This document shows positions 1 to 64,000 of a stretch of 64,000 nucleotides of DNA, one piece after another (within the stretch, counting starts at the first letter, position 1; each line of letters starts with the position of its first letter). The notes under the pieces were generated by a model that had not been told where the DNA came from, did no database searches, and saw nothing but the letters and a program-made list of their open reading frames with translations. This DNA is from an uncultured cyanobacterium. Lineage in GTDB: Bacteria > Cyanobacteriota > Cyanobacteriia > Cyanobacteriales > Cyanobacteriaceae. Where the stretch lies: assembly GCA_963749915.1 (NCBI GenBank), contig CAVVOP010000021.1, forward strand, positions 32,001 through 96,000, in the 5' to 3' direction. The position numbers and the translations under genes are program-made.

Positions 1-625
1 ACAAATAATCTACTGTTTTAGCTGCAGTATTATCTGCTCTTAATTCTCTTAAAAGAAGTAAATTATTCCACAAATTTTCATTATTTGGTAGCCAAAAAGT
101 TAATTGTTCCAAATAGGATAACCAGAAAAAAAAGAAGGAATCTTTATGGATTTCATGGGCTGATTCATGAGCAATTACGGCGTTTAAATGTTCTTCCGAT
201 AAAAGGTCAATTAATCCACTGCTTATGACCAATTGCAATCGCCAGAAACCCACTTGAGCGGCATAGGGAAAAGAAGTTTCTAAAATTTTAATCTTTTTAC
301 TGCCGATATTTTGCAAAGGATATTCTTTCACCAATCTAGATAATTTCCGAAGATGCCATATTATTTTAAGAAAACTAAATGCAGCAAAAATCAAAAACAA
401 TATTGATAAATAATAACTCCATTTACTAGCCTTTATTCCCCACATTTCCCCATGATAACCCATGAAAAAAACTGTAAAACAAGTCATTAATAAAAGTAAA
501 GGAGGAAAACCAAATAAAAATAAAGATAAGCCCCATTTTTTTTCATATTTTATCCCTTTTAATTGACTGATTAAACGAAGACCATAGGCGATTAATAAAG
601 CCGAAAAAATTAAGATAAAGTGCAT
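1..625 (-). CDS. BlaR1/M56-family membrane zinc metallopeptidase (runs off the window start)
   Basis: ATG at 625 (MHFILIFSALLIAYGLR...), hydrophobic N-terminus, HExxH motif (AVIAHESAHEIHKD); directly downstream of a BlaI-family gene; not in the ORF track. Confidence 0.8.
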   Translation of the reverse strand, partial: MHFILIFSALLIAYGLRLISQLKGIKYEKKWGLSLFLFGFPPLLLLMTCFTVFFMGYHGEMWGIKASKWSYYLSILFLIFAAFSFLKIIWHLRKLSRLVKEYPLQNIGSKKIKILETSFPYAAQVGFWRLQLVISSGLIDLLSEEHLNAVIAHESAHEIHKDSFFFFWLSYLEQLTFWLPNNENLWNNLLLLRELRADNTAAKTVDYL

Positions 626-626
626 T

Positions 627-1049
627 TTAGTTCTTTTCCCCTCTTTGTTGACGAATTTCACTCAAACGATCAGCGATAGCTTGAATTTGTTGTACACTAG
701 CAGTATCCAAACTATCGGCAAAAGAAGCCACTACGTCAGGATTACTAACTGCCAAAAAACTGTTTAATTGTTCATAGGATTGAATAGCTTGTGCTTGTTC
801 ACGGGAAATAAGAGGATACCAGTAAAAAGCACGACTTTTCTTTACATATTTTAACCAACCCTTCTTTGTTAATCGTTGTAAAACCGTCATCACAGAAGCA
901 TAGGCTAATTCTCGTTCGGGATCTGCTAAAATTCTTTCATGAACATCTTTAGCACTAGCAGAACCTAAATCCCAAATAATTTCTAATACTTCTTGTTCTA
1001 AAAACCCTAAGGATAATTTTTCAGGTCGATATTTAGGTAAAAAAGACAT
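627..1049 (-). CDS. BlaI/MecI/CopY family transcriptional repressor
   Basis: LGFLEQEVLEIIW...LAYASVMTVLQRLTKKGWL winged-helix pattern; paired with the M56 peptidase. Confidence 0.9.
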   Translation of the reverse strand: MSFLPKYRPEKLSLGFLEQEVLEIIWDLGSASAKDVHERILADPERELAYASVMTVLQRLTKKGWLKYVKKSRAFYWYPLISREQAQAIQSYEQLNSFLAVSNPDVVASFADSLDTASVQQIQAIADRLSEIRQQRGEKN

Positions 1050-1298
1050 GGATGGTATAAGATCTTAGTTTATTATTGTCTAATTTTATCAGTTCTTTCC
1101 ACAATCAGAAATTCTTAATAAAAAAGGCAATGATTGTTCAGTAGCTTAAGCAGTTAACGACTATGGAGAAGATGGGTCAATTACTGTAATTCAGCCTCAG
1201 AAAATTAAAAGAGGGAGAAATCATTTTTTATATTTTGAAATCTAAATTTGATTTTGAGAAATAACTTGTTAATTTAAGAAAAATAGGAGTACATAAAA

Positions 1299-2135
1299 AT
1301 GGGGTTTAAAACCTTAATGTTTTTGATAGTTATTATAATGATGAGCTTGTTTTTTGTTCAAAACTTAGAATCTATATCATTAGTATTTTTAGGATTTAAG
1401 TCCCTTAGTTTACCGTTATCGTTCTGGGTTATTTTGGCATTATTTGCGGGAATTTTCTCAAGCTTAATAATTCAACTTTTAAGCAACAATCCAACCCCAA
1501 AAACAAAATCTAATCAATCTTTTTCCTCCGACAATATACCCAATAATTTTCCCCCTTCAGCACCATATAATCCCCCACCGGTACCACCATCATTTGCAAA
1601 TAAACCTAAAACTGAAAAAAAAGACTTTTCAAAACCCTCCATTTATACTAAAAATACTGTTCTCAACAATCAATTTGATGAGTCAGAAGGAGATTTTGAT
1701 TTTGACGCTATACCAGAAAATATTAATGAGGATAAGCAAATTTTACAAAAAAAGAATCTGATAAATTCAGAAATCAATAATATTGATGTTAACCCCTTAT
1801 CTGAACAAGAATCTATCCCGTCCACTGAAATAAAGTCAGAAAGGGAATTTACTCCTTCATTATCAGAAGACATAGAAGATATACCCTTAGAAACTATTTT
1901 AAAACCCCGTGAAGCCTCTATTTATTCCTATCAATCCAGAGAAAAAACAGAAATTAAGCCCAAATTATCTACCCCTCAAGGAAATAAACAAAAACAACCA
2001 TCCCCCAATAATCCCAGTAAAAATGATCGAGGCGGAATATATGATGCCCCTTATCGAGTTATTGCCCCTGCCGATGATAATAACGAAGAAATTGATCGTG
2101 ATTTCAATGATGATGACGAAGATTGGGATTTTTAA
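1299..2135 (+). CDS. Hypothetical membrane protein, LapA/DUF1049-like N-terminus with a long low-complexity tail
   Basis: Two N-terminal TM segments (FFVQN...LVFLG...LPLSFW), Pro/acidic tail ending DDDEDWDF. Confidence 0.6.
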   Translation: MGFKTLMFLIVIIMMSLFFVQNLESISLVFLGFKSLSLPLSFWVILALFAGIFSSLIIQLLSNNPTPKTKSNQSFSSDNIPNNFPPSAPYNPPPVPPSFANKPKTEKKDFSKPSIYTKNTVLNNQFDESEGDFDFDAIPENINEDKQILQKKNLINSEINNIDVNPLSEQESIPSTEIKSEREFTPSLSEDIEDIPLETILKPREASIYSYQSREKTEIKPKLSTPQGNKQKQPSPNNPSKNDRGGIYDAPYRVIAPADDNNEEIDRDFNDDDEDWDF

Positions 2136-2192
2136 GACAAATTCCATTCTCTAAAATATTGATGCCACCGCAAGATAAAATATGAAGACAAC

Positions 2193-2226
2193 AAAAAAGC
2201 ACCAATGCCATTGACACTGATACTTT
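2193..2226 (-). terminator. Rho-independent terminator of ssrA
   Basis: Minus strand AGTATCAGTGTC-AAT-GGCATTGGTGCT stem (with G-U pairs) followed by a T run. Confidence 0.7.
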
Positions 2227-2236
2227 CCGAATGTTA

Positions 2237-2622
2237 TGGAGCTGAGCAGAGTCGAACTGCTGTCCAAACTGGTTATTTACCTATCGCTCATTCACAGGCG
2301 TAGCCCCTTTAATCCTCAGGGCGGGAACCATCAATTGTCCCTAATGGTAGGATTTTCCAGTGTTTTCTTAACTCGGTGACGGACTAGAAACCTTCACAGA
2401 GAGCATCCGTTGAGGGTTGCCTATAATACTTAACGGAGTCATACCATAAGCGCTCGAACCGAAATTAGGTCTTAGGCAGCAACAGGTGCAGCTTTACGAG
2501 CAAAAGGAACGATGTTGTTCGCAGTTACATTTTTTTTGAGTCCGGTATTTCCGAGAGAAGACTCACTCTCGACCTGGATCACGGGTCAGCTTTCACCAAC
2601 CTGTCGAAACCGTTACAGCCCC
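2237..2622 (-). ncRNA. ssrA: tmRNA
   Basis: 5' GGGGCTGTAACGGTTTCGACAGG; 3' GCAGTTCGACTCTGCTCAGCTCCA T-arm/acceptor; tag ORF 2522-2472 encodes ANNIVPFARKAAPVAA*. Confidence 0.97.
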
Positions 2623-2772
2623 CTTCTACTATCATTATAACTCTTATTTTTATAACTAGCAAATCTAAGTTAAACGTAACGAAATATTAATAAACTCTAG
2701 GGAAAAAGTCGGCGATCGCCTTAAACTAAGAAAACAGTCATTATTTATTTAACCCCATTAAAATATAAAACT

Positions 2773-3765
2773 ATGTTTCCTCTTAATCGCCCCCGTCGTT
2801 TGCGTCAGAATCCCCAACTACGACGCATGGTACAAGAAACAGTATTAACCCCTAGCGATTTAATTTATCCCTTATTTGCTGTGCCGGGCAATGCCATCGC
2901 CAAGGAAGTAAAATCCATGCCCGGAGTATATCAGTTATCGGTGGATAAAATTGTGGAAGAAGCCAAAGAAGTCTTTGATTTAGGCATTCCCGCTATTATT
3001 TTATTTGGGATTCCGACGGATAAAGACAATGACGCTACAGGAGCATGGCATGATTGTGGAATAGTCCAAAAAGCCGCTACCGCAGTCAAAAAATCCGTAC
3101 CAGATTTAATTGTCATCGCCGATACTTGCCTTTGCGAATACACCCCTCATGGCCATTGTGGTTATTTAGAGGTAGGAGATTTAGCCGGACGAGTCTTAAA
3201 TGATCCTACCCTAGAATTACTAAAAAAAACCGCCGTTTCTCAGGCCGAAGCTGGTGCTGATATTATTGCACCTTCTGGTATGATGGACGGTTTTGTTACT
3301 TCTATCCGACAGGCTTTAGACGAGGCTGGTTTTGAAAATACCCCGATTCTTTCCTATGCCGCTAAGTATGCCTCTGCTTATTATGGTCCCTTCCGAGATG
3401 CCGCCGAATCCGCGCCTAGTCATGGGGATCGCCGTACCTATCAAATGAATCCAGCAAACGCCCTTGAGGCCTTGAAAGAGGTAGAATTAGACATCGCCGA
3501 GGGTGCGGATATGTTGATGGTAAAACCGGCCTTATCCTATATGGACATAATCTGGCGTGTGAAAGAAAGAACCAATTTACCTGTAGCCGCCTATAACGTG
3601 TCGGGAGAATATTCTATGGTAAAAGCCGCCGCGCTTAACGGTTGGATAGATGAGAAAAAAGTAACTCTTGAAACCTTAACTAGCTTCAAACGTGCCGGGT
3701 CCGACTTAATTTTAACATATCATGCTAAAGACGCAGTGCGTTGGCTCAATGAAATAAGTTTTTAA
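2773..3765 (+). CDS. hemB: Porphobilinogen synthase
   Basis: [30 protein letters not shown] and MVKPA motifs. Confidence 0.97.
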
Positions 3766-3846
3766 TCCCCCTCACGAAAAGTTTTTCAACAACCCCTAGT
3801 TATGAGTTGTTTTTTCCATTAAATTAAATTGAATTGAAAAAAAATT

Positions 3847-4635
3847 ATGAAATTCAGATCAGAAATTTCCAAGTATTCTCGTATTTTTATCGGTTTAACT
3901 CTTTTTCTCTCACCCATAGCGATAATTTATCCCAACTTCCAAAATCAAGTACTAGCCCAAAATAATCGAATTAGTTTACTAAATCAAGGAAAAGGCACAT
4001 TTTCTTTAGGTGGCAAAAAAAGAGATAATGTGACATCTGTATCAGTGATATTACAAAATGATCAAGCTCAAGTTAGCTTCTTTTTAGGTAACAACCAAAT
4101 TATTCGCTTTGGCGGTACATTTACCCGACAAACCCCCCAACAAGTCAGAATTAATCTCACCAATTCAGGTACTGCTGATGCTGGAGGAAGTCTATTACTG
4201 GAATATCATAATAATAATGTTACTCAATTAAATGGTCAAGGTACTCTTGATGGTGAAAAATTTAATCTTCTTTTTAGAGGAGATAAAGCCAGTTCTCAAG
4301 CGGAAAAGAATAATAACCTAAATATTCAGCAAGAGGGAGAAGGCTTATTTAATCTACAATCAAGACAAGCACAGCATATTACTTTTGTGGTAGTGACAGT
4401 TGATAACCACCAAAAAGCTAGAGTTTCTTTAGGTTTAAAGAATGGTAATGTTATCAATTTTGAAGGCAAACCAGCTCAAAGAGATGCTTATAGTATTAGA
4501 ATCAATGTTAATAACTCTGGTATGGCATCGGCTACGGGATTTTTTACTGTTGAATTAGCTGCCAATAATTCTATTAGTAATTTAATTGGACAAGGAAATA
4601 TTGACGGACAAACTTTTTTAGCGAATTTTAGATAA
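3847..4635 (+). CDS. Secreted hypothetical protein with two tandem ~105-aa beta-rich domains
   Basis: Signal-peptide-like N-terminus (…VLAQ); two alignable repeats ending GQGTLDGEKFNLLFR and GQGNIDGQTFLANFR. Confidence 0.6.
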   Translation: MKFRSEISKYSRIFIGLTLFLSPIAIIYPNFQNQVLAQNNRISLLNQGKGTFSLGGKKRDNVTSVSVILQNDQAQVSFFLGNNQIIRFGGTFTRQTPQQVRINLTNSGTADAGGSLLLEYHNNNVTQLNGQGTLDGEKFNLLFRGDKASSQAEKNNNLNIQQEGEGLFNLQSRQAQHITFVVVTVDNHQKARVSLGLKNGNVINFEGKPAQRDAYSIRINVNNSGMASATGFFTVELAANNSISNLIGQGNIDGQTFLANFR

Positions 4636-4690
4636 CTGAGATTACCTAGCCTCAAGTAACTTTTTTATATCCTGAGATCACAGTTGTTTA

Positions 4691-6070
4691 CTATTTTCCG
4701 ATACAAAAACGGCTAAAAATACGATCTAATATTGACTCAGTTACTTCTTCTCCTGTGATTTCTCCTAATGCTTGAATAGCAATGCGTAAATCGATAGTCC
4801 AAAAATCGAGAGGCAGTTGATTTTTGATGGTTTCTTCTACTTGAATTAAGGCTAATTTTGCCCGGGTTAAGGCGGCGGCTTGCCGTTGATTTATGGCGAT
4901 GTCTAAATCTTGGGCGGCAGTTTCTCCCCTTTGAATTGTCTTGACGATGGCACTTTCTAAGGCTTCTATTCCCTCATTTATGGCTACAGCGGCGACTACC
5001 ACCCGCTTGATTTCTGAGGGGTATTTAACAGTGTCGGCATTGGCTATATCGGTTTTATTAATGACTAAAATTAGGTTCAATTCTCGGATTTGTTGATAAA
5101 TTTCTTGATCTTCTTGAGTCCATCCTGTGGTAGCATCGACAGTAAAGAGGATTAAATCAGCTTGTGATACCACTTTAAGCGATCGCTCTACACCAATTTT
5201 TTCGACAGTATCTTCGGTTTCTCTAATTCCTGCGGTGTCTAAAACTTGAATGGGGATACCTTGCACCACTAACTGAGATTCTACCACGTCCCTAGTGGTT
5301 CCAGGCAAGTTGGTGACAATAGCTCGATCGCTTTTACTCCAAGTATTCAAAAGGCTGGATTTACCGACATTCGGACGCCCCACAATGGCGACTTTGACGC
5401 CACTGCGCAATAATTCCCCTTGATCTTTGGTAGCTAAAATATATTTAACTCGACCTAAATTATTATCTAAATCCTGCTTAATTTGCACTTCATCGAGAGG
5501 GGGTAAATCCTCCTCAAAATCAATTCTCGCCTCAACTTCCGCTAAAATATCCAATAAGGAATGACGAATTTGGCGAATAGGTTGGGCTAATTTGCCTCGT
5601 AAACCAGCTAAGGCAATATAGGAGGCCTGAGAAGATTTTGCCCCCACAATTTCAGCGACACTTTCCGCCATCGTTAAGTCAATTCTACCGTTTAAAAAGG
5701 CTCTGAGGGTAAATTCTCCCGCACTGGCTAATCTTGCACCGGATTCTAAGCATAACTCTAAAACTTGTTGTACGGGAATAATGCCCCCGTGACAGTGAAA
5801 TTCGATGACATCTTCACGGGTATAAGATCGAGGTGATAGCATTAATAATACTAAAACTTCATCAATGATTTGTGTTGTCTCAGGATTTCGAATATAACCG
5901 TAAAGGATTTGATGAGATTCCCATGACGGCTTACCTTGAGGCTTAAAAATTTTTTGGGTAATATCTAAAGCTGTGGCACCACTTAGCCTCACAATACCGA
6001 TGCTACCCTGGTTTGGCACAACTGCCGAGGCGATCGCGACAATAGTTTCTTGTTGAATTATCTTTTTCAC
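4691..6070 (-). CDS. mnmE: tRNA modification GTPase MnmE
   Basis: [27 protein letters not shown] and C-terminal FSRFCIGK. Confidence 0.97.
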
Positions 6071-6162
6071 TATTTTATACTAAAAGCAAAAAGCAAAAGC
6101 TAATTACTTGGGCAAGTGCAATTTACCCCTATATTGTTAATTGTTAATTATTCATTTACTAA

Positions 6163-6288
6163 CTAGCTTTGTTTGTTTAAGAATTTTTGTGCTTGACTGA
6201 TGGCCAGTGTACCGATATTAAATACAGCCCAACCACCTGCGATCGCTAAAGGTAATACAACGATTAAAATTCTCCAATCAAAATCCAT
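6163..6288 (-). CDS. psbY: Photosystem II protein Y
   Basis: Manual translation MDFDWRILIVVLPLAIAGGWAVFNIGTLAISQAQKFLNKQS*; below the ORF-track cutoff. Confidence 0.92.
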   Translation of the reverse strand: MDFDWRILIVVLPLAIAGGWAVFNIGTLAISQAQKFLNKQS

Positions 6289-6586
6289 ATTTAATACTCC
6301 TGTTTCTATAATTCTCTTCCATTAGAAAATGATAACATTTGTTGCAATCATTCAACAGGAGAAATAGTAATTTAGAGAAAAAATATTGTGTTACCAAAGT
6401 ATTGTCAAACTTATAATTTTTAGTGAATAAAAAGTTATTGCTAGTTATTGCTGAAAGTCTCACAAAGACGCAAAAATGGAAAGGATAAACCGGGTGGTTA
6501 TATCTTTGTTGCTGAACAAGAAAAAAATAATATTCTTGCGGATTATCTTTCTGCCTTCGCTCCGTCAGGAGCTTATTACTTAAATG

Positions 6587-7528
6587 CTATAATGTTACGA
6601 TGCCATGAGAACACACTTGGGTTACCCAACAATTTAAGTTTGGATCATTAATGTTTTTTTGTACTTCAGATGCGATCGATTCTGCCCGAGTTTGATTATC
6701 ACACAAAGCAAATACGGTGGAACCTGATCCTGACATCATAGCACCTAAAACATTTTTAGCCTTAAAGGCGTTAATTAAGGCTTGTACCTGGGGAAATTCG
6801 GCTAAAACGACTTTTTCCAAGTCATTATATAATAATGCTCCAATTTGCCGGGAATTTTTATTACTGATGGCCTTAACTAAATTCCCACTATGAACTTGAT
6901 GAGTACGTTGATTAACACTGTGAGAATCGGAGATGTAAAGATGATTAAATTGCTCTCGGTAGCTATTATAAGCCCAAGAGGTAGAAATACTTAAATTGCT
7001 GTATTTTGCCAAAATAACCCAAATATCGCTTAAATCTGGTAGCGGTTCGATTTCTTCTCCCCTACCGGTGGCGATCGCCGTGCCTCCAGAAATACAAAAA
7101 GGTACATCCGAACCCAATAAAGCCCCAAAATCTCGTAATTCAGGTTGAGTTAAACCCAGCGACCACATTAAATTAATTCCAACTAACACTGCCGCGGCAT
7201 TGGTTGAACCTCCTGCTAAACCCGCCGCCACAGGGATATTTTTCTCGATCATAATGTCAAAACCGCCAAAATTTTGGGCAGGTTTGGGAAATTGTTGTTG
7301 CATCAAATAAGCGGCTTTATAGGCTAAGTTGCTATTATCGAGGGGTACTTGCGGATTTTGACAAAAGAGGCGGATTTCATCGGTACCATTAGCCCTTAAA
7401 TGAATTATATCCCCCAGATTAATGCTTTGCATAATCATCACTAATTGATGATAACCGTCGGGGCGATCACCTATGATTTCCAGGTGAAGATTAATTTTGG
7501 CAGGTGCAAATAGAGAGTAAGATTGCAT
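6587..7528 (-). CDS. ispE: 4-diphosphocytidyl-2-C-methyl-D-erythritol kinase
   Basis: APAKINLHL, KNIPVAAGLAGGS, LGSDVPF and MSGSGS motifs. Confidence 0.96.
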   Translation of the reverse strand: MQSYSLFAPAKINLHLEIIGDRPDGYHQLVMIMQSINLGDIIHLRANGTDEIRLFCQNPQVPLDNSNLAYKAAYLMQQQFPKPAQNFGGFDIMIEKNIPVAAGLAGGSTNAAAVLVGINLMWSLGLTQPELRDFGALLGSDVPFCISGGTAIATGRGEEIEPLPDLSDIWVILAKYSNLSISTSWAYNSYREQFNHLYISDSHSVNQRTHQVHSGNLVKAISNKNSRQIGALLYNDLEKVVLAEFPQVQALINAFKAKNVLGAMMSGSGSTVFALCDNQTRAESIASEVQKNINDPNLNCWVTQVCSHGIVTL

Positions 7529-7564
7529 AGAATTTAATAGTCAAAGCAACAATAACAATAATAT

Positions 7565-7846
7565 ATGAGTACAGATCAAAAACACCCATTAGGTCATATT
7601 GATCGGGAAATCATCAAAAAAATTTTTGTCGAAGGTAAAACTGATTATAATTTAGCGGAAGTCGCACGCCTGAAAATGCGTTATCAAAATTTTCCGGGGG
7701 CTAGAGATATTCAATATGATTTAGAATCCATTTTACAACAATGGGAATTAACGGAAGAAGAACTTTTTGCGGAAACAAGAATTTTACATAATAAGGGAAA
7801 AATATATCGTAAACATAAAGAAGATGAAAACGAAGATTGGATTTAA
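7565..7846 (+). CDS. DUF3288-like cyanobacterial conserved protein
   Basis: DQKHP...YNLAEVARLKMRYQNFPGARDIQ pattern. Confidence 0.75.
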   Translation: MSTDQKHPLGHIDREIIKKIFVEGKTDYNLAEVARLKMRYQNFPGARDIQYDLESILQQWELTEEELFAETRILHNKGKIYRKHKEDENEDWI

Positions 7847-7908
7847 AATTCTGAAAAAATTTATCATATCCATCTAAACTAGAAGAGCCAAAATTATCAC
7901 TTATTTTT

Positions 7909-8571
7909 TTATTTTTTCATTGCCAAAGTTAAACCATCTGCCATAGAAATCATACTTAGATCAATGCGATTGTCTTGGAATAATTGAGTGTTAAATTCCC
8001 TAATTTTTTGAGTTCTATTATCATTAACATTATTATCGGCTACTTTGCCATGCCAAAGTACATTATCAATGACAATTAAACCACCTTTTCTAAGTAATGG
8101 TAAGGATTTTTCATAATAATTATGATAGTTACTTTTATCCCCATCAATAAAGACAAAATCAAAGGTTTCTGTTTCTCCGTTAGTAATTAATTCTTCTAAA
8201 GTTTGTAAAGCTGGTTTAAGATATAAGGTAATTTTACGGGCGACTTGGGCTTTTTGCCAATAACGTTGTGCAATATCGGTAAAATCTTCCCGTATATCAC
8301 AGGCGATAAGTTTTCCATCTTCTGGTAATGCTAAAGCCATGGCAGTAGAACTGTAGCCCATAAAGACACCGATTTCAAGAATCTTTTTTACCCCCATTAA
8401 TTTAATTAATAATGCCAAAAATTGGGCTTGATCCGGTGAAATTTGCATTTTTCCTAGGGGGTGAGAGGAGGCTTCTTGCCGTAATTCCTGTAAGATTTTC
8501 GACTCTCTTAAAGATACTGATAACAAATATTCGTATAATTGAGGGGATAGGTCTAAATTTTTGATGGCCAT
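7909..8571 (-). CDS. Class I SAM-dependent O-methyltransferase (CCoAOMT-like)
   Basis: LEIGVFMGYS, FDFVFIDGDK and IDNVLWHG motifs. Confidence 0.9.
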   Translation of the reverse strand: MAIKNLDLSPQLYEYLLSVSLRESKILQELRQEASSHPLGKMQISPDQAQFLALLIKLMGVKKILEIGVFMGYSSTAMALALPEDGKLIACDIREDFTDIAQRYWQKAQVARKITLYLKPALQTLEELITNGETETFDFVFIDGDKSNYHNYYEKSLPLLRKGGLIVIDNVLWHGKVADNNVNDNRTQKIREFNTQLFQDNRIDLSMISMADGLTLAMKK

Positions 8572-8721
8572 TTTTAGACAATGGAGAATTAATAATTCGT
8601 TAAAGTATTAAGCTGTCGGGAAAAATTAACAATAAATCAACTATCCGCTATTCTATGGGCAGGATATCCTAACTGCTCGACAAATGTCAACTGTTAACTG
8701 TCAATGATTAATTACTAATTT

Positions 8722-10281
8722 ATGTTTAATTTATCGGATAATTTCATTACCATAGCTATTACTTTAGTCGCTCTAATAATCATTATTTGGGGTTATAATC
8801 GAGCTAAACCTTTTGGCGAAATAGGCATTTTAGCATGGTTACAATCTCTAGCCTTAATGACTCCTTGGTTGGTTTTTTTTGGTTTATTAGCCACAGGTAT
8901 ATATATTAGTCTTATCGCTGTTATTTTACTTTTAGTTTTATCGGCAAGTATTTATATTTATATAGGTAATTTAATTAGAAAAAAAGCTGGGGATAATGCT
9001 AATAGGAATTTAGATGAGGTTAAAAAGCAATTAACCTTGAAGCTAAAAGAAAATGAACAAGAAGGAAACAAAGAGGAAAATGCATCATTAAATAATAAAC
9101 CTAGCACTTTTAAAGAGAGTCAATTTCCTCTTAAAATAGAACAAATACAACCAAATTTTACTCCTCTTAATGAAGAAGATTTAAAGATTATTAAAACTAT
9201 TTTCGGTATCGATACTTTTTTTATTACTGAAACGATTCCCTATCAGGAAGGAGTTATTTTAAAGGGGAATTTACGAGGAGAAGCCGATTATACTCACCAA
9301 CATTTGACGGAAAAATTAACAGAAAAATTAGGAGATAAATACCGTTTATTTTTGGTAGAAACCCCCGAAGGAAAACCCGTTGTTATCATTTTACCTAGTA
9401 CTAACGATCCTAAACCCTTAACCTTAGTACAGAAAAATTTAGCCCTAGTGTTATTTTTAGCCACTATTTTTACTACCATGGAAGCGATCGCCTTACTGTT
9501 AGGATTTGATTTAATTGGTAATTGGAATCGTTATCAAGAAGTTCTACCCTTATGTATCGGTTTATGGGTGATTTTATTCGCTCACGAAATGGGACATCAA
9601 ATTATCGGTGCTAAAAATAACGTTAAAATTAGCTTACCTTTCTTCTTGCCTACCATCCAAATTGGAAGTTTTGGTGCTATTACTCGTTTTGAATCTATCA
9701 TCCCTAACCGTTCTGTCTTATTTGATGTTTCTTTTGCCGGACCAGCCGCTGGATTTGCTGTCTCTTTAGTGATATTACTTTTGGGTTTATTGATGTCCAA
9801 TGGTGAAAATGCTTTTGAAATTCCCACTAACTTTTTTCAGGGTTCAATATTAGTGGGTCTTTTAGCAAAATTATTTTTCAATTCTGCCTTACAAGGTGAC
9901 ACTGTGGGGGTAAATCCCTTAACGATTTTAGGTTGGTTAGGGTTAGTTATTACCGCCTTAAATCTCTTACCTGCAGGTCAATTAGATGGTGGTAGAATCA
10001 TTCAAGCAATCTATGGTAGAAAAACCTGTCGCCGTTCTACTATTGGCACATTAGTCATTTTAGGTATTGTTAGCATCCTCAACCCTATTAATTCTTTACC
10101 CTTTTATTGGGCGATCGTAATTTTATTTTTACAAAGAGATTTAGAGCGTCCTAGCTTAAATGAAATAACTGAACCTGATGATACCAGAGCGGCTTGGGGA
10201 TTAATATTAATTTTCTTATCCTTAACTACTTTAATCCCTATCACTCCGACTTTAGCTAGTCGTTTAGGTATCGGTTTTTAA
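8722..10281 (+). CDS. Site-2 protease (M50 family)
   Basis: HEMGH and NLLPAGQLDGG motifs; multiple TM segments. Confidence 0.92.
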   Translation: MFNLSDNFITIAITLVALIIIIWGYNRAKPFGEIGILAWLQSLALMTPWLVFFGLLATGIYISLIAVILLLVLSASIYIYIGNLIRKKAGDNANRNLDEVKKQLTLKLKENEQEGNKEENASLNNKPSTFKESQFPLKIEQIQPNFTPLNEEDLKIIKTIFGIDTFFITETIPYQEGVILKGNLRGEADYTHQHLTEKLTEKLGDKYRLFLVETPEGKPVVIILPSTNDPKPLTLVQKNLALVLFLATIFTTMEAIALLLGFDLIGNWNRYQEVLPLCIGLWVILFAHEMGHQIIGAKNNVKISLPFFLPTIQIGSFGAITRFESIIPNRSVLFDVSFAGPAAGFAVSLVILLLGLLMSNGENAFEIPTNFFQGSILVGLLAKLFFNSALQGDTVGVNPLTILGWLGLVITALNLLPAGQLDGGRIIQAIYGRKTCRRSTIGTLVILGIVSILNPINSLPFYWAIVILFLQRDLERPSLNEITEPDDTRAAWGLILIFLSLTTLIPITPTLASRLGIGF

Positions 10282-10339
10282 TGGATAATTAATAATTTAG
10301 AATTTATTTCCTAAGTTATTTTGTCCCCACCAAGAGATG

Positions 10340-11997
10340 TAGTAACTCATTGTTCGCTTATTTGAAAAAGTAAAAATTTGAAAAATAACTTCAAATGTTT
10401 AATAGATAAGGATTTTAGCCAAAAAAGTAGCAACGAAGTATAGAAGGTAGGGGAGATGATTTTTGTTAGCGATTTTGATACTATAACTTACTCTCAAAAA
10501 TAAAAATTATCAGACTTGGGCTACACCACAAAAATCAGTTAGTGTAATCAATACTATAATAAAAGGAGATTGATTGACTCAACATGAAGTTTTTTTGTGG
10601 GCAGGAGAAATGTATTGGGATTTTCCTCCAATTTAATTATTTTTCCCTTTTTTATTATTGTCTAAAATACGCTAATCATTAATAATTTTTCGGCGGTGGG
10701 ACGATTAGTACTGCGTTTAGGATTACCATCATAAAGACCTGCTAAACTTGATTGAGATTGATGTAATTCACGGCGAACTACAAATTCCATCAGGGTAAAC
10801 ACCCTCAAAGCAATGGTTAACAAAAACATCAATCCTCTAATTTTGTCTTCATCCCTGAAATAAATGGGTAAAGCGGATAAACGACCTTTTTTAAAGCGGT
10901 GAAACCCCTGTTCTGGTTGCCATTGTTCTTTGTAGGATTCTACTGCTTCTGTCAACGTTAATCTATCCTTCGAGGCATTTGTTACATATAAACGCCAACC
11001 TGCTAGTTTCTCCATTTCATTAATTTCTCCTTGACAACGTTGATAGCCGAGGGTCAAAGTAGTCTTGCGTACTCGGCGATAAGATGACGATTCAGAACGA
11101 TTTCCAAATCCTTGATACACCTTGTCATAACTCATCTTTTTTTCGATTGAATATTCCATGTATTTTGAGATCCGATTGCTTTTTAGTATCTCTTCTACTT
11201 TCCTACATAATACTTGCTCCTCATTTCCAGGTCGCTGTGCTAAGGTAGCTAAAGCTTTTTCCCCTTTGAGTAAACGACTGTGTAAACCCTTAATTTGACG
11301 AGATGCTAAGGCATTTGATTTTACTACTAACCATCTTTCTTCCCACTAATGGCATTCCACAGGGATCTAATGTACCCAACATTTGACGATATTGTTGTAA
11401 ATCTGGTCGTTTATCTTTACTGTAACCGAATTTTATCAAAGATGATTCTTGCTCTGTTTCTGATGTTTGATGATATACCGCAAAACTTGTAGTATCACTT
11501 CGGGCTTTTTGGGTTGGTAATTCATAAGCTTTGATTAAATGCTTCGATAGGGATGTTTCCATCGTAGGAATGCTTTGCTCACCACTAATTCCAATGGTTT
11601 TTAACAAGTCTCCGCAACGGTCATCTGTAGCATCTTTTTCGGCTATGTTCCATCCTGTTATGGCTGAAAGACTGTGATGATGGTCATTAACCCATTTTTC
11701 TAGACAACAAAGGCGATGGTCTGCTTCACTGATAATATACGTGAGTAATAATACAGCTAGTTGACCATAACTTAATCCTTTGCGATTACCATGAGGTGTC
11801 AATAAATTTTCATCGATGATTGCGGCAATATTCATTTGCGTTAGCCAATAGATAATTAATGGTAAATCATCTACTCGTTCTGACTGGATTTGTGGAATAA
11901 TCTTTTGACTCCATGTTGCTTAATGCTTTATCCAGTCCAGATTTTAACCTTTTTTTGTCAGTTATCTGATTTTATTTAAGCGAACGATGAGTTGCTA
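10340..11997 (-). mobile_element. Degenerate IS1634-family insertion sequence
   Basis: Terminal inverted repeats TAGTAACTCATTGTTCGCTTA (10340-10360) and reverse complement TAGCAACTCATCGTTCGCTTA (11977-11997), 2 mismatches; encloses transposase fragments. Confidence 0.8.
10662..11914 (-). pseudogene. IS1634-family transposase pseudogene (start out of frame, internal deletion)
   Basis: QSERVDDLPL, FGYSKDKRPDLQQ, GWRLYVTN and EQGFHRFK motifs; jumps from DPCGMPLV directly to WEERWLVV near 11345. Confidence 0.82.
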
Positions 11998-12146
11998 GGT
12001 CTCAAGGTTTGTTTAAATTTTGGGTGTCTTTTCAGTTCTCTTACTGACGTGGTGTCCTGGATCTAGATTGAACAATCTCCTTTATCTGCAACAATGGAGA
12101 ACTTCCGTTCTAAATCCACGAAAGTCTTATAGAAATATCAAGTTTT

Positions 12147-14246
12147 TCAAGTAGCTTGGGCGATCAATACGACACAGGAACGAGCTTCAACGGGATAGGT
12201 ATCCCCCGTATGGGGGGATATCTCGCCCAATTCACAGAATGCCTCCGGCAGAGACAGTGCCGTGTTCACCACGCGATGCCAGCGTTCTCCCTCACCCAAG
12301 AGAGGCAGTTCAAACTCCAGTTCCTCCCAATAGGCATTGAGCATGACGTGCAGGTATTCCTTGGACTGGGGATGGCGCAGGGAAAAGGCGAGGCTGCAGG
12401 ACTCATCACTCCAATCTGGCTGTCCTAACTTAACCCCGTGCCAGCTAAGGTGGGGTTTGCGACTGGCGTAGGAGACTTGGAGTCGAATTTCCTGGCGGAA
12501 TACTTCTAATCCTTGAATGAAATCAATCAGCCGCCGCAAGAAGCACCACAAATCGAACTGTGCGTCAATCTGATCCCAGTCCAACCAAGTCAATTCGTTG
12601 TCCTGGCAGTAGGCATTGTTATTGCCCTGCTGAGTGCGCCGCACCTCGTCTCCCATCAGGAGCATCGGCGTTCCCTGAGACAGAAAGAGGATGGTCAAGA
12701 AGTTCTTAATTTGCCGTAGCCGCAAAGCTTCTATTTCGGCATTGTCCGTCTCGCCCTCCTCGCCGCAATTCCAGCTAAAGTTGTCATTAGCCCCATCCCG
12801 ATTGTCCTCCCGATTAGCTTCGTTGTGCTTGCTGTTATAGGACACGAGATCGTTGAGGGTAAAACCGTCGTGACAGGTGATGAAGTTAATGCTGCGGTTG
12901 ATATCCGTATCCTGCCGCCGGTAGATATCGGGACTGCCTAAAATTCTCGCTGCCAGCGTCCTGACCATTCCTGCGTCCCCCTTGACAAAGCGGCGCACGT
13001 CATCCCGAAAGGGACCGTTCCACTCGGCGAACCAGTCGGCATGCTCCACGAACCCTCCCACTGCGTAGAGTCCCGCCGCATCCCAGGCTTCGGCGATCAG
13101 TTTCGTCCCCGCCAGAACAGCATCCGATTCTATCGCCCAGAGGATGCTAAATGTCCTCGCTCCTTGTCGGTGGGAAAAGGGTTGCCCTTGAGCGTCTCGG
13201 TCCAAGACAGCTGCCAAATCGAAGCGGAAGCCATCAACGTGCATTTCTGAGACCCAATAGCGCAGGGAATCTAAAATCAGGCGCCCACCAATAGGGTGAT
13301 TGCCTTTGAATGTATTACCGCAGCCACTGTAGTTGCTGTAAGCTGCCGGGTTGTCGGGTTCGAGAATGTAGTAAGTCGGGTTGTCCAGACCCCGAAACGA
13401 GAGGGTCGGCCCCTTTTCGTTCCCTTCTGCAGTGTGGTTGAAGACCACATCAAGGATGACTTCAATCCCCGCCCGATGCAGTGCCTTGACCAGATCTCGA
13501 AATTCGTTGAGGGGTCCTAGGGGGTCTTTATTGGAACTGTAATCCCGGTGGGGTGCAAAGAAGTTGGCGGTATTGTAGCCCCAGTAATTAATCAGCCCGT
13601 CCGGGGCTGATTCCGGGTCGAAATAGTGGACGGGGAGCAATTCAACGGCAGTAATCCCCAAATTTTTCAGGTAGGGAATTTTTTCCATCAGACCGGCAAA
13701 AGTCCCCCGCTTTTCGGGGGCGACTCCCGAATTGGAATGGCGGGTAAAGCCGCCGACGTGCATTTCGTAGATGACGCTGCTGGCGTAAGGGTGGTGCAAG
13801 GGGCGGTCTCCCTCCCAGTCGTAGGCACTCAGATCGACGACGATGCCACGCAAGGCTTGGGCACAGTTGTCTTTTCCTGGTTCCCGGGCGGCTTGGCGGT
13901 TGTAAATCGAGTAGCCGACGATCGCCTTTGCATAGGGATCGACAAGGACTTTACTAGGGTCGAAGCGTAGTCCTTTCTCTGGCAGTTCTGGCCCGTAGGC
14001 CCGGTAGGCGTAGACTTGCTCGGCCTGCGGCCCCTGAACAAAAACGTGCCAGTAATGGTAAGTGCGGTTCTGTTCAGGCGTAAGGCTAATGATCTGGGCT
14101 GGTTCGGGGTCGTTAGGTGCCGCAAACAGAAGCAGTTCGATTTTTTCGGCGTGTTGGGAAAAGAGCGAGAAGTTAATGCCATCGGAGAAGACAGTTGCAC
14201 CGGGGGGATAGCTCTGGCCAGGTAAAACGGGAAAATTAAAATTCAT
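12147..14246 (-). CDS. glgX: Glycogen debranching enzyme
   Basis: NYWGY, DVVFNHTAEG, DGFRFDLA, AEAWD and NFITCHDGFTL motifs; likely start MNFNFPVLPG at 14246. Confidence 0.95.
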   Translation of the reverse strand: MNFNFPVLPGQSYPPGATVFSDGINFSLFSQHAEKIELLLFAAPNDPEPAQIISLTPEQNRTYHYWHVFVQGPQAEQVYAYRAYGPELPEKGLRFDPSKVLVDPYAKAIVGYSIYNRQAAREPGKDNCAQALRGIVVDLSAYDWEGDRPLHHPYASSVIYEMHVGGFTRHSNSGVAPEKRGTFAGLMEKIPYLKNLGITAVELLPVHYFDPESAPDGLINYWGYNTANFFAPHRDYSSNKDPLGPLNEFRDLVKALHRAGIEVILDVVFNHTAEGNEKGPTLSFRGLDNPTYYILEPDNPAAYSNYSGCGNTFKGNHPIGGRLILDSLRYWVSEMHVDGFRFDLAAVLDRDAQGQPFSHRQGARTFSILWAIESDAVLAGTKLIAEAWDAAGLYAVGGFVEHADWFAEWNGPFRDDVRRFVKGDAGMVRTLAARILGSPDIYRRQDTDINRSINFITCHDGFTLNDLVSYNSKHNEANREDNRDGANDNFSWNCGEEGETDNAEIEALRLRQIKNFLTILFLSQGTPMLLMGDEVRRTQQGNNNAYCQDNELTWLDWDQIDAQFDLWCFLRRLIDFIQGLEVFRQEIRLQVSYASRKPHLSWHGVKLGQPDWSDESCSLAFSLRHPQSKEYLHVMLNAYWEELEFELPLLGEGERWHRVVNTALSLPEAFCELGEISPHTGDTYPVEARSCVVLIAQAT

Positions 14247-14322
14247 CTTGGGGATCTCATGATTGATTTTTGGTTGATCTAGGGGCAGGAGGCAGGAGAG
14301 GATCGTCAATAGTTAATTTAAA

Positions 14323-14342
14323 CTTGTCCCCGCCTACGCGGG
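14323..14342. repeat. REP-like hairpin, left of ppk1
   Basis: CTTGTC-CCCGCCTACGCGGG; 14-bp core repeated directly at 16544-16557. Confidence 0.75.
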
Positions 14343-14361
14343 TATGCACAACAGCTTACCT

Positions 14362-16521
14362 TCAGTTAAATGTCGATTTTTCCCGTTCCACCTGTGCCCT
14401 TTCCCAGAAGATTGTTTGTGCACTGCGTTCGGGTTCATCCTCTGCTGGATGACGCTGGACGTATTGACCGTCCGGCTGGAGTTCCCAAGCGTGGCGGTTG
14501 TCAGCTAGCAAGATATCCAGGATCTCTTTCAGTTTTGACTTGATCTCCGGATCAGCGATCGGGGTCACGGCTTCCACCCGCCGGTCTAAGTTGCGGGGCA
14601 TCCAGTCGGCACTGCCGATGAATGATTCTGTCTGTCCGCCATTATGGAAGTAGAAAATGCGGGAGTGTTCCAAGTAAGCACCAACGATGCTGATGACGCG
14701 GATATTTTCGCTAATTCCCTCTATTCCAGGACACAGGCAACAACTGCCACGGATAATCAGGTCGATCTGGACTCCGGCTTGGGAGGCTTCATATAAAGTA
14801 GCAATGAGTTGGGGATCGACTAGGGAATTCATTTTTGCGATGATGCGGGCATCATCGCCGGTTTTTGCCCGCTCGATTTCTCGATAGATAAGTTCTCCCA
14901 GGCGCCGCCGCAAGTTGAAAGGGGCAACTAACAGTTGCCGTAAGGTAGGCTGCTGGGCACAGCCAGTCAGGCAATTGAACAGTTCCGTCAGGTCAGCTCC
15001 CAATTCTTCCCGACAGCTCAACAGCCCCAAGTCCGTGTACAGCTTCGCTGTCTTGGGATTGTAGTTGCCCGTGCCGATGTGGACGTAGCGGCGCAGGTCG
15101 CTACCTTCCTGGCGCACCACCAGCACGGTCTTGGTGTGGGTCTTCAAGCCCAGCACCCCATAGACGACGTGGACTCCTGCCGCTTCCAACTGTTGCGCCC
15201 AGGTGATGTTGCTGGCTTCATCAAAGCGAGCCTTCAACTCGACGAGGGCAACTACCTGTTTCCTGTTGGCCGCCGCCTCCATCAAGGCTTGGACAATGGG
15301 AGAGTCCCCGGAGGTGCGGTAGAGGGTCATTTTCATCGCCAGCACTTGGGGGTCTACTGCTGCCTGGGTGATGAAGAGTTGGACTGAGTCGTCAAAAGAT
15401 TCGTAGGGATGGTGGACGAGTAAATCTCCTTGGCGGATGGCATAAAAGACAGTTCCCTCCTCTGGAATTTCCTGACTGTCCCTCTCTCTGGCTAGTGCCA
15501 AGACCGGCCGGAGGCGCGGGGGAACAACAGGTGTCCAGGGGTGATCTTTGAGAGCCGGCAAGGGCAAAGAGAGGAAGGACATCAAATCCCCCAAGTTCAG
15601 CAGTCCTGTCACTTCATAGACATCCGATTCTGAGAGTGCCAGCCCTCTGATTAAGGTCTCTTTCAGGAAGGGAGTGGCAGTGGCTTGCAATTCTAGCCGC
15701 ACAGCAAATCCCTGGAAGTGGCGCTTGCTGATTTCTTGCTGGATTGCCAGTAGCAGGTCGTCAGCGGCATCCTCCCGAACGGGAAAGTCGGCATCCCGCG
15801 TCACTCGAAAACAGCAGGATTCCTCAACCGCCATCCCCGGAAACAGAGAAGCTAGATTCTGGGCAATGACAGCTTCGATCGCAATTCCCTTCCAGACGAC
15901 TCCGGGTTCGCCCTTCTCAGGCAAGGGGATGAAACGGGACAGGATGTCCGGCACTTTGACTCGGGCGAAGTGCTTCTCCCCCGTCCTTGGGTTCTTGACC
16001 GCTACCGCCAGGTTCAAGCTCAGGTTTGCCATTGAAGGAAACGGGTGAGCGGGATCGACAGCTAGGGGGGTGAGGATGGGAAAGATGTGTTTCTGGAAGT
16101 GTTCTTGCAGGTAGCGTTCCTGTTCGGCATTTAAGTCAGCCCAGTCCAAAAGCCCCACGCCAACAGCAGCTAACTGGAGGCGAAGTTCTCCTTGGAAATG
16201 TTGGTGCTGCTGCACCACCAGGGGGCGGAGGCACTCCTCAATGGCAGTGAGTTGCTGCTGGGGGGTACGCCCATCGGGAGTCAATTGACTGACCTGAGCT
16301 TCCACCTGTTCCTTGAGGGTCGAGACCCGAATCATGAAAAACTCATCGAGGTTGGAACTGAAAATGGCGCTAAATTTCAACCGCTCTAGTAAGGGAGTGC
16401 GGGAGTCGAACGCCTCGTGCAGGACGCGGTAGTTAAACTCTAGCCAGTTCAGTTCCCGATTGAAGTAGTACTGCGAATCTCGCATATTTATTTGGGGGGG
16501 AGATTGTTTGATTTTAGCCAT
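14362..16521 (-). CDS. ppk1: Polyphosphate kinase 1
   Basis: YFNRELNWLEFN, ELKARFDE, KTHTK, HIGTGNYN, LEHSR and SADWMPRNLDRRVE motifs. Confidence 0.96.
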   Translation of the reverse strand: MAKIKQSPPQINMRDSQYYFNRELNWLEFNYRVLHEAFDSRTPLLERLKFSAIFSSNLDEFFMIRVSTLKEQVEAQVSQLTPDGRTPQQQLTAIEECLRPLVVQQHQHFQGELRLQLAAVGVGLLDWADLNAEQERYLQEHFQKHIFPILTPLAVDPAHPFPSMANLSLNLAVAVKNPRTGEKHFARVKVPDILSRFIPLPEKGEPGVVWKGIAIEAVIAQNLASLFPGMAVEESCCFRVTRDADFPVREDAADDLLLAIQQEISKRHFQGFAVRLELQATATPFLKETLIRGLALSESDVYEVTGLLNLGDLMSFLSLPLPALKDHPWTPVVPPRLRPVLALARERDSQEIPEEGTVFYAIRQGDLLVHHPYESFDDSVQLFITQAAVDPQVLAMKMTLYRTSGDSPIVQALMEAAANRKQVVALVELKARFDEASNITWAQQLEAAGVHVVYGVLGLKTHTKTVLVVRQEGSDLRRYVHIGTGNYNPKTAKLYTDLGLLSCREELGADLTELFNCLTGCAQQPTLRQLLVAPFNLRRRLGELIYREIERAKTGDDARIIAKMNSLVDPQLIATLYEASQAGVQIDLIIRGSCCLCPGIEGISENIRVISIVGAYLEHSRIFYFHNGGQTESFIGSADWMPRNLDRRVEAVTPIADPEIKSKLKEILDILLADNRHAWELQPDGQYVQRHPAEDEPERSAQTIFWERAQVEREKSTFN

Positions 16522-16543
16522 CGTTTCTTGGGGATTTTATAGT

Positions 16544-16563
16544 CCCGCCTACGCGGGGACAAG
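16544..16563. repeat. REP-like hairpin, right of ppk1
   Basis: CCCGCCTACGCGGG-GACAAG. Confidence 0.75.
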
Positions 16564-16615
16564 CTTTAGCTTGGGCTTTACGTTTTGCTTTCTGCTCCGT
16601 TCAGGGTCGAATTGC

Positions 16616-18532
16616 TTATGGGTTCGCTAATTTTCTAACCTCGCTTATAATCCCATCAGGATCGATCCCCTGGTGAGGATACTGCTCCCACAGCCCACCA
16701 CAACCTTCTCGGTAAGTTCCCAGGTAGGCGTACTTAGGCGTTAAACCCCGTTCCAATAACCAGGAACCGAAGCGGCTCCCCAATCCCGTGCGGCGGTTGA
16801 AGGCCTCCACCACCAAAACGAAGGGGGACTGACCGATTTTTTCTATCATTTCCTCATCTACTACATTCAAGGTGGGTTTATTGATTAACCCCACGTCAAT
16901 TCCCTCCTGCTTGAGCCGCTCCAATGCATCCAGGGCACGATAGAGGCTATCACCGAAGCTGACAATGTAGCCCGCCGTTCCCTCTCGGACAACTTCATCC
17001 TTGCCAGGAATAAAGGTGTAGCCCTCGCTGTAGAGGTCTTTGCCTGACTTATCGAGGAGGTTAGGAACTTTGGAACGAGTAGAAAAGATGAAGCGCAGTC
17101 CAGGATCGTTGAATACAGCTTCCACGCAGGCTTTCATCTGTCCTGCATCGGCTGGGAAGTAGAGACGAGTCTCGTAGCTGTCCTCTAGGCCGTTATCGGC
17201 AAACATATTATTCAAGCCGAAGTGGCAGGTATTGTCCGCCATGTCGTCAATGCCGGCGTGGGAGAAGTGGCAGAGGACATTGGAGAAGTTGAGCCGAGCC
17301 ATGGTGATTTCAGAGATGCACATCTCTAAAAAGGCACTGAAAGTCCCGAAAATGCCCTGCTTGCCCTTCTTCATCCCAAAGCCCGCCGCCGCCGAAAAGT
17401 TAGCCCGTTCCATGATCCCCCCACTGATGAAGATTTCGGGATAGGCTTGGCGAATTTGTTGCAGCCCACAGGAACCTTCTAAGTCGCTATCTACACACAA
17501 GACCTTTTCCTGGCGTTCAGCTACGCTCAGCGAACTGAGGATGGAGACGACAGTGTCACCGAAGACATTACGGTTCGATCCCATCCGGCTACCAGAACCG
17601 AGATAGGTGTAGGGATTCTTCAGCTTGGGAATCCCTTTGAGGTAGGAGACTGCCTTGTCATGTCCCCGCTTTTCTAGGTAGGCAACGGCTAGGTCGAGGG
17701 AAATCACGTCGTGTCCATAGGTCGAGCCTTCCAGCCCTTCAATGCCAATGCACATCTTGCGCCGATTGATGACGGCCACCGGCCCGTCTGTCGCGACCGC
17801 TTGGCAGAGGCGGCGGTAGAGGTTGTCTAGATCTTCCCCTTCTCCCGCCAAGGTCGCCAGTCCCTGTCCCCCTAGGGTGCGGCTGAGGTCGTAGCCCGGT
17901 TGGTATTGGGAGGGGTGGCCGGCAATGGTCACGTCATTGTCGTCGATGACCAACTTGACGTTGAGACGGTGGGCGACGGCGAAGCGTGCGGCTTCCGCAT
18001 CATCTCCTTCCTGCTGCGCCCCGTCGGAACCCAGACAGAAGACGATTTTGTCGGCATTGGCTTTGGCGACTCCATTGACGTAGGGCCAGAGGTGTCCCAG
18101 CCGTCCAGAACTGAACTCGATGCCAGGAGTTAGTCCCAGTTCCGGATGTCCCGGCAGTTTGGAATGAGCTTCCCGGTAGTGGAGGAGGGCTTCGACAGAC
18201 AAGTGACCCCGCAACACTGCCATCAGGTATTGAGTAGCTACCCGGTGCCCTGCTTCGTCGAAGAAGATGGGGACGAATTTGTCGGGTGCACCCCGGAAGA
18301 AGGCATCGAGTATCATCACTTCGGGGACGGTGTCGTAGGGGCCTCCCGTGTGTCCGCCGACCCCTCTAGCGGCACCAGTGGCGGTAAAGAAGACGATCGC
18401 GTCCCGGCACAGTTGGATGTTGCTTTTGAGGGCCTCCTTCTGCTGTTGGGTCAATGCGGGCTGCACGGGGTCTAAGGCCAGGGGCTGATAGGTACTTAAG
18501 TCGAGTGGAAAAGTAGTTGTTGTTACAGTCAT
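16616..18532 (-). CDS. Atypical transketolase-like ThDP-dependent enzyme
   Basis: GGHTGG, DEAGH, LPGHPE, SGRLGH and GSDGAQQEG...DDN ThDP motif; probable start MTVTTTT at 18532 (638 aa). Confidence 0.8.
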   Translation of the reverse strand: MTVTTTTFPLDLSTYQPLALDPVQPALTQQQKEALKSNIQLCRDAIVFFTATGAARGVGGHTGGPYDTVPEVMILDAFFRGAPDKFVPIFFDEAGHRVATQYLMAVLRGHLSVEALLHYREAHSKLPGHPELGLTPGIEFSSGRLGHLWPYVNGVAKANADKIVFCLGSDGAQQEGDDAEAARFAVAHRLNVKLVIDDNDVTIAGHPSQYQPGYDLSRTLGGQGLATLAGEGEDLDNLYRRLCQAVATDGPVAVINRRKMCIGIEGLEGSTYGHDVISLDLAVAYLEKRGHDKAVSYLKGIPKLKNPYTYLGSGSRMGSNRNVFGDTVVSILSSLSVAERQEKVLCVDSDLEGSCGLQQIRQAYPEIFISGGIMERANFSAAAGFGMKKGKQGIFGTFSAFLEMCISEITMARLNFSNVLCHFSHAGIDDMADNTCHFGLNNMFADNGLEDSYETRLYFPADAGQMKACVEAVFNDPGLRFIFSTRSKVPNLLDKSGKDLYSEGYTFIPGKDEVVREGTAGYIVSFGDSLYRALDALERLKQEGIDVGLINKPTLNVVDEEMIEKIGQSPFVLVVEAFNRRTGLGSRFGSWLLERGLTPKYAYLGTYREGCGGLWEQYPHQGIDPDGIISEVRKLANP

Positions 18533-18539
18533 TTCAATT

Positions 18540-19979
18540 TTAGATTTTAGATTTTGGATTGCAGATCGTATGAATCTTGAGGAAGTTGGTGCCACCGGAT
18601 TTGCCCATCGGCACACCTCCCATCACCAGAACCTTGTCACCGGTCGCCGCAAAATTTCGTTGGATTAAATCCGCTTCGATTTTGGGCAGCAAGTCCTCCA
18701 AAGTTTCTTTGGGAAATTGCATCAAGACCGGTCTGACTCCCCAGTTCAAGCTAAGACGGCGGTAAACTTTCGGGTCAGGAGTGTAGGCGACAATGGGTAC
18801 TTGCGGACGCTCTTGGGAGGCGAGGTTAGCCGTGTAACCGGTTTCGGTAAAGGCGACAATGCACTGGAGATCTATCGTGTCATCGATCGCATGGAGTGCC
18901 TCACTAATAGCATCCGCATCGTCAATGCGGTTGGGTGGATAGTTGACAAACTGGGTGGCTGGCTCCACTTCGGTGGCAATGCGAGCCAGCATTTTAACCG
19001 ATTCCAATGGGTAATCGCCCACAGCAGATTCGCCAGAGAGCATGACTGCATCAGTGCCATCTATAATCGCGTTGGCAACGTCACTGGCTTCTGCACGGGT
19101 AGGACGGGGATTATGGATCATGCTGTCCAGCATTTGGGTGGCCGTGATCACCGGGATGCCTTTTTGATTGCACAGTTTGATGATCTGCTTTTGAATCAAC
19201 GGCACCTTTTCGGGACTCATTTCCACCCCTAGGTCACCCCGGGCCACCATGATGGCATCGCATTCATCGACGATCTCCTCTAGGTTAGCGATCGCCTGGG
19301 GTTTCTCCAGCTTTGCCAGTACGGGAATGTTCGCCCCTTTTTCCTTCAGCAACGCCTTCAGAGTTTGAATGTCCTCCGGTTTGCGAACGAAACTAAGGGA
19401 AATGAGATCAACCCCTTGCTCAATACCAAAATCTAGGTCACGCTTGTCCTTCTCGGTCATGGAAGGCAGGCGTAGATTTAACGTGGGGAAGTTGACCCCT
19501 TTGTGACTTTTGAGCAAGCCACCTTCGACGACTTGGCATTGAACTGCATTGCCATCGATTTTCCCTACCCGCAGTTCCAGCAGACCATCATCCAAGAGTA
19601 CCTGGGTTCCAGGTTCGGCTTCTTCTGCCATGTAGGGATAGTCGATGCCAACGGTATTGGGTTGTCCCGTGTAATCGGCGATCGGCAGCAGTGTCAGGGA
19701 TGTGTCTTCCTCAAGCATCACCCCCTCGGCAGGCAGATCCCCCACTCGGATTTTTGGTCCCTGCAAGTCTTGCAGCAACATTAACGGTAAATCCAATTCT
19801 TCAGAGGCGGATCGCAACCGTTTGATCCGTTCTGCGTGATCCTCATAGTTGCCGTGGGAAAAGTTCAGCCGAGCCACGTTCATTCCTGCCAGCAGCATCT
19901 TCCGCATCATATCGGGAGAATCGCTAGCAGGTCCGATCGTCGCTACAATCTTTGTACGGTGGATCAATAATGGTTTCAT
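18540..19979 (-). CDS. pyk: Pyruvate kinase
   Basis: [38 protein letters not shown] and MLSGESAVG motifs. Confidence 0.97.
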
Positions 19980-20428
19980 AGTAAGCCTTCCTTTTTAGCC
20001 ATATACAGCATCAGATCGATAACCCTGAAAGAGTAGCTCCATTCGTTGTCATACCAAGACACCACTTTGAAGAAGTTGGAATTTAAACCAATTCCCGCTA
20101 GAGCATCAAAGATACTAGAACGGGGGTCGGTACGAAAATCCATGGAAACGATCGCGTCTTTTGCCGGATCGAATTCCTGATGATTCACTCCTACCACAAA
20201 AGTCCGCACTTTATCTGGGTCTTTAGTCGGAGCCGAAATCACAACTCGTTTTGCCCCGGCTGCCCGGTGATTTTCGGCTCCCTCATAGGTAGTAAACAGT
20301 CCAGTAGATTCGACGACATAATCAGCTCCCAGTTTGCCCCAAGGCAGTTCAGCTGGATTTCTGATCGCCAGACAGGGAACAAAATGCCCATTGATTTCAA
20401 TTCCATTAATACCGATTTTGAGTGTCAT
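19976..20428 (-). pseudogene. gap: GAPDH (gap1-type) with two in-frame internal deletions, 150 aa
   Basis: KIGING joins directly to IEINGH (FGRIGR lost); AIVS joins MDFRTD (NASCTTNC catalytic motif lost); retains VVESTGLF and SWYDNEW. Confidence 0.9.
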
Positions 20429-20465
20429 AATGAATCTCCTATCAATTCTTTATAATACCGAAACT

Positions 20466-20486
20466 GGGCGGGTAAGATGCCCGCCC
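20466..20486. repeat. GC-rich intergenic hairpin between glgP and gap
   Basis: GGGCGGGTA-AGA-TGCCCGCCC. Confidence 0.6.
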
Positions 20487-20499
20487 CACAAAGACCTTA

Positions 20500-23025
20500 C
20501 TAGAAAGTGAGCTTCACATCGCCATTGGCTTGACTGTATTCTGGCACTTCTACTTTTACGGGTAAAGCTTTCCAGATGTTCTGGAGATAGTCCCGAATTG
20601 AACGATCACTGGAGAATTTGCCCATCCGCGCCACATTCAAGATCGACATCCGCGTCCAGTGGTCTTGATCTTGGTATGCCTGACTCACCCGATCCTGGCA
20701 TTCCACATAGGACTGGTAATCGGCAAACAGCAGGTAATCATCGTGATAGAGCAGAGAATCTAGTAAGGGCTTGAACAGGTTGGGGTCGCCGTGGGAGAAG
20801 AACCCAGAGGAAAGGCGATCGATCACCAGTTTCAGTTCTGGGTTGCCGTTGTAGTAATCCCAGGGATTGTAGCCTGCCGCTTTCTTGGCAAGGACTTCTT
20901 CCGTCGTCAAACCAAACAGGAAGAAATTATCGGCTCCTACTGCATCCCGAATTTCAATATTTGCACCATCAAGAGTGCCGATCGTCAACGCCCCATTCAT
21001 GGAGAACTTCATATTGCCTGTACCAGAGGCTTCTTTCCCCGCCGTAGAAATCTGCTCCGAGAGATCGGCAGCGGGATAGACGCGCTGGGCAAACTTGACG
21101 TTGTAATCCTTCAGGAATACCACTTTGAGCCGACCCCGCACATCTGGGTCATTATTGACCACATCGGCGATCGAATTGATCAACTTGATGATCAGCTTCG
21201 CCATGTAGTAACCAGGAGCCGCTTTACCGCCAAAGAGGAAGGTGCGCGGCGTAACATCTAGGTCGGGATTTGCCTTGATCCGGTTATACAGGGTGATGAT
21301 GTAGAGGGCATTCAGGTGTTGTCGTTTGTACTCATGAATGCGTTTCGCCTGAATGTCAAACAGCGAGTCGGGGTCAATTTCAATGTGGTAGTTTGCCCGA
21401 ATATAATCTGTCAGGTCTTGTTTCACCTCTTGTTTCACCTGGCGGAACTCGTTGCGGAAGTTCGCATCATGAATGAAGTTCTCCAGTTTTCGCAGTTCAT
21501 CCAGATTTTTGATCCAGCTATCTCCAATTTTGCTTGTAATCAGGTTTGCCAGTCGGGGGTTGCTCAAGACCATGAAACGGCGAGGAGTAACGCCATTGGT
21601 AACGTTGGTGAACTTCCCTGGATACATCTCGTAGAAGTCGTGCAGGGTCGTCTTCTTCAACAAATCACTGTGGAGTTCGGCAACTCCGTTGACGGCGTAA
21701 CTGCCCACACAGGCGAGGTTTGCCATGCGCACATAGCGATCGCCGCTTTCATCAATGATGGAGATCCGGCCAAGGCGATCGCCATCATCAGGAAACTTGA
21801 TGCGGACTTCATCTAGGAAACGTCCATTAATTTCATAAATAATTTCCAGATGCCGGGGCAACAAACTGCCAAACATACCTAGGGGCCAGCGTTCTAGGGC
21901 CTCTGGTAACAGGGTGTGGTTGGTGTAGGCAAAGGTATTGGTGGTGATGTTCCAGGCCTTGTCCCATTCAAACCCATAGTCATCGAGTAAAAGCCGCATC
22001 AGTTCAGCCACGGCAATGGTGGGATGGGTGTCATTTAACTGAATCCCATAGTGTTCGTGGAATCGTTCCAGAGCCAGATTCTGCATCTTCATTATGCGAA
22101 TCATGTCCTGCAAAGAACAAGAAACAAAGAAGTACTGTTGCTCCAGCCGCAGTTGTTTTCCCTGGTAGGACTCATCATTGGGGTAAAGAACTTTGGTGAT
22201 GTTTTCGCAGGTACTCTTTTCGTGAACGGCTCCGAAATAATCACCTTGGTTAAATGCCTCAAAATCAAAGGACTCTGGTGCTTCCGCTTTCCACAGTCGC
22301 AGGGTGTTGGCGGTATTGGTCTGGAAACCCAGGATCGGGGTGTCGTAGGGAACTCCTTTCACCACCTTATAGGGAACCCAACGACTGCGATAGCGACCAT
22401 GCTCATCAGTGTAAGTTTCAGTATGACCACCAAACTTCACCTCTAATTCTGCCTCTGGACGGGCAACTTCCCAGGGATTGCCATAACGCAACCACTTGTC
22501 TGTGATTTCGACCTGCCAACCGTCTTTGATTTCCTGGTCGAAAATGCCGTATTCGTAGCGGATACCATAACCGATCGCCGGGATTTCCAGGGTTGCCAGA
22601 GAGTCTATGTAGCAGGCGGCTAAGCGGCCTAAACCACCATTGCCTAATCCAGGTTCTTCTTCCTGTTCCAATAGAGTGGTCAGGTTCAGCCCCAATTCCT
22701 CAATGGCTTGTTTGACCACATCGTAGATTCCTAGGTTGATCAAGTTATTGCCCAAGTGAGGACCCATCAAAAACTCGGCAGACAGGTAAGCAACCATCCG
22801 GGGTGCCTTTTCCAAGTAGGTCTGGGTAGTATTCAGCCAGCGATTTAACAGGCGATCGCGCACGGTAAATGCCAGTGCCATGTAGTAGTCGTTCTTGGTC
22901 GATATCTTGGGAAACTTTGCCTGAATGTATAACAGATTGTCCAAAAATGCCCGCTTCAGGGTTTCGACATCAATCCCTGTGCGATCGTCTTCAATTTGAA
23001 TATTATTAGGAACGGTACTGACCAT
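20500..23025 (-). CDS. glgP: Glycogen phosphorylase
   Basis: GLGNGGLGRLAAC, QLNDTHP, KRIHEYKRQ and EASGTGNMK motifs. Confidence 0.97.
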   Translation of the reverse strand: MVSTVPNNIQIEDDRTGIDVETLKRAFLDNLLYIQAKFPKISTKNDYYMALAFTVRDRLLNRWLNTTQTYLEKAPRMVAYLSAEFLMGPHLGNNLINLGIYDVVKQAIEELGLNLTTLLEQEEEPGLGNGGLGRLAACYIDSLATLEIPAIGYGIRYEYGIFDQEIKDGWQVEITDKWLRYGNPWEVARPEAELEVKFGGHTETYTDEHGRYRSRWVPYKVVKGVPYDTPILGFQTNTANTLRLWKAEAPESFDFEAFNQGDYFGAVHEKSTCENITKVLYPNDESYQGKQLRLEQQYFFVSCSLQDMIRIMKMQNLALERFHEHYGIQLNDTHPTIAVAELMRLLLDDYGFEWDKAWNITTNTFAYTNHTLLPEALERWPLGMFGSLLPRHLEIIYEINGRFLDEVRIKFPDDGDRLGRISIIDESGDRYVRMANLACVGSYAVNGVAELHSDLLKKTTLHDFYEMYPGKFTNVTNGVTPRRFMVLSNPRLANLITSKIGDSWIKNLDELRKLENFIHDANFRNEFRQVKQEVKQDLTDYIRANYHIEIDPDSLFDIQAKRIHEYKRQHLNALYIITLYNRIKANPDLDVTPRTFLFGGKAAPGYYMAKLIIKLINSIADVVNNDPDVRGRLKVVFLKDYNVKFAQRVYPAADLSEQISTAGKEASGTGNMKFSMNGALTIGTLDGANIEIRDAVGADNFFLFGLTTEEVLAKKAAGYNPWDYYNGNPELKLVIDRLSSGFFSHGDPNLFKPLLDSLLYHDDYLLFADYQSYVECQDRVSQAYQDQDHWTRMSILNVARMGKFSSDRSIRDYLQNIWKALPVKVEVPEYSQANGDVKLTF

Positions 23026-23028
23026 AAT

Positions 23029-23078
23029 TGAGTATTCTCCTGTTGGTTATTAATGAGTATTCTCCTGTTGGTTATTAA
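23029..23078. repeat. Perfect 25-bp tandem duplication containing the glgP RBS
   Basis: TGAGTATTCTCCTGTTGGTTATTAA x2 (AGGAG on the minus strand). Confidence 0.9.
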
Positions 23079-23107
23079 ATAGATGGTTAGGGGAACTTTT
23101 AACTTCT

Positions 23108-23160
23108 GTAAGGGCTGAACATTGTTCAGCCCCTACTTCTGACTTCTGACTTCTGACTTC
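23108..23160 (-). repeat. GTAG-type REP-like palindrome plus AGAAGTC heptamer repeats at the ldhA 3' end
   Basis: Minus strand GTAGGGGCTGAACAATGTTCAGCCCTTAC, preceded by (AGAAGTC)n; supplies the ldhA stop codon. Confidence 0.7.
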
Positions 23161-24157
23161 CGCTATAAGCCACCTCATTTTTCAAAGGCTGACCTCGCTC
23201 AAAATCGGTAATATTGGAGAGAGTGGTGTCGGCGATCGCCGCTAGGGCATTGCGGGTAAAAAATCCTTGGTGGGAGGTGATCACCACATTGGGAAAGGAT
23301 TGCAGTAGTTGAAAGGTGTCATCCTGAATAATATTGTCAGAGTGATCTTCAAAGAAGAGATCGTCTTCCCGCTCGTACACATCAATGCCGAGGTAGCCAA
23401 TTTTGCCCGACTTAATCCCCTCGATCACCGCACCTGTATCAATCAAACCACCCCGACTGGTGTTAATGAGCATAACACCCGACTTCATTTGCTCAATAGT
23501 CTTCCCATTGATTAAATGATGAGTTTCGGGTAACAAAGGACAATGGAGCGAGATGAGATCCGAGTTAGCTAAGAGTTCTGGCAGTGGAACATAATGAGCA
23601 TTGCCAATCTCCGCAAACTGAGGGTTAGGGTAGGCATCGTAGCCGAGCAAGGAAGTACCAAACCCCTGCATGATTCGGGCGAACACCATGCCAATTTTGC
23701 CCGTACCGATGATGCCTACCGTACAGCCATAGAGATCAAATCCCAACAGACCTTCCAGGGAGAAGTTATCATCCCGAACACGGTTGTAGGCTTTGTACAT
23801 TTTGCGGTTCAGGGTCAGCACCAAGGCAACGGCGTGTTCAGCAACGGCGTAGGGAGAATAGGCAGGCACCCGCACCACTTTGATCCCTAACTCCGCTGCC
23901 CGTTTCAAATCGACGGTGTTGAACCCAGCAGACCGCAGTGCCAGCAGACGAGTTCCCCGGGAGGCGAGAATATCCAGTGTTGCCGCATCCGCAATATCGT
24001 TGACAAACATACACACCGCTGGAAACTCCGTTGCCAGTAAGGCGGTGTTGGGGTTTAGTTGTACGTCAAAAAACGTCAGTTCGTGACGATAGTTGGCATT
24101 CGCCCCTTCAAAGGACTGGCGATCGTAGGTTTTGGTGCTAAAAAAAGCGACTTTCAT
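23126..24157 (-). CDS. ldhA: D-lactate dehydrogenase (2-hydroxyacid dehydrogenase)
   Basis: MKVAFFS, RVPAYSPYAVAEH, GTGKIG, INTSRG, DVYERE and TSHQGFFT motifs; RBS GGAG before 24157. Confidence 0.9.
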   Translation of the reverse strand: MKVAFFSTKTYDRQSFEGANANYRHELTFFDVQLNPNTALLATEFPAVCMFVNDIADAATLDILASRGTRLLALRSAGFNTVDLKRAAELGIKVVRVPAYSPYAVAEHAVALVLTLNRKMYKAYNRVRDDNFSLEGLLGFDLYGCTVGIIGTGKIGMVFARIMQGFGTSLLGYDAYPNPQFAEIGNAHYVPLPELLANSDLISLHCPLLPETHHLINGKTIEQMKSGVMLINTSRGGLIDTGAVIEGIKSGKIGYLGIDVYEREDDLFFEDHSDNIIQDDTFQLLQSFPNVVITSHQGFFTRNALAAIADTTLSNITDFERGQPLKNEVAYSGSQKSEVRSRG

Positions 24158-24183
24158 AACGTAAGCTCCCAATGGACATAATG

Positions 24184-25767
24184 TTACTGAGTAGAAACCA
24201 AGAGGTTGGAGGGCTTGCCGCGATCGCCTTGCAAGTTGATGCCCCGCCGATTCGCTGCCAGATGACGCAGGATTTTGTAAACAGTTTCAATCTGGTCGGC
24301 TGCTCCCGCTTTTTCTGCCAGTGCGCTTAATTTCATTGGTTCAGAACCACTCTTGAGGATTGCTAGAACCCGTCGCTGTAAATCCAAAACCGAGGCAGCT
24401 GCTTTTTTCCCTGCTTCCACCCCTGGTTGGTGATAGGCGTTAACATTCACCAGAGAAGCATATAGCCCCACTGCCCGTTCATAGAGTGCGATCAAAGCTC
24501 CCACAGTGCGAGGATTGACCTGGGGAATGGTGACGGTGATGGAGTCCCGATGATTCTCATACAGTGCCTGTCGTGTTCCCTGCAAAAAGCCGGAGAGAAA
24601 ATCCCCAGAAGTCGCTTCCGGCTCTACTTCGATCGATGCTCCCTCCCGGTCTTCCAGCACCTCAATAAACGTGGCAAAGAAGTTGGGAATCCCTTCCCTC
24701 AGTTGTTGCACGTAGGCGTGCTGGTCAGTGGAGCCTTTATTCCCGTAAACCGCAATTCCTTGATGCACTGTGTTACCATCGAGATCCTTTTCCTTACCAA
24801 TGGACTCCATCACCAACTGTTGCAGGTAGCGAGAGAATAACAACAAACTGTCTTTGTAGGGTAGCATCACCATATCTTTTTCGCCTTTGCCATTCCCCCC
24901 CGCATACCAAGCAAGGGCTAACAGGGCTGCTGGATTATTTTTGATATCAGGCTCACGGGTTACCTCATCCATTTCCTTCGCACCGGCTAAGAGCGATCGG
25001 ATGTCAATGCCTAGCAGGGACGCTGACAACAGCCCTACCGCAGACATTTCTGAGGTGCGTCCTCCCACCCAATCGTACATGGGAAACTCGGCTAACCAGC
25101 CTTCCATTCGCTCCAGTTCGTCCATTTTGCTACCTAGGACGGTTATGGCAACCGCGTGGGAGGGAAAATCTAAGCCCTGTTGTTCGTAGGCGTGCTTCAC
25201 TTCCAGCATTCCATTGCGGGTTTCGGGGGTGCCACCAGATTTGCTGGCAATGATGATCAGAGTACTTTTGAGACGATCTTTAAGGCGGTTAAGCACACGA
25301 TCGATCCCGGCAGGATCGGTGTTGTCGATGAAATGAATCCCCATGGTGGGAAAATCGGGAGCTAGTGCCTCGGCGACAAACTCTGGTCCTAGGGCAGAAC
25401 CACCAATGCCGATGGAGAGAATATCGGTGAATTTTGTCGCTGACGGTGGGTGAATTGTCCCGTCGTGAACCTTTTGGGTAAAGGCTTCAATTTGTTCCAA
25501 GGTTTCCACGATTTCTTTTTTGAGCTGTACTGGAGCGAGGTCAGGGTCACGCAACCAGTAATGCCCCACCATGCGGTTTTCGTCGGGGTTGGCGATCGCA
25601 CCTGCCTCTAGTGCCTCCATGTTCTTAAACGCCTTGGTAAACTTCGGCTTCAGGGTCTTAACCAGTTCGTCGTCAAACCGTATTCGGCTTATGTCCAGAT
25701 ACAAGTCCAAGCCTTCGTAGTAGTAGAGCCATTTTTCATAGCGTTGCCAGAGTTTCTTGGTATTCAT
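24184..25767 (-). CDS. pgi: Glucose-6-phosphate isomerase
   Basis: [25 protein letters not shown] and [10 protein letters not shown] motifs. Confidence 0.97.
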
Positions 25768-25849
25768 ACAAACCTCGTTAATTCGCAGTAAGTGTGCAAA
25801 AGGAAAAATTGATTCAATCTAAACTTGAATTTTTTATCCACCAGCAGAT

Positions 25850-26015
25850 CTGACTTTTCACGGGATCTTTTTCTGCTCTCAGGCGATCGCCAAATTCCCC
25901 CTCTCCAAGCCAGACTCTTTCGTTGTCCATTATCATTAAGCAGAGATTATTGAGAATCAGCCTGGGAGGGAAACCCTTATTTGAACGGGTTTTCAGAAAT
26001 GCCGTGAAAAGTCAG
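25850..26015. mobile_element. 166-bp MITE with a 14-bp perfect TIR and a 10-bp TSD
   Basis: TIR CTGACTTTTCACGG / CCGTGAAAAGTCAG; flanking direct repeat ACCAGCAGAT at 25840-25849 and 26016-26025. Confidence 0.93.
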
Positions 26016-26094
26016 ACCAGCAGATAAGGGGGCGATTGGGGGAAGGAATCATAGATTCAACGGGGGAACAATCTTGTGTGTTCTAGAATTTGAA

Positions 26095-26559
26095 TTACTG
26101 AAACCCGATGTGGGAGATCGCCCCTAGATATTCGTAGTAGCTGATCTCTCCATCACCATCGCGATCAACTTGTTTCATAATGGTTTTGATTTGCTCGGTA
26201 TTGAGAGGTAAGACCAAGCGATCGGTAATGTTAATCACCTCCTCAAGGGATAGCAGTCCATTCTGGTCGAGGTCTAGTTCGCGGAACTTTTTGAGAATGC
26301 CGAATATTGGTTCAGCTACAACCATAAATTCTTCAAAATCAACGTATCCGTCCTTGTCAGCATCTACAGCTTCAAACTTCTTTGTCAGACGTATCTTCTC
26401 CTTTGCCAGGGCGAAGTTGAGATATTCGTCGATCTCGATTGTGCCGTCTTGGTTTGAGTCAAGTTGCGTAAACATCTGGACGATGGAGGCCAACTTTTCC
26501 TCTGGGATTAGTGCCTTAACCTCTTCTGATATTTCAAATTTTAATTTGTCGTCATTCAT
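26095..26559 (-). CDS. Calmodulin-like protein with four EF-hands
   Basis: Loops DSNQDGTIEIDE, DADKDGYVDFEE, DLDQNGLLSLEE and DRDGDGEISYYE; 154 aa; no signal peptide. Confidence 0.9.
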   Translation of the reverse strand: MNDDKLKFEISEEVKALIPEEKLASIVQMFTQLDSNQDGTIEIDEYLNFALAKEKIRLTKKFEAVDADKDGYVDFEEFMVVAEPIFGILKKFRELDLDQNGLLSLEEVINITDRLVLPLNTEQIKTIMKQVDRDGDGEISYYEYLGAISHIGFQ

Positions 26560-26629
26560 CAGTTAATCTCTCAATCTCATTTGTTAGGATGGTTGTTTGT
26601 TACTTTTTCAGGTTTTACGGTAAGCAGAG

Positions 26630-28048
<1,419 letters not shown>

Positions 28049-28087
28049 TCATCGGCGACCCTGATTAAATTCCTAAGCCCGACCTGG

Positions 28088-28291
28088 ACCTGAGTGAACT
28101 GTAAGAAAGCTTTAAAAATAAGGGTTTAAGAGTGATAACTGACCAAATTTTCTCTCCCAAAAAGAATTAAGTTTAGTAAATAATTGCTTAAAATCAATTT
28201 TGATACATTTTACATCGATTATAAACACTACTCCCTGCTCGCCTGCTCCCTACTCCCTACCCTAACAAGTAACTTTATATCGAACTCAGGT
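28088..28291. mobile_element. AT-rich 204-bp MITE-like insertion upstream of eno
   Basis: Ends ACCTGAGT... and ...TTATATCGAACTCAGGT; 7-bp near-TSD GACCTGG/GACCTAG; internal CTACTCC heptamers. Confidence 0.7.
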
Positions 28292-28392
28292 GACCTAGGG
28301 ATCTAGATTTTGAAGTAAGACAAACACTACCCTGTCATAAAAACTCCTCATCCGACATTATAAGACTCGATTATTAAGGACTTATAATCATT

Positions 28393-28411
28393 GAGTCAAG
28401 AAAAGGTTAAG
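28393..28411 (-). promoter_or_regulatory. Possible OmpR/SphR-type (pho-box-like) direct repeat upstream of the island operon
   Basis: Minus strand CTTAACCT-TTT-CTTGACTC; TATAAT on the minus strand at 28357-28362. Confidence 0.35.
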
Positions 28412-28450
28412 AAGCTGAAATTTGCCGAAAATTTCTCTATCTCTCTTCAT

Positions 28451-28776
28451 TTAGAAAGGAATATCATCATCGTCAAAATCCTCAACTTGAGGGCGGTTGA
28501 CAATCTTAATATCAGGGGTTTTCGTTTCAATCAAGACAATTTCACCGTTAAGACTTTTCGCTAAATTTTCTGCTGCATTTTTGGCACTGAGATTCCTATT
28601 TTTTTGAATAGATGTCGGTGTTTCAAATGCAGAAACGGGAGGTTTATTATTGGGTTGTCTTAGGGGAATTACATTATTTATTGGTGGATTATTTTGGATA
28701 TTATTAGAAGTAGGTTGGCGAGATTCACTAGGTTTTGTCTCGGAAATATTTTCCTTAGATTCTTCTTTATTTGACT
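28451..28776 (-). pseudogene. 3' fragment resembling the C-terminus of cyanobacterial DNA Pol III gamma/tau (dnaX-like)
   Basis: Open frame without a start: ...SAKNAAENLAKSLNGEIVLIE...IVNRPQVEDFDDDDIPF*; cut off at the IS982 end. Confidence 0.55.
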
Positions 28777-29492
28777 ACGTGATGTGCAACTAAAATTAAG
28801 CTGACACTAAAGTTTCAAACTGTAAGATATTTTCATTCTCACGATTGAGCCAGCAACAAACAGTATGTGCTAAAAGTTTGCGGTTTATTCTACTTGTTAA
28901 ATGCCACATATCCCTTGCCCAAATTTTTTCCAGATTAAATCGCTCAACTAATTGTCCAATTACTGTCTCTATCAAACGACGTACTTTCATCAACATTTTT
29001 ACCCACGACTGAGGACGAGTATCTTTCATATTGTTTCGCAATGCTGTTTCCAATTCAATGCCATTACGAATAAGTTCTTCCCCTAATTGCTCACTTATAT
29101 ACCCTTTATCACCAATGAGTAAACCTTTTATTCCTTTGACTAAATCCCATAATGCCTCACGTTCATCACCATTAGCTGGAGTCAAAGTTAGACCTGTGAT
29201 GATTCCCTGACCACTAATAATTAAATGTCCATGAAAACCATAATAGGTCTCCTTTTTACCAGCACAATAGCCATAATTGGCTTCACTCACAAAACTACGA
29301 CATCTTGGAGCTCTACTAAAACAACACAACGGAATGGGAATACCATCAATTATATGAAGATGATCTTGAAAACCATTCATTTGGCCAGCTAACTTTTGAA
29401 GTAATCTCAATTGTGTTTTATTGCCATCTACTAATGCTACCCATTTTTTTTCTTTCCCAATGTCACGGGAGATTGCTTCAGCAAACATTTCT
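28777..29492 (-). mobile_element. Truncated IS982-family element whose transposase is fused to an ISKra4-like fragment
   Basis: End ACGTGATGTGCAACTAA at 28777; IIDGIPIPLC, YYGFHGHL, GDKGY and RRLIETVIGQL (IS982); N-terminal 34 aa AISRD..KKWVALVDGNKTQL resemble ISKra4. Confidence 0.75.
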
Positions 29493-30743
29493 GGTTCTGT
29501 CGCAAAAAATCTCAGCCGTCATATAGCATGATAAACTTGAGTAATAATACTCAGGAGTTCCATCTTCTTTATGAATCCCAAAGAACCTTTCAAATGGCGT
29601 CATTTCCAACAAGAGATTATTTGTAAGCGTTCAGGGGGGAACGAAAATATGGTAGTTTAGAGACATGGAAAAAGAGCAACTACTAAAAACGAATTTTTTC
29701 ACCACAGAAGAATGGAATTCGACTCCTCAAGGAGTTAAAAATTTTGTAGTGCAACAAAAATTAAGAATTCAAGAACTGGAAAATGAACAACAAGAATTAA
29801 AGAAGATAGTAGAAAATCTGCAAGAAAAAGTTAATTGTAACTCGAAAAATTCGGGTATTCCACCATCGAGTGAAATAGTTAAACCAGAGAAGAAAAAGGC
29901 GAAGAAAAGAAAGAAAAGAAATAGAGGTGGGCAAATTGGGCATCACGGTTATAGTCGAGAATTATATCCAGAATCCCAATGTCAAAGTACCAAAAACCAC
30001 TTACCAGAAACCTGTAAATGTTGTGGGGAAAAACTTTCAGGTACAGACTCCAATCCCTATCGACACCAAGTAGTGGAAATACCACCGACAGAACTAGAAA
30101 TAGTAGAACATAGGTTACACCAATTGGAATGTAATCATTGTGGAGCAAAAACGAGAGCAAAATTACCTGAAAATGTCTCAGAGAATGGCTATGGTTCAAC
30201 AGTAGTAGCCTTAGTGTCTTTGATGAGTGGGGTATATCGTCATTCTCACCGTATGATTGTGAGTGGGATGTCAGACTTTTTTGGGGTGAAAATGTCATTA
30301 GGAATGGTAAATCGCCTCAGAAATGAAGCCAGTGTAGCGTTGTCATCAGCTGTAGAATCAGCAAAAACTTATATTCAATCATTTGATGGCACAAGAGAAA
30401 AAGTTGTTCAGGTTGTGGCGAAGAGTCAGAGATGGAACTTTAAGTAGAAAGGAATTTCAATTGTTAGTATCACCAATTAGGAGTCGTGTTCAAGAACTAT
30501 TGACAGAAACAGCCGCATTTGAGATTGGTTCAAGGGAAAAAACTCCTTGGGCGAAAACGGTGCGTACTTGCCGACAATTGTTGAAAAGTGTTTTAGAGTT
30601 TATCAAGGACAAGTAGAAGGAGTCAATAAGAAGGATGTAATCGGACAAAAAAACTTCGTTGAGTCTCTCTTTGGGATTGCTGTCTAAAAAATCAGATGTT
30701 TACAGGAGTATTATCTTTGTCTAAACTTTTTTGCGACAGAACC
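29493..30743 (+). mobile_element. IS6-family shell interrupted by IS66
   Basis: Perfect 17-bp IR GGTTCTGTCGCAAAAAA (29493-29509, 30727-30743); retains tnp start MNPKEPFKWRHFQQEII (29571) and end GQVEGVNKKDVIGQKNFVESLFGIAV* (30687). Confidence 0.85.
29623..30600 (+). mobile_element. IS66-family remnant with an internally deleted transposase
   Basis: Begins GTAAGCGTTCAGGGGGG; NSKNSGIPPS, RGGQIGHHG, CKCCG and RHQVVEIP motifs; jumps near 30380 to the C-terminal LFRLWRRVRDG frame; no right end seen. Confidence 0.85.
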
Positions 30744-31073
30744 AGAGGCAAAGGCAACGTGAGTTGAAGAGGATGGGATTGCTCTTGGCTTAACTGGTAA
30801 GTATCAATTTTCATCACGAACACCAGCGCAAACTTGATATCTTTACTTTAAAGTAAATTTAACCAATTGTAAATAAATTAAAGTATTAAGGTATCAACAA
30901 TCAGCAATTACACTATAAGATTATTTTAGATTTTGGATTTTGGATTGGTGATTTATTAATCTTGAATCCTAAGTAATAAAAGTGATTAATTAATTCTCTT
31001 CTGAGAAACAAAAATCAATTTAATCCAACGAAAAATTAAAAATTGAGGGTTTAATTGTCAGAATTTATCTTAA

Positions 31074-31475
31074 CTAAATAAATAATCCTGCATCTACATT
31101 AAAAAACTCGCCTAATGATTTTGCTTGAGTTTTACTAATATTTCTTTTACCATTAACGACTTCGGACACCACACCTTTTGAGCCAATAATACCAACTAAA
31201 TCACTTTGTTTAATGTTTTTTTGTTCCATCAAAAATAATAATAGAGAATGTGGCTCAGAAAATTGTCCACAATGATAATATTCCTGTTCAAATTTTCCGA
31301 CTAAAATAATCAGTAATTCATAGAGTTCATTTTCTTCAGGAGTACGATCTTTTTTGTGCATTAATTCCTCAATTATTTTGAGTGCTTCTTCATTTTCTCT
31401 TTCTGTTTTAATTAATTTAGGTTGATATTTATCTAAGAGTTGTTTGTATTTATCAGGGTTAAAAGTAAGGGTCAT
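31074..31475 (-). CDS. higA: HigA-type HTH antitoxin
   Basis: PKLIKTERENEEAL...QSDLVGIIGSKGVVSEVVNGKRNISK; likely start MTLTF overlapping the higB end. Confidence 0.85.
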   Translation of the reverse strand: MTLTFNPDKYKQLLDKYQPKLIKTERENEEALKIIEELMHKKDRTPEENELYELLIILVGKFEQEYYHCGQFSEPHSLLLFLMEQKNIKQSDLVGIIGSKGVVSEVVNGKRNISKTQAKSLGEFFNVDAGLFI

Positions 31476-31758
31476 TTTTCCATTGGTTTTTATCATAATC
31501 GGCGTGAGTCAGAATATATTTGAGATAAATTAACTGATGCTCATAATCAATACTAACAATTAGTCTATACTTGTTTCCTTTGATATTGAATACGGTAAAA
31601 TTACCCACAGCTTCGGCGGAAGGAAAAACTGATTGAACTTCGATTAAATTACTCCAATTCGCTTTACTGGCAATTTTATACCAATTATCTAATACAGATC
31701 TACTAGAAGTATATTTTTGAGTAAACTCTCTGATTTTTCAATAACTGATAACATGCAT
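31459..31758 (-). pseudogene. higB: HigB toxin with a nonsense codon at position 7
   Basis: MHVISY*KIREF...VFNIKGNKYRLIVSIDY...ILTHADYDKNQWK; TGA at 31738-31740. Confidence 0.88.
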
Positions 31759-31916
31759 TAATTAAGATACTGTTTCTGATGGCTTGGTTCTCATTTTGAA
31801 AGCTATTTAATTTTATTTTAACCGAATAAAGTAACATTTTTCCCTAAATTGCCATCAGTAATTTTCTCGTTCTAACGGATTTTGTGGGTAGGGGATTTTA
31901 GCAGTGATCGCCTACT

Positions 31917-32768
31917 GATACTGTTGGCGAACTTAACAAAAAGGCTAAAAGAAGAAATCCAGCTGTAAATTTTTCGTTGATGAGAGAATCAGATTTAGTT
32001 CGCGTTAATCTTCCGCGAACAATTAGCCGCTACTAAGCTTGGACGCATTTAATTTACATCCTTGGATTGGGCATAAAAAGAGATTGTGGGCTCGTAGCGC
32101 TTCGCTCCCACTCTTCAGTAGCGATCGCTCGCTCTCCCCATAGAAAGCACGTGGAATATTTGAACAATATAATTAGCGAAATAACTACGCTAACCTATTG
32201 TGAGGAAGGAGTATCCGTGATGCCAATGCGGTTCCATCAGGAGCTAAAGCAGCAAAGCGAGAAATGCGAGTCCCGGCGAGGGGAACTCCTGAGCTCCAAG
32301 CAAAGAGCCGCACCAGATTAATGGCCGTAGCTGTCGGAATATGTTGTCAATGAACTTTAGCTAAACCCAAATAACGAGCTTTCCGTAATCCAAAGGCTCT
32401 TACCCCCTGTGAGATGGTTCCTTCGATTCCGGCACGACGATTATAGCCTTTTTGCCACTCCTTAGTTTGTTGTTGCTCTCGCCTTCTCTGAAGTGCCGTT
32501 TGTTGTGCTTGGGGCAGAAGACGAAGGGTTCTGGGAAAACTGGTGGAACGAACACAATTTTTTCTCTGGCCACAAGCTAAACAATCTTGTTTGCCAAAAC
32601 TGACCCTCAGACCCTCATTACCCCAACGGTCGATTCTCAGGTCTCCAGGTGGTGCTCTTTTTTCCTTGTGGACAAATCACTTGCTCTTTTTGCCAGTCCA
32701 CCTTAAATTGAGACAGCTCATAAGCCTCCTCTGTTTGAGCTTGCCAAGAGGAATTGGGGCGTACTGGA
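31917..32768 (-). mobile_element. IS1182-family 3' remnant (frameshift and premature stop)
   Basis: ICPQGKKS, DCLAC..C and RRAGIEGTISQGVRAFGLRKARYLGLAKVH*QH; ORF ends at 32185; candidate terminus GATACTGTTGGCGAA at 31917. Confidence 0.75.
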
Positions 32769-32772
32769 CCAT

Positions 32773-32958
32773 CAAATTATGACCTTCGCTAGTATAATTA
32801 AAAATAGAGGATTAGTAGCGGTAGGGCATACCGTGAATGAAATTGCTTACGAAGGCGTACTGACGGGGATTAAGCAAGGTAACTTGGTCAATCTAGTTAA
32901 GTGCTGATGAGGTAAGAATCCCCCGACATAATCTTTGATTTGTCGGTGGGAGTGTCAA
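32773..32958 (+). mobile_element. 186-bp non-autonomous IS200/IS605 derivative retaining the tnpB 3' end and right end
   Basis: IKNRGLVAVGHTVNEIA..GVLTG..LVKC* (tnpB tail); subterminal hairpin 32920-32950; ends GGAGTGTCAA; preceded by CCAT. Confidence 0.75.
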
Positions 32959-33239
32959 CACTTAAAGATTTTAATATTTGGGCGAAGGTGAGACTTGGAA
33001 GAGGGGGAAGATTTTTCAACCAAAGAATAGGCTTTTCACTCCCTTGTCTACTTTCCCTCCTCTCTTGGTCAGCATTCCCTTGCGACTGTCGTCGTCGCGG
33101 GGTCTGACCGCTTGTCCTCCTTGTCTTGTCAACACCTAATTATAAAAAAACCTACCCTTGTAAGGCTAACCCTCCTCCTGCGCGGATGCCTTTCAACTCC
33201 TGCCTTCTTTAATTTTTAGCCTTGTTATTCAATTACTTA

Positions 33240-34880
33240 CTATTGGGCATTTTGTCTTTCATAATTAGAAATATTTCCGAGGGTATAAGTAGGAGGTGTT
33301 ACATTTGGTACGGTGCGATTTTCTGTGACTTGATAGTCTCCATAATTCCCTACCGCGTCAATTTTTACTTTTGAGTTACCAGAACTAGAATCCCATGCTT
33401 TAATCCACATAGAACCTCTAAAGTTTCCGTTAGTGTTCCCACCACCATTAACACTACCAGTGGCGGCGGGGGCATGAACAAAAGCTTTTACCGTACCAGT
33501 ACCGTTAAAATGAGCTTGTAAGGTGGGACAATTTGTCCCCACCGTTAATGAACCACAACCATATTTTGTATTGTTGCCAGTAGTGTAAGTATTGCCATAA
33601 ATTTGTAAATTTTTTGATGTATTACTAGCACTAGGGTTAATATCAGGATTACCACTTAGGTTAATATTACCTCTAACATAAAAAATAACTTTTGCGTTAT
33701 CTGCAATAGTTACATTACTACCGCCACTAATATTTAAATTATCGATAAGGTAATGATAGTAGCCATTCGCATCAGGAGTATCTCCGGGGGTAGCAGGAAC
33801 AGCAGGAACAGCAGGGGTTTTTATGCTACCATTCCCTTTATAAGTAGCGGGAATTGCTGGTGTACCAGGTGTCCCGGGTCGGGGGAATGTCATCCCGGCA
33901 ACAGACCCTGTAACGGTATAGAGGTTTGATGTGGGTAACGGAGGTGTATCGGGGATTGGTTCTTTCGAGATAGAAATAGATTGAGTACTTGTATTGTAAA
34001 GGTTACTGTTATCCGGTGCACCTGTTATTTGTGCCAGAGTTTTACAGGTAGGAGAATAAATTTTTATATTTCCATTAACTTTATCATTTGCCCAATCATT
34101 ACCCACTTCAGAAATCCATAGACCCGGTACCTGTTCCGCAGTAGAGAGAATGGTTCCACCACCACCCCCACTGGCCACATTAGCATCAAAGTCCACTTTT
34201 ATTTGTGCTTTTGAAGCGTTGTTTGATCCTACCTGTCCTTGAATAGTTAGACTAGCTTTGCTATTAGCACCTGTCCCACGACTATAACTTACAAGTTTAA
34301 ATTTTCCTTTATCAGGATTATTCGGATCTAATGCAACCCAAGTATTATTGGCATTAATAATATTAGATGGTACTTTGATTGCTCCACCTTGCAATTGGTC
34401 AATGATTTCCTGAGCCTTTTGAGATGTTAAAGATGTGCCAGCAGTGGTTCCAGAGCTAGGACTACAACTATAAGTAGCGGTGCTGGTGGTTCCTGATGTT
34501 CCCGCCGCCGTGTTTGCGGCATTATTTAATACTGTGTCTAGCTGAGTTGGTGCCGTGTTAGCGATAGTCGTCCATTCATTGTGGCTTGATACCATAGCTA
34601 AACGAGGCTCTTTAATAAATAAACTTTGCATTCTTGTCACCCCAGTTTCAGCAACAGCAATCGCTTGTTTAGTCATCTCATCAGACACTACGTTCGTTTT
34701 TAATTGATTTGCTTGAGCGATAGCTAAAGTGCCCGTGCCCAGACCCAATAAACCTATCGCTGTCCCAGTTATAAGGGTTGTACCCGCTTGATTCTGTTTC
34801 TTGATAGAGAGTAATCTATAGACAAAATTTGATTTTAGGGTGTTTTTTTGGTTATTGCTCTGGCGATTGTTGAATAACAT
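33240..34880 (-). CDS. PilX-like minor pilin / pilin-associated surface protein
   Basis: Class III signal-like QAG^TTLITGTAIGLLGLG, then QAIAVAETGVTR; Gly/Asn-rich C-terminal domain (FYVRGNINLSGN, AFVHAPAATG). Confidence 0.6.
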   Translation of the reverse strand: MLFNNRQSNNQKNTLKSNFVYRLLSIKKQNQAGTTLITGTAIGLLGLGTGTLAIAQANQLKTNVVSDEMTKQAIAVAETGVTRMQSLFIKEPRLAMVSSHNEWTTIANTAPTQLDTVLNNAANTAAGTSGTTSTATYSCSPSSGTTAGTSLTSQKAQEIIDQLQGGAIKVPSNIINANNTWVALDPNNPDKGKFKLVSYSRGTGANSKASLTIQGQVGSNNASKAQIKVDFDANVASGGGGGTILSTAEQVPGLWISEVGNDWANDKVNGNIKIYSPTCKTLAQITGAPDNSNLYNTSTQSISISKEPIPDTPPLPTSNLYTVTGSVAGMTFPRPGTPGTPAIPATYKGNGSIKTPAVPAVPATPGDTPDANGYYHYLIDNLNISGGSNVTIADNAKVIFYVRGNINLSGNPDINPSASNTSKNLQIYGNTYTTGNNTKYGCGSLTVGTNCPTLQAHFNGTGTVKAFVHAPAATGSVNGGGNTNGNFRGSMWIKAWDSSSGNSKVKIDAVGNYGDYQVTENRTVPNVTPPTYTLGNISNYERQNAQ

Positions 34881-35112
34881 GGTAGTGTCCTCTTTTTTAA
34901 TAATAATTGCTTTGTTATAGTTGCTATATCTAGGATGCCTTTTCCAGAAGAAAAAACCAACCGCAGAATCACGGGATTATGTGCATTAGGTTTCTGTAAA
35001 GTTATCGGTATAAATACTTCCCCAGGGTTCTAAGTAAGGGGAAAAATATATGAGGATGATGAAGCGATCGCCATATAATAAATTGAAGGAATAGATTGGT
35101 TAGAAAAGTTAG

Positions 35113-35562
35113 ATGAATTATCAAAAAATCTTGCCGCCTTTTTGGTTTCTCCTCTCGATTATTTTGATGGTAGGATCTAATTGGTTGCTACCCGTCAAAC
35201 AGTTAATTACTCCGCCTTTTAATTATGGGGGGCTAGGGGCGATAGTCGTCGGTATTTTCATGGTTGTCTCTTGTGACCGAATATTTCGGCAAAAAGGGAC
35301 GACCATCAAGCCTTTTGAAGAATCGAGTTCCCTAGTCCAAGAAGGGCTTTTTCATTATAGTCGAAACCCGATTTATTTGGGCATGGTCGTTTTTTTATTC
35401 GGGCTTTGGTTTTTCTTAGGGAGTCTAACCCCTGTGGCGGTAATTCCCTTGTTTATTTGGCTGATTCAGGAAAAGTTTATCAAAGAAGAGGAACAGATGC
35501 TCTCCGACAAATTTGGCGAGGAATATCAGCAATACGAAACCAAAGTAAGGCGCTGGATTTGA
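35113..35562 (+). CDS. Isoprenylcysteine carboxylmethyltransferase/PEMT family membrane protein
   Basis: GLFHYSRNPIYLG and EEQML..KFGEEY..Y..KVRRWI motifs. Confidence 0.85.
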   Translation: MNYQKILPPFWFLLSIILMVGSNWLLPVKQLITPPFNYGGLGAIVVGIFMVVSCDRIFRQKGTTIKPFEESSSLVQEGLFHYSRNPIYLGMVVFLFGLWFFLGSLTPVAVIPLFIWLIQEKFIKEEEQMLSDKFGEEYQQYETKVRRWI

Positions 35563-35660
35563 AACTTTCTTGAGTTAGCTGTAAACTGTCGAACTCGACC
35601 AAGGCATACTAAAGATCTGGACAATGGCTATAACCTATTTGTTTCGGGGTTGTACCCTAG

Positions 35661-36527
35661 CTAAAGAACTTTAATGGCTAGTGCTAATCCTTGGCAAACT
35701 TTAGTTAAGAAATCTAGATTTATGGTATCAATGGTGTCTTTTGCCTTATGGTAATTAGGGTTTCTCAGATTGGCGGTATCAGTTACCATAATAGCATTGT
35801 ATCCGTGATCCCAAAAAGGTGCGTGATCACTTCGGCGTGTTTCCGGCAAAGCATTCCCTCTTAATATCATGGGTAACCACTCACAAGCTACATTGGCTTG
35901 TTTGATACTCTTACTAATCCTGACTAAATCCGGAATAGTTCTGGCATTGCCAATTAGAGCCAGAAAATTTCCGCGGGAGGGGTAAAAATATTTCAAGACC
36001 GGTGGGTAAGACTGAGATCCCCGTTGATTGTCGTAGTAGCCTAGCATTTCTAAGGATAACATGAGCCGAAGCTTCTGTTTTTCCTTACTAAGTAGATGGC
36101 TGTAGGCTTTGCTTCCCAGCAAGCCATATTCCTCTAAATCAAAAGCGACAAGGCGAACGGGAAGTCGAGGTGGTTCCTGAGTGAAAAATTTAGCTAATTC
36201 CAGTAATACTGAAACTCCAGTTGCGTTATCGTCAGCACCAGGAGAACCGGGAACCGTATCATAATGTGCGCCAATCAAAATAGGATAAGCATTCATTAAG
36301 CCTTGATCATCACAGAGATCCAAAATAAGATTTTCATAGATTTTCCCCTTCAGATTAAATGGATGAGTTCTGACCTCGCCGAATTTTGCTAACTCTTGAC
36401 GTATGTACTCCTTGACATAGTAATGACCAGCACTACCTAGATAGGGATCTCTTTCCCTGACAATTTGACACAGATGCTGGTAGAGGCTATTTTTTATTTG
36501 TTGATTGATCTTTATCTGTTGCTTCAT
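35661..36527 (-). CDS. M28 family peptidase
   Basis: GAHYD, GADDNATG, DLEEYGLLGS and SDHAPF motifs. Confidence 0.9.
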   Translation of the reverse strand: MKQQIKINQQIKNSLYQHLCQIVRERDPYLGSAGHYYVKEYIRQELAKFGEVRTHPFNLKGKIYENLILDLCDDQGLMNAYPILIGAHYDTVPGSPGADDNATGVSVLLELAKFFTQEPPRLPVRLVAFDLEEYGLLGSKAYSHLLSKEKQKLRLMLSLEMLGYYDNQRGSQSYPPVLKYFYPSRGNFLALIGNARTIPDLVRISKSIKQANVACEWLPMILRGNALPETRRSDHAPFWDHGYNAIMVTDTANLRNPNYHKAKDTIDTINLDFLTKVCQGLALAIKVL

Positions 36528-36818
36528 TCTATCACACAGTTGTAGTTAGCTTAGTTTTTGCCTTTTAACTTCTTCTCTTCATTATTGATGAACAAAAATC
36601 AAAAAAGACAAATTGATGATTTCAGGGTTCTCAGGTTAGAAAGAGTTAATAATTCATAATTTTGAATTGGAGCGAAACGACTTGATTTTATATAAAGAGA
36701 GCTGCTAATATTCAATCTTACCTCCCCCACTATCATCTTTGATTTAGTGGAGGTAGAATGTCAATAAACTGTATTTATTTCAAGGCAGAATAAAAAATTT
36801 AATTAGTTATGAATAATC

Positions 36819-37532
36819 ATGATCCCCTTAACAGACATATTTACCAATAACTCCTTAGATACTAATAAAGTGGTAGAAATTAGAAACTTAGATTTTTATT
36901 ATCGCAATAATTATATTGAAAAACAGACTCTTTTTGATATTAATTTAACCTTAAAAAAAGGAGAAGTGGTCATCATGAAAGGACCTTCTGGTTCAGGAAA
37001 AACTACTTTATTAACCTTAATGGGTGCCTTAAGAAGTGCTAGTTATGGTAGTTTGAAAGTATTTGGCCAGGAATTGGTAAAAGCTAATAATAATTTGTTA
37101 ATTCAAACTAGAAGAAATATTGGTTATATTTTCCAAGCTCATAATTTATTAAAATCTCTCACAGCGAGACAAAATGTACAAATGTCCGTAGAGTTACACC
37201 CAGAATTTTCTCCTAGAGAAGCCAAACAAAAATCAATCGAAATGTTAACGGCGGTTGGGTTGGGTGACAGAATTGATTACTACCCTGACAATCTTTCTGG
37301 TGGACAAAAACAACGAGTTGCCATCGCTCGTGCCTTAGTTTCGCATCCCAAGTTAGTTTTAGCTGATGAACCCACCGCCGCCTTAGATAGTAAATCTGGT
37401 AGGGGTGTGGTGGAAATTATGCAAAAATTAGCCAAGGAGCAAGGTTGTACTATTCTTATTGTCACCCATGACGATCGCATTTTAGATGTAGCAGAACGTA
37501 TCATTGAATTAGAAGACGGATTATTAGTTTAA
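36819..37532 (+). CDS. DevA-family ABC transporter ATP-binding protein
   Basis: GPSGSGKTT, IGYIFQAHNLL, LSGGQKQRVAIARA and ADEPT motifs. Confidence 0.88.
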   Translation: MIPLTDIFTNNSLDTNKVVEIRNLDFYYRNNYIEKQTLFDINLTLKKGEVVIMKGPSGSGKTTLLTLMGALRSASYGSLKVFGQELVKANNNLLIQTRRNIGYIFQAHNLLKSLTARQNVQMSVELHPEFSPREAKQKSIEMLTAVGLGDRIDYYPDNLSGGQKQRVAIARALVSHPKLVLADEPTAALDSKSGRGVVEIMQKLAKEQGCTILIVTHDDRILDVAERIIELEDGLLV

Positions 37533-37722
37533 GGATCTATTCCATGAGTACCTTTTTTCAACAGTGGAGAAATCGATTCATTTCCCTAGGCTTTTTCAGT
37601 AACATCCCCCTAAATAAATTCGGTTTTCCACCTAATAGAAGCAGGAAATTTATGACACAATAAGGATGTCAATAAAAGTTAAATACATAAGTCATTAAAT
37701 CGCCCACGAGGAGGTAAAAATT

Positions 37723-38196
37723 ATGTCTTTAGTTCGTTTCTATCCCTTATCAGATATTGATGGTTTGCATCGTCAAATGAATCGACTTTTTGACGAAATA
37801 ACTTCTTGGGACAAAACTAGTAGTAATGTATTACAGCCGTCAGTAGAGCTGTTGGACAATAAAGATAGTTTAACTTTGAGAGTTTTAGTGCCGGGTATTG
37901 AGAAAAAAGATCTCGATATTAGTGTTACCAGTGAAGCAGTGAAAATTAGTGGCGAATACCGTCATCAAGAAGAACAGAAGGATAGTGGTTATTATCTTTC
38001 TGAATTTAATTATGGTAAATTTGAGCGTACTATCAATTTGCCTGTGGCTGTTCGCAATGAAGAAGTCATTGCTGACTATACTGATGGTATTTTAACCCTA
38101 ACTTTGCCGAAAATTGAAGAAGCTAAAAATAAAGTATTTAAAGTTAGCTTGGAGGGGGATAATCAACCCACCTTGGATGCGAAAGCCGATCAGTAA
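37723..38196 (+). CDS. hspA: Small heat shock protein (Hsp20)
   Basis: RQMNRLFD, SEFNYGKFERTINLP and YTDGILTLTLPK motifs; GGAGG RBS. Confidence 0.88.
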   Translation: MSLVRFYPLSDIDGLHRQMNRLFDEITSWDKTSSNVLQPSVELLDNKDSLTLRVLVPGIEKKDLDISVTSEAVKISGEYRHQEEQKDSGYYLSEFNYGKFERTINLPVAVRNEEVIADYTDGILTLTLPKIEEAKNKVFKVSLEGDNQPTLDAKADQ

Positions 38197-38242
38197 TCTT
38201 CGGTTTTTATCTGAATTTAACTAATAAATAATTGTAATTTGT

Positions 38243-38268
38243 GCCTGTCCTCGGTGGCAGGTTTTTTT
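38243..38268 (+). terminator. Terminator after hspA
   Basis: GCCTGTC-CTCGGT-GGCAGGT followed by a T run. Confidence 0.7.
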
Positions 38269-38462
38269 ATTATGGTTCTCTCAGACTGGTTGTGATCAAT
38301 TAATTACTACTTTCAATACCTTCGTCAAAAAAAGATCATAAAAAGTACCAGTATTTCTCTCTTCCTTGTCTACTTTCCTTCCTTGTCCCCCAAGTCTCAC
38401 CCTCACCAGAATCTAATTGTAAAAAACCTAACCTGATAAGCCCCTAACCCCTAATACCTAAC

Positions 38463-39017
38463 CTAACTTTTCACGGCATCTTTTTCGGTTGACAGGTGTT
38501 AGGTGTTAGGGGTTGGGTGTTAGGATTAGGGATTGAGGATAAGCTTTAATAGTTGAACAGTCAAAAAAAACACTTAGAAACTGATGGGAATACAATCCTA
38601 TAGAGACTTAAAGGTTTGGCAAACAGGCATGGATTTAGCAGAAGAATGCTACTTAGTTACTCGCAATTTCCCCAAAGAAGAACTTTACGGGTTAATTTCT
38701 CAGATTCGTCGAGCATCAGCCTCTATTCCCGCCAATGTCGCTGAGGGGCATGGTCGAAAAACCCGAAAAGAATATATACAGTTTTTATACATAGCACAAG
38801 GCTCTCTTAAAGAATTAGAAACTCATCTTTTATTGTCGAAAAGGGTAAAGTTAGGAGAGGGGAAAGTCATTGATTCTCTTTTAAATAGATGTGAATCCCT
38901 CGGAAGATTATTATCAGCATTGATTCGTGCCCTCGAAAACAAAAACTGAATTTTCCCTATCACCCAACCCCTAACACCCAAACCCTTTCTCAGGGAAAAG
39001 ATACCGTGAAAAGTCAG
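38463..39017. mobile_element. 555-bp non-autonomous TIR element carrying a four-helix-bundle gene
   Basis: TIRs CTAACTTTTCACGGCATCTTTT / AAAAGATACCGTGAAAAGTCAG; 10-bp TSD AATACCTAAC at 38453-38462 and 39018-39027. Confidence 0.9.
38584..38949 (+). CDS. Four-helix-bundle protein (23S rRNA IVP/bAvd-like family)
   Basis: YRDLKVWQ, FPKEELYGLISQIRRASASIPANVAEG and FLYIAQGSLKELETHL motifs. Confidence 0.92.
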   Translation: MGIQSYRDLKVWQTGMDLAEECYLVTRNFPKEELYGLISQIRRASASIPANVAEGHGRKTRKEYIQFLYIAQGSLKELETHLLLSKRVKLGEGKVIDSLLNRCESLGRLLSALIRALENKN

Positions 39018-39098
39018 AATACCTAACACCTTTTATTCAGTATCTATGTACTGGTGCAAGATGTGAGTAGGAGAGGGTTAATTGTTAATTGTTAATAA

Positions 39099-40616
39099 CT
39101 AAAATGAAGCTCTACCATAAAGATAGGTTAAATATTTGAGGTGTTCGCTAATATCGTCAGTTAAAACATCCTCTTCATAGCGCCAACTCCAATTATCTTC
39201 AGTGGTACCCGGGGTGTTCATTTTCGAGTCTGAACCTAACCCTAACAGATCCTGCACAGGGAAAACAGCCAAATTGGCCACTGAGGATAATGCTAAACGA
39301 ATTAAACTCCAGTGGATTCCTTCATTACAAATACCGCCGAGAAAATCTACTACTCTTTGTCTTTCACTAAAGGATCGTTTTTCGAACCATCCCACCGTTG
39401 TATCATTATCGTGAGTACCTGCATAAACAACACAGTTACGATCGGTGTAATTATAAGGTAAAAAACCATTAGCTCGATCAGAGTCGAAGGCAAAATGTAA
39501 AACTTTCATCCCGGGAAATTTATACTTATCTCGTAATTCTTCTACTTCTGGAGTAATAACGCCTAAATCCTCCGCCACAATGGGTAAAACGCCTAACTCT
39601 TGCTCAAGAATGGTAAAAAACTTATCGCCCGGTGCTTCTAGCCATTCCCCATTAATAGCAGTGGTTTCTCCCTCAGGCACAGCCCAATAAGCCTCAAAGC
39701 CTCGAAAATGGTCAATACGCATAATGTCAACATATTCTAACATTCCTTTAATGCGTTGCACCCACCATGCAAAATCGGTTTTTTCTAGCACCTCCCAATC
39801 ATAAACAGGATTACCCCATAACTGACCAGTGGCACTAAAATAATCAGGTGGAACACCAGCCATTAAAGCCGCCGCACCCGTTTTGACATCTAAACAAAAA
39901 ATCTCTTGATTTGCCCACACATCAACACTATCATGGGCGACGTAGATAGGAATATCTCCAAAAATTTTGACGTTTTTCTCGTTGGCATATTCTTTTAAGT
40001 TTCGCCATTGTTTAAAGAAGCTAAACTGTAAAAATTTATGATAGAACATTTCATGACCAAGTTTGATTTGCCATCGGGAAATCGCAGAAGGGTTACGTTT
40101 AGCAATAGATTCATCCCACTGAAACCAAGCACTACCTTGATGATAGTCTTTTAACGCCATGTAGAGAGAAAAATCTTCCAACCAGTAACTATAATCTTCG
40201 CAAAATTGAGCAAATTCTTGTTTATATTCGTCGTCGTCTCGTGCTTGGAATGCTTCAAAAGCTTTACGATATAGGGGATATTTTTCCTTAATGACTAAAT
40301 CAAAGTTGACACGGGATTTTTTTTCTTTCTCAAAAACGGTTTTAACGGTTTCTAAATCTTCTTCTGTTAATAAATCATCACCATAAAGAATATCTGGGCT
40401 AATCATTAAGGGATTTCCGGCTAAAGCAGAATAGGCCAAATAAGGAGAATTTCCCGCACCAGTAGGCCCCAAAGGCAATATCTGCCAAACCTGTTGATCA
40501 CCTTTTTCCAAAAAATCCACGAATCGATAAGCACCATTTCCTAAATCACCAATGCCATAAGCACTAGGTAAGGAGGTTGGATGTAGTAAAATACCACTCA
40601 GTCTGCGATCGAACAT
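39099..40616 (-). CDS. malQ: 4-alpha-glucanotransferase
   Basis: SGILLHPTSLP, GVPPDYFSATGQLWGNP, RIDHFRG, AEDLG and GTHDNDT motifs. Confidence 0.96.
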   Translation of the reverse strand: MFDRRLSGILLHPTSLPSAYGIGDLGNGAYRFVDFLEKGDQQVWQILPLGPTGAGNSPYLAYSALAGNPLMISPDILYGDDLLTEEDLETVKTVFEKEKKSRVNFDLVIKEKYPLYRKAFEAFQARDDDEYKQEFAQFCEDYSYWLEDFSLYMALKDYHQGSAWFQWDESIAKRNPSAISRWQIKLGHEMFYHKFLQFSFFKQWRNLKEYANEKNVKIFGDIPIYVAHDSVDVWANQEIFCLDVKTGAAALMAGVPPDYFSATGQLWGNPVYDWEVLEKTDFAWWVQRIKGMLEYVDIMRIDHFRGFEAYWAVPEGETTAINGEWLEAPGDKFFTILEQELGVLPIVAEDLGVITPEVEELRDKYKFPGMKVLHFAFDSDRANGFLPYNYTDRNCVVYAGTHDNDTTVGWFEKRSFSERQRVVDFLGGICNEGIHWSLIRLALSSVANLAVFPVQDLLGLGSDSKMNTPGTTEDNWSWRYEEDVLTDDISEHLKYLTYLYGRASF

Positions 40617-40806
40617 AAAAACAGCATCCCCTGAACTTTGATTAATCTTGTAGAGCTAACTAATCTTAGTTCAATCAGAGATCAGAAATTCATAATATTA
40701 AGAAACGTAACAGGTAATAGATAAATATTTGGATGTCCGTTATAACTGGTGAAAAAGAATCATAAGTTACAATGATCATATAGTCTTGAATCTCTATTAT
40801 TAATTT

Positions 40807-41469
40807 ATGACGACGAACTGTAATCCCAATGAATATACTGATGGGCAAATTTCTGCATGGTTAAGGGGTTTACTCACCGTTGCCTATGCCGATGGTCATT
40901 TTGATTCTGAAGAACAAGAATTGATTGCTAGTTTAACTCAAGATGAGCTTATCCCCCATACAGATTTGGGCAATTTGGACACAATTTCCCCTCAAGGGTT
41001 AGCAGAGGCTTTAGGGAATGATATTAACACCAGAGAAAATTTTTTGCGTACTGCTGTGATGATGGCCATTGCAGACGGGGTGTATAGTAAACAAGAGGCG
41101 GATATAGTCCACGAATTTCAGTCGGCTTTGGGGTTAGATTTAGAAGCCTTAAAATCCTTAGAAGCAACCCTTTGGCATCCCGAAGTAGGAACAACAGGAG
41201 AGGAAAAACATCCGGATTTGTTACAACCTGTTAAAAAATGGTTAGATGGTATGGATGTGAATGATCCCAGGGTAGCTCGTTTCTTGTGTAAAATGATACC
41301 CTCAGAATGCCCCTTTGAGCGGGACATAAAATTATTTGGGAAAAAAATTGTCCATATTCCCCCAATGTGTAAACTTAACCCCTTATATGATCAAATGGTA
41401 GGTTTAAGATTTCGCTCTCTTTCCTTTTTAGCGGATGACTGTAAAGAAGACGTTACACCCTACTTATAA
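40807..41469 (+). CDS. TerB-like plus Mo-dependent nitrogenase C-terminal domain protein
   Basis: AYADGHFDSEE; CPFERDIKLFG..HIPPMCKLNPLYDQMVGLRFRSL. Confidence 0.85.
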   Translation: MTTNCNPNEYTDGQISAWLRGLLTVAYADGHFDSEEQELIASLTQDELIPHTDLGNLDTISPQGLAEALGNDINTRENFLRTAVMMAIADGVYSKQEADIVHEFQSALGLDLEALKSLEATLWHPEVGTTGEEKHPDLLQPVKKWLDGMDVNDPRVARFLCKMIPSECPFERDIKLFGKKIVHIPPMCKLNPLYDQMVGLRFRSLSFLADDCKEDVTPYL

Positions 41470-41640
41470 TCGATGGTTTACCCATAAGTCCATAAGTCTC
41501 TTAGGCCGCATTGGGAAGAAGTTGAGCTAGTATCTACATTTGCCAAGCCCATCATAACAAAATGTTTCTTTATCCTTATTGTAGAAATAGCTTTTGCGAA
41601 TTGGTATTAAACATAATTTCCGATTAAAGTATGTTTTTAT

Positions 41641-42684
41641 TTACATTTTAAGGGGTGAGATTAATTGATGGGCTTGACTTACTCCTTGCCATAACAATTC
41701 AGGATATTCCTCTAATTGATTATTAATCGAAATTTCCTCTAACTTATGAAGAATATTAGCTATTAATTTTCGCCCTTTACTGCCATAGGCAACCCCGGAA
41801 ATTTGCGAAGGTATTAAGTTTAAAGATTGTATTTTTTCAACAGTATATTCATTCGTACCTCCAGCTAATTGAATAAATCCAGGTAGATTTAATTCCTTCA
41901 TTTTTTGAGCATATTTTATGGTTAAATGGGTTGTACCTGCCCCAATATCTCCACTCATTGGTCTGCCATCTGTTTGCCAAATTAAAGGAATTTCAATAGG
42001 TTTTATATAATCATAAATTTGGGTTAAATATTCAGTTACATTTTCACTATAAGGGCAACTAATGGCGATTAATTTTAGTTTAAAAAGATGAAATTTTATG
42101 GTTTCCCAAACTTGCCTAAATTCTAAAAAATGTCCCTGTTGGGTGTGAATTTCGATGGCATTTATTGGTAAAATATCTAACCATTGTAAAACCCCTTCTA
42201 TACTTATAATTTTTGATTCTGTTTGAATAATATTTATCGGGCAAATTGGCAAACATCTTCCGCAACCATAGCATAATTCTTCGATTACTCCTTGATGATG
42301 ATGATTGAATTTTATCGCCTCCGCAGGGCAAATTTTTTCACAGGGGCGATCGCAATCCGTCGGGCAAAGGTTAGGATTAAAGTAGGCCTTCCGAAAATGT
42401 GGATCTTCTCCGTCATTAATGCTTACCATTAGAAAAGGCTTTTCATGGGGATTATAACCGAAATCTTGGGCTTGTTGTCGATAATTATGGGCGATTTTGA
42501 TACCTTCTAAGGCACTATGAATCACAGCTTGGTCAGCGGCAACATCAAGACAGTCAGCCCCTGCTAAAGTATAAACTAAGGCAAGATTGCGAATAGAGGG
42601 TGAATGTTGATAACTAGCACCACAAATCAATTTAAACCAATTACCCTTTTGTAACGATGTTAGAGGAGAAAAATTAACCATCAA
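41641..42684 (-). CDS. ldpA: Circadian Fe-S protein LdpA
   Basis: WFKLICGAS, DGEDPHFRKA, two 4Fe-4S motifs and WQTDGRPMSGDIG. Confidence 0.92.
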   Translation of the reverse strand: MMVNFSPLTSLQKGNWFKLICGASYQHSPSIRNLALVYTLAGADCLDVAADQAVIHSALEGIKIAHNYRQQAQDFGYNPHEKPFLMVSINDGEDPHFRKAYFNPNLCPTDCDRPCEKICPAEAIKFNHHHQGVIEELCYGCGRCLPICPINIIQTESKIISIEGVLQWLDILPINAIEIHTQQGHFLEFRQVWETIKFHLFKLKLIAISCPYSENVTEYLTQIYDYIKPIEIPLIWQTDGRPMSGDIGAGTTHLTIKYAQKMKELNLPGFIQLAGGTNEYTVEKIQSLNLIPSQISGVAYGSKGRKLIANILHKLEEISINNQLEEYPELLWQGVSQAHQLISPLKM

Positions 42685-42827
42685 AAATAATTAACAGTGA
42701 CAATTCTCACTATAGTCAAATCATTGGGTTTTGTAAATGTTCCAGTGGAAACCATTGTCAGCCTCCTAAACCTGGGGACTAAGGAGGCAAATGTGTAAGT
42801 AAGTCCAGATACTTTAACTTCTGAATC

Positions 42828-44351
42828 TTAATTGATTTTACTGCCTAATAAAAATAAACTAAAAAGTGTGCCGCTATTCCATAAACTGTGCACTGTTATT
42901 GATGCTAATAAACTGCGAGATCGAGTGTAAACTATTCCTAAAATAATGCCCAAAGTGGCTAAAGGTATAATTTCCGCTAAACTTAGATGTGCCACTGCAA
43001 AGATTACTCCACTAAGGACAATTGCACCCCAAACTGGGAGATAACGGGTGAGAGAAGGAAGCAAAAAACCACGAAACATGATTTCTTCAAAAATAGGTGC
43101 GGCAATGGAGGCGGTGATAAAAAAGATGGCTAAAGCGAATTTATCTTGAGATTCTAAGGCTAATAATAATAGGGGGTTACTGCCTCCTCTGCCTTGCCAT
43201 AATTGTTGATTGAGAATCGACACCAAAAATACCGAAGGAATTGCCACCACATAGCCTCCAATCCCCCATAAATACCAATTTTTATTTGTTAACTTAAACC
43301 AGTCTTGGGGTAGCGGGAAAAAGGATTTCAAGGATAGGTATAATACCAATAACCCTCCTCCTGCCATGAAAAAATAACTGGCTAACACATATAACGCTTT
43401 TCCTTTGATGGTTAAACCAGCGGGGTTAAAACCACTCAAGCCGAAGAATATCGGTAATAAAACTTGACTGAGGAAGAAAAAACCGACAATAAATACTTGC
43501 CAAATAATTTCCCAGTCCCAAGGAGATTCCCATAATCGATTATAGTTAGTCGCTAAAATTGAGTTCTCTTTTTTGATAGCTAATTGAATAATTAAAAAGA
43601 TAATTAACCCAAAACCTACTAGGCCTCCAACAACAGGAATTATGGTCAGGGTAAATAATCGGTAAACTGCTTTTTTTGCTAATATTTCTTGTTTTGATTG
43701 AACTTCTGATAACTTAACCTGATCATTTTGATTTTCGTATAATTGAGTTAAAGTGTTTAATTGAAACCAATTATCTAATTTTTGGGTAACAATTGCTTCT
43801 GCTTTACTGCCAATTTGTGGTTTTTTATTCCAAATGTCAGTTAATACTTTTTTAAATTCTTCATCAGAAATATTAGCCCAATACTTATTTGCTGTATTTA
43901 ACTGATTCTCTTTAGCGGCTATAATTCCTATTTTGATATTAAGATCATTAATTAACTTTTGATTCTTTTGAATGTTTTGTTTTAACTGTTGTTTGGATCT
44001 ATCCGATGCGATTACTTTTACACTTACACTGTCTAAAAGAGACTTATTTTTATTTTCTAAATTATGTAAAGAATCCTTCGTCAACTTTAAGGCTTTTTCG
44101 TACTGAGTTTGTGCTACAGTATAGGCATCATTACCAATTAAACCTTGGGCAATATTACCGACATTGCCACTATCGGAAATTAGAGGATTAGAAGATTGAT
44201 TCAATGATGCGGCGTTGAGAATCAAATTAGTTTGATATAATTCCAGCTGAGCTTGAACTTGAGGTTCACCTAAACTTTGACTAAGGGCAAGAAAGACACT
44301 GTACATTGATATTACAGTGAGAATAGCTAACAGCGATCGCTTCCAGTTCAT
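42828..44351 (-). CDS. CPBP (CAAX/Abi) family intramembrane protease
   Basis: APIFEEIMFRG, FAVAH and HSLWN motifs; likely start MNWKR at 44351. Confidence 0.88.
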   Translation of the reverse strand: MNWKRSLLAILTVISMYSVFLALSQSLGEPQVQAQLELYQTNLILNAASLNQSSNPLISDSGNVGNIAQGLIGNDAYTVAQTQYEKALKLTKDSLHNLENKNKSLLDSVSVKVIASDRSKQQLKQNIQKNQKLINDLNIKIGIIAAKENQLNTANKYWANISDEEFKKVLTDIWNKKPQIGSKAEAIVTQKLDNWFQLNTLTQLYENQNDQVKLSEVQSKQEILAKKAVYRLFTLTIIPVVGGLVGFGLIIFLIIQLAIKKENSILATNYNRLWESPWDWEIIWQVFIVGFFFLSQVLLPIFFGLSGFNPAGLTIKGKALYVLASYFFMAGGGLLVLYLSLKSFFPLPQDWFKLTNKNWYLWGIGGYVVAIPSVFLVSILNQQLWQGRGGSNPLLLLALESQDKFALAIFFITASIAAPIFEEIMFRGFLLPSLTRYLPVWGAIVLSGVIFAVAHLSLAEIIPLATLGIILGIVYTRSRSLLASITVHSLWNSGTLFSLFLLGSKIN

Positions 44352-44605
44352 AAATATTTTTACCGAACAAAACCTTATTTTTACTCGCAAAACTATAGGG
44401 ACTCGAAGACAAGTCAAGCCCCTACAAGTTAATAGTTGATTGTTGATGGTTAATGGTTGATAGTCGAGTTCAATTATAGCAGGATCTTTTTTTCTTGTCA
44501 AATCCACTTTTTTATTAATTATTTTTAATCATTAATCCTCACAAATATTTCACAAATTACTCAGGTTTTAATCATTTTCTGAAGATAGAATATGGGAATC
44601 AATAT

Positions 44606-44926
44606 ATCACTATAATCGGTGGTGGTGCGATCCCTTGCAAGTTAGGACAAGCATTAAGAAGATTAGGGGCGGAAATCATCGAAAATCAATTTTATAGAAG
44701 AAGGCATCAAAATAATTAAGTAGGCAAAGGCAGAAAAAGTAGAAGTAATTAACGGGAAAAATTGGTTTTTGTCAACGGTGAAAAGTTAATTGCTGAGGAA
44801 ATTTTAGTATCTATTGGACGTACTCCTAACATTAAATCTCTCAATTTAGAAAAAGCAAAAGTTAAGCATAATAATCAAGGAATTGAGGTTAATAATAAAC
44901 TGCAAACTAGCAACAAAAAAATTTAC
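44606..44926 (+). pseudogene. Fragment of a pyridine nucleotide-disulfide oxidoreductase (MerA/Lpd-like)
   Basis: ITIIGGGAIPCKLGQALRRLG and, in another frame, ILVSIGRTPNIKSLNLE...VNNKLQTSNKKIY. Confidence 0.7.
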
Positions 44927-45016
44927 GGTAGAAATAATCTTAAAGTAACCGCCACCACGCTGGTTTCTGGGCAGGAAGCCTAAACTGTAATCTCTGATTC
45001 AGTGTAGGTAGTTCAC
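44927..45016 (+). mobile_element. 90-bp IS200/IS605 mini-element
   Basis: Follows TTAC; begins GGTAGAAAT; hairpin CCTAAACTG-TAATCTCTGATT-CAGTGTAGG; ends GTAGTTCAC. Confidence 0.65.
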
Positions 45017-45169
45017 TCCCTAAATCTAAAATCAACTCATTGAAGTCTGTCGTTATAAAAAAAATATATCTAACTAATTAAAAAATATCAATAAAGATTG
45101 TTGCTTTTTCCAGATGTTAGCTGTGTCATAATCTTTTATAGAAATAAGTAAATGGTTTTTGATTAATTC

Positions 45170-45185
45170 ATAGATTTTTATGTAT
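45170..45185 (+). promoter_or_regulatory. Possible LysR (CmpR/NdhR-type) site upstream of the cmpA remnant
   Basis: ATAG-N8-GTAT, one mismatch from ATAG-N8-CTAT. Confidence 0.35.
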
Positions 45186-45225
45186 AACAATGTCAACTCT
45201 GACTCTATTGCCGTAAGGAGGTTAA

Positions 45226-46128
45226 ATGTCTAAATTTTCCCGTCGTCAATTTATTTTTACAGCTGGTATTTCAGCAAGTGCAGTTTTATTAAAAGGCTGT
45301 TTGGGTAATCCTCCTGAACCAGGGCGTGAAAATGCCGGTAGGTTCTTTGCCACTCCCACACAAATAAGTCCAGAAATGATGCCCGAAACCACGAAAGTTA
45401 AATTAGGTTATATCCCCATTGTGGAATCTGCAGCGATGATTATTGCTAAAGAAAAGGGCTTTTTTGCTAAGTATGGCATGACAGAAGTTGAGGTTTCTAA
45501 ACAGGCTAACTGGGCTTCTGCGAAGGATAATGTAACCATTGGTTCTCAAGGTGGTGGTATTGATGGCGGACAATGGCAAATGCCTATGCCTCATTTGATT
45601 ACTGAGGGGATTATCACCAATGGTAATAAGGTACCCATGTATGGGTTAACCGTTCGTCAAAATATCGCTTTAGCCGTTGATGAAGTCATGAAGGGTTATT
45701 CAGATTCAGAAAGAAGACAAATTGTCAATGAGCATATTGATCTTGTCGGTTTAAGTCCTGCCGCTGATAAACTGCCGAATCAGTTATCTGGGGGTATGAA
45801 GCAAAGGGTTGCCATCCCCCGTGCCTTAGCAATTCGTCCCAAATTATTGCTCTTAGATGAACCATTCGGGGCATTAGATGCCCTCACCAGAGGTAATTTA
45901 CAGGAACAATTAATGCAAATTTGTACCCGTTATCAGATTACTGCTGTAATGGTGACTCATGATGTGGATGAAGCCGTATTTCTCTCCGATCGCATTGTGA
46001 TGTTAACTAACGGACCAGGATCAAAAAGGCTAACAGTATTTGAAAACGTTTATCTAGCCATTGATTCAGTGTATCCAGGATGTTGCTTAATTAAATATCT
46101 CCCTTATCTGGTTTTCAGTTGGTTTTAA
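45226..46128 (+). pseudogene. cmpA: Collapsed cmpABCD (BCT1) operon: in-frame CmpA'-'CmpC'-'CmpD' chimera
   Basis: aa 1-139 match CmpA ([36 protein letters not shown]); then ABC ATPase [14 protein letters not shown]...LSGGMKQR...MLTNGPGSK without Walker A; then [16 protein letters not shown]. Confidence 0.85.
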
Positions 46129-46130
46129 CA

Positions 46131-47138
46131 TTATTTTGACAGTGAAGAATTGGACTCAATTCGGTCGGAGGTAACTTCCTGAAATTGATCCACTCGGAAA
46201 ATAAGATGAAAACGCTGTCCCAGAGTCCTGTAAAGAAAGTTCTCAACTTCACCAACCTGCTTCGGGGTAACAACTTGTCGAGAACTAACTGTTAAGATCA
46301 CTGTTGCCGGTTTATTACTCCAGGGAAGACCACTCCAGTTCACCTCCATTTTGAGCAACTCTACTTGCTTTCCGACAGTGATGGTCTGGTTTTTAAGCAG
46401 GTCTTTAATAGTCGATTGAAGAGTCTTTTGCTTAAGCAAAATTGCTAGACTGATAAACAGAGGGATAATGAAGAGGATACTCATGAATAGACACCAGCGA
46501 AGTGCACTGCGCATTCTCAGAGGGTCAACGTAGTAGCCACCCCAGACAAAAACGAGCAGGCAGGCAAGGGTAATGCCTAACAGGTTAGTCCCGTAGAGAA
46601 CCAATGCCCCGCCACTCGCCATCCAACCCCCCTGGGATAGGGTAATACCAACCACACAGAGGGGAGGCATTAAGGCAACGGCAACGGCTGTTCCCGCTAA
46701 AGCATCGCCGATGCGAGGTCGAATCTTGGCAAAGCCACTGATGGCACCAGCCGCAAGTGCCACGAAAAAGTCCGCAAGGTTCGGTTGAGTGCGGGCGAGG
46801 ATTTCCGTCCCAAATTCAGAGGTTGGCAAGCCGAACACCCTACCGATCAACCAAGCAATACCAATGGACAGTAAAGTCCCTCCCCCCACAGTGGTTAGGC
46901 TTTGATTGAACAGCTCTGTGTCAGCCGTCAGAATGGCTAGTGCAAGTCCCCGCAGGGGAAGTATTAAGGGTGCGATAATCATAGCTCCAATAATGACGGC
47001 AGTGCTGTTCATCAGCAGACCGAGACTGGCAATAGTACAAGCACTTATGGTGAGCACGACGAAGTTGAGGTTGAACTGGGCATCTGAAGATAAGTATCGC
47101 TTTAGTTTTTCAATGGTTTTTGAAGGGGCTTTTGACAT
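46131..47138 (-). CDS. DUF389 (TIGR00341-like) membrane protein
   Basis: NSTAVIIGAMIIAPL, EILARTQPNL and LAGTAVAVALMPPL motifs; GC visibly above its neighbours. Confidence 0.85.
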   Translation of the reverse strand: MSKAPSKTIEKLKRYLSSDAQFNLNFVVLTISACTIASLGLLMNSTAVIIGAMIIAPLILPLRGLALAILTADTELFNQSLTTVGGGTLLSIGIAWLIGRVFGLPTSEFGTEILARTQPNLADFFVALAAGAISGFAKIRPRIGDALAGTAVAVALMPPLCVVGITLSQGGWMASGGALVLYGTNLLGITLACLLVFVWGGYYVDPLRMRSALRWCLFMSILFIIPLFISLAILLKQKTLQSTIKDLLKNQTITVGKQVELLKMEVNWSGLPWSNKPATVILTVSSRQVVTPKQVGEVENFLYRTLGQRFHLIFRVDQFQEVTSDRIESNSSLSK

Positions 47139-47465
47139 ATCATAAGGACGTTTTTAAAAGGTTTTTCCACTAATTTTACAATTAATCCGTCGATTTTTCC
47201 TCTCCATTTCCTCCAACCATCAGGGTAAACGCATCTTAAAAGAGAGTAAGAGTAATTTCTTACCAAAATCTAATCAACATAATATTCATTGTCAAGTAAA
47301 AAGCGATCGCTGAAAGCGCCTGCTTCGCAGATCGCCAAAGGAAGAATAGAGGTTTCAGGTGTTATGAGAGTCACCCAACCAAGATGAATTCACTCTATAT
47401 CTTCATAAATATCGCTTGGATATTATACTAGGAAAGGAATATAGGATTTCACAACAGTCGGCTAA

Positions 47466-48023
47466 CTAACACGAATTTTCTTGTTGAAAACAAACGGCAC
47501 AAATACCCCAACGTTTTAATTCTCCTTTTGGGCAATTTGTTCTACAACTAGGGCAAATTTCCCATGTAGTTGCTCTTTTTTTGATGATTTCTAACCATTT
47601 TTCTAAGGCTTCTTGAGGATTATCGACAGGAAGTAAATTAAAGGAAGATTTAGGGATAATGGTGCTGGGATGTTCTTTAGTATCATCTTCTCGATCTACT
47701 GATATAGGCCGATTTTGATACCATTTAACGGGAGAAAAATGTAAATCTTTAATGGGAGATTCTACACGACGATTTATTTTGACAATAAAAGAACGTCTTT
47801 GTAAATTTAAGTCCTGTGCCCATGCTGAACTAGATGTGGCAATAAATAAAACTTCATCTCGCAAAGAAACAGGACGGCTATGTTGTGCTACTCTGTGATT
47901 GACGACTTGATACCAAAATTTGGTTAATTCATGGTATCTTCTTTGTTTATCCCATTGTGGTTGTGAGAGAATTTGATTTAATAATTTGTCTATAGAATAA
48001 AGTGTCATTAATTTATGAGTCAA
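47466..48023 (-). CDS. DUF721/DciA-family protein with a C-terminal zinc ribbon
   Basis: W..VV..RVAQHSRP..L.IATSSSAWAQDL; CPSC...CAVC. Confidence 0.8.
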   Translation of the reverse strand: MTHKLMTLYSIDKLLNQILSQPQWDKQRRYHELTKFWYQVVNHRVAQHSRPVSLRDEVLFIATSSSAWAQDLNLQRRSFIVKINRRVESPIKDLHFSPVKWYQNRPISVDREDDTKEHPSTIIPKSSFNLLPVDNPQEALEKWLEIIKKRATTWEICPSCRTNCPKGELKRWGICAVCFQQENSC

Positions 48024-48962
48024 TCAGTAGTGCCGGTGCATCCGCAAATTAAAAAAATTATTCAAAACCTTGATTTGGACTTGGGTTTAGAGTTGAATAG
48101 ATATGAAAATAGTCATCTTCAAGAGTCTTTATTGATCGCTGATCCTATTGTAGAAGAATCTATCCTCTACCACGAAAAAGAATCTAACCCTCAAGACACC
48201 CATTCTTTTTTAGTTTATAATCCTGATGGGGTTGATTCAGAAGATCCAATACCTGTGGCTTCTCGTCTTATTAGCGATCCCTCATCCCTTTTAGATGTGA
48301 TACTGAGCCCTTGGGGTATGATTGGAATTATTTTATTTTTTGGTGCAAATATTTTCATTTTCTTTAACCTAGATAGAGAAAGTCTGGTTAACAACAACCC
48401 TGAGAGTGAAACCTCAACAAATAAGATTGAAAATCAGAATCCAGACCATAACCTAAACTTATCTAACTTAGAACAAACTGAGGATAAAACCCCTAATATT
48501 GACATTCAACCCCCACCTTTACCCACACCATTACCAGAAATTAATAACTCTAATCCTATTAATAATTCCTCTGAAAATTCTTCCCTTTATCCTGACTTAA
48601 AAACTGCTTTATTTGCGGAAATTCAGAAAAATCAAGAAACGTTACCATCGCCTTCATCAAATAACACTCCAACACTTCCCTTCCCGGCAAATAATCCGCC
48701 CCTGGAAAATCCCCCTCGTCAAGTTCCCGTTAATCCCCCTAAGCCAAAAGTAGAGCAAAAATATTATCTATTAAGTAACTATCAAAATATGGATAATTTT
48801 AACCGTATTAAGAAAGTTGCACCCAACGCCCTGATTATGAATTTGAATCAAGAGATGAAAATTCAGTTAGGGATATTTAATACGGAAACGGAAGCTAAAA
48901 ATCAGGCAAAAAAATTACAAAGTCGGGGAATTAAAATTTATGTTCAGCCTGTTAATAATTAG
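48015..48962 (+). CDS. Hypothetical membrane protein with a C-terminal SPOR-like domain
   Basis: TM segment PWGMIGIILFFG; Pro-rich linker; KIQLGIFNTETEAKNQAKKLQSRGI. Confidence 0.6.
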   Translation: MSQSVVPVHPQIKKIIQNLDLDLGLELNRYENSHLQESLLIADPIVEESILYHEKESNPQDTHSFLVYNPDGVDSEDPIPVASRLISDPSSLLDVILSPWGMIGIILFFGANIFIFFNLDRESLVNNNPESETSTNKIENQNPDHNLNLSNLEQTEDKTPNIDIQPPPLPTPLPEINNSNPINNSSENSSLYPDLKTALFAEIQKNQETLPSPSSNNTPTLPFPANNPPLENPPRQVPVNPPKPKVEQKYYLLSNYQNMDNFNRIKKVAPNALIMNLNQEMKIQLGIFNTETEAKNQAKKLQSRGIKIYVQPVNN

Positions 48963-48989
48963 GAATTACGGAATGACATCGTTTAAGAG

Positions 48990-49073
48990 TGCGGAACTCG
49001 GGACTTGAACCCGAAAGTCCTTGCGAACACTAGAACCTGAATCTAGCGCGTCTACCAATTCCGCCAGTCCCGC
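48990..49073 (-). tRNA. tRNA-Leu(CAG)
   Basis: GCGGGACTGGCGGAATTGGTAGACGCGCTAGATTCAGGTTCTAG...GGTTCAAGTCCCGAGTTCCGCA; long variable arm; CCA not encoded. Confidence 0.96.
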
Positions 49074-49107
49074 ATTGCTCACTTAGAAATTTTAGCGTAT
49101 TTAATCA

Positions 49108-49956
49108 CTATTTTGCACAATATTTATCATTGTGAACGAGTTGTTTTTCTTTGATGATAATTTCTGCTAAAGGTTGAAAAATAGAGAGCAGATTTTCCCG
49201 TGCGACGGCTAAACAGGGAAAACTTATATCACCATAATTTAGTCCTCTGGTTAAAGGAAAACAACCTTTTTGTCCTAGATGAACTAAACTTCCCCCAGCC
49301 CCCCGTAAGATAGGATAAGCTCCAGCAATATCCCAAATTTTGGGACTGGCTTCGATGGCCCCTAGTGTAGCACCGAAAGCGACTGACATTAGATCATAGC
49401 TAGTAACTCCCGTTATCCTAATTTTGCAAGGAAAATTGTGTTTTAATACATCTAAACTTCTATTGCACAACATAAAAACGTGATTAAAACTAGGGTCATC
49501 ATAACTAGTATAAATAGGAGTATTATTGAGAAAAGAGCCTTTGGGACCTGTTAAACTGGTATTTTCGCAATAATAACCGTGATATGTCTGCTGAATTTGC
49601 GGAAAATGGATAAATCCGAATACTGCTACCCCCTGATAAAGCAAGCCCATAGAGATACCCCAAATAGGAATACCCCGAGTAAAATTAGTTGTGCCGTCAA
49701 TGGGATCAATGACCCAGCACCAGTCAGTATGAGGTAGAATATGTTCTGTTTCTTCTGTCAAAACTCCGTGAGTGGGAAAACACTGCTTGATTGCTTTTCT
49801 TAATTCATGATCTGCCCATTTATCGGCCTCAGTTACTAGACTACCATCAGCTTTACGAGTTGGCTCTAGTTTGGCAAAATCTTCTAATAACTTTTCTCCG
49901 ATACGGTGGGTTATTTGCCGACAAAAATTATATACTTCCTGCCAAAAATAAATCAT
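49108..49956 (-). CDS. Inositol monophosphatase family protein
   Basis: LVTEAD, WVIDPIDGTTNF and WDIAGA motifs. Confidence 0.9.
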   Translation of the reverse strand: MIYFWQEVYNFCRQITHRIGEKLLEDFAKLEPTRKADGSLVTEADKWADHELRKAIKQCFPTHGVLTEETEHILPHTDWCWVIDPIDGTTNFTRGIPIWGISMGLLYQGVAVFGFIHFPQIQQTYHGYYCENTSLTGPKGSFLNNTPIYTSYDDPSFNHVFMLCNRSLDVLKHNFPCKIRITGVTSYDLMSVAFGATLGAIEASPKIWDIAGAYPILRGAGGSLVHLGQKGCFPLTRGLNYGDISFPCLAVARENLLSIFQPLAEIIIKEKQLVHNDKYCAK

Positions 49957-50032
49957 CTTTTTTCCCTGTTTGGTTAATTTGACGGACGAAGCCTTCAGCT
50001 ATCAGCTCAAAATCTATCCTTTCAAAGTATAA

Positions 50033-51142
50033 TTGATATTTTCTAACCCGTTAAATCCTTTATTTATTAATGTGTCTGTCAACAATCCTAATCTATTAAT
50101 TGCCGCCAGTGGCACGGGTGGCCATTTATTCCCTGCTTTAGCCACCGCTCAACAATTACCTGATTATAATATTTCATGGTTGGGGGTGCCTCACCGTCTC
50201 GAAACGTCTTTAGTTCCAGAATCTTATCCTCTGTTTACCGTTGATATTGATGGTTTTCAAACAGGTTTCGGGGTTAAAACTGTTTTTGTAATACCAAAGA
50301 TAATTAAGGCGATCGCCAAAACCTACAAACTAATAAAGTCGAGGAAAATAGATATAATATTTACTACTGGAGGATATATTGCCGCCCCGGCCATTATTGG
50401 TGCAAAATTGGCTAAAATTCCCGTTATTTTACATGAATCGAACTATATTCCCGGAAAGGTAACTAAATTATTCGGCAGTTGGTGTGATCTTGTTGGCATT
50501 GGTTTTACCGGCACAAGTAAATATTTACCAAAGGCCAAAACCCAATGGGTAAGTACTCCCGTTAGGGACGAATTTTTATCGCCTCAACCGTTAGAATTTG
50601 GTATTCCTGATAATGTGCCTTTAATTGCCGCTGTAGGGGGTTCCCAAGGGGCAGTGGGGCTCAATAAATTAGTGAGGGCATCGGCACCCCATTTATTAGA
50701 GACGGGGGCCTATATTGTCCATTTAACAGGGACACAAGACGATGAAGTAGGCACATTGCACCATGATCATTACCTAGAAATGCCTTTTTATGATAACATG
50801 GCTGGGTTACTACAACGGGCGGATCTGGCCATAAGTCGGTCGGGTGCAGGTACATTGACAGAGTTAGCCATCACGAAAACTCCTTCTATATTAATACCCT
50901 ATCCTTTTGCTGCCGAGGATCATCAGTTTTATAATGGGCAGGAATTTGTCAGTGTCGAGGCTTCCTTACTTTTCAGACAAGATCAATTAACTTCAGATTT
51001 ACTCACAGAAACGGTGTTAAATTTATTAAATAATCCCGATAAATTAGCCAACATGGCAGAAAAAGCTAGTAATTTAGCCTTAAAAGATAGTGCTAAAATT
51101 TTGGCAAAAATAATCAAAAAAATTGCAACAATTAGTAATTAA
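50033..51142 (+). CDS. murG: Lipid II GlcNAc transferase MurG
   Basis: ASGTGGHLFPA, GGYIA, HESN, GGSQGA, SRSGAGT and HQFYN motifs; true start may be slightly downstream. Confidence 0.95.
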   Translation: MIFSNPLNPLFINVSVNNPNLLIAASGTGGHLFPALATAQQLPDYNISWLGVPHRLETSLVPESYPLFTVDIDGFQTGFGVKTVFVIPKIIKAIAKTYKLIKSRKIDIIFTTGGYIAAPAIIGAKLAKIPVILHESNYIPGKVTKLFGSWCDLVGIGFTGTSKYLPKAKTQWVSTPVRDEFLSPQPLEFGIPDNVPLIAAVGGSQGAVGLNKLVRASAPHLLETGAYIVHLTGTQDDEVGTLHHDHYLEMPFYDNMAGLLQRADLAISRSGAGTLTELAITKTPSILIPYPFAAEDHQFYNGQEFVSVEASLLFRQDQLTSDLLTETVLNLLNNPDKLANMAEKASNLALKDSAKILAKIIKKIATISN

Positions 51143-51550
51143 CAGCTAACTTATTTAGCTCTTCTCGATTGGTTGCGACAAAAAAGTACAATTAATGAAT
51201 GGTACTTTTTACCGAATAACTCAAAATTAATTCTTTTTTCTTTACCTAAAACCCAAAACCTAAAACCTAAAACCTAAAAACTGAGATGTTTTTAACAAGG
51301 TGTAAGATCTCAATCCTAGTACTCTGACAACTTTGTTTTGAAGGATAAACAGAAGATTAAAAACTCAAACAAAAATCTTCTCTCCCAACTCCCACCGCCC
51401 TTCTCCCCTGCTACCACAACCCCTGATTTCAAAATTGTTCAAGCACTAGTCTTTTTGTCTCCTTTACCCCCTTTACCTCCGAACTTCCAGATATTATTTT
51501 TTATGGTATCTTGATAGGTGAATCTTTTTCCTATTTAATGATTTCCGATT

Positions 51551-52294
51551 ATGTCAACGCCCGCTAAGCTTTACGAAGGTAAAGCCAAAATTATCTATAG
51601 TACGGGGAACGAGCAAGAATACTTAACTTATTTTAAAGATGATGCTACAGCATTTAATGCTCTCAAAAAAGGTACTATCCAAGGAAAAGGGGAAATAAAT
51701 TGCACGGTTTCCTCGGTATTATTCAAAATATTGGGTAACAAGGGTATTGCAAACCATTTTTTAGCACAAAAATCGGAACGGGAAATGTTAGTGAAAGCTT
51801 TACAAATTATCCCGTTAGAAGTCGTTGTCAGAAATATTGCCGCCGGAAGTTTGTGCAGACAAACAGGTTTAGAAGAAGGGTTAAAGTTACCTTTTCCTTT
51901 GGTGGAATTTTACCTGAAAAATGATGACTTAGGGGATCCTCTTTTAACTAGCGATCGCCTGAAGATATTGAATATAGCAACTCCTGAGCAAATTGAAGAA
52001 TTAAAAAATAAGGCTCTAAAAATTGACCAATATCTCATAGAATTTTTTGCCCGTTGTGAGATTATCTTAGTCGATTTTAAACTAGAATTTGGCTTAGACG
52101 TCAATGGAAATCTACTGTTAGCCGATGAAATTAGCCCTGATACCTGTCGTTTGTGGGATTCTTTGGAACAAAATACCGACAAAAGAGTCTTGGACAAAGA
52201 TCGCTTTCGTCGAGATTTAGGTAAAGTTGAATCGGCATATCAGCAAGTACAAAAAAGAGTTTTAACTCAAATTGAAAAACTGGGGAATACCTAG
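51551..52294 (+). CDS. purC: SAICAR synthetase
   Basis: LYEGKAK, FKDDATAFN, VDFKLEFG and ADEISPDTCRLWD motifs. Confidence 0.97.
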   Translation: MSTPAKLYEGKAKIIYSTGNEQEYLTYFKDDATAFNALKKGTIQGKGEINCTVSSVLFKILGNKGIANHFLAQKSEREMLVKALQIIPLEVVVRNIAAGSLCRQTGLEEGLKLPFPLVEFYLKNDDLGDPLLTSDRLKILNIATPEQIEELKNKALKIDQYLIEFFARCEIILVDFKLEFGLDVNGNLLLADEISPDTCRLWDSLEQNTDKRVLDKDRFRRDLGKVESAYQQVQKRVLTQIEKLGNT

Positions 52295-52332
52295 TATATT
52301 TAAAAACAATTATTGCAATTAAATTTTGGTGT

Positions 52333-54861
52333 GTGGCAGTGAAAAACAAGAAAATTCAATATCATTCCTTTACAGCTAATGAAGGTAAATCGGCTCTGAG
52401 GTCGGCTTTTTTTGGTCAACAAGACAAAAAACAACCAATTATCCCTAAAATTGATCCCCCTAAACTTAAAAATAACCCTTCATGGCGGGAAATTTTGATT
52501 TTCACACTTTTATCAACTTTTAGTTTAACATTTCCTTCTAAGGCGATCGCATCATCAGATCCCATCATCGCTTCCATCCCCGTTGATGTGGTCTCGGTAA
52601 CAGAAGAAAAATCCTCTGGAGAATCAGAAAATATTACCCACTCTAGTCCCATTGTTGAATCATCAAGGCAAGAAAAAAAAGAGGAATTATCCAAAAATTT
52701 AATTGCCCAAATAGAAACATCGCCATCTCAACCAACCCCAGAATCTCAACCAACCCCAGAATTTCAACCAACCCCAGAATCTCAACCAACCCCAGAATTT
52801 CAACCAACCCCAGAATCTCAACCAACCCCAGAATCTCAAACAACCCCAGAATCTCAAACAACCCCAGAATCTCAAACAACCCCAGAATTTCAACCAACCC
52901 CAGAATTTCAACCAACCCCAGAATTTCAACCAACCCCAGAATCTCAACCAACTCCAGAATCTCAAACAACCCCAGAATCTCAACCAACCCCAGAATCTCA
53001 ACCAACTCCAGAATTTCAACCAACCCCAGAATCTCAAACAACCCCAGAATCTCAAACAACGACAGAAGAACAGAGAGTATTAGTATCTGAAGTATCTGTT
53101 GTAGGGGTAGAGGGAGAATTACAAGATCTAGTATTTAATGCCATTAGAACAAATCCCGGACGTACAACGACTCGATCGAGATTACAAGAAGATATTAACG
53201 CTATCTATGCTACAGGATATTTTAGTAACGTTAAAGTAACCCCTGAAGATACTCAGTATGGAGTAAAAATTACCTATGAAGTACAGCCTAATCCTGTATT
53301 AACAGAAATTCGCATTCAAACCCTTCCGGAAAAACCTGATGGAGAAGGTTCTCTTGTGCCACCGGAAGTCCTTGAAACAGCCTTTACAGATCAATACGGT
53401 AAGATTCTCAATCTTAGAGATTTACAAGAGGGAATTACCGAAATAAATAAATGGTACACCGACAATGGTTATGACTTAGCTCAAGTGGTAGGTGCACCCC
53501 AAATAAGTCCGACCGGTGTAGTCACTTTAATTATTGCACAAGGAGAATTAGAAGATATTAAAGTTAGATTTTTTAATAGTGAAGAAGAAGAAATTAAAAG
53601 CAGGACAAGAGATTTCATTGTCACCAGGGAAATGCAACTTAAACCCGGTGATGTCTTTAATCGGCGTACAGCACAACAAGATTTACAAAGAGTATTTGGT
53701 TTAGGAATTTTTGAAGATGTAAAACTGTCATTTAGTCCGGGACAAGATCCTTCGGGAGTTGTCATGAATGTTGATATTGTTCCTACCAATACAGGATCTT
53801 TAGCGGCAGGGGCGGGTATTAGTTCCACCAGTGGTTTATTCGGTACCGTTAGTTATCAAGAAAAAAATTTGGGAGGTAATAATCAAACCGTTGGGGTAGA
53901 ATTTCAGTTAGGGGAAAGAGAATTATTGTTTGACCTCAGTTTTCAAGATCCTTGGATTGGGGGAGATCCTTATCGTACTTCCTATGGTGCTAACCTTTTT
54001 CGCAGGAGATCTATTTCTTTAGTTTATGATGGTACTGATACCGAAAGTATTCGTACCGAAAGAAATAACGATAGTCCCAGGGTAGTGCGTACAGGGGCAG
54101 GTTTATCTTTTTCTCGTCCTTTAGCCAAAGATCCTTTTTCTCCTGCTGATTGGGTGATTAGTGGAGGTTTAGTATATCAGCACATAGAAATACAAGATGC
54201 TGACGGAAATCTCTCACCTCGTTCAGGACAAGCCTTTGGCAGTCAAAAATTAGCCTATAACAACAGTGGTATTGATGATTTAATTACCCTTAGATTAAAT
54301 GTTTCTCAAGACACCCGCGATAACAGTTTAATCCCCACCACTGGCAGTTTATTATTGTTAGGGATGGAGCAAACTTTACCCTTTACTTCCATTTTATATA
54401 ACCGTCTTCGTGCCAATTATAGTTATTATTTACCCTTAAAACTACTCAATTTTGATTTTATGAAAGGTCCTCAAACTTTGGCTTTCAATTTTCAAGGGGG
54501 GACAGTTTTAGGGGATTTACCGCCCTATGAAGCCTTTGTTATTGGTGGTAGTAACTCTGTTCGCGGTTATGGAGAAGGAGATTTAGGTAACGGGCGATCG
54601 TTTTTTCAAGCTACGGCAGAATATCGTTTCCCCATAGTCTCCTTTTTGGGTGGTGCACTCTTTTTTGACTATGGTACTACTCTTGGTTCAGGAGGTGCGG
54701 TTATCGGTAAACCTGCGGAGGTAAGAGGCTTAAAGGGCGATGGTTTTGGTTACGGATTAGGGGTTCGAGTTCAATCCCCTGTAGGTCCTATTCGTATAGA
54801 TTACGCCATTAATAATGAGGGTGATAGTCGTATTCATTTTGGCATCGGCCAGAAGTTTTAA
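52333..54861 (+). CDS. bamA: Omp85/BamA outer membrane assembly factor
   Basis: POTRA-like region, GGSNSVRGY, SPVGPIRIDYA and C-terminal HFGIGQKF; start codon uncertain. Confidence 0.9.
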   Translation: MAVKNKKIQYHSFTANEGKSALRSAFFGQQDKKQPIIPKIDPPKLKNNPSWREILIFTLLSTFSLTFPSKAIASSDPIIASIPVDVVSVTEEKSSGESENITHSSPIVESSRQEKKEELSKNLIAQIETSPSQPTPESQPTPEFQPTPESQPTPEFQPTPESQPTPESQTTPESQTTPESQTTPEFQPTPEFQPTPEFQPTPESQPTPESQTTPESQPTPESQPTPEFQPTPESQTTPESQTTTEEQRVLVSEVSVVGVEGELQDLVFNAIRTNPGRTTTRSRLQEDINAIYATGYFSNVKVTPEDTQYGVKITYEVQPNPVLTEIRIQTLPEKPDGEGSLVPPEVLETAFTDQYGKILNLRDLQEGITEINKWYTDNGYDLAQVVGAPQISPTGVVTLIIAQGELEDIKVRFFNSEEEEIKSRTRDFIVTREMQLKPGDVFNRRTAQQDLQRVFGLGIFEDVKLSFSPGQDPSGVVMNVDIVPTNTGSLAAGAGISSTSGLFGTVSYQEKNLGGNNQTVGVEFQLGERELLFDLSFQDPWIGGDPYRTSYGANLFRRRSISLVYDGTDTESIRTERNNDSPRVVRTGAGLSFSRPLAKDPFSPADWVISGGLVYQHIEIQDADGNLSPRSGQAFGSQKLAYNNSGIDDLITLRLNVSQDTRDNSLIPTTGSLLLLGMEQTLPFTSILYNRLRANYSYYLPLKLLNFDFMKGPQTLAFNFQGGTVLGDLPPYEAFVIGGSNSVRGYGEGDLGNGRSFFQATAEYRFPIVSFLGGALFFDYGTTLGSGGAVIGKPAEVRGLKGDGFGYGLGVRVQSPVGPIRIDYAINNEGDSRIHFGIGQKF
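52726..53067 (+). repeat. 18-bp coding tandem repeat, 18 full units plus 1 degenerate, encoding (S/F)Q(P/T)TPE
   Basis: Consensus TCTCAACCAACCCCAGAA, contiguous with no spacers. Confidence 0.95.
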
Positions 54862-54906
54862 GCATAACAGTCGATAACTGATAATTATGTTAACCATCGC
54901 ACTACT

Positions 54907-54977
54907 AATGAGAATAATTTGCAATAATTTTCGAGATGAGATATATTATTAAATAAGTATTTGATAAAGATTATCAA
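54907..54977 (+). promoter_or_regulatory. Putative Fur boxes
   Basis: AATGAGAATAATTTGCAAT (54907-54925) and perfect palindrome TTGATAA-AGA-TTATCAA (54961-54977), upstream of the IsiC-like gene. Confidence 0.6.
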
Positions 54978-55054
54978 TAAGAATCGGTTACCGTGTATTC
55001 AGCAAGATCAAAGTAAATATCTTGCTGATACTTTTTTTAATTAGTTAGCAACAA

Positions 55055-55825
55055 TTGAGAAATATGTTTAAAAATACTGATGTACTATGGTTAAGCACCA
55101 ACCCTTATTTACTCCGTTTTAATTTACCTATCATTAAATATTTATCTAGTCACGTCAAAATTGGTCAATGGGAGTATCAGATCAACGAAGATGAAGGGAC
55201 ATCCACGGATCAAGCGATAGAGTTATTAGACGATTATTTAAGTTTAATCGAAAAACCAGTGCATTTAGTTGGTCATAGTACCTGCGGATTATTAGGTTTC
55301 TATTATGCTCAAAAATATCCAGAAAAAGTTAAATCGTTGACAATTTTAGGCGTAGGTGGTAATGCTGGTTGGGATTGGGTTAGCTATTACTATATTATGC
55401 GATCAAATCTTAAATGCAGTAAAGAAGTAATTTTAGCAAGATTAGCGAAAAATTTATTTGGTTATCATAACCAGTATTATCAAAAAGCCTTTATTAAACT
55501 ATTAGAAAAAGCCTTATTATATTCTCTATCCCCTCATTCCCTTTATCAAAGATTTAATTTGTCTATAACCCCAATTGCTTCACCGTTAATGGTTTGCGGT
55601 AGTCAAAATGATCAAATAGTTTCTTGGGATGAGATCAAAAAATGGGAACCTTATTTAAAGCCTGAAGATTATTTATGGCAGTGTCCAGAAGGCGATCATT
55701 TTTTCCATTATTTTCAACCTAAATTATTATCAGAAAAAATAGTTGAATTTTGGGGTTTATTATCTAAAGACGAAGCTAAGATAAAAAGTATGCAAGATCT
55801 CAGTAATATGCGGAATGTGGGTTAA
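55055..55825 (+). CDS. Alpha/beta hydrolase, IsiC-like iron-starvation family
   Basis: DVLWLSTNP, WEYQ..DE, PVHLVGHSTCGLLG and HFFHYF; resembles IsiC as recalled. Confidence 0.7.
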   Translation: MRNMFKNTDVLWLSTNPYLLRFNLPIIKYLSSHVKIGQWEYQINEDEGTSTDQAIELLDDYLSLIEKPVHLVGHSTCGLLGFYYAQKYPEKVKSLTILGVGGNAGWDWVSYYYIMRSNLKCSKEVILARLAKNLFGYHNQYYQKAFIKLLEKALLYSLSPHSLYQRFNLSITPIASPLMVCGSQNDQIVSWDEIKKWEPYLKPEDYLWQCPEGDHFFHYFQPKLLSEKIVEFWGLLSKDEAKIKSMQDLSNMRNVG

Positions 55826-55908
55826 GCATAACAGTCGATGATTGACAGTTAATAGTTGTTTAGCTTTTTAATAATATGTTTGTAAACAAATCTGCTTTTG
55901 CATCCCAC

Positions 55909-56625
55909 TTACATTTCTGGTTGTAAGCCGAACCAATACCCCTTACCGTAAATAGTGTGAATTAAAATAGGTTCATTTTCTTTCTCAATTTTACGCCGTA
56001 GTAACCGTACCATAGCTGCTACAACGTTACTACTAGGGGCTTCTTCTTCTGACCAAAGATATTCAAAAATCTCTTCTTGAGTTACTAATTGACGAATATT
56101 GCGACTGAAAAACTCCAATAATTTAACTTCTTTTTCTGATAATTTAATCAATCTGCCGTTACGATAAGCTAATTGATTCTCGATTTCGATTTCTAGGTCT
56201 GCAACCTGTAATTTACCGCTATTTACCTGATTTTGTGGTTCTATATTCCCCGATCGCCTTAGTAATGCCCGAACTCTGGCTAATAATTCCCTCAACTCAA
56301 AGGGTTTGATTAAATAATCGTCAGCACCAGCATCTAAGCCAATTACTCGATCATCCAGGGTATCTTTTGCTGTTAAAAATAATACAGGGGTTGTCGCTAT
56401 AGATTGATCAAAATGTGATCGTAAAAATTGACAAATTTCTAAGCCAGTTTTATTCGGTAACATCCAATCAAGAATCAGTAAATGATAATTTTCTCTCAAT
56501 GCTAAGGTTAAACCCTCTTCGCCATCATGGCATAATTGCACCTCATAACCTTCCTGAGTCAAAATCCTTGCCAAACTTTCCCCCAACTCTTTCTCGTCTT
56601 CCACCAATAAAATCTTCATTGACAT
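55909..56625 (-). CDS. OmpR-family response regulator, RppA/NrsR-like
   Basis: LLVEDE, LDWMLP, FLTAKD, KPF and SSNVVAAMVRLLRRKIE motifs. Confidence 0.85.
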   Translation of the reverse strand: MSMKILLVEDEKELGESLARILTQEGYEVQLCHDGEEGLTLALRENYHLLILDWMLPNKTGLEICQFLRSHFDQSIATTPVLFLTAKDTLDDRVIGLDAGADDYLIKPFELRELLARVRALLRRSGNIEPQNQVNSGKLQVADLEIEIENQLAYRNGRLIKLSEKEVKLLEFFSRNIRQLVTQEEIFEYLWSEEEAPSSNVVAAMVRLLRRKIEKENEPILIHTIYGKGYWFGLQPEM

Positions 56626-56676
56626 GATCTACTCTTAACTGATAATTAATAAAGAACTGTAAAAATACTGATAATT

Positions 56677-57306
56677 ATGTTAACCATCGCACTACCTAAA
56701 GGCGCACTTTTAAAGGAAAGCATCGAACTTTGTCAACAAATAGGCCTTGATTTTAGTTTATTTCTTTCTTCAAATAATCGTCAACTACAAATAGAAGATC
56801 CTCAAGGATTAGCCAAAGCCTTACTGGTTAGGGCACAAGATGTACCCGTATATGTAGAATATGGTCAAGCTCATTTAGGTTTTGTTGGTTATGATGTGTT
56901 AAGGGAAAAACAAGCCAGTGTTGCCAATATCGCCAATTTAGGTTTTGGTTATTGCCGAATGTCCGTAGCTGTGCCCGAAAACAGTTCTTATCGTAGTTCT
57001 GTTGATCTACCTGCCCATGGTATTGTTGCCTCTAAATTTGTAAACTGTGCTAAAGAATATTTTCGATCCCTGGATTTGCCCGTAGAAATTGTACCCCTTT
57101 ATGGTTCGGTGGAATTGGGTCCGATTACGGGAATGTCAGAGGCGATCGTAGATTTAGTTTCAACGGGAAAAACCTTAAGAGAAAACGGCTTAATCGAAAT
57201 CGACGTTTTATTTGAAAGTAGTGCCTATTTAGTAGCGAATCCCCTTACTTATCGCCTCAACACCCATAACCTTAACCACTGGGTAAAAAAAATAATTAGC
57301 AATTAA
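56677..57306 (+). CDS. hisG: ATP phosphoribosyltransferase (short form)
   Basis: [26 protein letters not shown] and [16 protein letters not shown] motifs. Confidence 0.96.
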
Positions 57307-57687
57307 TCTTAGAGTGGGTATTGCCTACATTCTCGTTATAAGTACGTAGGAAGGGAAAGACCACAACCAAAATAAACACCAATTATTCTATATAACCTGA
57401 GTTTTGGTTAACTTGAAGATCGAGTGTAATCTTCTTGTTAACATTAAACAGCCCCCAAGAGAGGGGGCCGGAAGTTAATAAGTAATAAGTAATGTGTTCA
57501 TTATAACAAAAAAAACCCCACAGGACTTTCTGATTGGAGAATAATTTATGCAAGATATTCTTTACTTTTCAACTCAACTTTTACCAATGAATGAAGACTG
57601 GTTTCCTGAAAGGTAATACTAATAATTTATGGGATGATTTGTAGAGGTTAAATCTTAAATCTCCCAAATACCTCTACTTAGGGTCAA

Positions 57688-57876
57688 TTATTTTTTCTTT
57701 TTAGGATCAACTACTTCTAACTCAGATAATCTAAAAGTAATCAGTTTATCCCAGTTGCCACCTTCAAATAAAACCGCCGCTTTACCATCAGTGACTCTTT
57801 GCACTAAACCTTCAAAACGATAGTAAATATCATTCGCATTATTAACCGTAACTATGGTGCCGGGTAAAATTATCAT
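57688..57876 (-). CDS. ndhS: NDH-1 subunit NdhS
   Basis: [36 protein letters not shown]. Confidence 0.92.
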
Positions 57877-58006
57877 AATTATTTATGGGATTAACGTCAT
57901 CAAGTTTTGTTCTTCCACCAATTTTAATCCATAGAAGTCTCATGAGAAAGAAATTGATACTTTATAATTGATCATGCTGTGACAAATATTTTTAACTTAC
58001 CATTTA

Positions 58007-58525
58007 ATGGATATCAATACCTTTTTAGATAAATTTGCCGGTGACTGGTTTTCTCAACGCACCACTTATAATATTTCCGAGGATGAAGTTGACAACAGCA
58101 AAGCCAATTTAACTATTCATCTTTTATCTCCTATGGAGTCACAAGTCACCCAATTGTGCCATCAGTATAACCTGAATTTAGATTTAAGTCTAGGAATAAT
58201 CACTTCTAGTTGGGATAATTCTCCTGATTGGGGTAAGGCAAAACAAGTCGGAAGTAGTTTAATGCTCATTTTGAGAGACGACAATGACAACAATACGGGG
58301 AAAATTCTACGAGTTTTAAATGATAATAAAGGGTTAATCGGTAAATATGTTTTAGCGGAAGATGAATCTTTAACTCTAGTTATTGAAGAAAGTAATCAGT
58401 ATATTGAAGAAAGAATTTGGTTTGCTAGTGATAATTTACGCTTACGCAACACCATTGTTAAAAAGGAGGGAAAAGTTAATCAAACCTGTTTTTATTCTGA
58501 AATCCGCAAAGTAGTCAACAATTGA
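58007..58525 (+). CDS. cpcU: CpcS/CpeS-family phycobiliprotein lyase, CpcU-like
   Basis: AGDWFSQRT, EERIWFASDNLRLR and FYSEIRK motifs. Confidence 0.72.
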   Translation: MDINTFLDKFAGDWFSQRTTYNISEDEVDNSKANLTIHLLSPMESQVTQLCHQYNLNLDLSLGIITSSWDNSPDWGKAKQVGSSLMLILRDDNDNNTGKILRVLNDNKGLIGKYVLAEDESLTLVIEESNQYIEERIWFASDNLRLRNTIVKKEGKVNQTCFYSEIRKVVNN

Positions 58526-58570
58526 TAATGAATAATTAACAATGTCAAAGTAAATTACCTTAACTAAGTA

Positions 58571-60142
58571 ATGTGTAATCAAATTTTAAATATAAACCCT
58601 TTAAATATAATGCTTAAAAAATTTTTTCCTTGGTGTTTTATAATTCTTTTAACTTGGAATATTTTTCCCGGTTTAGCATCTGCAAAAACTTCCCTAGTAA
58701 ATCCATCGACATCAATTCAACCTTATTTAGAGCAAGTTAAAGCTAATATTACAGAATTTACTTTAGATAATAATATCAAATTTATTGTCTTAGAAAATAA
58801 AAATGCACCTATTATTTCCTTTGTTACTTATGTTGATGTGGGGGGAGCAAATGAGCCCGATGGTAAAACAGGAGTTGCCCATTTTTTAGAACACTTAGCC
58901 TTTAAAGGCACTTCAGAAATTGGTACTAATAACTATCAGAAAGAAAAGATTATTTTAGATCAATTAGATAAACTTTTTCAAGAAATAAAACAGGTAAAAA
59001 AAGAAGGTAATCAGGAAAAACTGGCAGAATTAGAAACTCAATTTCAAAAATTAAATGCACAAGCTAGTAAATTTGTCAACCAAAATGAATTTGGGCAAAT
59101 TATTGAATTAGAGGGAGGAGTTGGCTTAAATGCGGCGACTTCTGCCGATGCGACAGTTTATTTCTATAACTTCCCTGCCAATAAATTAGAATTATGGATG
59201 TATTTAGAATCTGATCGTTTTTTAAATCCTGTGTTTAGGGAATTTTACACAGAAAAACAGGTAATTTTAGAGGAAAGAAAACTGCGCACGGAAAACTCTC
59301 CTATCGGTAAAATGGTAGAAGCCTTTTTAGATACTGCCTTCACTCAACATCCCTATAAACGTCCTGTAATTGGATATGAGACAGATATAATTAATCTTAC
59401 CCGTAACGATGTGCAAAATTTCTTTGACAGTTATTACGGCGGCAGTAATATTACCATTGCCATTGTCGGTGACGTTAATCCCCAAGAGGTTAAAACGATG
59501 GCACAAAAATATTTTGGGCGTTTTCCTACTACTATGAAACCTGCTAATTTAACAATAAACGAACCCAAACAAACTCAAACCAAAGAAGTTACGGTGGAAT
59601 ATCCTTCTCAACCTGTTTACTTTGAGGGTTATCATATACCTGACTCGAATCATCCCGATTTTGTGGTTTACGACATGATTGGCTCAATTTTAAGTGATGG
59701 GCGCACTTCCCGACTCTATAAATCTCTGGTGGAAGAAAAACAAATTGCTTTAATGGCAGAGGGTTTTACTGGTTATCCGGGGGATAAATATCCCAATTTA
59801 ATGCTATTTTACGCCATGTCTGCTCCTAAGCGTGACCTTGATGAGTTAGAAATCTCTTTACATTCAGAAATTGAGAAATTAAAAACTCAAGCTGTCACCC
59901 AAGATGAATTAGAAAGAGTGAAAACTCAAGCAAAAGCAGGTTTATTAAGAGGGGTTAATTCTAATGCGGGAATGGCGAAATTATTGGCAGAATATCAAGC
60001 AAAAACTGGAGATTGGCGTAGTTTATTTACCCGTTTAGATGCTATTTCCGCCGTTACCGCTGAAGATATTCAACGGGTAGCGAAGGAAACTTTTACCCCT
60101 GAAAATAAAACTATCGGCAAAATAAAAACAATTAACAATTAA
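58571..60142 (+). CDS. M16 (insulinase) family peptidase
   Basis: TGVAHFLEHLAFKG (HxxEH), LNAATS and HPYKRPVIG motifs. Confidence 0.92.
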   Translation: MCNQILNINPLNIMLKKFFPWCFIILLTWNIFPGLASAKTSLVNPSTSIQPYLEQVKANITEFTLDNNIKFIVLENKNAPIISFVTYVDVGGANEPDGKTGVAHFLEHLAFKGTSEIGTNNYQKEKIILDQLDKLFQEIKQVKKEGNQEKLAELETQFQKLNAQASKFVNQNEFGQIIELEGGVGLNAATSADATVYFYNFPANKLELWMYLESDRFLNPVFREFYTEKQVILEERKLRTENSPIGKMVEAFLDTAFTQHPYKRPVIGYETDIINLTRNDVQNFFDSYYGGSNITIAIVGDVNPQEVKTMAQKYFGRFPTTMKPANLTINEPKQTQTKEVTVEYPSQPVYFEGYHIPDSNHPDFVVYDMIGSILSDGRTSRLYKSLVEEKQIALMAEGFTGYPGDKYPNLMLFYAMSAPKRDLDELEISLHSEIEKLKTQAVTQDELERVKTQAKAGLLRGVNSNAGMAKLLAEYQAKTGDWRSLFTRLDAISAVTAEDIQRVAKETFTPENKTIGKIKTINN

Positions 60143-60234
60143 TGGGTATTTAAACTATTACCTATTGTCAAAGATAATTTTAAACAAAAATGATAAAATA
60201 ATAGTTATTATTTTCTATTAATACTTTTTGAAAA

Positions 60235-60738
60235 ATGGGACAACCCCTAATGACTTCTCACAATAAAAATAAAGTTTTCTTCTCCATGTTAATTTTATTT
60301 TTGTTTGTAATCATAACGACTTTAAAAGTTCAAGTTCAAGCCCAACATAATCAAAATCATGAGCAAAATAATCACCAAGAAAAAATGGAGGATAATCACA
60401 ACCATAAAACCTTAGATATTTCTGCTAACGCGGCAATTCCTACTATTAAAATTGGGGTTTCTCCAGATAAGATGAAAGGGTGGAATTTAAAGATAAAAAC
60501 TACTAATTTTGCCTTTAATCCTGAAAATGTTAATAAAGATAGTAATCCCAATGAAGGACACGCCCATCTTTATGTTAACGGGAAAAAAGTTACAAGAATT
60601 TATGGTGACTGGTATTATATCCCTGATTTACCAAAAGGCGAAAATGAGATCAAAGTTACCCTAAATACTAATCTTCATGAGGAATTAATTAATAATGCTA
60701 GTGTCATTGGCGATGCGGTCATTCTCAGTAATAAGTAA
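60235..60738 (+). CDS. Secreted His-rich hypothetical protein, possibly metal-binding
   Basis: Signal peptide, His/Asn-rich segment, EGHAHLYVNG..RIYG and LNTNLH. Confidence 0.6.
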   Translation: MGQPLMTSHNKNKVFFSMLILFLFVIITTLKVQVQAQHNQNHEQNNHQEKMEDNHNHKTLDISANAAIPTIKIGVSPDKMKGWNLKIKTTNFAFNPENVNKDSNPNEGHAHLYVNGKKVTRIYGDWYYIPDLPKGENEIKVTLNTNLHEELINNASVIGDAVILSNK

Positions 60739-60742
60739 TAAA

Positions 60743-61780
60743 ATGAGACGAGCAATAATTTGCGGTTATTATGGTCAAGGAAATGCAGGAGATGAGGCTT
60801 TATTAGTATGCATTTTAGAAAGACTACCTAATAATTTTCTACCCATCGTTTTATCAGGAAATCCTAGTAAAACCAGTGAAGATTATAAAGTTATAAGCTA
60901 TTCTCGTCTAGGAATTATTAAGCAAATTTTAAAATTAGGAAAAAAAGACTTATTGATCTGGGGAGGGGGAAGTTTAATCCAAGATGCCACCAGTATAAAA
61001 AGCCCTCTTTTTTACCTAGGTTTGACAATTTTAGCAAACTTAAAAGGTTTAAAAACTATCGCTTATGCCCAAGGAATTGGTCCTATAAAAACTCCTTTTA
61101 TTCAATGGTTGACTAGACAAGTACTAAAAAAATGTCATGGTGTTAGTGTGAGAGATAAAGAATCAGCTAAACTATTAACAACATGGGGTGTAAAATATCT
61201 AATAGCCGCTGACCCGGTATGGGCATTATCCAGCAAAATAAAGGAGGATTTACAATTATTACCAAGTCCTAGAATTGCGGTTAATTTGCGATCCCATAGT
61301 AGTTTGACAGAGAAAAGAATAGGGGTAATAAGTCAAGGTTTAATCAACTTAAAAGAAGAAACAAAAGCGAATATCATATTAGTGCCTTTTCAAAAATCAA
61401 AAGATTTGAGTATCTGTGAAAAAGTGGCGGAAAAGTTGGGTGGCAATTGTCAAATTATTATGATAGAAAATCCCCAAGAATTAAAGGGGTTATTTAAAAA
61501 AGTTGAGATGATAATTGGAATGCGTTTACATAGCCTAATTATGGCAAAAAGTGAAAAGTGTAAGTGTTTTGCATTATCTTATGATCCTAAAGTTACTAAT
61601 TTAATGACAGAAATCGCCATAGAAGGTTATGAATTAGAGAATTTGCCCAATAAGGTAAATCTAATCACGGAAAAATGGTTAAAAATTTATGAAAATGTCG
61701 CAAATTTACCCGATAATAAAACAGAATCATTAGCTGAAAGTGCTTCACAACATCAACAACTATTTGATTCACTTACTTAG
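60743..61780 (+). CDS. csaB: Polysaccharide pyruvyl transferase CsaB
   Basis: GYYGQGNAGDEA, GGGSLIQDATS, AQGIGP, SVRD, GMRLH and SYDPKV motifs. Confidence 0.9.
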   Translation: MRRAIICGYYGQGNAGDEALLVCILERLPNNFLPIVLSGNPSKTSEDYKVISYSRLGIIKQILKLGKKDLLIWGGGSLIQDATSIKSPLFYLGLTILANLKGLKTIAYAQGIGPIKTPFIQWLTRQVLKKCHGVSVRDKESAKLLTTWGVKYLIAADPVWALSSKIKEDLQLLPSPRIAVNLRSHSSLTEKRIGVISQGLINLKEETKANIILVPFQKSKDLSICEKVAEKLGGNCQIIMIENPQELKGLFKKVEMIIGMRLHSLIMAKSEKCKCFALSYDPKVTNLMTEIAIEGYELENLPNKVNLITEKWLKIYENVANLPDNKTESLAESASQHQQLFDSLT

Positions 61781-61819
61781 CTTCTATAAATATATGGGTG
61801 TCTATTAACTAATAATGAT

Positions 61820-62527
61820 ATGAAAACTTTTTCTGTGCTTAATTTACCAGTTCATTTGAGCGATAATTATGAAGATTTACTAATCAATCGCGTTGAGAAA
61901 GAAGAATCTACCCACGTTATCACCATGAATTCAGAAATGGCAATGATGGCACAAAAAAACCTCGAGTTGGCTAACGTTATCAAAAAAGCTGATTTAGTCG
62001 TACCGGATGGTTCTGGTATTATATTTTATTTATGGCGTAGAGGGCAAAAACAACAACGAATCGCAGGGATAGAATTAGCGACTTCTTTGGTGGAAAAGTT
62101 AGGTAAGAGAGGGAAAGACTATCCTCTCTGTTTCTATGGTGGTGCACCCGGGGTTACGGAAAAAGCGGCTAAAGCATGGCGGGAAAGGGTGCCGGGTATC
62201 AATATCACCTATAATCACGGTTATATCTCCGACTCAGAATTAACGGCTTGGTGTGAGACTGTTCAACAAATACAACCGAAATTGATCTTAGTAGGTTTAG
62301 GTGTTCCAAGGCAAGAGTTATGGATTGCCAATTATCGTCACTTAGCACCGAGTGCAGTGTGGATTGGTGTCGGCGGTAGTTTTGACATTTGGGGAGGGGT
62401 GAAAGAAAGAGCTCCAGAATTTTTCTGTAATAATAATTTAGAATGGCTATATAGATTATATCAAGAACCTTATCGCTGGAAAAGAATGTTAGCCTTACCA
62501 CGGTTTTTTCTCAGGGCAATTTTTTAA
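61820..62527 (+). CDS. WecB/TagA/CpsF family glycosyltransferase
   Basis: PDGSG, GLGVPRQELWI, GVGGSFD and LEWLYRL motifs. Confidence 0.92.
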   Translation: MKTFSVLNLPVHLSDNYEDLLINRVEKEESTHVITMNSEMAMMAQKNLELANVIKKADLVVPDGSGIIFYLWRRGQKQQRIAGIELATSLVEKLGKRGKDYPLCFYGGAPGVTEKAAKAWRERVPGINITYNHGYISDSELTAWCETVQQIQPKLILVGLGVPRQELWIANYRHLAPSAVWIGVGGSFDIWGGVKERAPEFFCNNNLEWLYRLYQEPYRWKRMLALPRFFLRAIF

Positions 62528-62690
62528 CTGCCTTCTGCCTCCTGCCTCCTGCCTTTCAACTCCTGCCTTCTTTAAAGTAATGAACAATTAATGTAACTGC
62601 CGAGGTCATCAAATTTTAAGAAAAGACAACAACCTCGCATTTGAGAGCTTGGATCATAATAATAATAATTAAGCAATCAATCACAAATTC

Positions 62691-64000
62691 ATGGGATTAG
62701 CAAACTTAGTCAAAAAACCTAAAGGTAATTATATTAGGCGCAAAAGGAATACTAGAAATCCTGTTAGCAGTGAACAGAAAAAAGTTTGGTTAACCGTAGG
62801 ACAAAATGACCAACCAGTGTTTATTATGCTCTTAATTAGTCTTTTTCTTTTGGGGGCCATTGGCTTTCGTCTAGGATATCTACAAATAGTCGAGGGTGAC
62901 AAGTACTCTGTTAAAGCTGAGAATAACCGCACTAAGATTATGCCTAAACCCCCTGTTAGGGGTAATTTATTTGATCGCAAAGGTAAAATTTTAGCAGCAA
63001 CTCGACTATCACATTCCGCTTACCTGTGGCCTGTGGCCCAAAAAAAGGAGAATTGGCCCGAAGCAAAAGCGATGTTAGCCATCATCCTTCGCCTGTCCGA
63101 AGAAAAATTACAAAATATTTTAGAAAAAGAAGGTTATGATTCTCCTACTCTTGTACGCATCGCCCGTAATTTAACCCCTCAACAAATCACCGCCATTGAA
63201 GAAAATCGTAATTTACTCTCAGAAGTGGAAGTGGATACCGATACCGTCAGATATTACCCCCATAATAAAATTGGTTCTCATGTTTTAGGTTATACCAGAG
63301 AAATTAACGCTGACGAATTAAAAGAGCGTCAAAAAGAAGGTTATCGCCTGGGAGATGTCATCGGTAAAATGGGTGTAGAGGCTGGTTTTGAATCGAAGTT
63401 GCGGGGAGAATGGGGTGGGATTCTCATGGAAAGAGATGGCACGGGAAAAGTTATCCGTAAACTGGGCATCAAACAAGCTAAAGCCGGAAATGATGTTACT
63501 CTTACCCTTGACCTAGAATTACAAAAAGCCGCCGAAAAAGCTCTTGGCGATCGCAAAGGTGCAGTAGTGGCAATTGATCCCCGTGATGGAGCTGTATTGG
63601 CCATGGTAAGCTATCCGGCCTTTGATCCTAATATTTTTTCAGGAAGAATTACAGAACAACTCTGGCAAGAAGTACAAGCAAAAGGCTATCCTTTAATTAA
63701 CCGTGCCCTAATGGGTTTTCCTCCAGCTTCCACCTTTAAAATCGTCACCGCCACCGCCGGAATGGAATCAGGGAAGTTTTCCCCTAAAACCATTTTACCG
63801 ACTTATGCCTATCTTCATGTAGGGGGTACAGCTTTTGGAGAATGGAATCGGGCAGGATTTGGACCCATGGGCTTTGTAAAAGCTTTGCAATGGAGTAGTA
63901 ATACTTTTTTCGGGCAAATCGGTAACGGTGTGGGAGGAGAAACCCTGATAAAATGGGCTAGAAACTATGGTTTTGGCAGTAAGACGGGCATTGAAATCCC
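62691..64000 (+). CDS. mrdA: Penicillin-binding protein 2 (runs off the window end)
   Basis: Manual translation: TM anchor, AENNRT..PVRGNLFDRKG, PPASTFK (SxxK) and WSSN (SxN). Confidence 0.9.
   Translation, partial: MGLANLVKKPKGNYIRRKRNTRNPVSSEQKKVWLTVGQNDQPVFIMLLISLFLLGAIGFRLGYLQIVEGDKYSVKAENNRTKIMPKPPVRGNLFDRKGKILAATRLSHSAYLWPVAQKKENWPEAKAMLAIILRLSEEKLQNILEKEGYDSPTLVRIARNLTPQQITAIEENRNLLSEVEVDTDTVRYYPHNKIGSHVLGYTREINADELKERQKEGYRLGDVIGKMGVEAGFESKLRGEWGGILMERDGTGKVIRKLGIKQAKAGNDVTLTLDLELQKAAEKALGDRKGAVVAIDPRDGAVLAMVSYPAFDPNIFSGRITEQLWQEVQAKGYPLINRALMGFPPASTFKIVTATAGMESGKFSPKTILPTYAYLHVGGTAFGEWNRAGFGPMGFVKALQWSSNTFFGQIGNGVGGETLIKWARNYGFGSKTGIEI

Follow-up and report, generated by a model that had tools for sequence, protein, structure and literature searches.

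A protein of 154 amino acids with four canonical EF-hand loops is encoded inside a mobile island of glycogen-fermentation genes in this uncultured cyanobacterium, and its homologs lie beside genes for the same set of enzymes at most of the loci where they occur. The conserved non-ligand surface of the protein, its conserved C-terminal tail, and a genomic linkage that persists through rearrangement lead us to favor a Ca2+ sensor or adaptor for the island enzymes; we hold this reading tentatively, at slightly short of an even chance.

The gene occupies positions 26095 to 26559 of the minus strand (stop codon 26095-26097) in the 64,000-nucleotide window, that is, the whole stretch of DNA analyzed. 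Its product, at 17.7 kDa and pI 4.4, has 33 Asp plus Glu residues against 17 Lys plus Arg, four Met, and neither Cys nor Trp. The Pfam model EF-hand_1 finds four stretches in it (E 2.3e-24, 83.5 bits against a cut-off of 25.4), and EF-hand_7, which describes a domain pair, finds two. All four loops are encoded on the minus strand. Loop 1 covers residues 34-45 (DSNQDGTIEIDE; positions 26425-26460) and loop 2, starting 32 residues past the start of loop 1, residues 66-77 (DADKDGYVDFEE; 26329-26364). Loop 3 (residues 96-107, DLDQNGLLSLEE; 26239-26274) belongs to a canonical C-lobe pair, and loop 4 (residues 132-143, DRDGDGEISYYE; 26131-26166) is followed by the tail YLGAI.HIGFQ. Every loop is 12 residues long, with the ligand positions 1, 3, 5 and 12 and the glycine of position 6 filled as expected of an EF-hand: Asp at 1, Asp or Asn at 3 and 5, Gly at 6, and Glu at 12. 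Counted over 97 full-length family members, loops 1, 2 and 3 are each canonical in 92 and loop 4 in 89. The initial annotation had described 154 residues with four canonical loops arranged in two pairs, no signal peptide, and eno and pgi as flanking neighbors with the same orientation. The ORF and the four EF-hand_1 stretches bear out the first of these points; eno (26630-27931) and pgi (24184-25767) do flank the gene, all three on the minus strand; and the N-terminus, judged by eye, is acidic and has no hydrophobic segment. The description as two pairs stands for the C-terminal pair, which is canonical, but not for loops 1 and 2, which are spaced by 32 rather than 36 residues and are joined in the models by one continuous helix, with no compact pair.

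Searching 5.8 billion proteins gave a list of 101 matches, 100 of which form a single family at 55-95% identity, nearly all of exactly 154 residues; the first match outside it is a plant kinase at an E-value of 9e-5. Judged by the named records (Pseudanabaena, Leptolyngbya, Kovacikia, Elainella, Egbenema, Leptothermofonsia and Pantanalinema), these sequences appear to be a small uncharacterized family of thin filamentous cyanobacteria. Comparison of the gene with its orthologs gave dN/dS values of 0.04-0.24 in ten comparisons out of ten, and these values, with about 100 homologs nearly all of one length, indicate a real gene under constraint. Conservation extends past the ligands: across the family, the final residues Gly-Phe-Gln and many C-lobe positions that are not ligands are at least 95% conserved, the tail ...YYEYLGAI.HIGFQ is near-invariant, and Glu83-Pro84 between the lobes is invariant. 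The window protein, which is the query of the family alignment (A1), has all of the invariant columns, as well as the 154-residue length, the four loops, the Glu-Pro and the C-terminal tail.

No NCBIfam model scores at or above its cut-off for the protein. We rejected the type III Ca-binding effector XopAW (NF041410, 50.8 bits against a cut-off of 120) and lanmodulin LanM (NF053806, 40.1 bits against 135). The weak LanM match (40 bits, E 3.4e-10) is the one sign that the loops might bind a lanthanide or Mn, in the manner of lanmodulin, instead of Ca2+. Its score lies far under the 135-bit cut-off, however, the loops fit the Ca2+ consensus, and proline at loop position 2, the hallmark of lanmodulin, occurs in none of the four; we regard this alternative as highly improbable.

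An AlphaFold2 model of the full-length protein, made with the family alignment, reached a pLDDT of 84 and a pTM of 0.48, and a separate model of residues 1-84 reached a pLDDT of 88.7; these models were built without Ca2+. The modeled C-lobe (residues 83-154) is a textbook EF-hand pair, which matches centrin and calmodulin lobes at Z scores of 10 to 11.6 over 70-74 residues with an rmsd of about 2 Å. For the N-terminal half, the full-length and the separate model both place a helix at residues 43-65 that runs continuously between loops 1 and 2, with no beta bridge and with no helix breaker in the stretch, and this half is modeled as an extended, unpaired EF-hand pair. Compared with 48,161 chains, the N-half model found no match at a Z score of 5 or above. 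The best match, polcalcin Phl p 7 (1k9u_A), is weak, with a Z score of 4.8 over 61 residues at 25% identity and an rmsd of 6.6 Å; the two share the possession of two EF-hands in an open, extended arrangement, and Phl p 7 is a two-EF-hand protein that crystallized as a domain-swapped dimer. Prediction of a homodimer from two copies of the window protein with alignment A1 gave a median score of 0.39, against a mark of 0.42 and controls at 0.00, which weighs neither for nor against a dimer.

The protein is like calmodulin in size (154 residues against about 148) and in its four canonical EF-hands. The family profile matches calmodulin chains at E-values of about 1e-15 to 1e-16, a level typical of generic EF-hand kinship, and the closest Atlas clusters beyond the family's own contain eukaryotic EF-hand and calmodulin-like proteins; by sequence and fold, its closest relatives are calmodulin-like proteins. 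Foldseek nevertheless puts identity to calmodulin itself at about 27%, too low for a high-identity match, and the global TM-score at about 0.33. HMM alignment makes the linker between EF1 and EF2 four residues shorter than that of calmodulin and the inter-lobe linker, which holds the invariant Glu-Pro, seven residues shorter. Calmodulin is built as two compact lobes with a long flexible central helix, whereas the N-lobe of the window protein is not compact in the models. Calmodulin also binds amphipathic target helices, in a Ca2+-dependent manner, by way of Met-rich patches and carries about nine Met, against four here. The window protein, unlike calmodulin, is a bacterial protein associated with a metabolic island. 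Short linkers, an extended N-half and 27% identity together describe a protein that is calmodulin-sized and calmodulin-related, yet not calmodulin-built; the likeness drawn in the initial annotation survives for size and the four loops and is lost for the architecture.

The island is flanked on one side by two fragments of IS1634-type transposases (10662-11835, minus strand) and on the other by a DDE transposase (28796-29488, minus strand) and an IS66-like ORF (29665-30447, plus strand). Its genes, all on the minus strand, are, in order of increasing coordinate, glgX for glycogen debranching enzyme (12147-14309, above the cut-off of TIGR02100), ppk1 for polyphosphate kinase 1 (14362-16521, the second copy in the genome), a gene for a transketolase-like protein (16616-18616, below the NCBIfam transketolase cut-offs), pyk for pyruvate kinase (18540-19979), a gap remnant of 150 codons (19976-20428) with two in-frame internal deletions, one of which removes the catalytic Cys region, glgP for glycogen phosphorylase (20500-23025), a gene for a D-2-hydroxyacid dehydrogenase of D-lactate type (23126-24172, below NCBIfam cut-offs and named at family level only), pgi for glucose-6-phosphate isomerase, the EF-hand gene, and an island-type eno whose enolase is 56% identical to the housekeeping enolase of the genome. 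Most of these enzymes are duplicated elsewhere, the genome having five copies of glgP, four of pgi, three of eno, two of ppk1, and four matches to pyk, of which three reach at least 44% identity. One paralogous cluster, on contig C22, is intact and reads gpm-pgi-transaldolase(EF-hand)-glgP, with a transketolase-like gene further along; a second, on contig C5, has decayed: its eno, gpm and tal are truncated, its pgi is shortened, and its xfp is split among three ORFs. The four-EF-hand gene is single-copy and absent from both. Judged from gene content, the island fits a pathway for dark or anoxic fermentation of glycogen, with GlgP, GlgX, Pgm and Pgi for glycogen breakdown, Xfp and Tal or a Tkt-like enzyme for a phosphoketolase branch, Gap, Gpm, Eno and Pyk for lower glycolysis, and Ldh for lactate formation. 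Homolactic, heterolactic and mixed-acid types of glycogen fermentation are documented in cyanobacteria (PMC4261827).

A spacer of 70 nucleotides (26560-26629) separates eno from the EF-hand gene, with a purine-rich GAGAG about nine nucleotides before the ATG and no terminator-like site found. A scan of positions 23000-28800 returned nine promoter-like and six terminator-like sites, in line with the 7.8 and 6.5 of shuffled sequence. On the other side, 327 nucleotides (25768-26094) lie between the EF-hand stop and the start of pgi. In a relative with about 94% identity, seen in sediment RNA libraries, 318 of them (25769-26086) are replaced by 38 nucleotides, with the joint at 25768/26087 in four libraries of four. 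At the core of the spacer, about 25847-26016, lies a small repeat whose ends are inverted and which recurs in this genome on contigs C25 (99.4%) and C8 (87%). Because this core is repeated in the genome and the relative holds 38 nucleotides in place of the 318, we conclude that the repeat was inserted between the EF-hand gene and pgi in this strain, and the tight spacing of the relative is probably the older state. Two of the libraries (X1 and X2) each yield a single contig of about 7.5 kb, from that relative, on which glgP-ldh-pgi-EF-eno are colinear, and two others (X3 and X5) yield shorter contigs that bridge pgi-EF-eno, although contigs assembled from RNA libraries prove neither transcription nor a single transcript, and the operon of the initial annotation is to be read as a putative one.

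Homologs of the EF-hand gene keep similar company. By tblastn, eno, pgi, ldh, glgP or pyk lies beside it at 13 of 20 genome loci, and L008, where xfp stands directly upstream, brings the linked genome loci to 14. Ten of 14 metagenome loci are likewise linked to island genes; two are unlinked, and two others lie on contigs too short to judge (L042, 1.6 kb; L047, 2.1 kb), while L050, a weak fragment (41% identity, 39 residues), is not counted. The initial annotation had staked its proposal on homologs being linked to glycolytic genes, and that linkage is what these neighborhoods display. The cluster order is xfp-pgm-eno-EF-(aldDH)-pgi-ldh-glgP-gap-pyk, and around the EF-hand gene the arrangements include eno-EF-pgi, eno-EF-aldDH-pgi, xfp-EF-glgP (L014), xfp-EF-orf-ldh-glgP (L010), EF-ldh-glgP with a divergent pyk (L020, L048) and EF-gpm-tal-eno-pgi (L019). 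Pfam models identify xfp at L004, L010, L011, L014 and L015, as well as at L008, and ORFs of xfp size, recognized by size only, occur at L006 and L016. Pfam also identifies pgm (L004, L012), an aldehyde dehydrogenase between the EF-hand gene and pgi (L003, L004, L012), an L-LDH (L012), gpm (L006, L019) and an EF-hand transaldolase (L019). At L011 the next ORF, by our own ORF finder, overlaps the EF-hand stop and encodes a fusion of PBP_like_2 with phosphorylase. Enolase is the most frequent neighbor, and GlgP and Xfp are kept in most of the rearranged orders; no single enzyme is constant beside the EF-hand gene.

The linkage is older than a recent shared ancestor could explain. Values of dS between the window gene and those of the non-Pseudanabaena loci L006, L009-L012 and L014 range from 1.2 to 4.8, and these values, together with the differing gene orders, indicate that the linkage has held over a long period of divergence and through repeated rearrangement. 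The same evidence bears on the possibility that the protein is a passenger, a general Ca2+-binding or signaling protein that owes its place in the island to the shared descent of a mobile block and has no role specific to glycogen. A gene of that kind in a rearranging island is usually lost or scattered, but this one has remained adjacent to xfp, ldh or glgP across five or more gene orders and saturated dS, always on the strand of the enzymes at linked loci and with short spacers to its neighbors at most of them. Other loci speak for the passenger. The EF-hand gene also stands alone, in unrelated contexts wherever its neighbors were annotated: at six of the 20 genome loci (L005, L007, L013, L017, L018, L021) the genes nearby include a toxin-antitoxin pair, a K+ channel, TrkA, ZnuABC, CHASE2 and IF-2, and in three genomes of a sample of the phylum (G122, G352, G312) no island gene was found within about 10 kb, with a helicase, XendoU and other unrelated genes as neighbors in G352 and G122. 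Thirteen family loci are thus without a shown linkage, 11 with no island gene in view and two on the contigs that are too short. In a tree of 21 family members, only one of 18 inner branches is well supported and linked and unlinked copies are interspersed, so the tree makes no clean split between the two.

Distribution points the same way. The family occurs in five of 401 sampled genomes of the phylum, this genome included, and was not found in any of six relatives, two from the same genus and four others from the same family. The island itself was not found in the two same-genus genomes or in three of the four others, five relatives in which the DNA of 12000-31000 has only scattered matches, at 63-68% identity. 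The island enzymes are 72-92% identical to those of carriers in other orders, against 56-80% to the genome's own paralogs. With IS fragments on both flanks, these observations establish the island as an accessory, horizontally mobile block. Taking identity of at least 72% as the threshold for an island-type enolase, eight of 11 other sampled genomes that have one are without the EF-hand family; the three holders are G280, G312 and G352, and in the latter two the EF-hand gene and the enolase are on different contigs. Since most genomes with an island-type enolase have no EF-hand gene, and the C22 and C5 clusters have none either, the EF-hand protein is optional and dispensable for the island. 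The island moves as a unit, and part of the linkage is therefore inheritance and not selection. Weighing this sporadic and mobile pattern against the persistence of the linkage across rearranged loci, we consider the passenger explanation rather unlikely.

Comparison of the enzymes gave no clear mark of a partner. Copies of GlgP linked to the EF-hand gene have no indel or insertion and, with the start-codon column set aside, only five scattered diagnostic columns. In linked Pgi, diagnostic residues cluster at 465-518, but the comparison is with only three unlinked paralogs, which are too few. The island enolase is uninformative because it is a separate lineage. A missing target signature, like the lack of a constant neighbor enzyme, is what one would expect of a Ca2+ buffer, which would sequester free Ca2+ whenever the island is being used and have no specific partner. 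Ca2+ inhibits the Mg2+-dependent enzymes enolase, pyruvate kinase and phosphoglucomutase, and a buffer would shield these from Ca2+ set free, for example, from polyphosphate or by acidification during fermentation. Four canonical loops in so acidic a protein would suit that task, as would the presence of ppk1 in this island, and EF-hand proteins such as EfhP act as buffers according to a paper on the cyanobacterial protein CSE (PMC13578307). A buffer, however, has no need of a near-invariant tail, a fixed length of 154 residues, or C-lobe positions outside the ligands that are at least 95% conserved. The tie to polyphosphate is also not general, as ppk1 was matched in the fetched stretch of only three of 20 genome loci (L011, L014, L016) and is on the same strand and downstream of the EF-hand gene only in L016. 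On this evidence, buffering seems to us an unlikely account, if one to be taken seriously.

The sensor or adaptor reading takes up what a buffer leaves unused, namely the conserved surface and tail. For this protein we infer Ca2+ binding, a sensor role, the identity of a target and a physiological trigger along the following lines. The acidic protein would be cytosolic, and its four loops would bind Ca2+ and bring about a conformational change; the conserved C-lobe and the tail ...YYEYLGAI.HIGFQ would then make contact with one or more of the island enzymes; and this Ca2+-dependent contact would adjust flux to changes in cytosolic Ca2+, such as those at light-to-dark or oxic-to-anoxic shifts. 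A bolder version makes the system a prokaryotic counterpart of Ca2+-controlled glycogenolysis, in which the free sensor binds glycogen phosphorylase, phosphoketolase or enolase directly and in a Ca2+-dependent manner, perhaps assembling through its open N-half, and switches a traded glycogen-to-lactate/acetate module at the Ca2+ spikes of such shifts. We regard this version as possible, though rather doubtful. The initial annotation had argued from an analogy with phosphorylase kinase, had named GlgP, Eno, Pyk or Ppk1 as possible targets of a Ca2+-responsive switch, and had brought in polyphosphate, and all of these ideas should be taken as conjecture.

Bacterial EF-hand proteins already described offer partial parallels. 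The closest known system in biology is CSE (Asr1131), a small cytosolic EF-hand Ca2+ sensor of filamentous cyanobacteria for which Ca2+-dependent protein contacts are proposed (10.1101/571836, PMC13578307). The same sources describe a protein of 8.5 kDa with two EF-hands, found mainly in heterocystous species and tied to photosynthesis, nitrogen metabolism and septal junctions. By these descriptions, rather than by comparison of sequences, it differs from the window protein, with 17.7 kDa and four EF-hands; the 154-residue family differs also in belonging, by its record names, to thin non-heterocystous lineages and in lying among glycogen-catabolic genes. Calerythrin, CabA-D of Streptomyces and EfhP of Pseudomonas are bacterial four-EF-hand proteins for which a role as Ca2+ buffer or sensor has been proposed (PMC13578307). 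All are absent from the 100 family homologs and from the nearest Atlas clusters, and the literature searched contained no report of any of them in a glycogen-catabolic gene context.

A second EF-hand protein of this genome touches the same metabolism. The transaldolase encoded between pgi and glgP on contig C22 ends in an EF-hand pair, and the same fusion is present in all of the best 120 transaldolase homologs listed, which come from many cyanobacterial genera. Unlike the free protein, these EF-hands are fused to an enzyme and consist of only two loops, very closely spaced; their similarity to the 154-residue protein is generic to EF-hands (BLASTP E 0.004). No paper on a fusion of transaldolase with EF-hands was found in the literature searched. 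The fusion may serve as an independent hint of a link between Ca2+ and sugar catabolism, and with the free protein it ties EF-hand modules to cyanobacterial sugar-phosphate catabolism in two separate ways.

In cyanobacteria, Ca2+ transients at light-to-dark shifts are documented, with targets that are largely unknown. For Nostoc, a 2026 paper states that only CSE and CcbP have been analyzed so far (PMC13578307). In the literature searched, nothing connects a four-EF-hand protein with glycogen or phosphoketolase genes in cyanobacteria, and neither this family nor its genomic setting is described; the initial annotation had likewise proposed a candidate for an undescribed switch. What is new here is an EF-hand family that has an atypical N-terminal half and whose genes keep a conserved position in a mobile island for glycogen fermentation, evidence that is circumstantial as to function. 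If the protein proves to be no more than a buffer or a passenger, what remains is an annotated EF-hand protein within an interesting island. That island is a portable pathway, with a phosphoketolase branch, lower glycolysis and lactate formation, common to distant thin filamentous cyanobacteria, and it bears on how cyanobacteria of mats and sediments survive anoxic nights. A four-EF-hand protein encoded within it is a concrete, testable Ca2+ link to dark or anoxic carbon catabolism; and if glycogenolysis is indeed under Ca2+ control here, then, with an EF-hand tail on transaldolase as well, Ca2+ would be a general regulator of cyanobacterial sugar catabolism.

The 16-kb island of glycogen-breakdown and fermentation genes that surrounds the four-EF-hand gene has transposase ORFs at both ends, with fragments of an IS1634-type transposase on one side (10662-11835) and DDE/IS66-like ORFs on the other (28796-30447). 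Near-identical copies of the IS1634 fragments occur on contigs C10 and C8 of the same genome, and more distant copies on C9 and C32. Between the EF-hand gene and pgi lies a small repeat with inverted ends (25769-26086, core approximately 25847-26016), found again on C25 (99.4% identity) and C8 (87%) but missing from an approximately 94% identical relative represented in four RNA libraries. The interval from eno to the transposase contains a further short sequence (28088-28291), of which dozens of copies, at 70-90% identity, are present in the two genomes of the same genus; it is probably a dispersed repeat found genus-wide.

Other carriers of the EF-hand gene show further neighbors. In Leptothermofonsia sp. 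ETS-13 (locus L011), the next ORF after it (10452-14282) encodes a 1276-residue fusion of a PBP_like_2 domain, which is phosphate-binding-protein-like, to glycogen phosphorylase; a protein with PBP_like_2 and DUF4912 domains follows, and then a second, island-type glgP. One Pseudanabaena island (locus L004) encodes, immediately upstream of xfp, a P-type cation ATPase (240-2987) whose domains, Cation_ATPase_N and Cation_ATPase_C, mark it as P2-type and possibly a Ca2+ pump; no such ATPase was seen in the other loci.

A paralogous cluster without the EF-hand gene, gpm-pgi-tal-glgP on contig C22 (144500-160500), encodes a transaldolase with a C-terminal EF-hand pair (ORF 3482-4675 of that stretch). 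The best 120 homologs listed, from many cyanobacterial genera, all share this fusion (120/120), on which no paper was found among those searched.

Within the window, gap is reduced to an in-frame remnant of 150 residues (19976-20428, minus strand), whose stop overlaps the start of pyk. Relative to the full-length island gap of loci L004 and L036 and the copy on contig C5, two stretches are missing from the remnant: about 55 residues from the NAD-binding N-terminus, and about 135 from the center of the protein, among them the catalytic Cys motif. Short repeated motifs bound each of the two deletions. The C5 copy belongs to a third, decaying version of the island (172500-187500), in which eno is truncated to 260 residues, xfp is broken into three ORFs (390, 217 and 217 residues), gpm and tal are both truncated, and pgi encodes 470 residues. 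In this version the genes gap, pyk, ldh and glgP appear to be undamaged, so that the broken gap of the window is partly complemented by an apparently intact copy elsewhere in the genome.

What the first reader, a model, noticed from the sequence alone, without database searches (positions are those of the whole stretch)
38453..39027. Mini-transposon carrying an Avd/IVP-like gene inside inverted heptamer arms
Seen, in nested order: 10-bp TSD, TIR, heptamer arm (38494-38525, AGGTGTT-type), intact four-helix-bundle ORF, complementary arm (38955-38986), TIR, TSD. The arms are 27/32 identical as an inverted repeat, with an 18-bp perfect core. The target site is itself a CCTAACA-type array, and the TIRs match the empty MITE at 25850. 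Established: this protein family includes 23S rRNA intervening-sequence proteins encoded in stem-loops and the nucleic-acid-binding Avd of DGRs; most stand-alone members have no known function. Inference: a transposase-less mobile unit whose RNA or ssDNA loops the ORF out on a long stem. It is a candidate undescribed selfish system linking four-helix-bundle proteins to heptamer repeat spread.
Basis: partly seen in the sequence, partly recalled or inferred. Interest (0 to 1): 0.85.

Follow-up and report, generated by a model that had tools for sequence, protein, structure and literature searches.

The report
IS4-ended mini-transposon carrying four-helix gene
A 555-base jumping element with no transposase of its own has recently copied itself a dozen times in this cyanobacterium, and its cargo is an older, widespread module (a conserved small gene of unknown function between mirror-image 7-base repeats) that several unrelated transposon families have picked up.

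Summary
Window 38463-39017 is a 555-bp non-autonomous transposon with 12 full copies in the genome: 10 identical, 8 with 9-10-bp target duplications, all at different targets. Empty sites exist. Its 22-bp ends match a resident IS4-family (Tn5-like) element, the likely helper.

Two layers must be separated. The inner module (PF05635 four-helix-bundle gene plus inverted heptamer arms) is a family trait: 85 of 106 sampled cyanobacterial loci have paired arms, against 6 of 655 control ORFs. The closest named relatives (79-86% identical) have arms but no transposon ends, and only 1 of 106 loci had ends plus a duplication. The outer ends are a secondary capture; IS701- and ISL3-type ends hold other copies.

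Heptamer targeting is not supported (1 of 13 sites). End-bound copies spread with broken ORFs, so the protein is not needed in cis. Expression, RNA processing and binding are untested, and the arms show no sense-strand G-U excess.

I found no paper describing it. This scan found the same architecture before on other DNA (ISL3, IS66 and IS4 ends).

The parts
38453..38462 (+). left target-site duplication AATACCTAAC (10 bp)
38463..38484 (+). left terminal inverted repeat, IS4-family (Tn5-like) type; 18/19 identical to the left end of the resident IS at G000:C20:161811
38485..38493 (+). linker between TIR and arm; nearly the same linker ends the related element in G028
38494..38525 (+). left heptamer arm (AGGTGTT/AGGGGTT units; a variant in run X9 has one extra unit)
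38584..38949 (+). four-helix-bundle gene, 121 aa, PF05635/TIGR02436/PRK12275, pI 9.4, Xcc0516 fold
38955..38986 (-). right heptamer arm, inverted, 27/32 to the left arm, 18-bp perfect core
38996..39017 (-). right terminal inverted repeat (20/22 to the left one)
39018..39027 (+). right target-site duplication AATACCTAAC
38428..38462 (.). pre-existing CCTAAC-type heptamer run of the target, left part
39028..39067 (-). rest of the target: end of an older dispersed MITE-like element with a different terminal motif; 4 uninterrupted paralogues span the junction
25850..26015 (.). 166-bp MITE of the same end family with its own 10-bp duplication ACCAGCAGAT; not a deletion derivative of the 555-bp unit
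37723..38196 (+). flanking Hsp20 gene (host), followed by a terminator-like hairpin at 38243-38262
39099..40616 (-). flanking 4-alpha-glucanotransferase gene malQ (host), convergent

Best explanation
A two-layer object. (1) An old inner module: a PF05635 four-helix-bundle gene between two inverted arrays of a 7-nt repeat, laid out like ORF-bearing 23S rRNA intervening sequences but lying between ordinary genes. (2) A recent outer shell: two IS4-family (Tn5/IS50-like) ends. The resident IS4-family transposase, supplied in trans, recognises the ends, cuts the 555-bp unit out and inserts it with a 9-10-bp staggered cut at weakly specified sites, hence the duplications. Shown: copies, duplications, empty sites, end match, one candidate transposase with its catalytic motifs. 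Inferred: that this transposase is the mover and is made through a conserved frameshift. In the transposon the gene rides as a passenger and is not needed in cis. The protein's own likely activity (inferred from fold and charge only) is a pentamer that binds structured nucleic acid, probably the arm stem, as Avd binds a stem-loop.
For: 12 full copies, 10 identical; 6 with 10-bp and 2 with 9-bp duplications, all different. Filled/empty pairs: L047 vs G000 C8:~438400, C34 copy vs C31, C8:403306 copy vs C8:307365. Independent assembly X1: depth 20.4 on 38463-39020 against 2.9-3.4 on the flanks; runs X7 and X9 join the element to flanks absent from G000. The 1502-bp IS at C20:161811 has matching ends and scores NF033590 (335 bits) and NF049926 IS4_FS_Nterm; its frameshift sits at the same point in 4 related copies at about 76% identity. 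The 22-nt end motif is in 0 of 19 family relatives and 8 of 401 genomes. Arms in 85 of 106 and 43 of 72 loci against 6 of 655 controls, 4 of which are family members or element copies; mispaired flanks 5.1% and 3.4%. Nearest named relatives lack TIRs; dN/dS to them 0.07-0.16. The same ends hold a different subfamily (40% identity) with 9-mer arms in G078. IS701- and ISL3-type ends hold others, with 7- and 8-bp duplications. In G015, 6 of 7 duplication-flanked copies have truncated or broken ORFs; the G078 and G028 units are broken.
Against: The candidate helper IS is single-copy, has no target duplication and has a split ORF, so it may not be the active mover; a weaker transposase relative lies on C19. 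4 of 12 copies have no duplication; adjacent rearrangement or misassembly is my inference. 11 of 12 copies here keep a full-length ORF, which does not exclude selection on it. Broken copies could be complemented in trans by other family members (about 18 further loci or fragments in G000). No expression data.
Confidence: 0.8

Rival explanations
1. The gene-plus-arms module is itself a selfish element. The pentamer binds the paired arms (RNA or ssDNA) and promotes the module's copying, or the making and matching of heptamer arrays. IS ends are only extra vehicles. This can be true alongside the best explanation.
For: Arms are locus-specific yet matched on both sides (81 heptamer classes over 106 loci; mispaired control 5%). 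Period 7 in 58 of 60 strict cases. 5 of the 6 inverted array pairs 364-431 bp apart in G000 enclose family genes. 151 of 436 genome arrays use the arm vocabulary against 9% of random 7-mers. Fold match to Avd, TM 0.78, whose pentamer contacts a stem-loop (10.1101/2023.10.23.563531, section 8). Strong purifying selection. Repeated capture by unrelated IS families.
Against: No catalytic family match. No duplication or empty site was shown for any TIR-less module. Only 20 of 436 arrays lie within 700 bp of a family gene, and the second most common class is absent from the sampled vocabulary. No sense-strand G-U excess: 14 loci against 37 the other way in cyanobacteria, 14 against 16 across bacteria. 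Coxiella S23p is reported as probably not made in vivo (PMC4990558 abstract).
Confidence: 0.3
2. The protein is a transposition accessory that helps the transposase in trans, which is why IS ends keep capturing it and why this unit outnumbers its MITE and IS relatives.
For: 12 copies against three 166-189-bp MITEs, one 125-bp unit and one full IS with the same ends. ORF full-length in 11 of 12 copies. Several independent captures.
Against: The captors are mechanistically unrelated (IS4, IS701, ISL3). 105 of 106 sampled loci show no TIR plus duplication. Truncated copies multiply in G015. Gene-free MITEs of this end family are common in G028.
Confidence: 0.1
3. IVS-like neutrality: the long stem makes the insert harmless because RNase III cuts it out of transcripts, or because long inverted repeats favour precise excision from DNA. 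The arms are then a damage-limiting device.
For: Terminal stem in the RNA fold, z -3.8 here and -14.5 in G078. RNase III excises the Coxiella IVS at a 28-bp stem (PMC4990558 passages). TIR-less modules lie more often between co-directional ORFs (52 of 100 against 274 of 941 control ORFs; crude caller).
Against: Cleavage without religation would break an mRNA. TIR-bound copies fall inside ORFs and in both orientations. No joints in the four runs laid, though the raw-read run had no coverage. G-U test negative.
Confidence: 0.2
4. The element targets heptamer arrays by homology and so spreads them.
For: This copy sits in a CCTAAC-type run of the same class as its arms.
Against: 1 of 13 sites; background 1.3% per site gives about 16% for at least one. 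The run belongs to an older element with uninterrupted paralogues. No TIR-bearing deletion derivatives leaving arms behind were seen in G000.
Confidence: 0.05

Closest known systems
Non-autonomous IS derivatives: MITEs (e.g. cyanobacterial Nezha, moved by an ISNpu3-like transposase; PMC3184786 passages) and mobile insertion cassettes/transporter IS such as MIC231 (name recalled, and also given in earlier scan notes)
   Same: IS-type TIRs, target duplication, no transposase, filled and empty sites, a resident IS with the same ends.
   Different: Carries an intact, conserved gene inside a second, repeat-built inverted repeat. Both ends resemble one end type rather than a left/right deletion pair. 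I could not compare the TIR sequence with Nezha or ISNpu3.
ORF-bearing 23S rRNA intervening sequences (Leptospira, Coxiella IVS/S23p; PMC4990558 passages)
   Same: Same protein family (PF05635), similar size, ORF looped out on a terminal stem of about 30 bp.
   Different: Not in rRNA (no Rfam match); has IS ends and duplications; 12 dispersed copies; RNase III processing untested.
Avd of diversity-generating retroelements
   Same: Four-helix fold (TM 0.78 to 4DWL), basic protein, weak bAvd profile match (E 2e-4, under cut-off).
   Different: 12% identity; no reverse transcriptase or template/variable repeats in the unit; much closer to Xcc0516 (TM 0.91, 38% identity).
Cyanobacterial short tandem heptamer repeats (STRR, name recalled; PMC4692102 and PMC4679880 passages)
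   Same: The arms are built from such heptamers; both papers treat their excess and origin as open, and one proposes a repeat-binding protein as the mobile agent.
   Different: The passages I saw do not connect them with four-helix-bundle genes (term searches inside both papers found no such mention).

Membership tests
Non-autonomous IS derivative (MITE/MIC) | terminal inverted repeats | tested here: met
   20/22
Non-autonomous IS derivative (MITE/MIC) | target-site duplication at independent sites | tested here: met
   8 of 12 copies, 9-10 bp, plus L047
Non-autonomous IS derivative (MITE/MIC) | no transposase inside | tested here: met
   only the 121-aa ORF and a 68-codon antisense frame
Non-autonomous IS derivative (MITE/MIC) | empty sites | tested here: met
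   three filled/empty pairs
Non-autonomous IS derivative (MITE/MIC) | cognate autonomous IS with the same ends | tested here: met
   C20:161811-163312, 18/19 to its left end; single copy with split ORF
Non-autonomous IS derivative (MITE/MIC) | mobilisation in trans by that transposase | not testable with these tools
   needs a transposition assay
IS4 family, IS50/Tn5 subgroup (helper) | DDE transposase with Tn5-type N-terminal DNA-binding domain and Y-R-E-K motif | tested here: met
   NF033590, NF049926, PF14706; motifs seen in alignment. Mapping to Tn5 residues and the subgroup name are recalled; no IS database was available
PF05635/TIGR02436 four-helix-bundle proteins | profile match over cut-off and Xcc0516 fold | tested here: met
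PF05635/TIGR02436 four-helix-bundle proteins | homopentamer | not tested
23S rRNA intervening sequence | located in a 23S rRNA gene | tested here: not met
   lies between hspA and malQ; no Rfam match
23S rRNA intervening sequence | terminal stem enclosing the ORF | tested here: met
   predicted fold, z -3.8
23S rRNA intervening sequence | excision by RNase III | not testable with these tools
   no usable RNA run
Diversity-generating retroelement (Avd) | adjacent reverse transcriptase with template and variable repeats | tested here: not met
   none in or beside the unit; the 5 RT matches of the genome lie elsewhere
Diversity-generating retroelement (Avd) | bAvd profile over cut-off | tested here: not met
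   22.3 bits against 40

The most novel reading that the evidence does not exclude
Four-helix-bundle gene plus inverted tandem-repeat arms is an undescribed class of selfish module. Its Avd-like pentamer binds the arm stem and helps copy or re-match the arms, making it a source of the unexplained heptamer-repeat excess of cyanobacteria, xanthomonads and Bacteroidetes, and rRNA intervening sequences are just the copies that landed in rRNA. The 555-bp unit is that module caught hijacking IS4 ends, and the cleanest substrate for testing it.
Probability: 0.25. Interest if true: 0.85.

Novelty: new variant of a known kind. Interest (0 to 1): 0.58.

Why it matters
The way it moves is ordinary (a gene-carrying MITE/MIC), but its cargo touches two old open questions. 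One is whether ORF-bearing rRNA intervening sequences were ever mobile and what their protein does (PMC4990558 calls function and origin unclear). The other is where cyanobacterial heptamer repeats come from (PMC4692102, PMC4679880). Here the gene-plus-stem module is demonstrably moving as DNA, in 10 identical copies, with a named candidate transposase, empty sites and natural broken variants. That makes 'is the protein needed, and does it bind the arms' a direct bench question. The 80% association of the family with matched inverted heptamer arms is the larger result, and I found no paper stating it.

Tried and rejected
- Heptamer-targeted insertion: rejected (1 of 13).
- 166-bp MITE as the emptied element: rejected.
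- Cross-species transfer from the identical copy in G031: not counted. Its whole 17.6-kb contig is 98.5-99.9% identical to G000 while other G031 loci match at 65-73%, so a misbinned conspecific contig is likelier.
- Empty hspA-malQ site in 30 relatives: not testable, the two genes match at separate places.
- DGR membership: rejected.
- Sense-RNA G-U wobble test: no support; register in tandem arrays is ambiguous and kin are not independent.
- No plus-strand promoter consensus in the unit; no Rfam match.
- A paired-TIR pattern over 401 genomes was mis-sized, missed G000 itself and is void.
- The strict arm detector (60 of 106) missed the element itself, so an alignment score was used instead.
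- Four-helix remnants inside the older target element: none by HMM.
- An idea that one IS end is mirrored to the other side through the stem: not separable from IS relatives that have two similar ends (L148, L179).
- Literature: searches returned 0 papers; searches returned none describing this unit in listings or in the passages read. Most subscription papers are outside the library and no supplements were read.

Full report
Observation. Every part listed is present: the 10-bp direct repeat at 38453-38462 and 39018-39027, 22-bp inverted ends (20/22), heptamer arms at 38494-38525 and 38955-38986 (27/32, 18-bp perfect core) and a 121-codon ORF at 38584-38949. The ORF matches PF05635, TIGR02436 and PRK12275 over their cut-offs and bAvd below cut-off. 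Its model has four helices (pLDDT 96.6) and matches Xcc0516 at TM 0.91 and Bordetella phage Avd at TM 0.78 with 12% identity. The unit folds with a terminal stem (z -3.8). It lies between an Hsp20 gene and malQ.

It moves. The genome holds 12 full copies: 10 identical, one with one substitution, one frameshifted. Six have 10-bp and two have 9-bp duplications, all different; four have none. A scrambled partial copy lies at C21:307346. Three filled/empty pairs exist, including an identical element in locus L047 whose site is empty in G000. That contig is 98.5-99.9% identical to G000 throughout, so I read it as a conspecific strain, not as a cross-species jump. In assembly X1 the stretch 38463-39020 has depth 20.4 against 2.9-3.4 on its flanks. 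Runs X7 and X9 join the element to flanks not found in G000, and X9 carries a variant with seven listed substitutions and one extra heptamer. The 22-nt end motif was found in 8 of 401 genomes of the order, counting G000, and in 0 of 19 family relatives, so the burst is recent.

The mover (inferred). A 1502-bp IS at C20:161811-163312 has the same ends (18/19 to its left end). It encodes an IS4-family transposase (NF033590, 335 bits; N-terminus NF049926 and PF14706) with the expected acidic and Y-R-E-K motifs (the mapping on Tn5 is recalled). Its ORF is split by a frameshift that recurs at the same point in four copies about 76% identical, which argues for programmed recoding. Against it: it is single-copy and has no duplication. 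The 166-bp MITE at 25850 uses the same end family but is not an emptied copy.

The target. Of 13 sites, only this one lies in a heptamer run; the background is 1.3% per site, about 16% for at least one hit. The run is the subterminal array of an older dispersed element with four uninterrupted paralogues. Heptamer targeting is not supported.

The arms are a family trait. From 242 TIGR02436 matches in 121 genomes (150 listed) I took 110 loci from the listed rows and dropped one from G000 and three with short flanks. In 85 of 106, the flanks align as an inverted repeat (score 16 or more). So do 43 of 72 loci from across bacteria (80 fetched, 8 with short flanks dropped). Controls: 6 of 655 G000 ORFs, four of them family members or element copies, and 5.1% and 3.4% of mispaired flanks. 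A stricter detector gave 60 of 106 with period 7 in 58. The arms differ between loci (81 classes) but match within a locus. The sample leans to high-scoring genes and kin are not independent. The nearest named relatives (79-86% identity; Moorena, Rivularia, Hormoscilla, Pleurocapsa records) have arms without TIRs, with dN/dS 0.07-0.16 to the three that could be computed. G000 has 436 period-7 arrays against 4-50 for other periods, and 5 of 6 inverted array pairs 364-431 bp apart enclose family genes. But only 20 of the 436 lie near such a gene, and 151 use the sampled arm vocabulary against 9% of random 7-mers.

The ends are secondary. TIR plus an exact duplication of 7 bp or more was found in 1 of 106 loci (short duplications would be missed). 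Where ends occur they differ. The same IS4-type ends enclose a 40%-identical subfamily with 9-mer arms in G078 (578 bp, 9-bp duplication, internal stop; stem z -14.5) and a deleted relative in G028. IS701-type ends with 7-bp duplications enclose genes in G015 and at G000 C27. ISL3-type ends with 8-bp duplications do so in G006 and G003. In G015, 6 of 7 duplication-flanked copies have truncated or broken ORFs. The protein is therefore not needed in cis, though supply in trans is not excluded.

Mechanism. Shown: a non-autonomous unit with IS4-type ends and 9-10-bp duplications around a conserved gene-plus-arms module. Inferred (0.8): cut-and-paste by the IS4-family transposase in trans, the gene as passenger. 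Speculative (0.3): the protein is a pentamer that binds the arm stem and propagates the module, by analogy with Avd, whose five protomers contact an RNA stem-loop (10.1101/2023.10.23.563531; abstract and section 8 read). A test for sense-RNA pairing gave no support: G-U-type mismatches exceeded A-C-type in 14 loci against 37 in cyanobacteria, and 14 against 16 across bacteria. No plus-strand promoter consensus was found and no RNA data were usable. TIR-less modules sit between co-directional ORFs in 52 of 100 cases against 274 of 941 controls, by a crude caller.

Known systems and novelty. It is a member of the non-autonomous IS derivatives (MITE/MIC); it is not a member of the rRNA IVSs (not in rRNA) or of DGRs, though its core is built like an IVS. 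Papers seen: passages of PMC3184786, PMC4990558, PMC10053308, PMC3936711, PMC10969869, PMC4692102, and abstract plus passages of PMC4679880; all others as listings only; no supplements. Ten searches showed no description of this unit or of heptamer arms around this family; the library lacks most subscription papers. Earlier notes of this scan report the same architecture on other DNA with ISL3, IS66 and IS4 ends. They are unchecked; I confirmed the arms and the ISL3 case on my own loci. Verdict: real, a new variant of a known kind, interest 0.58. The bolder module reading has probability 0.25 and would deserve 0.85.

Noticed in passing
window 38357-38434 and about 25 places in G000: A dispersed repeat of CCTTGTC-type units lies just left of the target. 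Its reverse complement precedes four-helix genes of another subfamily at C8:328855 and C30:23133, and at C8:767476 a similar sequence follows an IS4-type end.
   Followed up: partly
window 39028-39067; G000 C21:566536 (183 bp), C8:151108 (314 bp): Another MITE-like family with its own terminal motif, 4-5-bp AT-rich duplications and subterminal heptamer arrays of several classes; about 20-32 ends in the genome, no four-helix remnant by HMM.
   Followed up: partly
G000 C27:123849-124373 (L316): A second TIR-bound four-helix unit in the same genome: 525 bp, IS701-type ends, 7-bp duplication, intact ORF, single copy.
   Followed up: yes
L001:598-2000 (G000 C20): IS4-family transposase split at a T-run; the same split recurs in four related copies while others are in frame. 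Candidate programmed frameshift or slippage site.
   Followed up: partly
G000 C21:307346-307687: Scrambled partial copy of the element (81%, 22 gaps) with reshuffled pieces; decay or assembly noise.
   Followed up: no
G000 C10:26708-28804: A TIR-less, arm-flanked four-helix gene lies about 1 kb from a long reverse-transcriptase ORF (564-aa open frame, with a same-scoring match on C12; probably a group II intron). Probably coincidence.
   Followed up: no
G000 C10:10975, C26:7159, C25:21177, C34:37838: Copies interrupt long ORFs or other mobile elements; the C19 and C25 copies share one flank, suggesting element-linked rearrangement.
   Followed up: partly
L179:773-1171 (G236) and L148:934-2670 (G031): Units of this IS family with two left-type ends.
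   Followed up: no
L027-L032, L246, L301, L303 (G015): A family of IS701-ended four-helix units that has multiplied with truncated ORFs and nested further heptamer arrays.
   Followed up: partly
window 33240-34880: 546-aa ORF with a pilin-like N-terminus (label from recall) and Gly/Thr-rich body.
   Followed up: no
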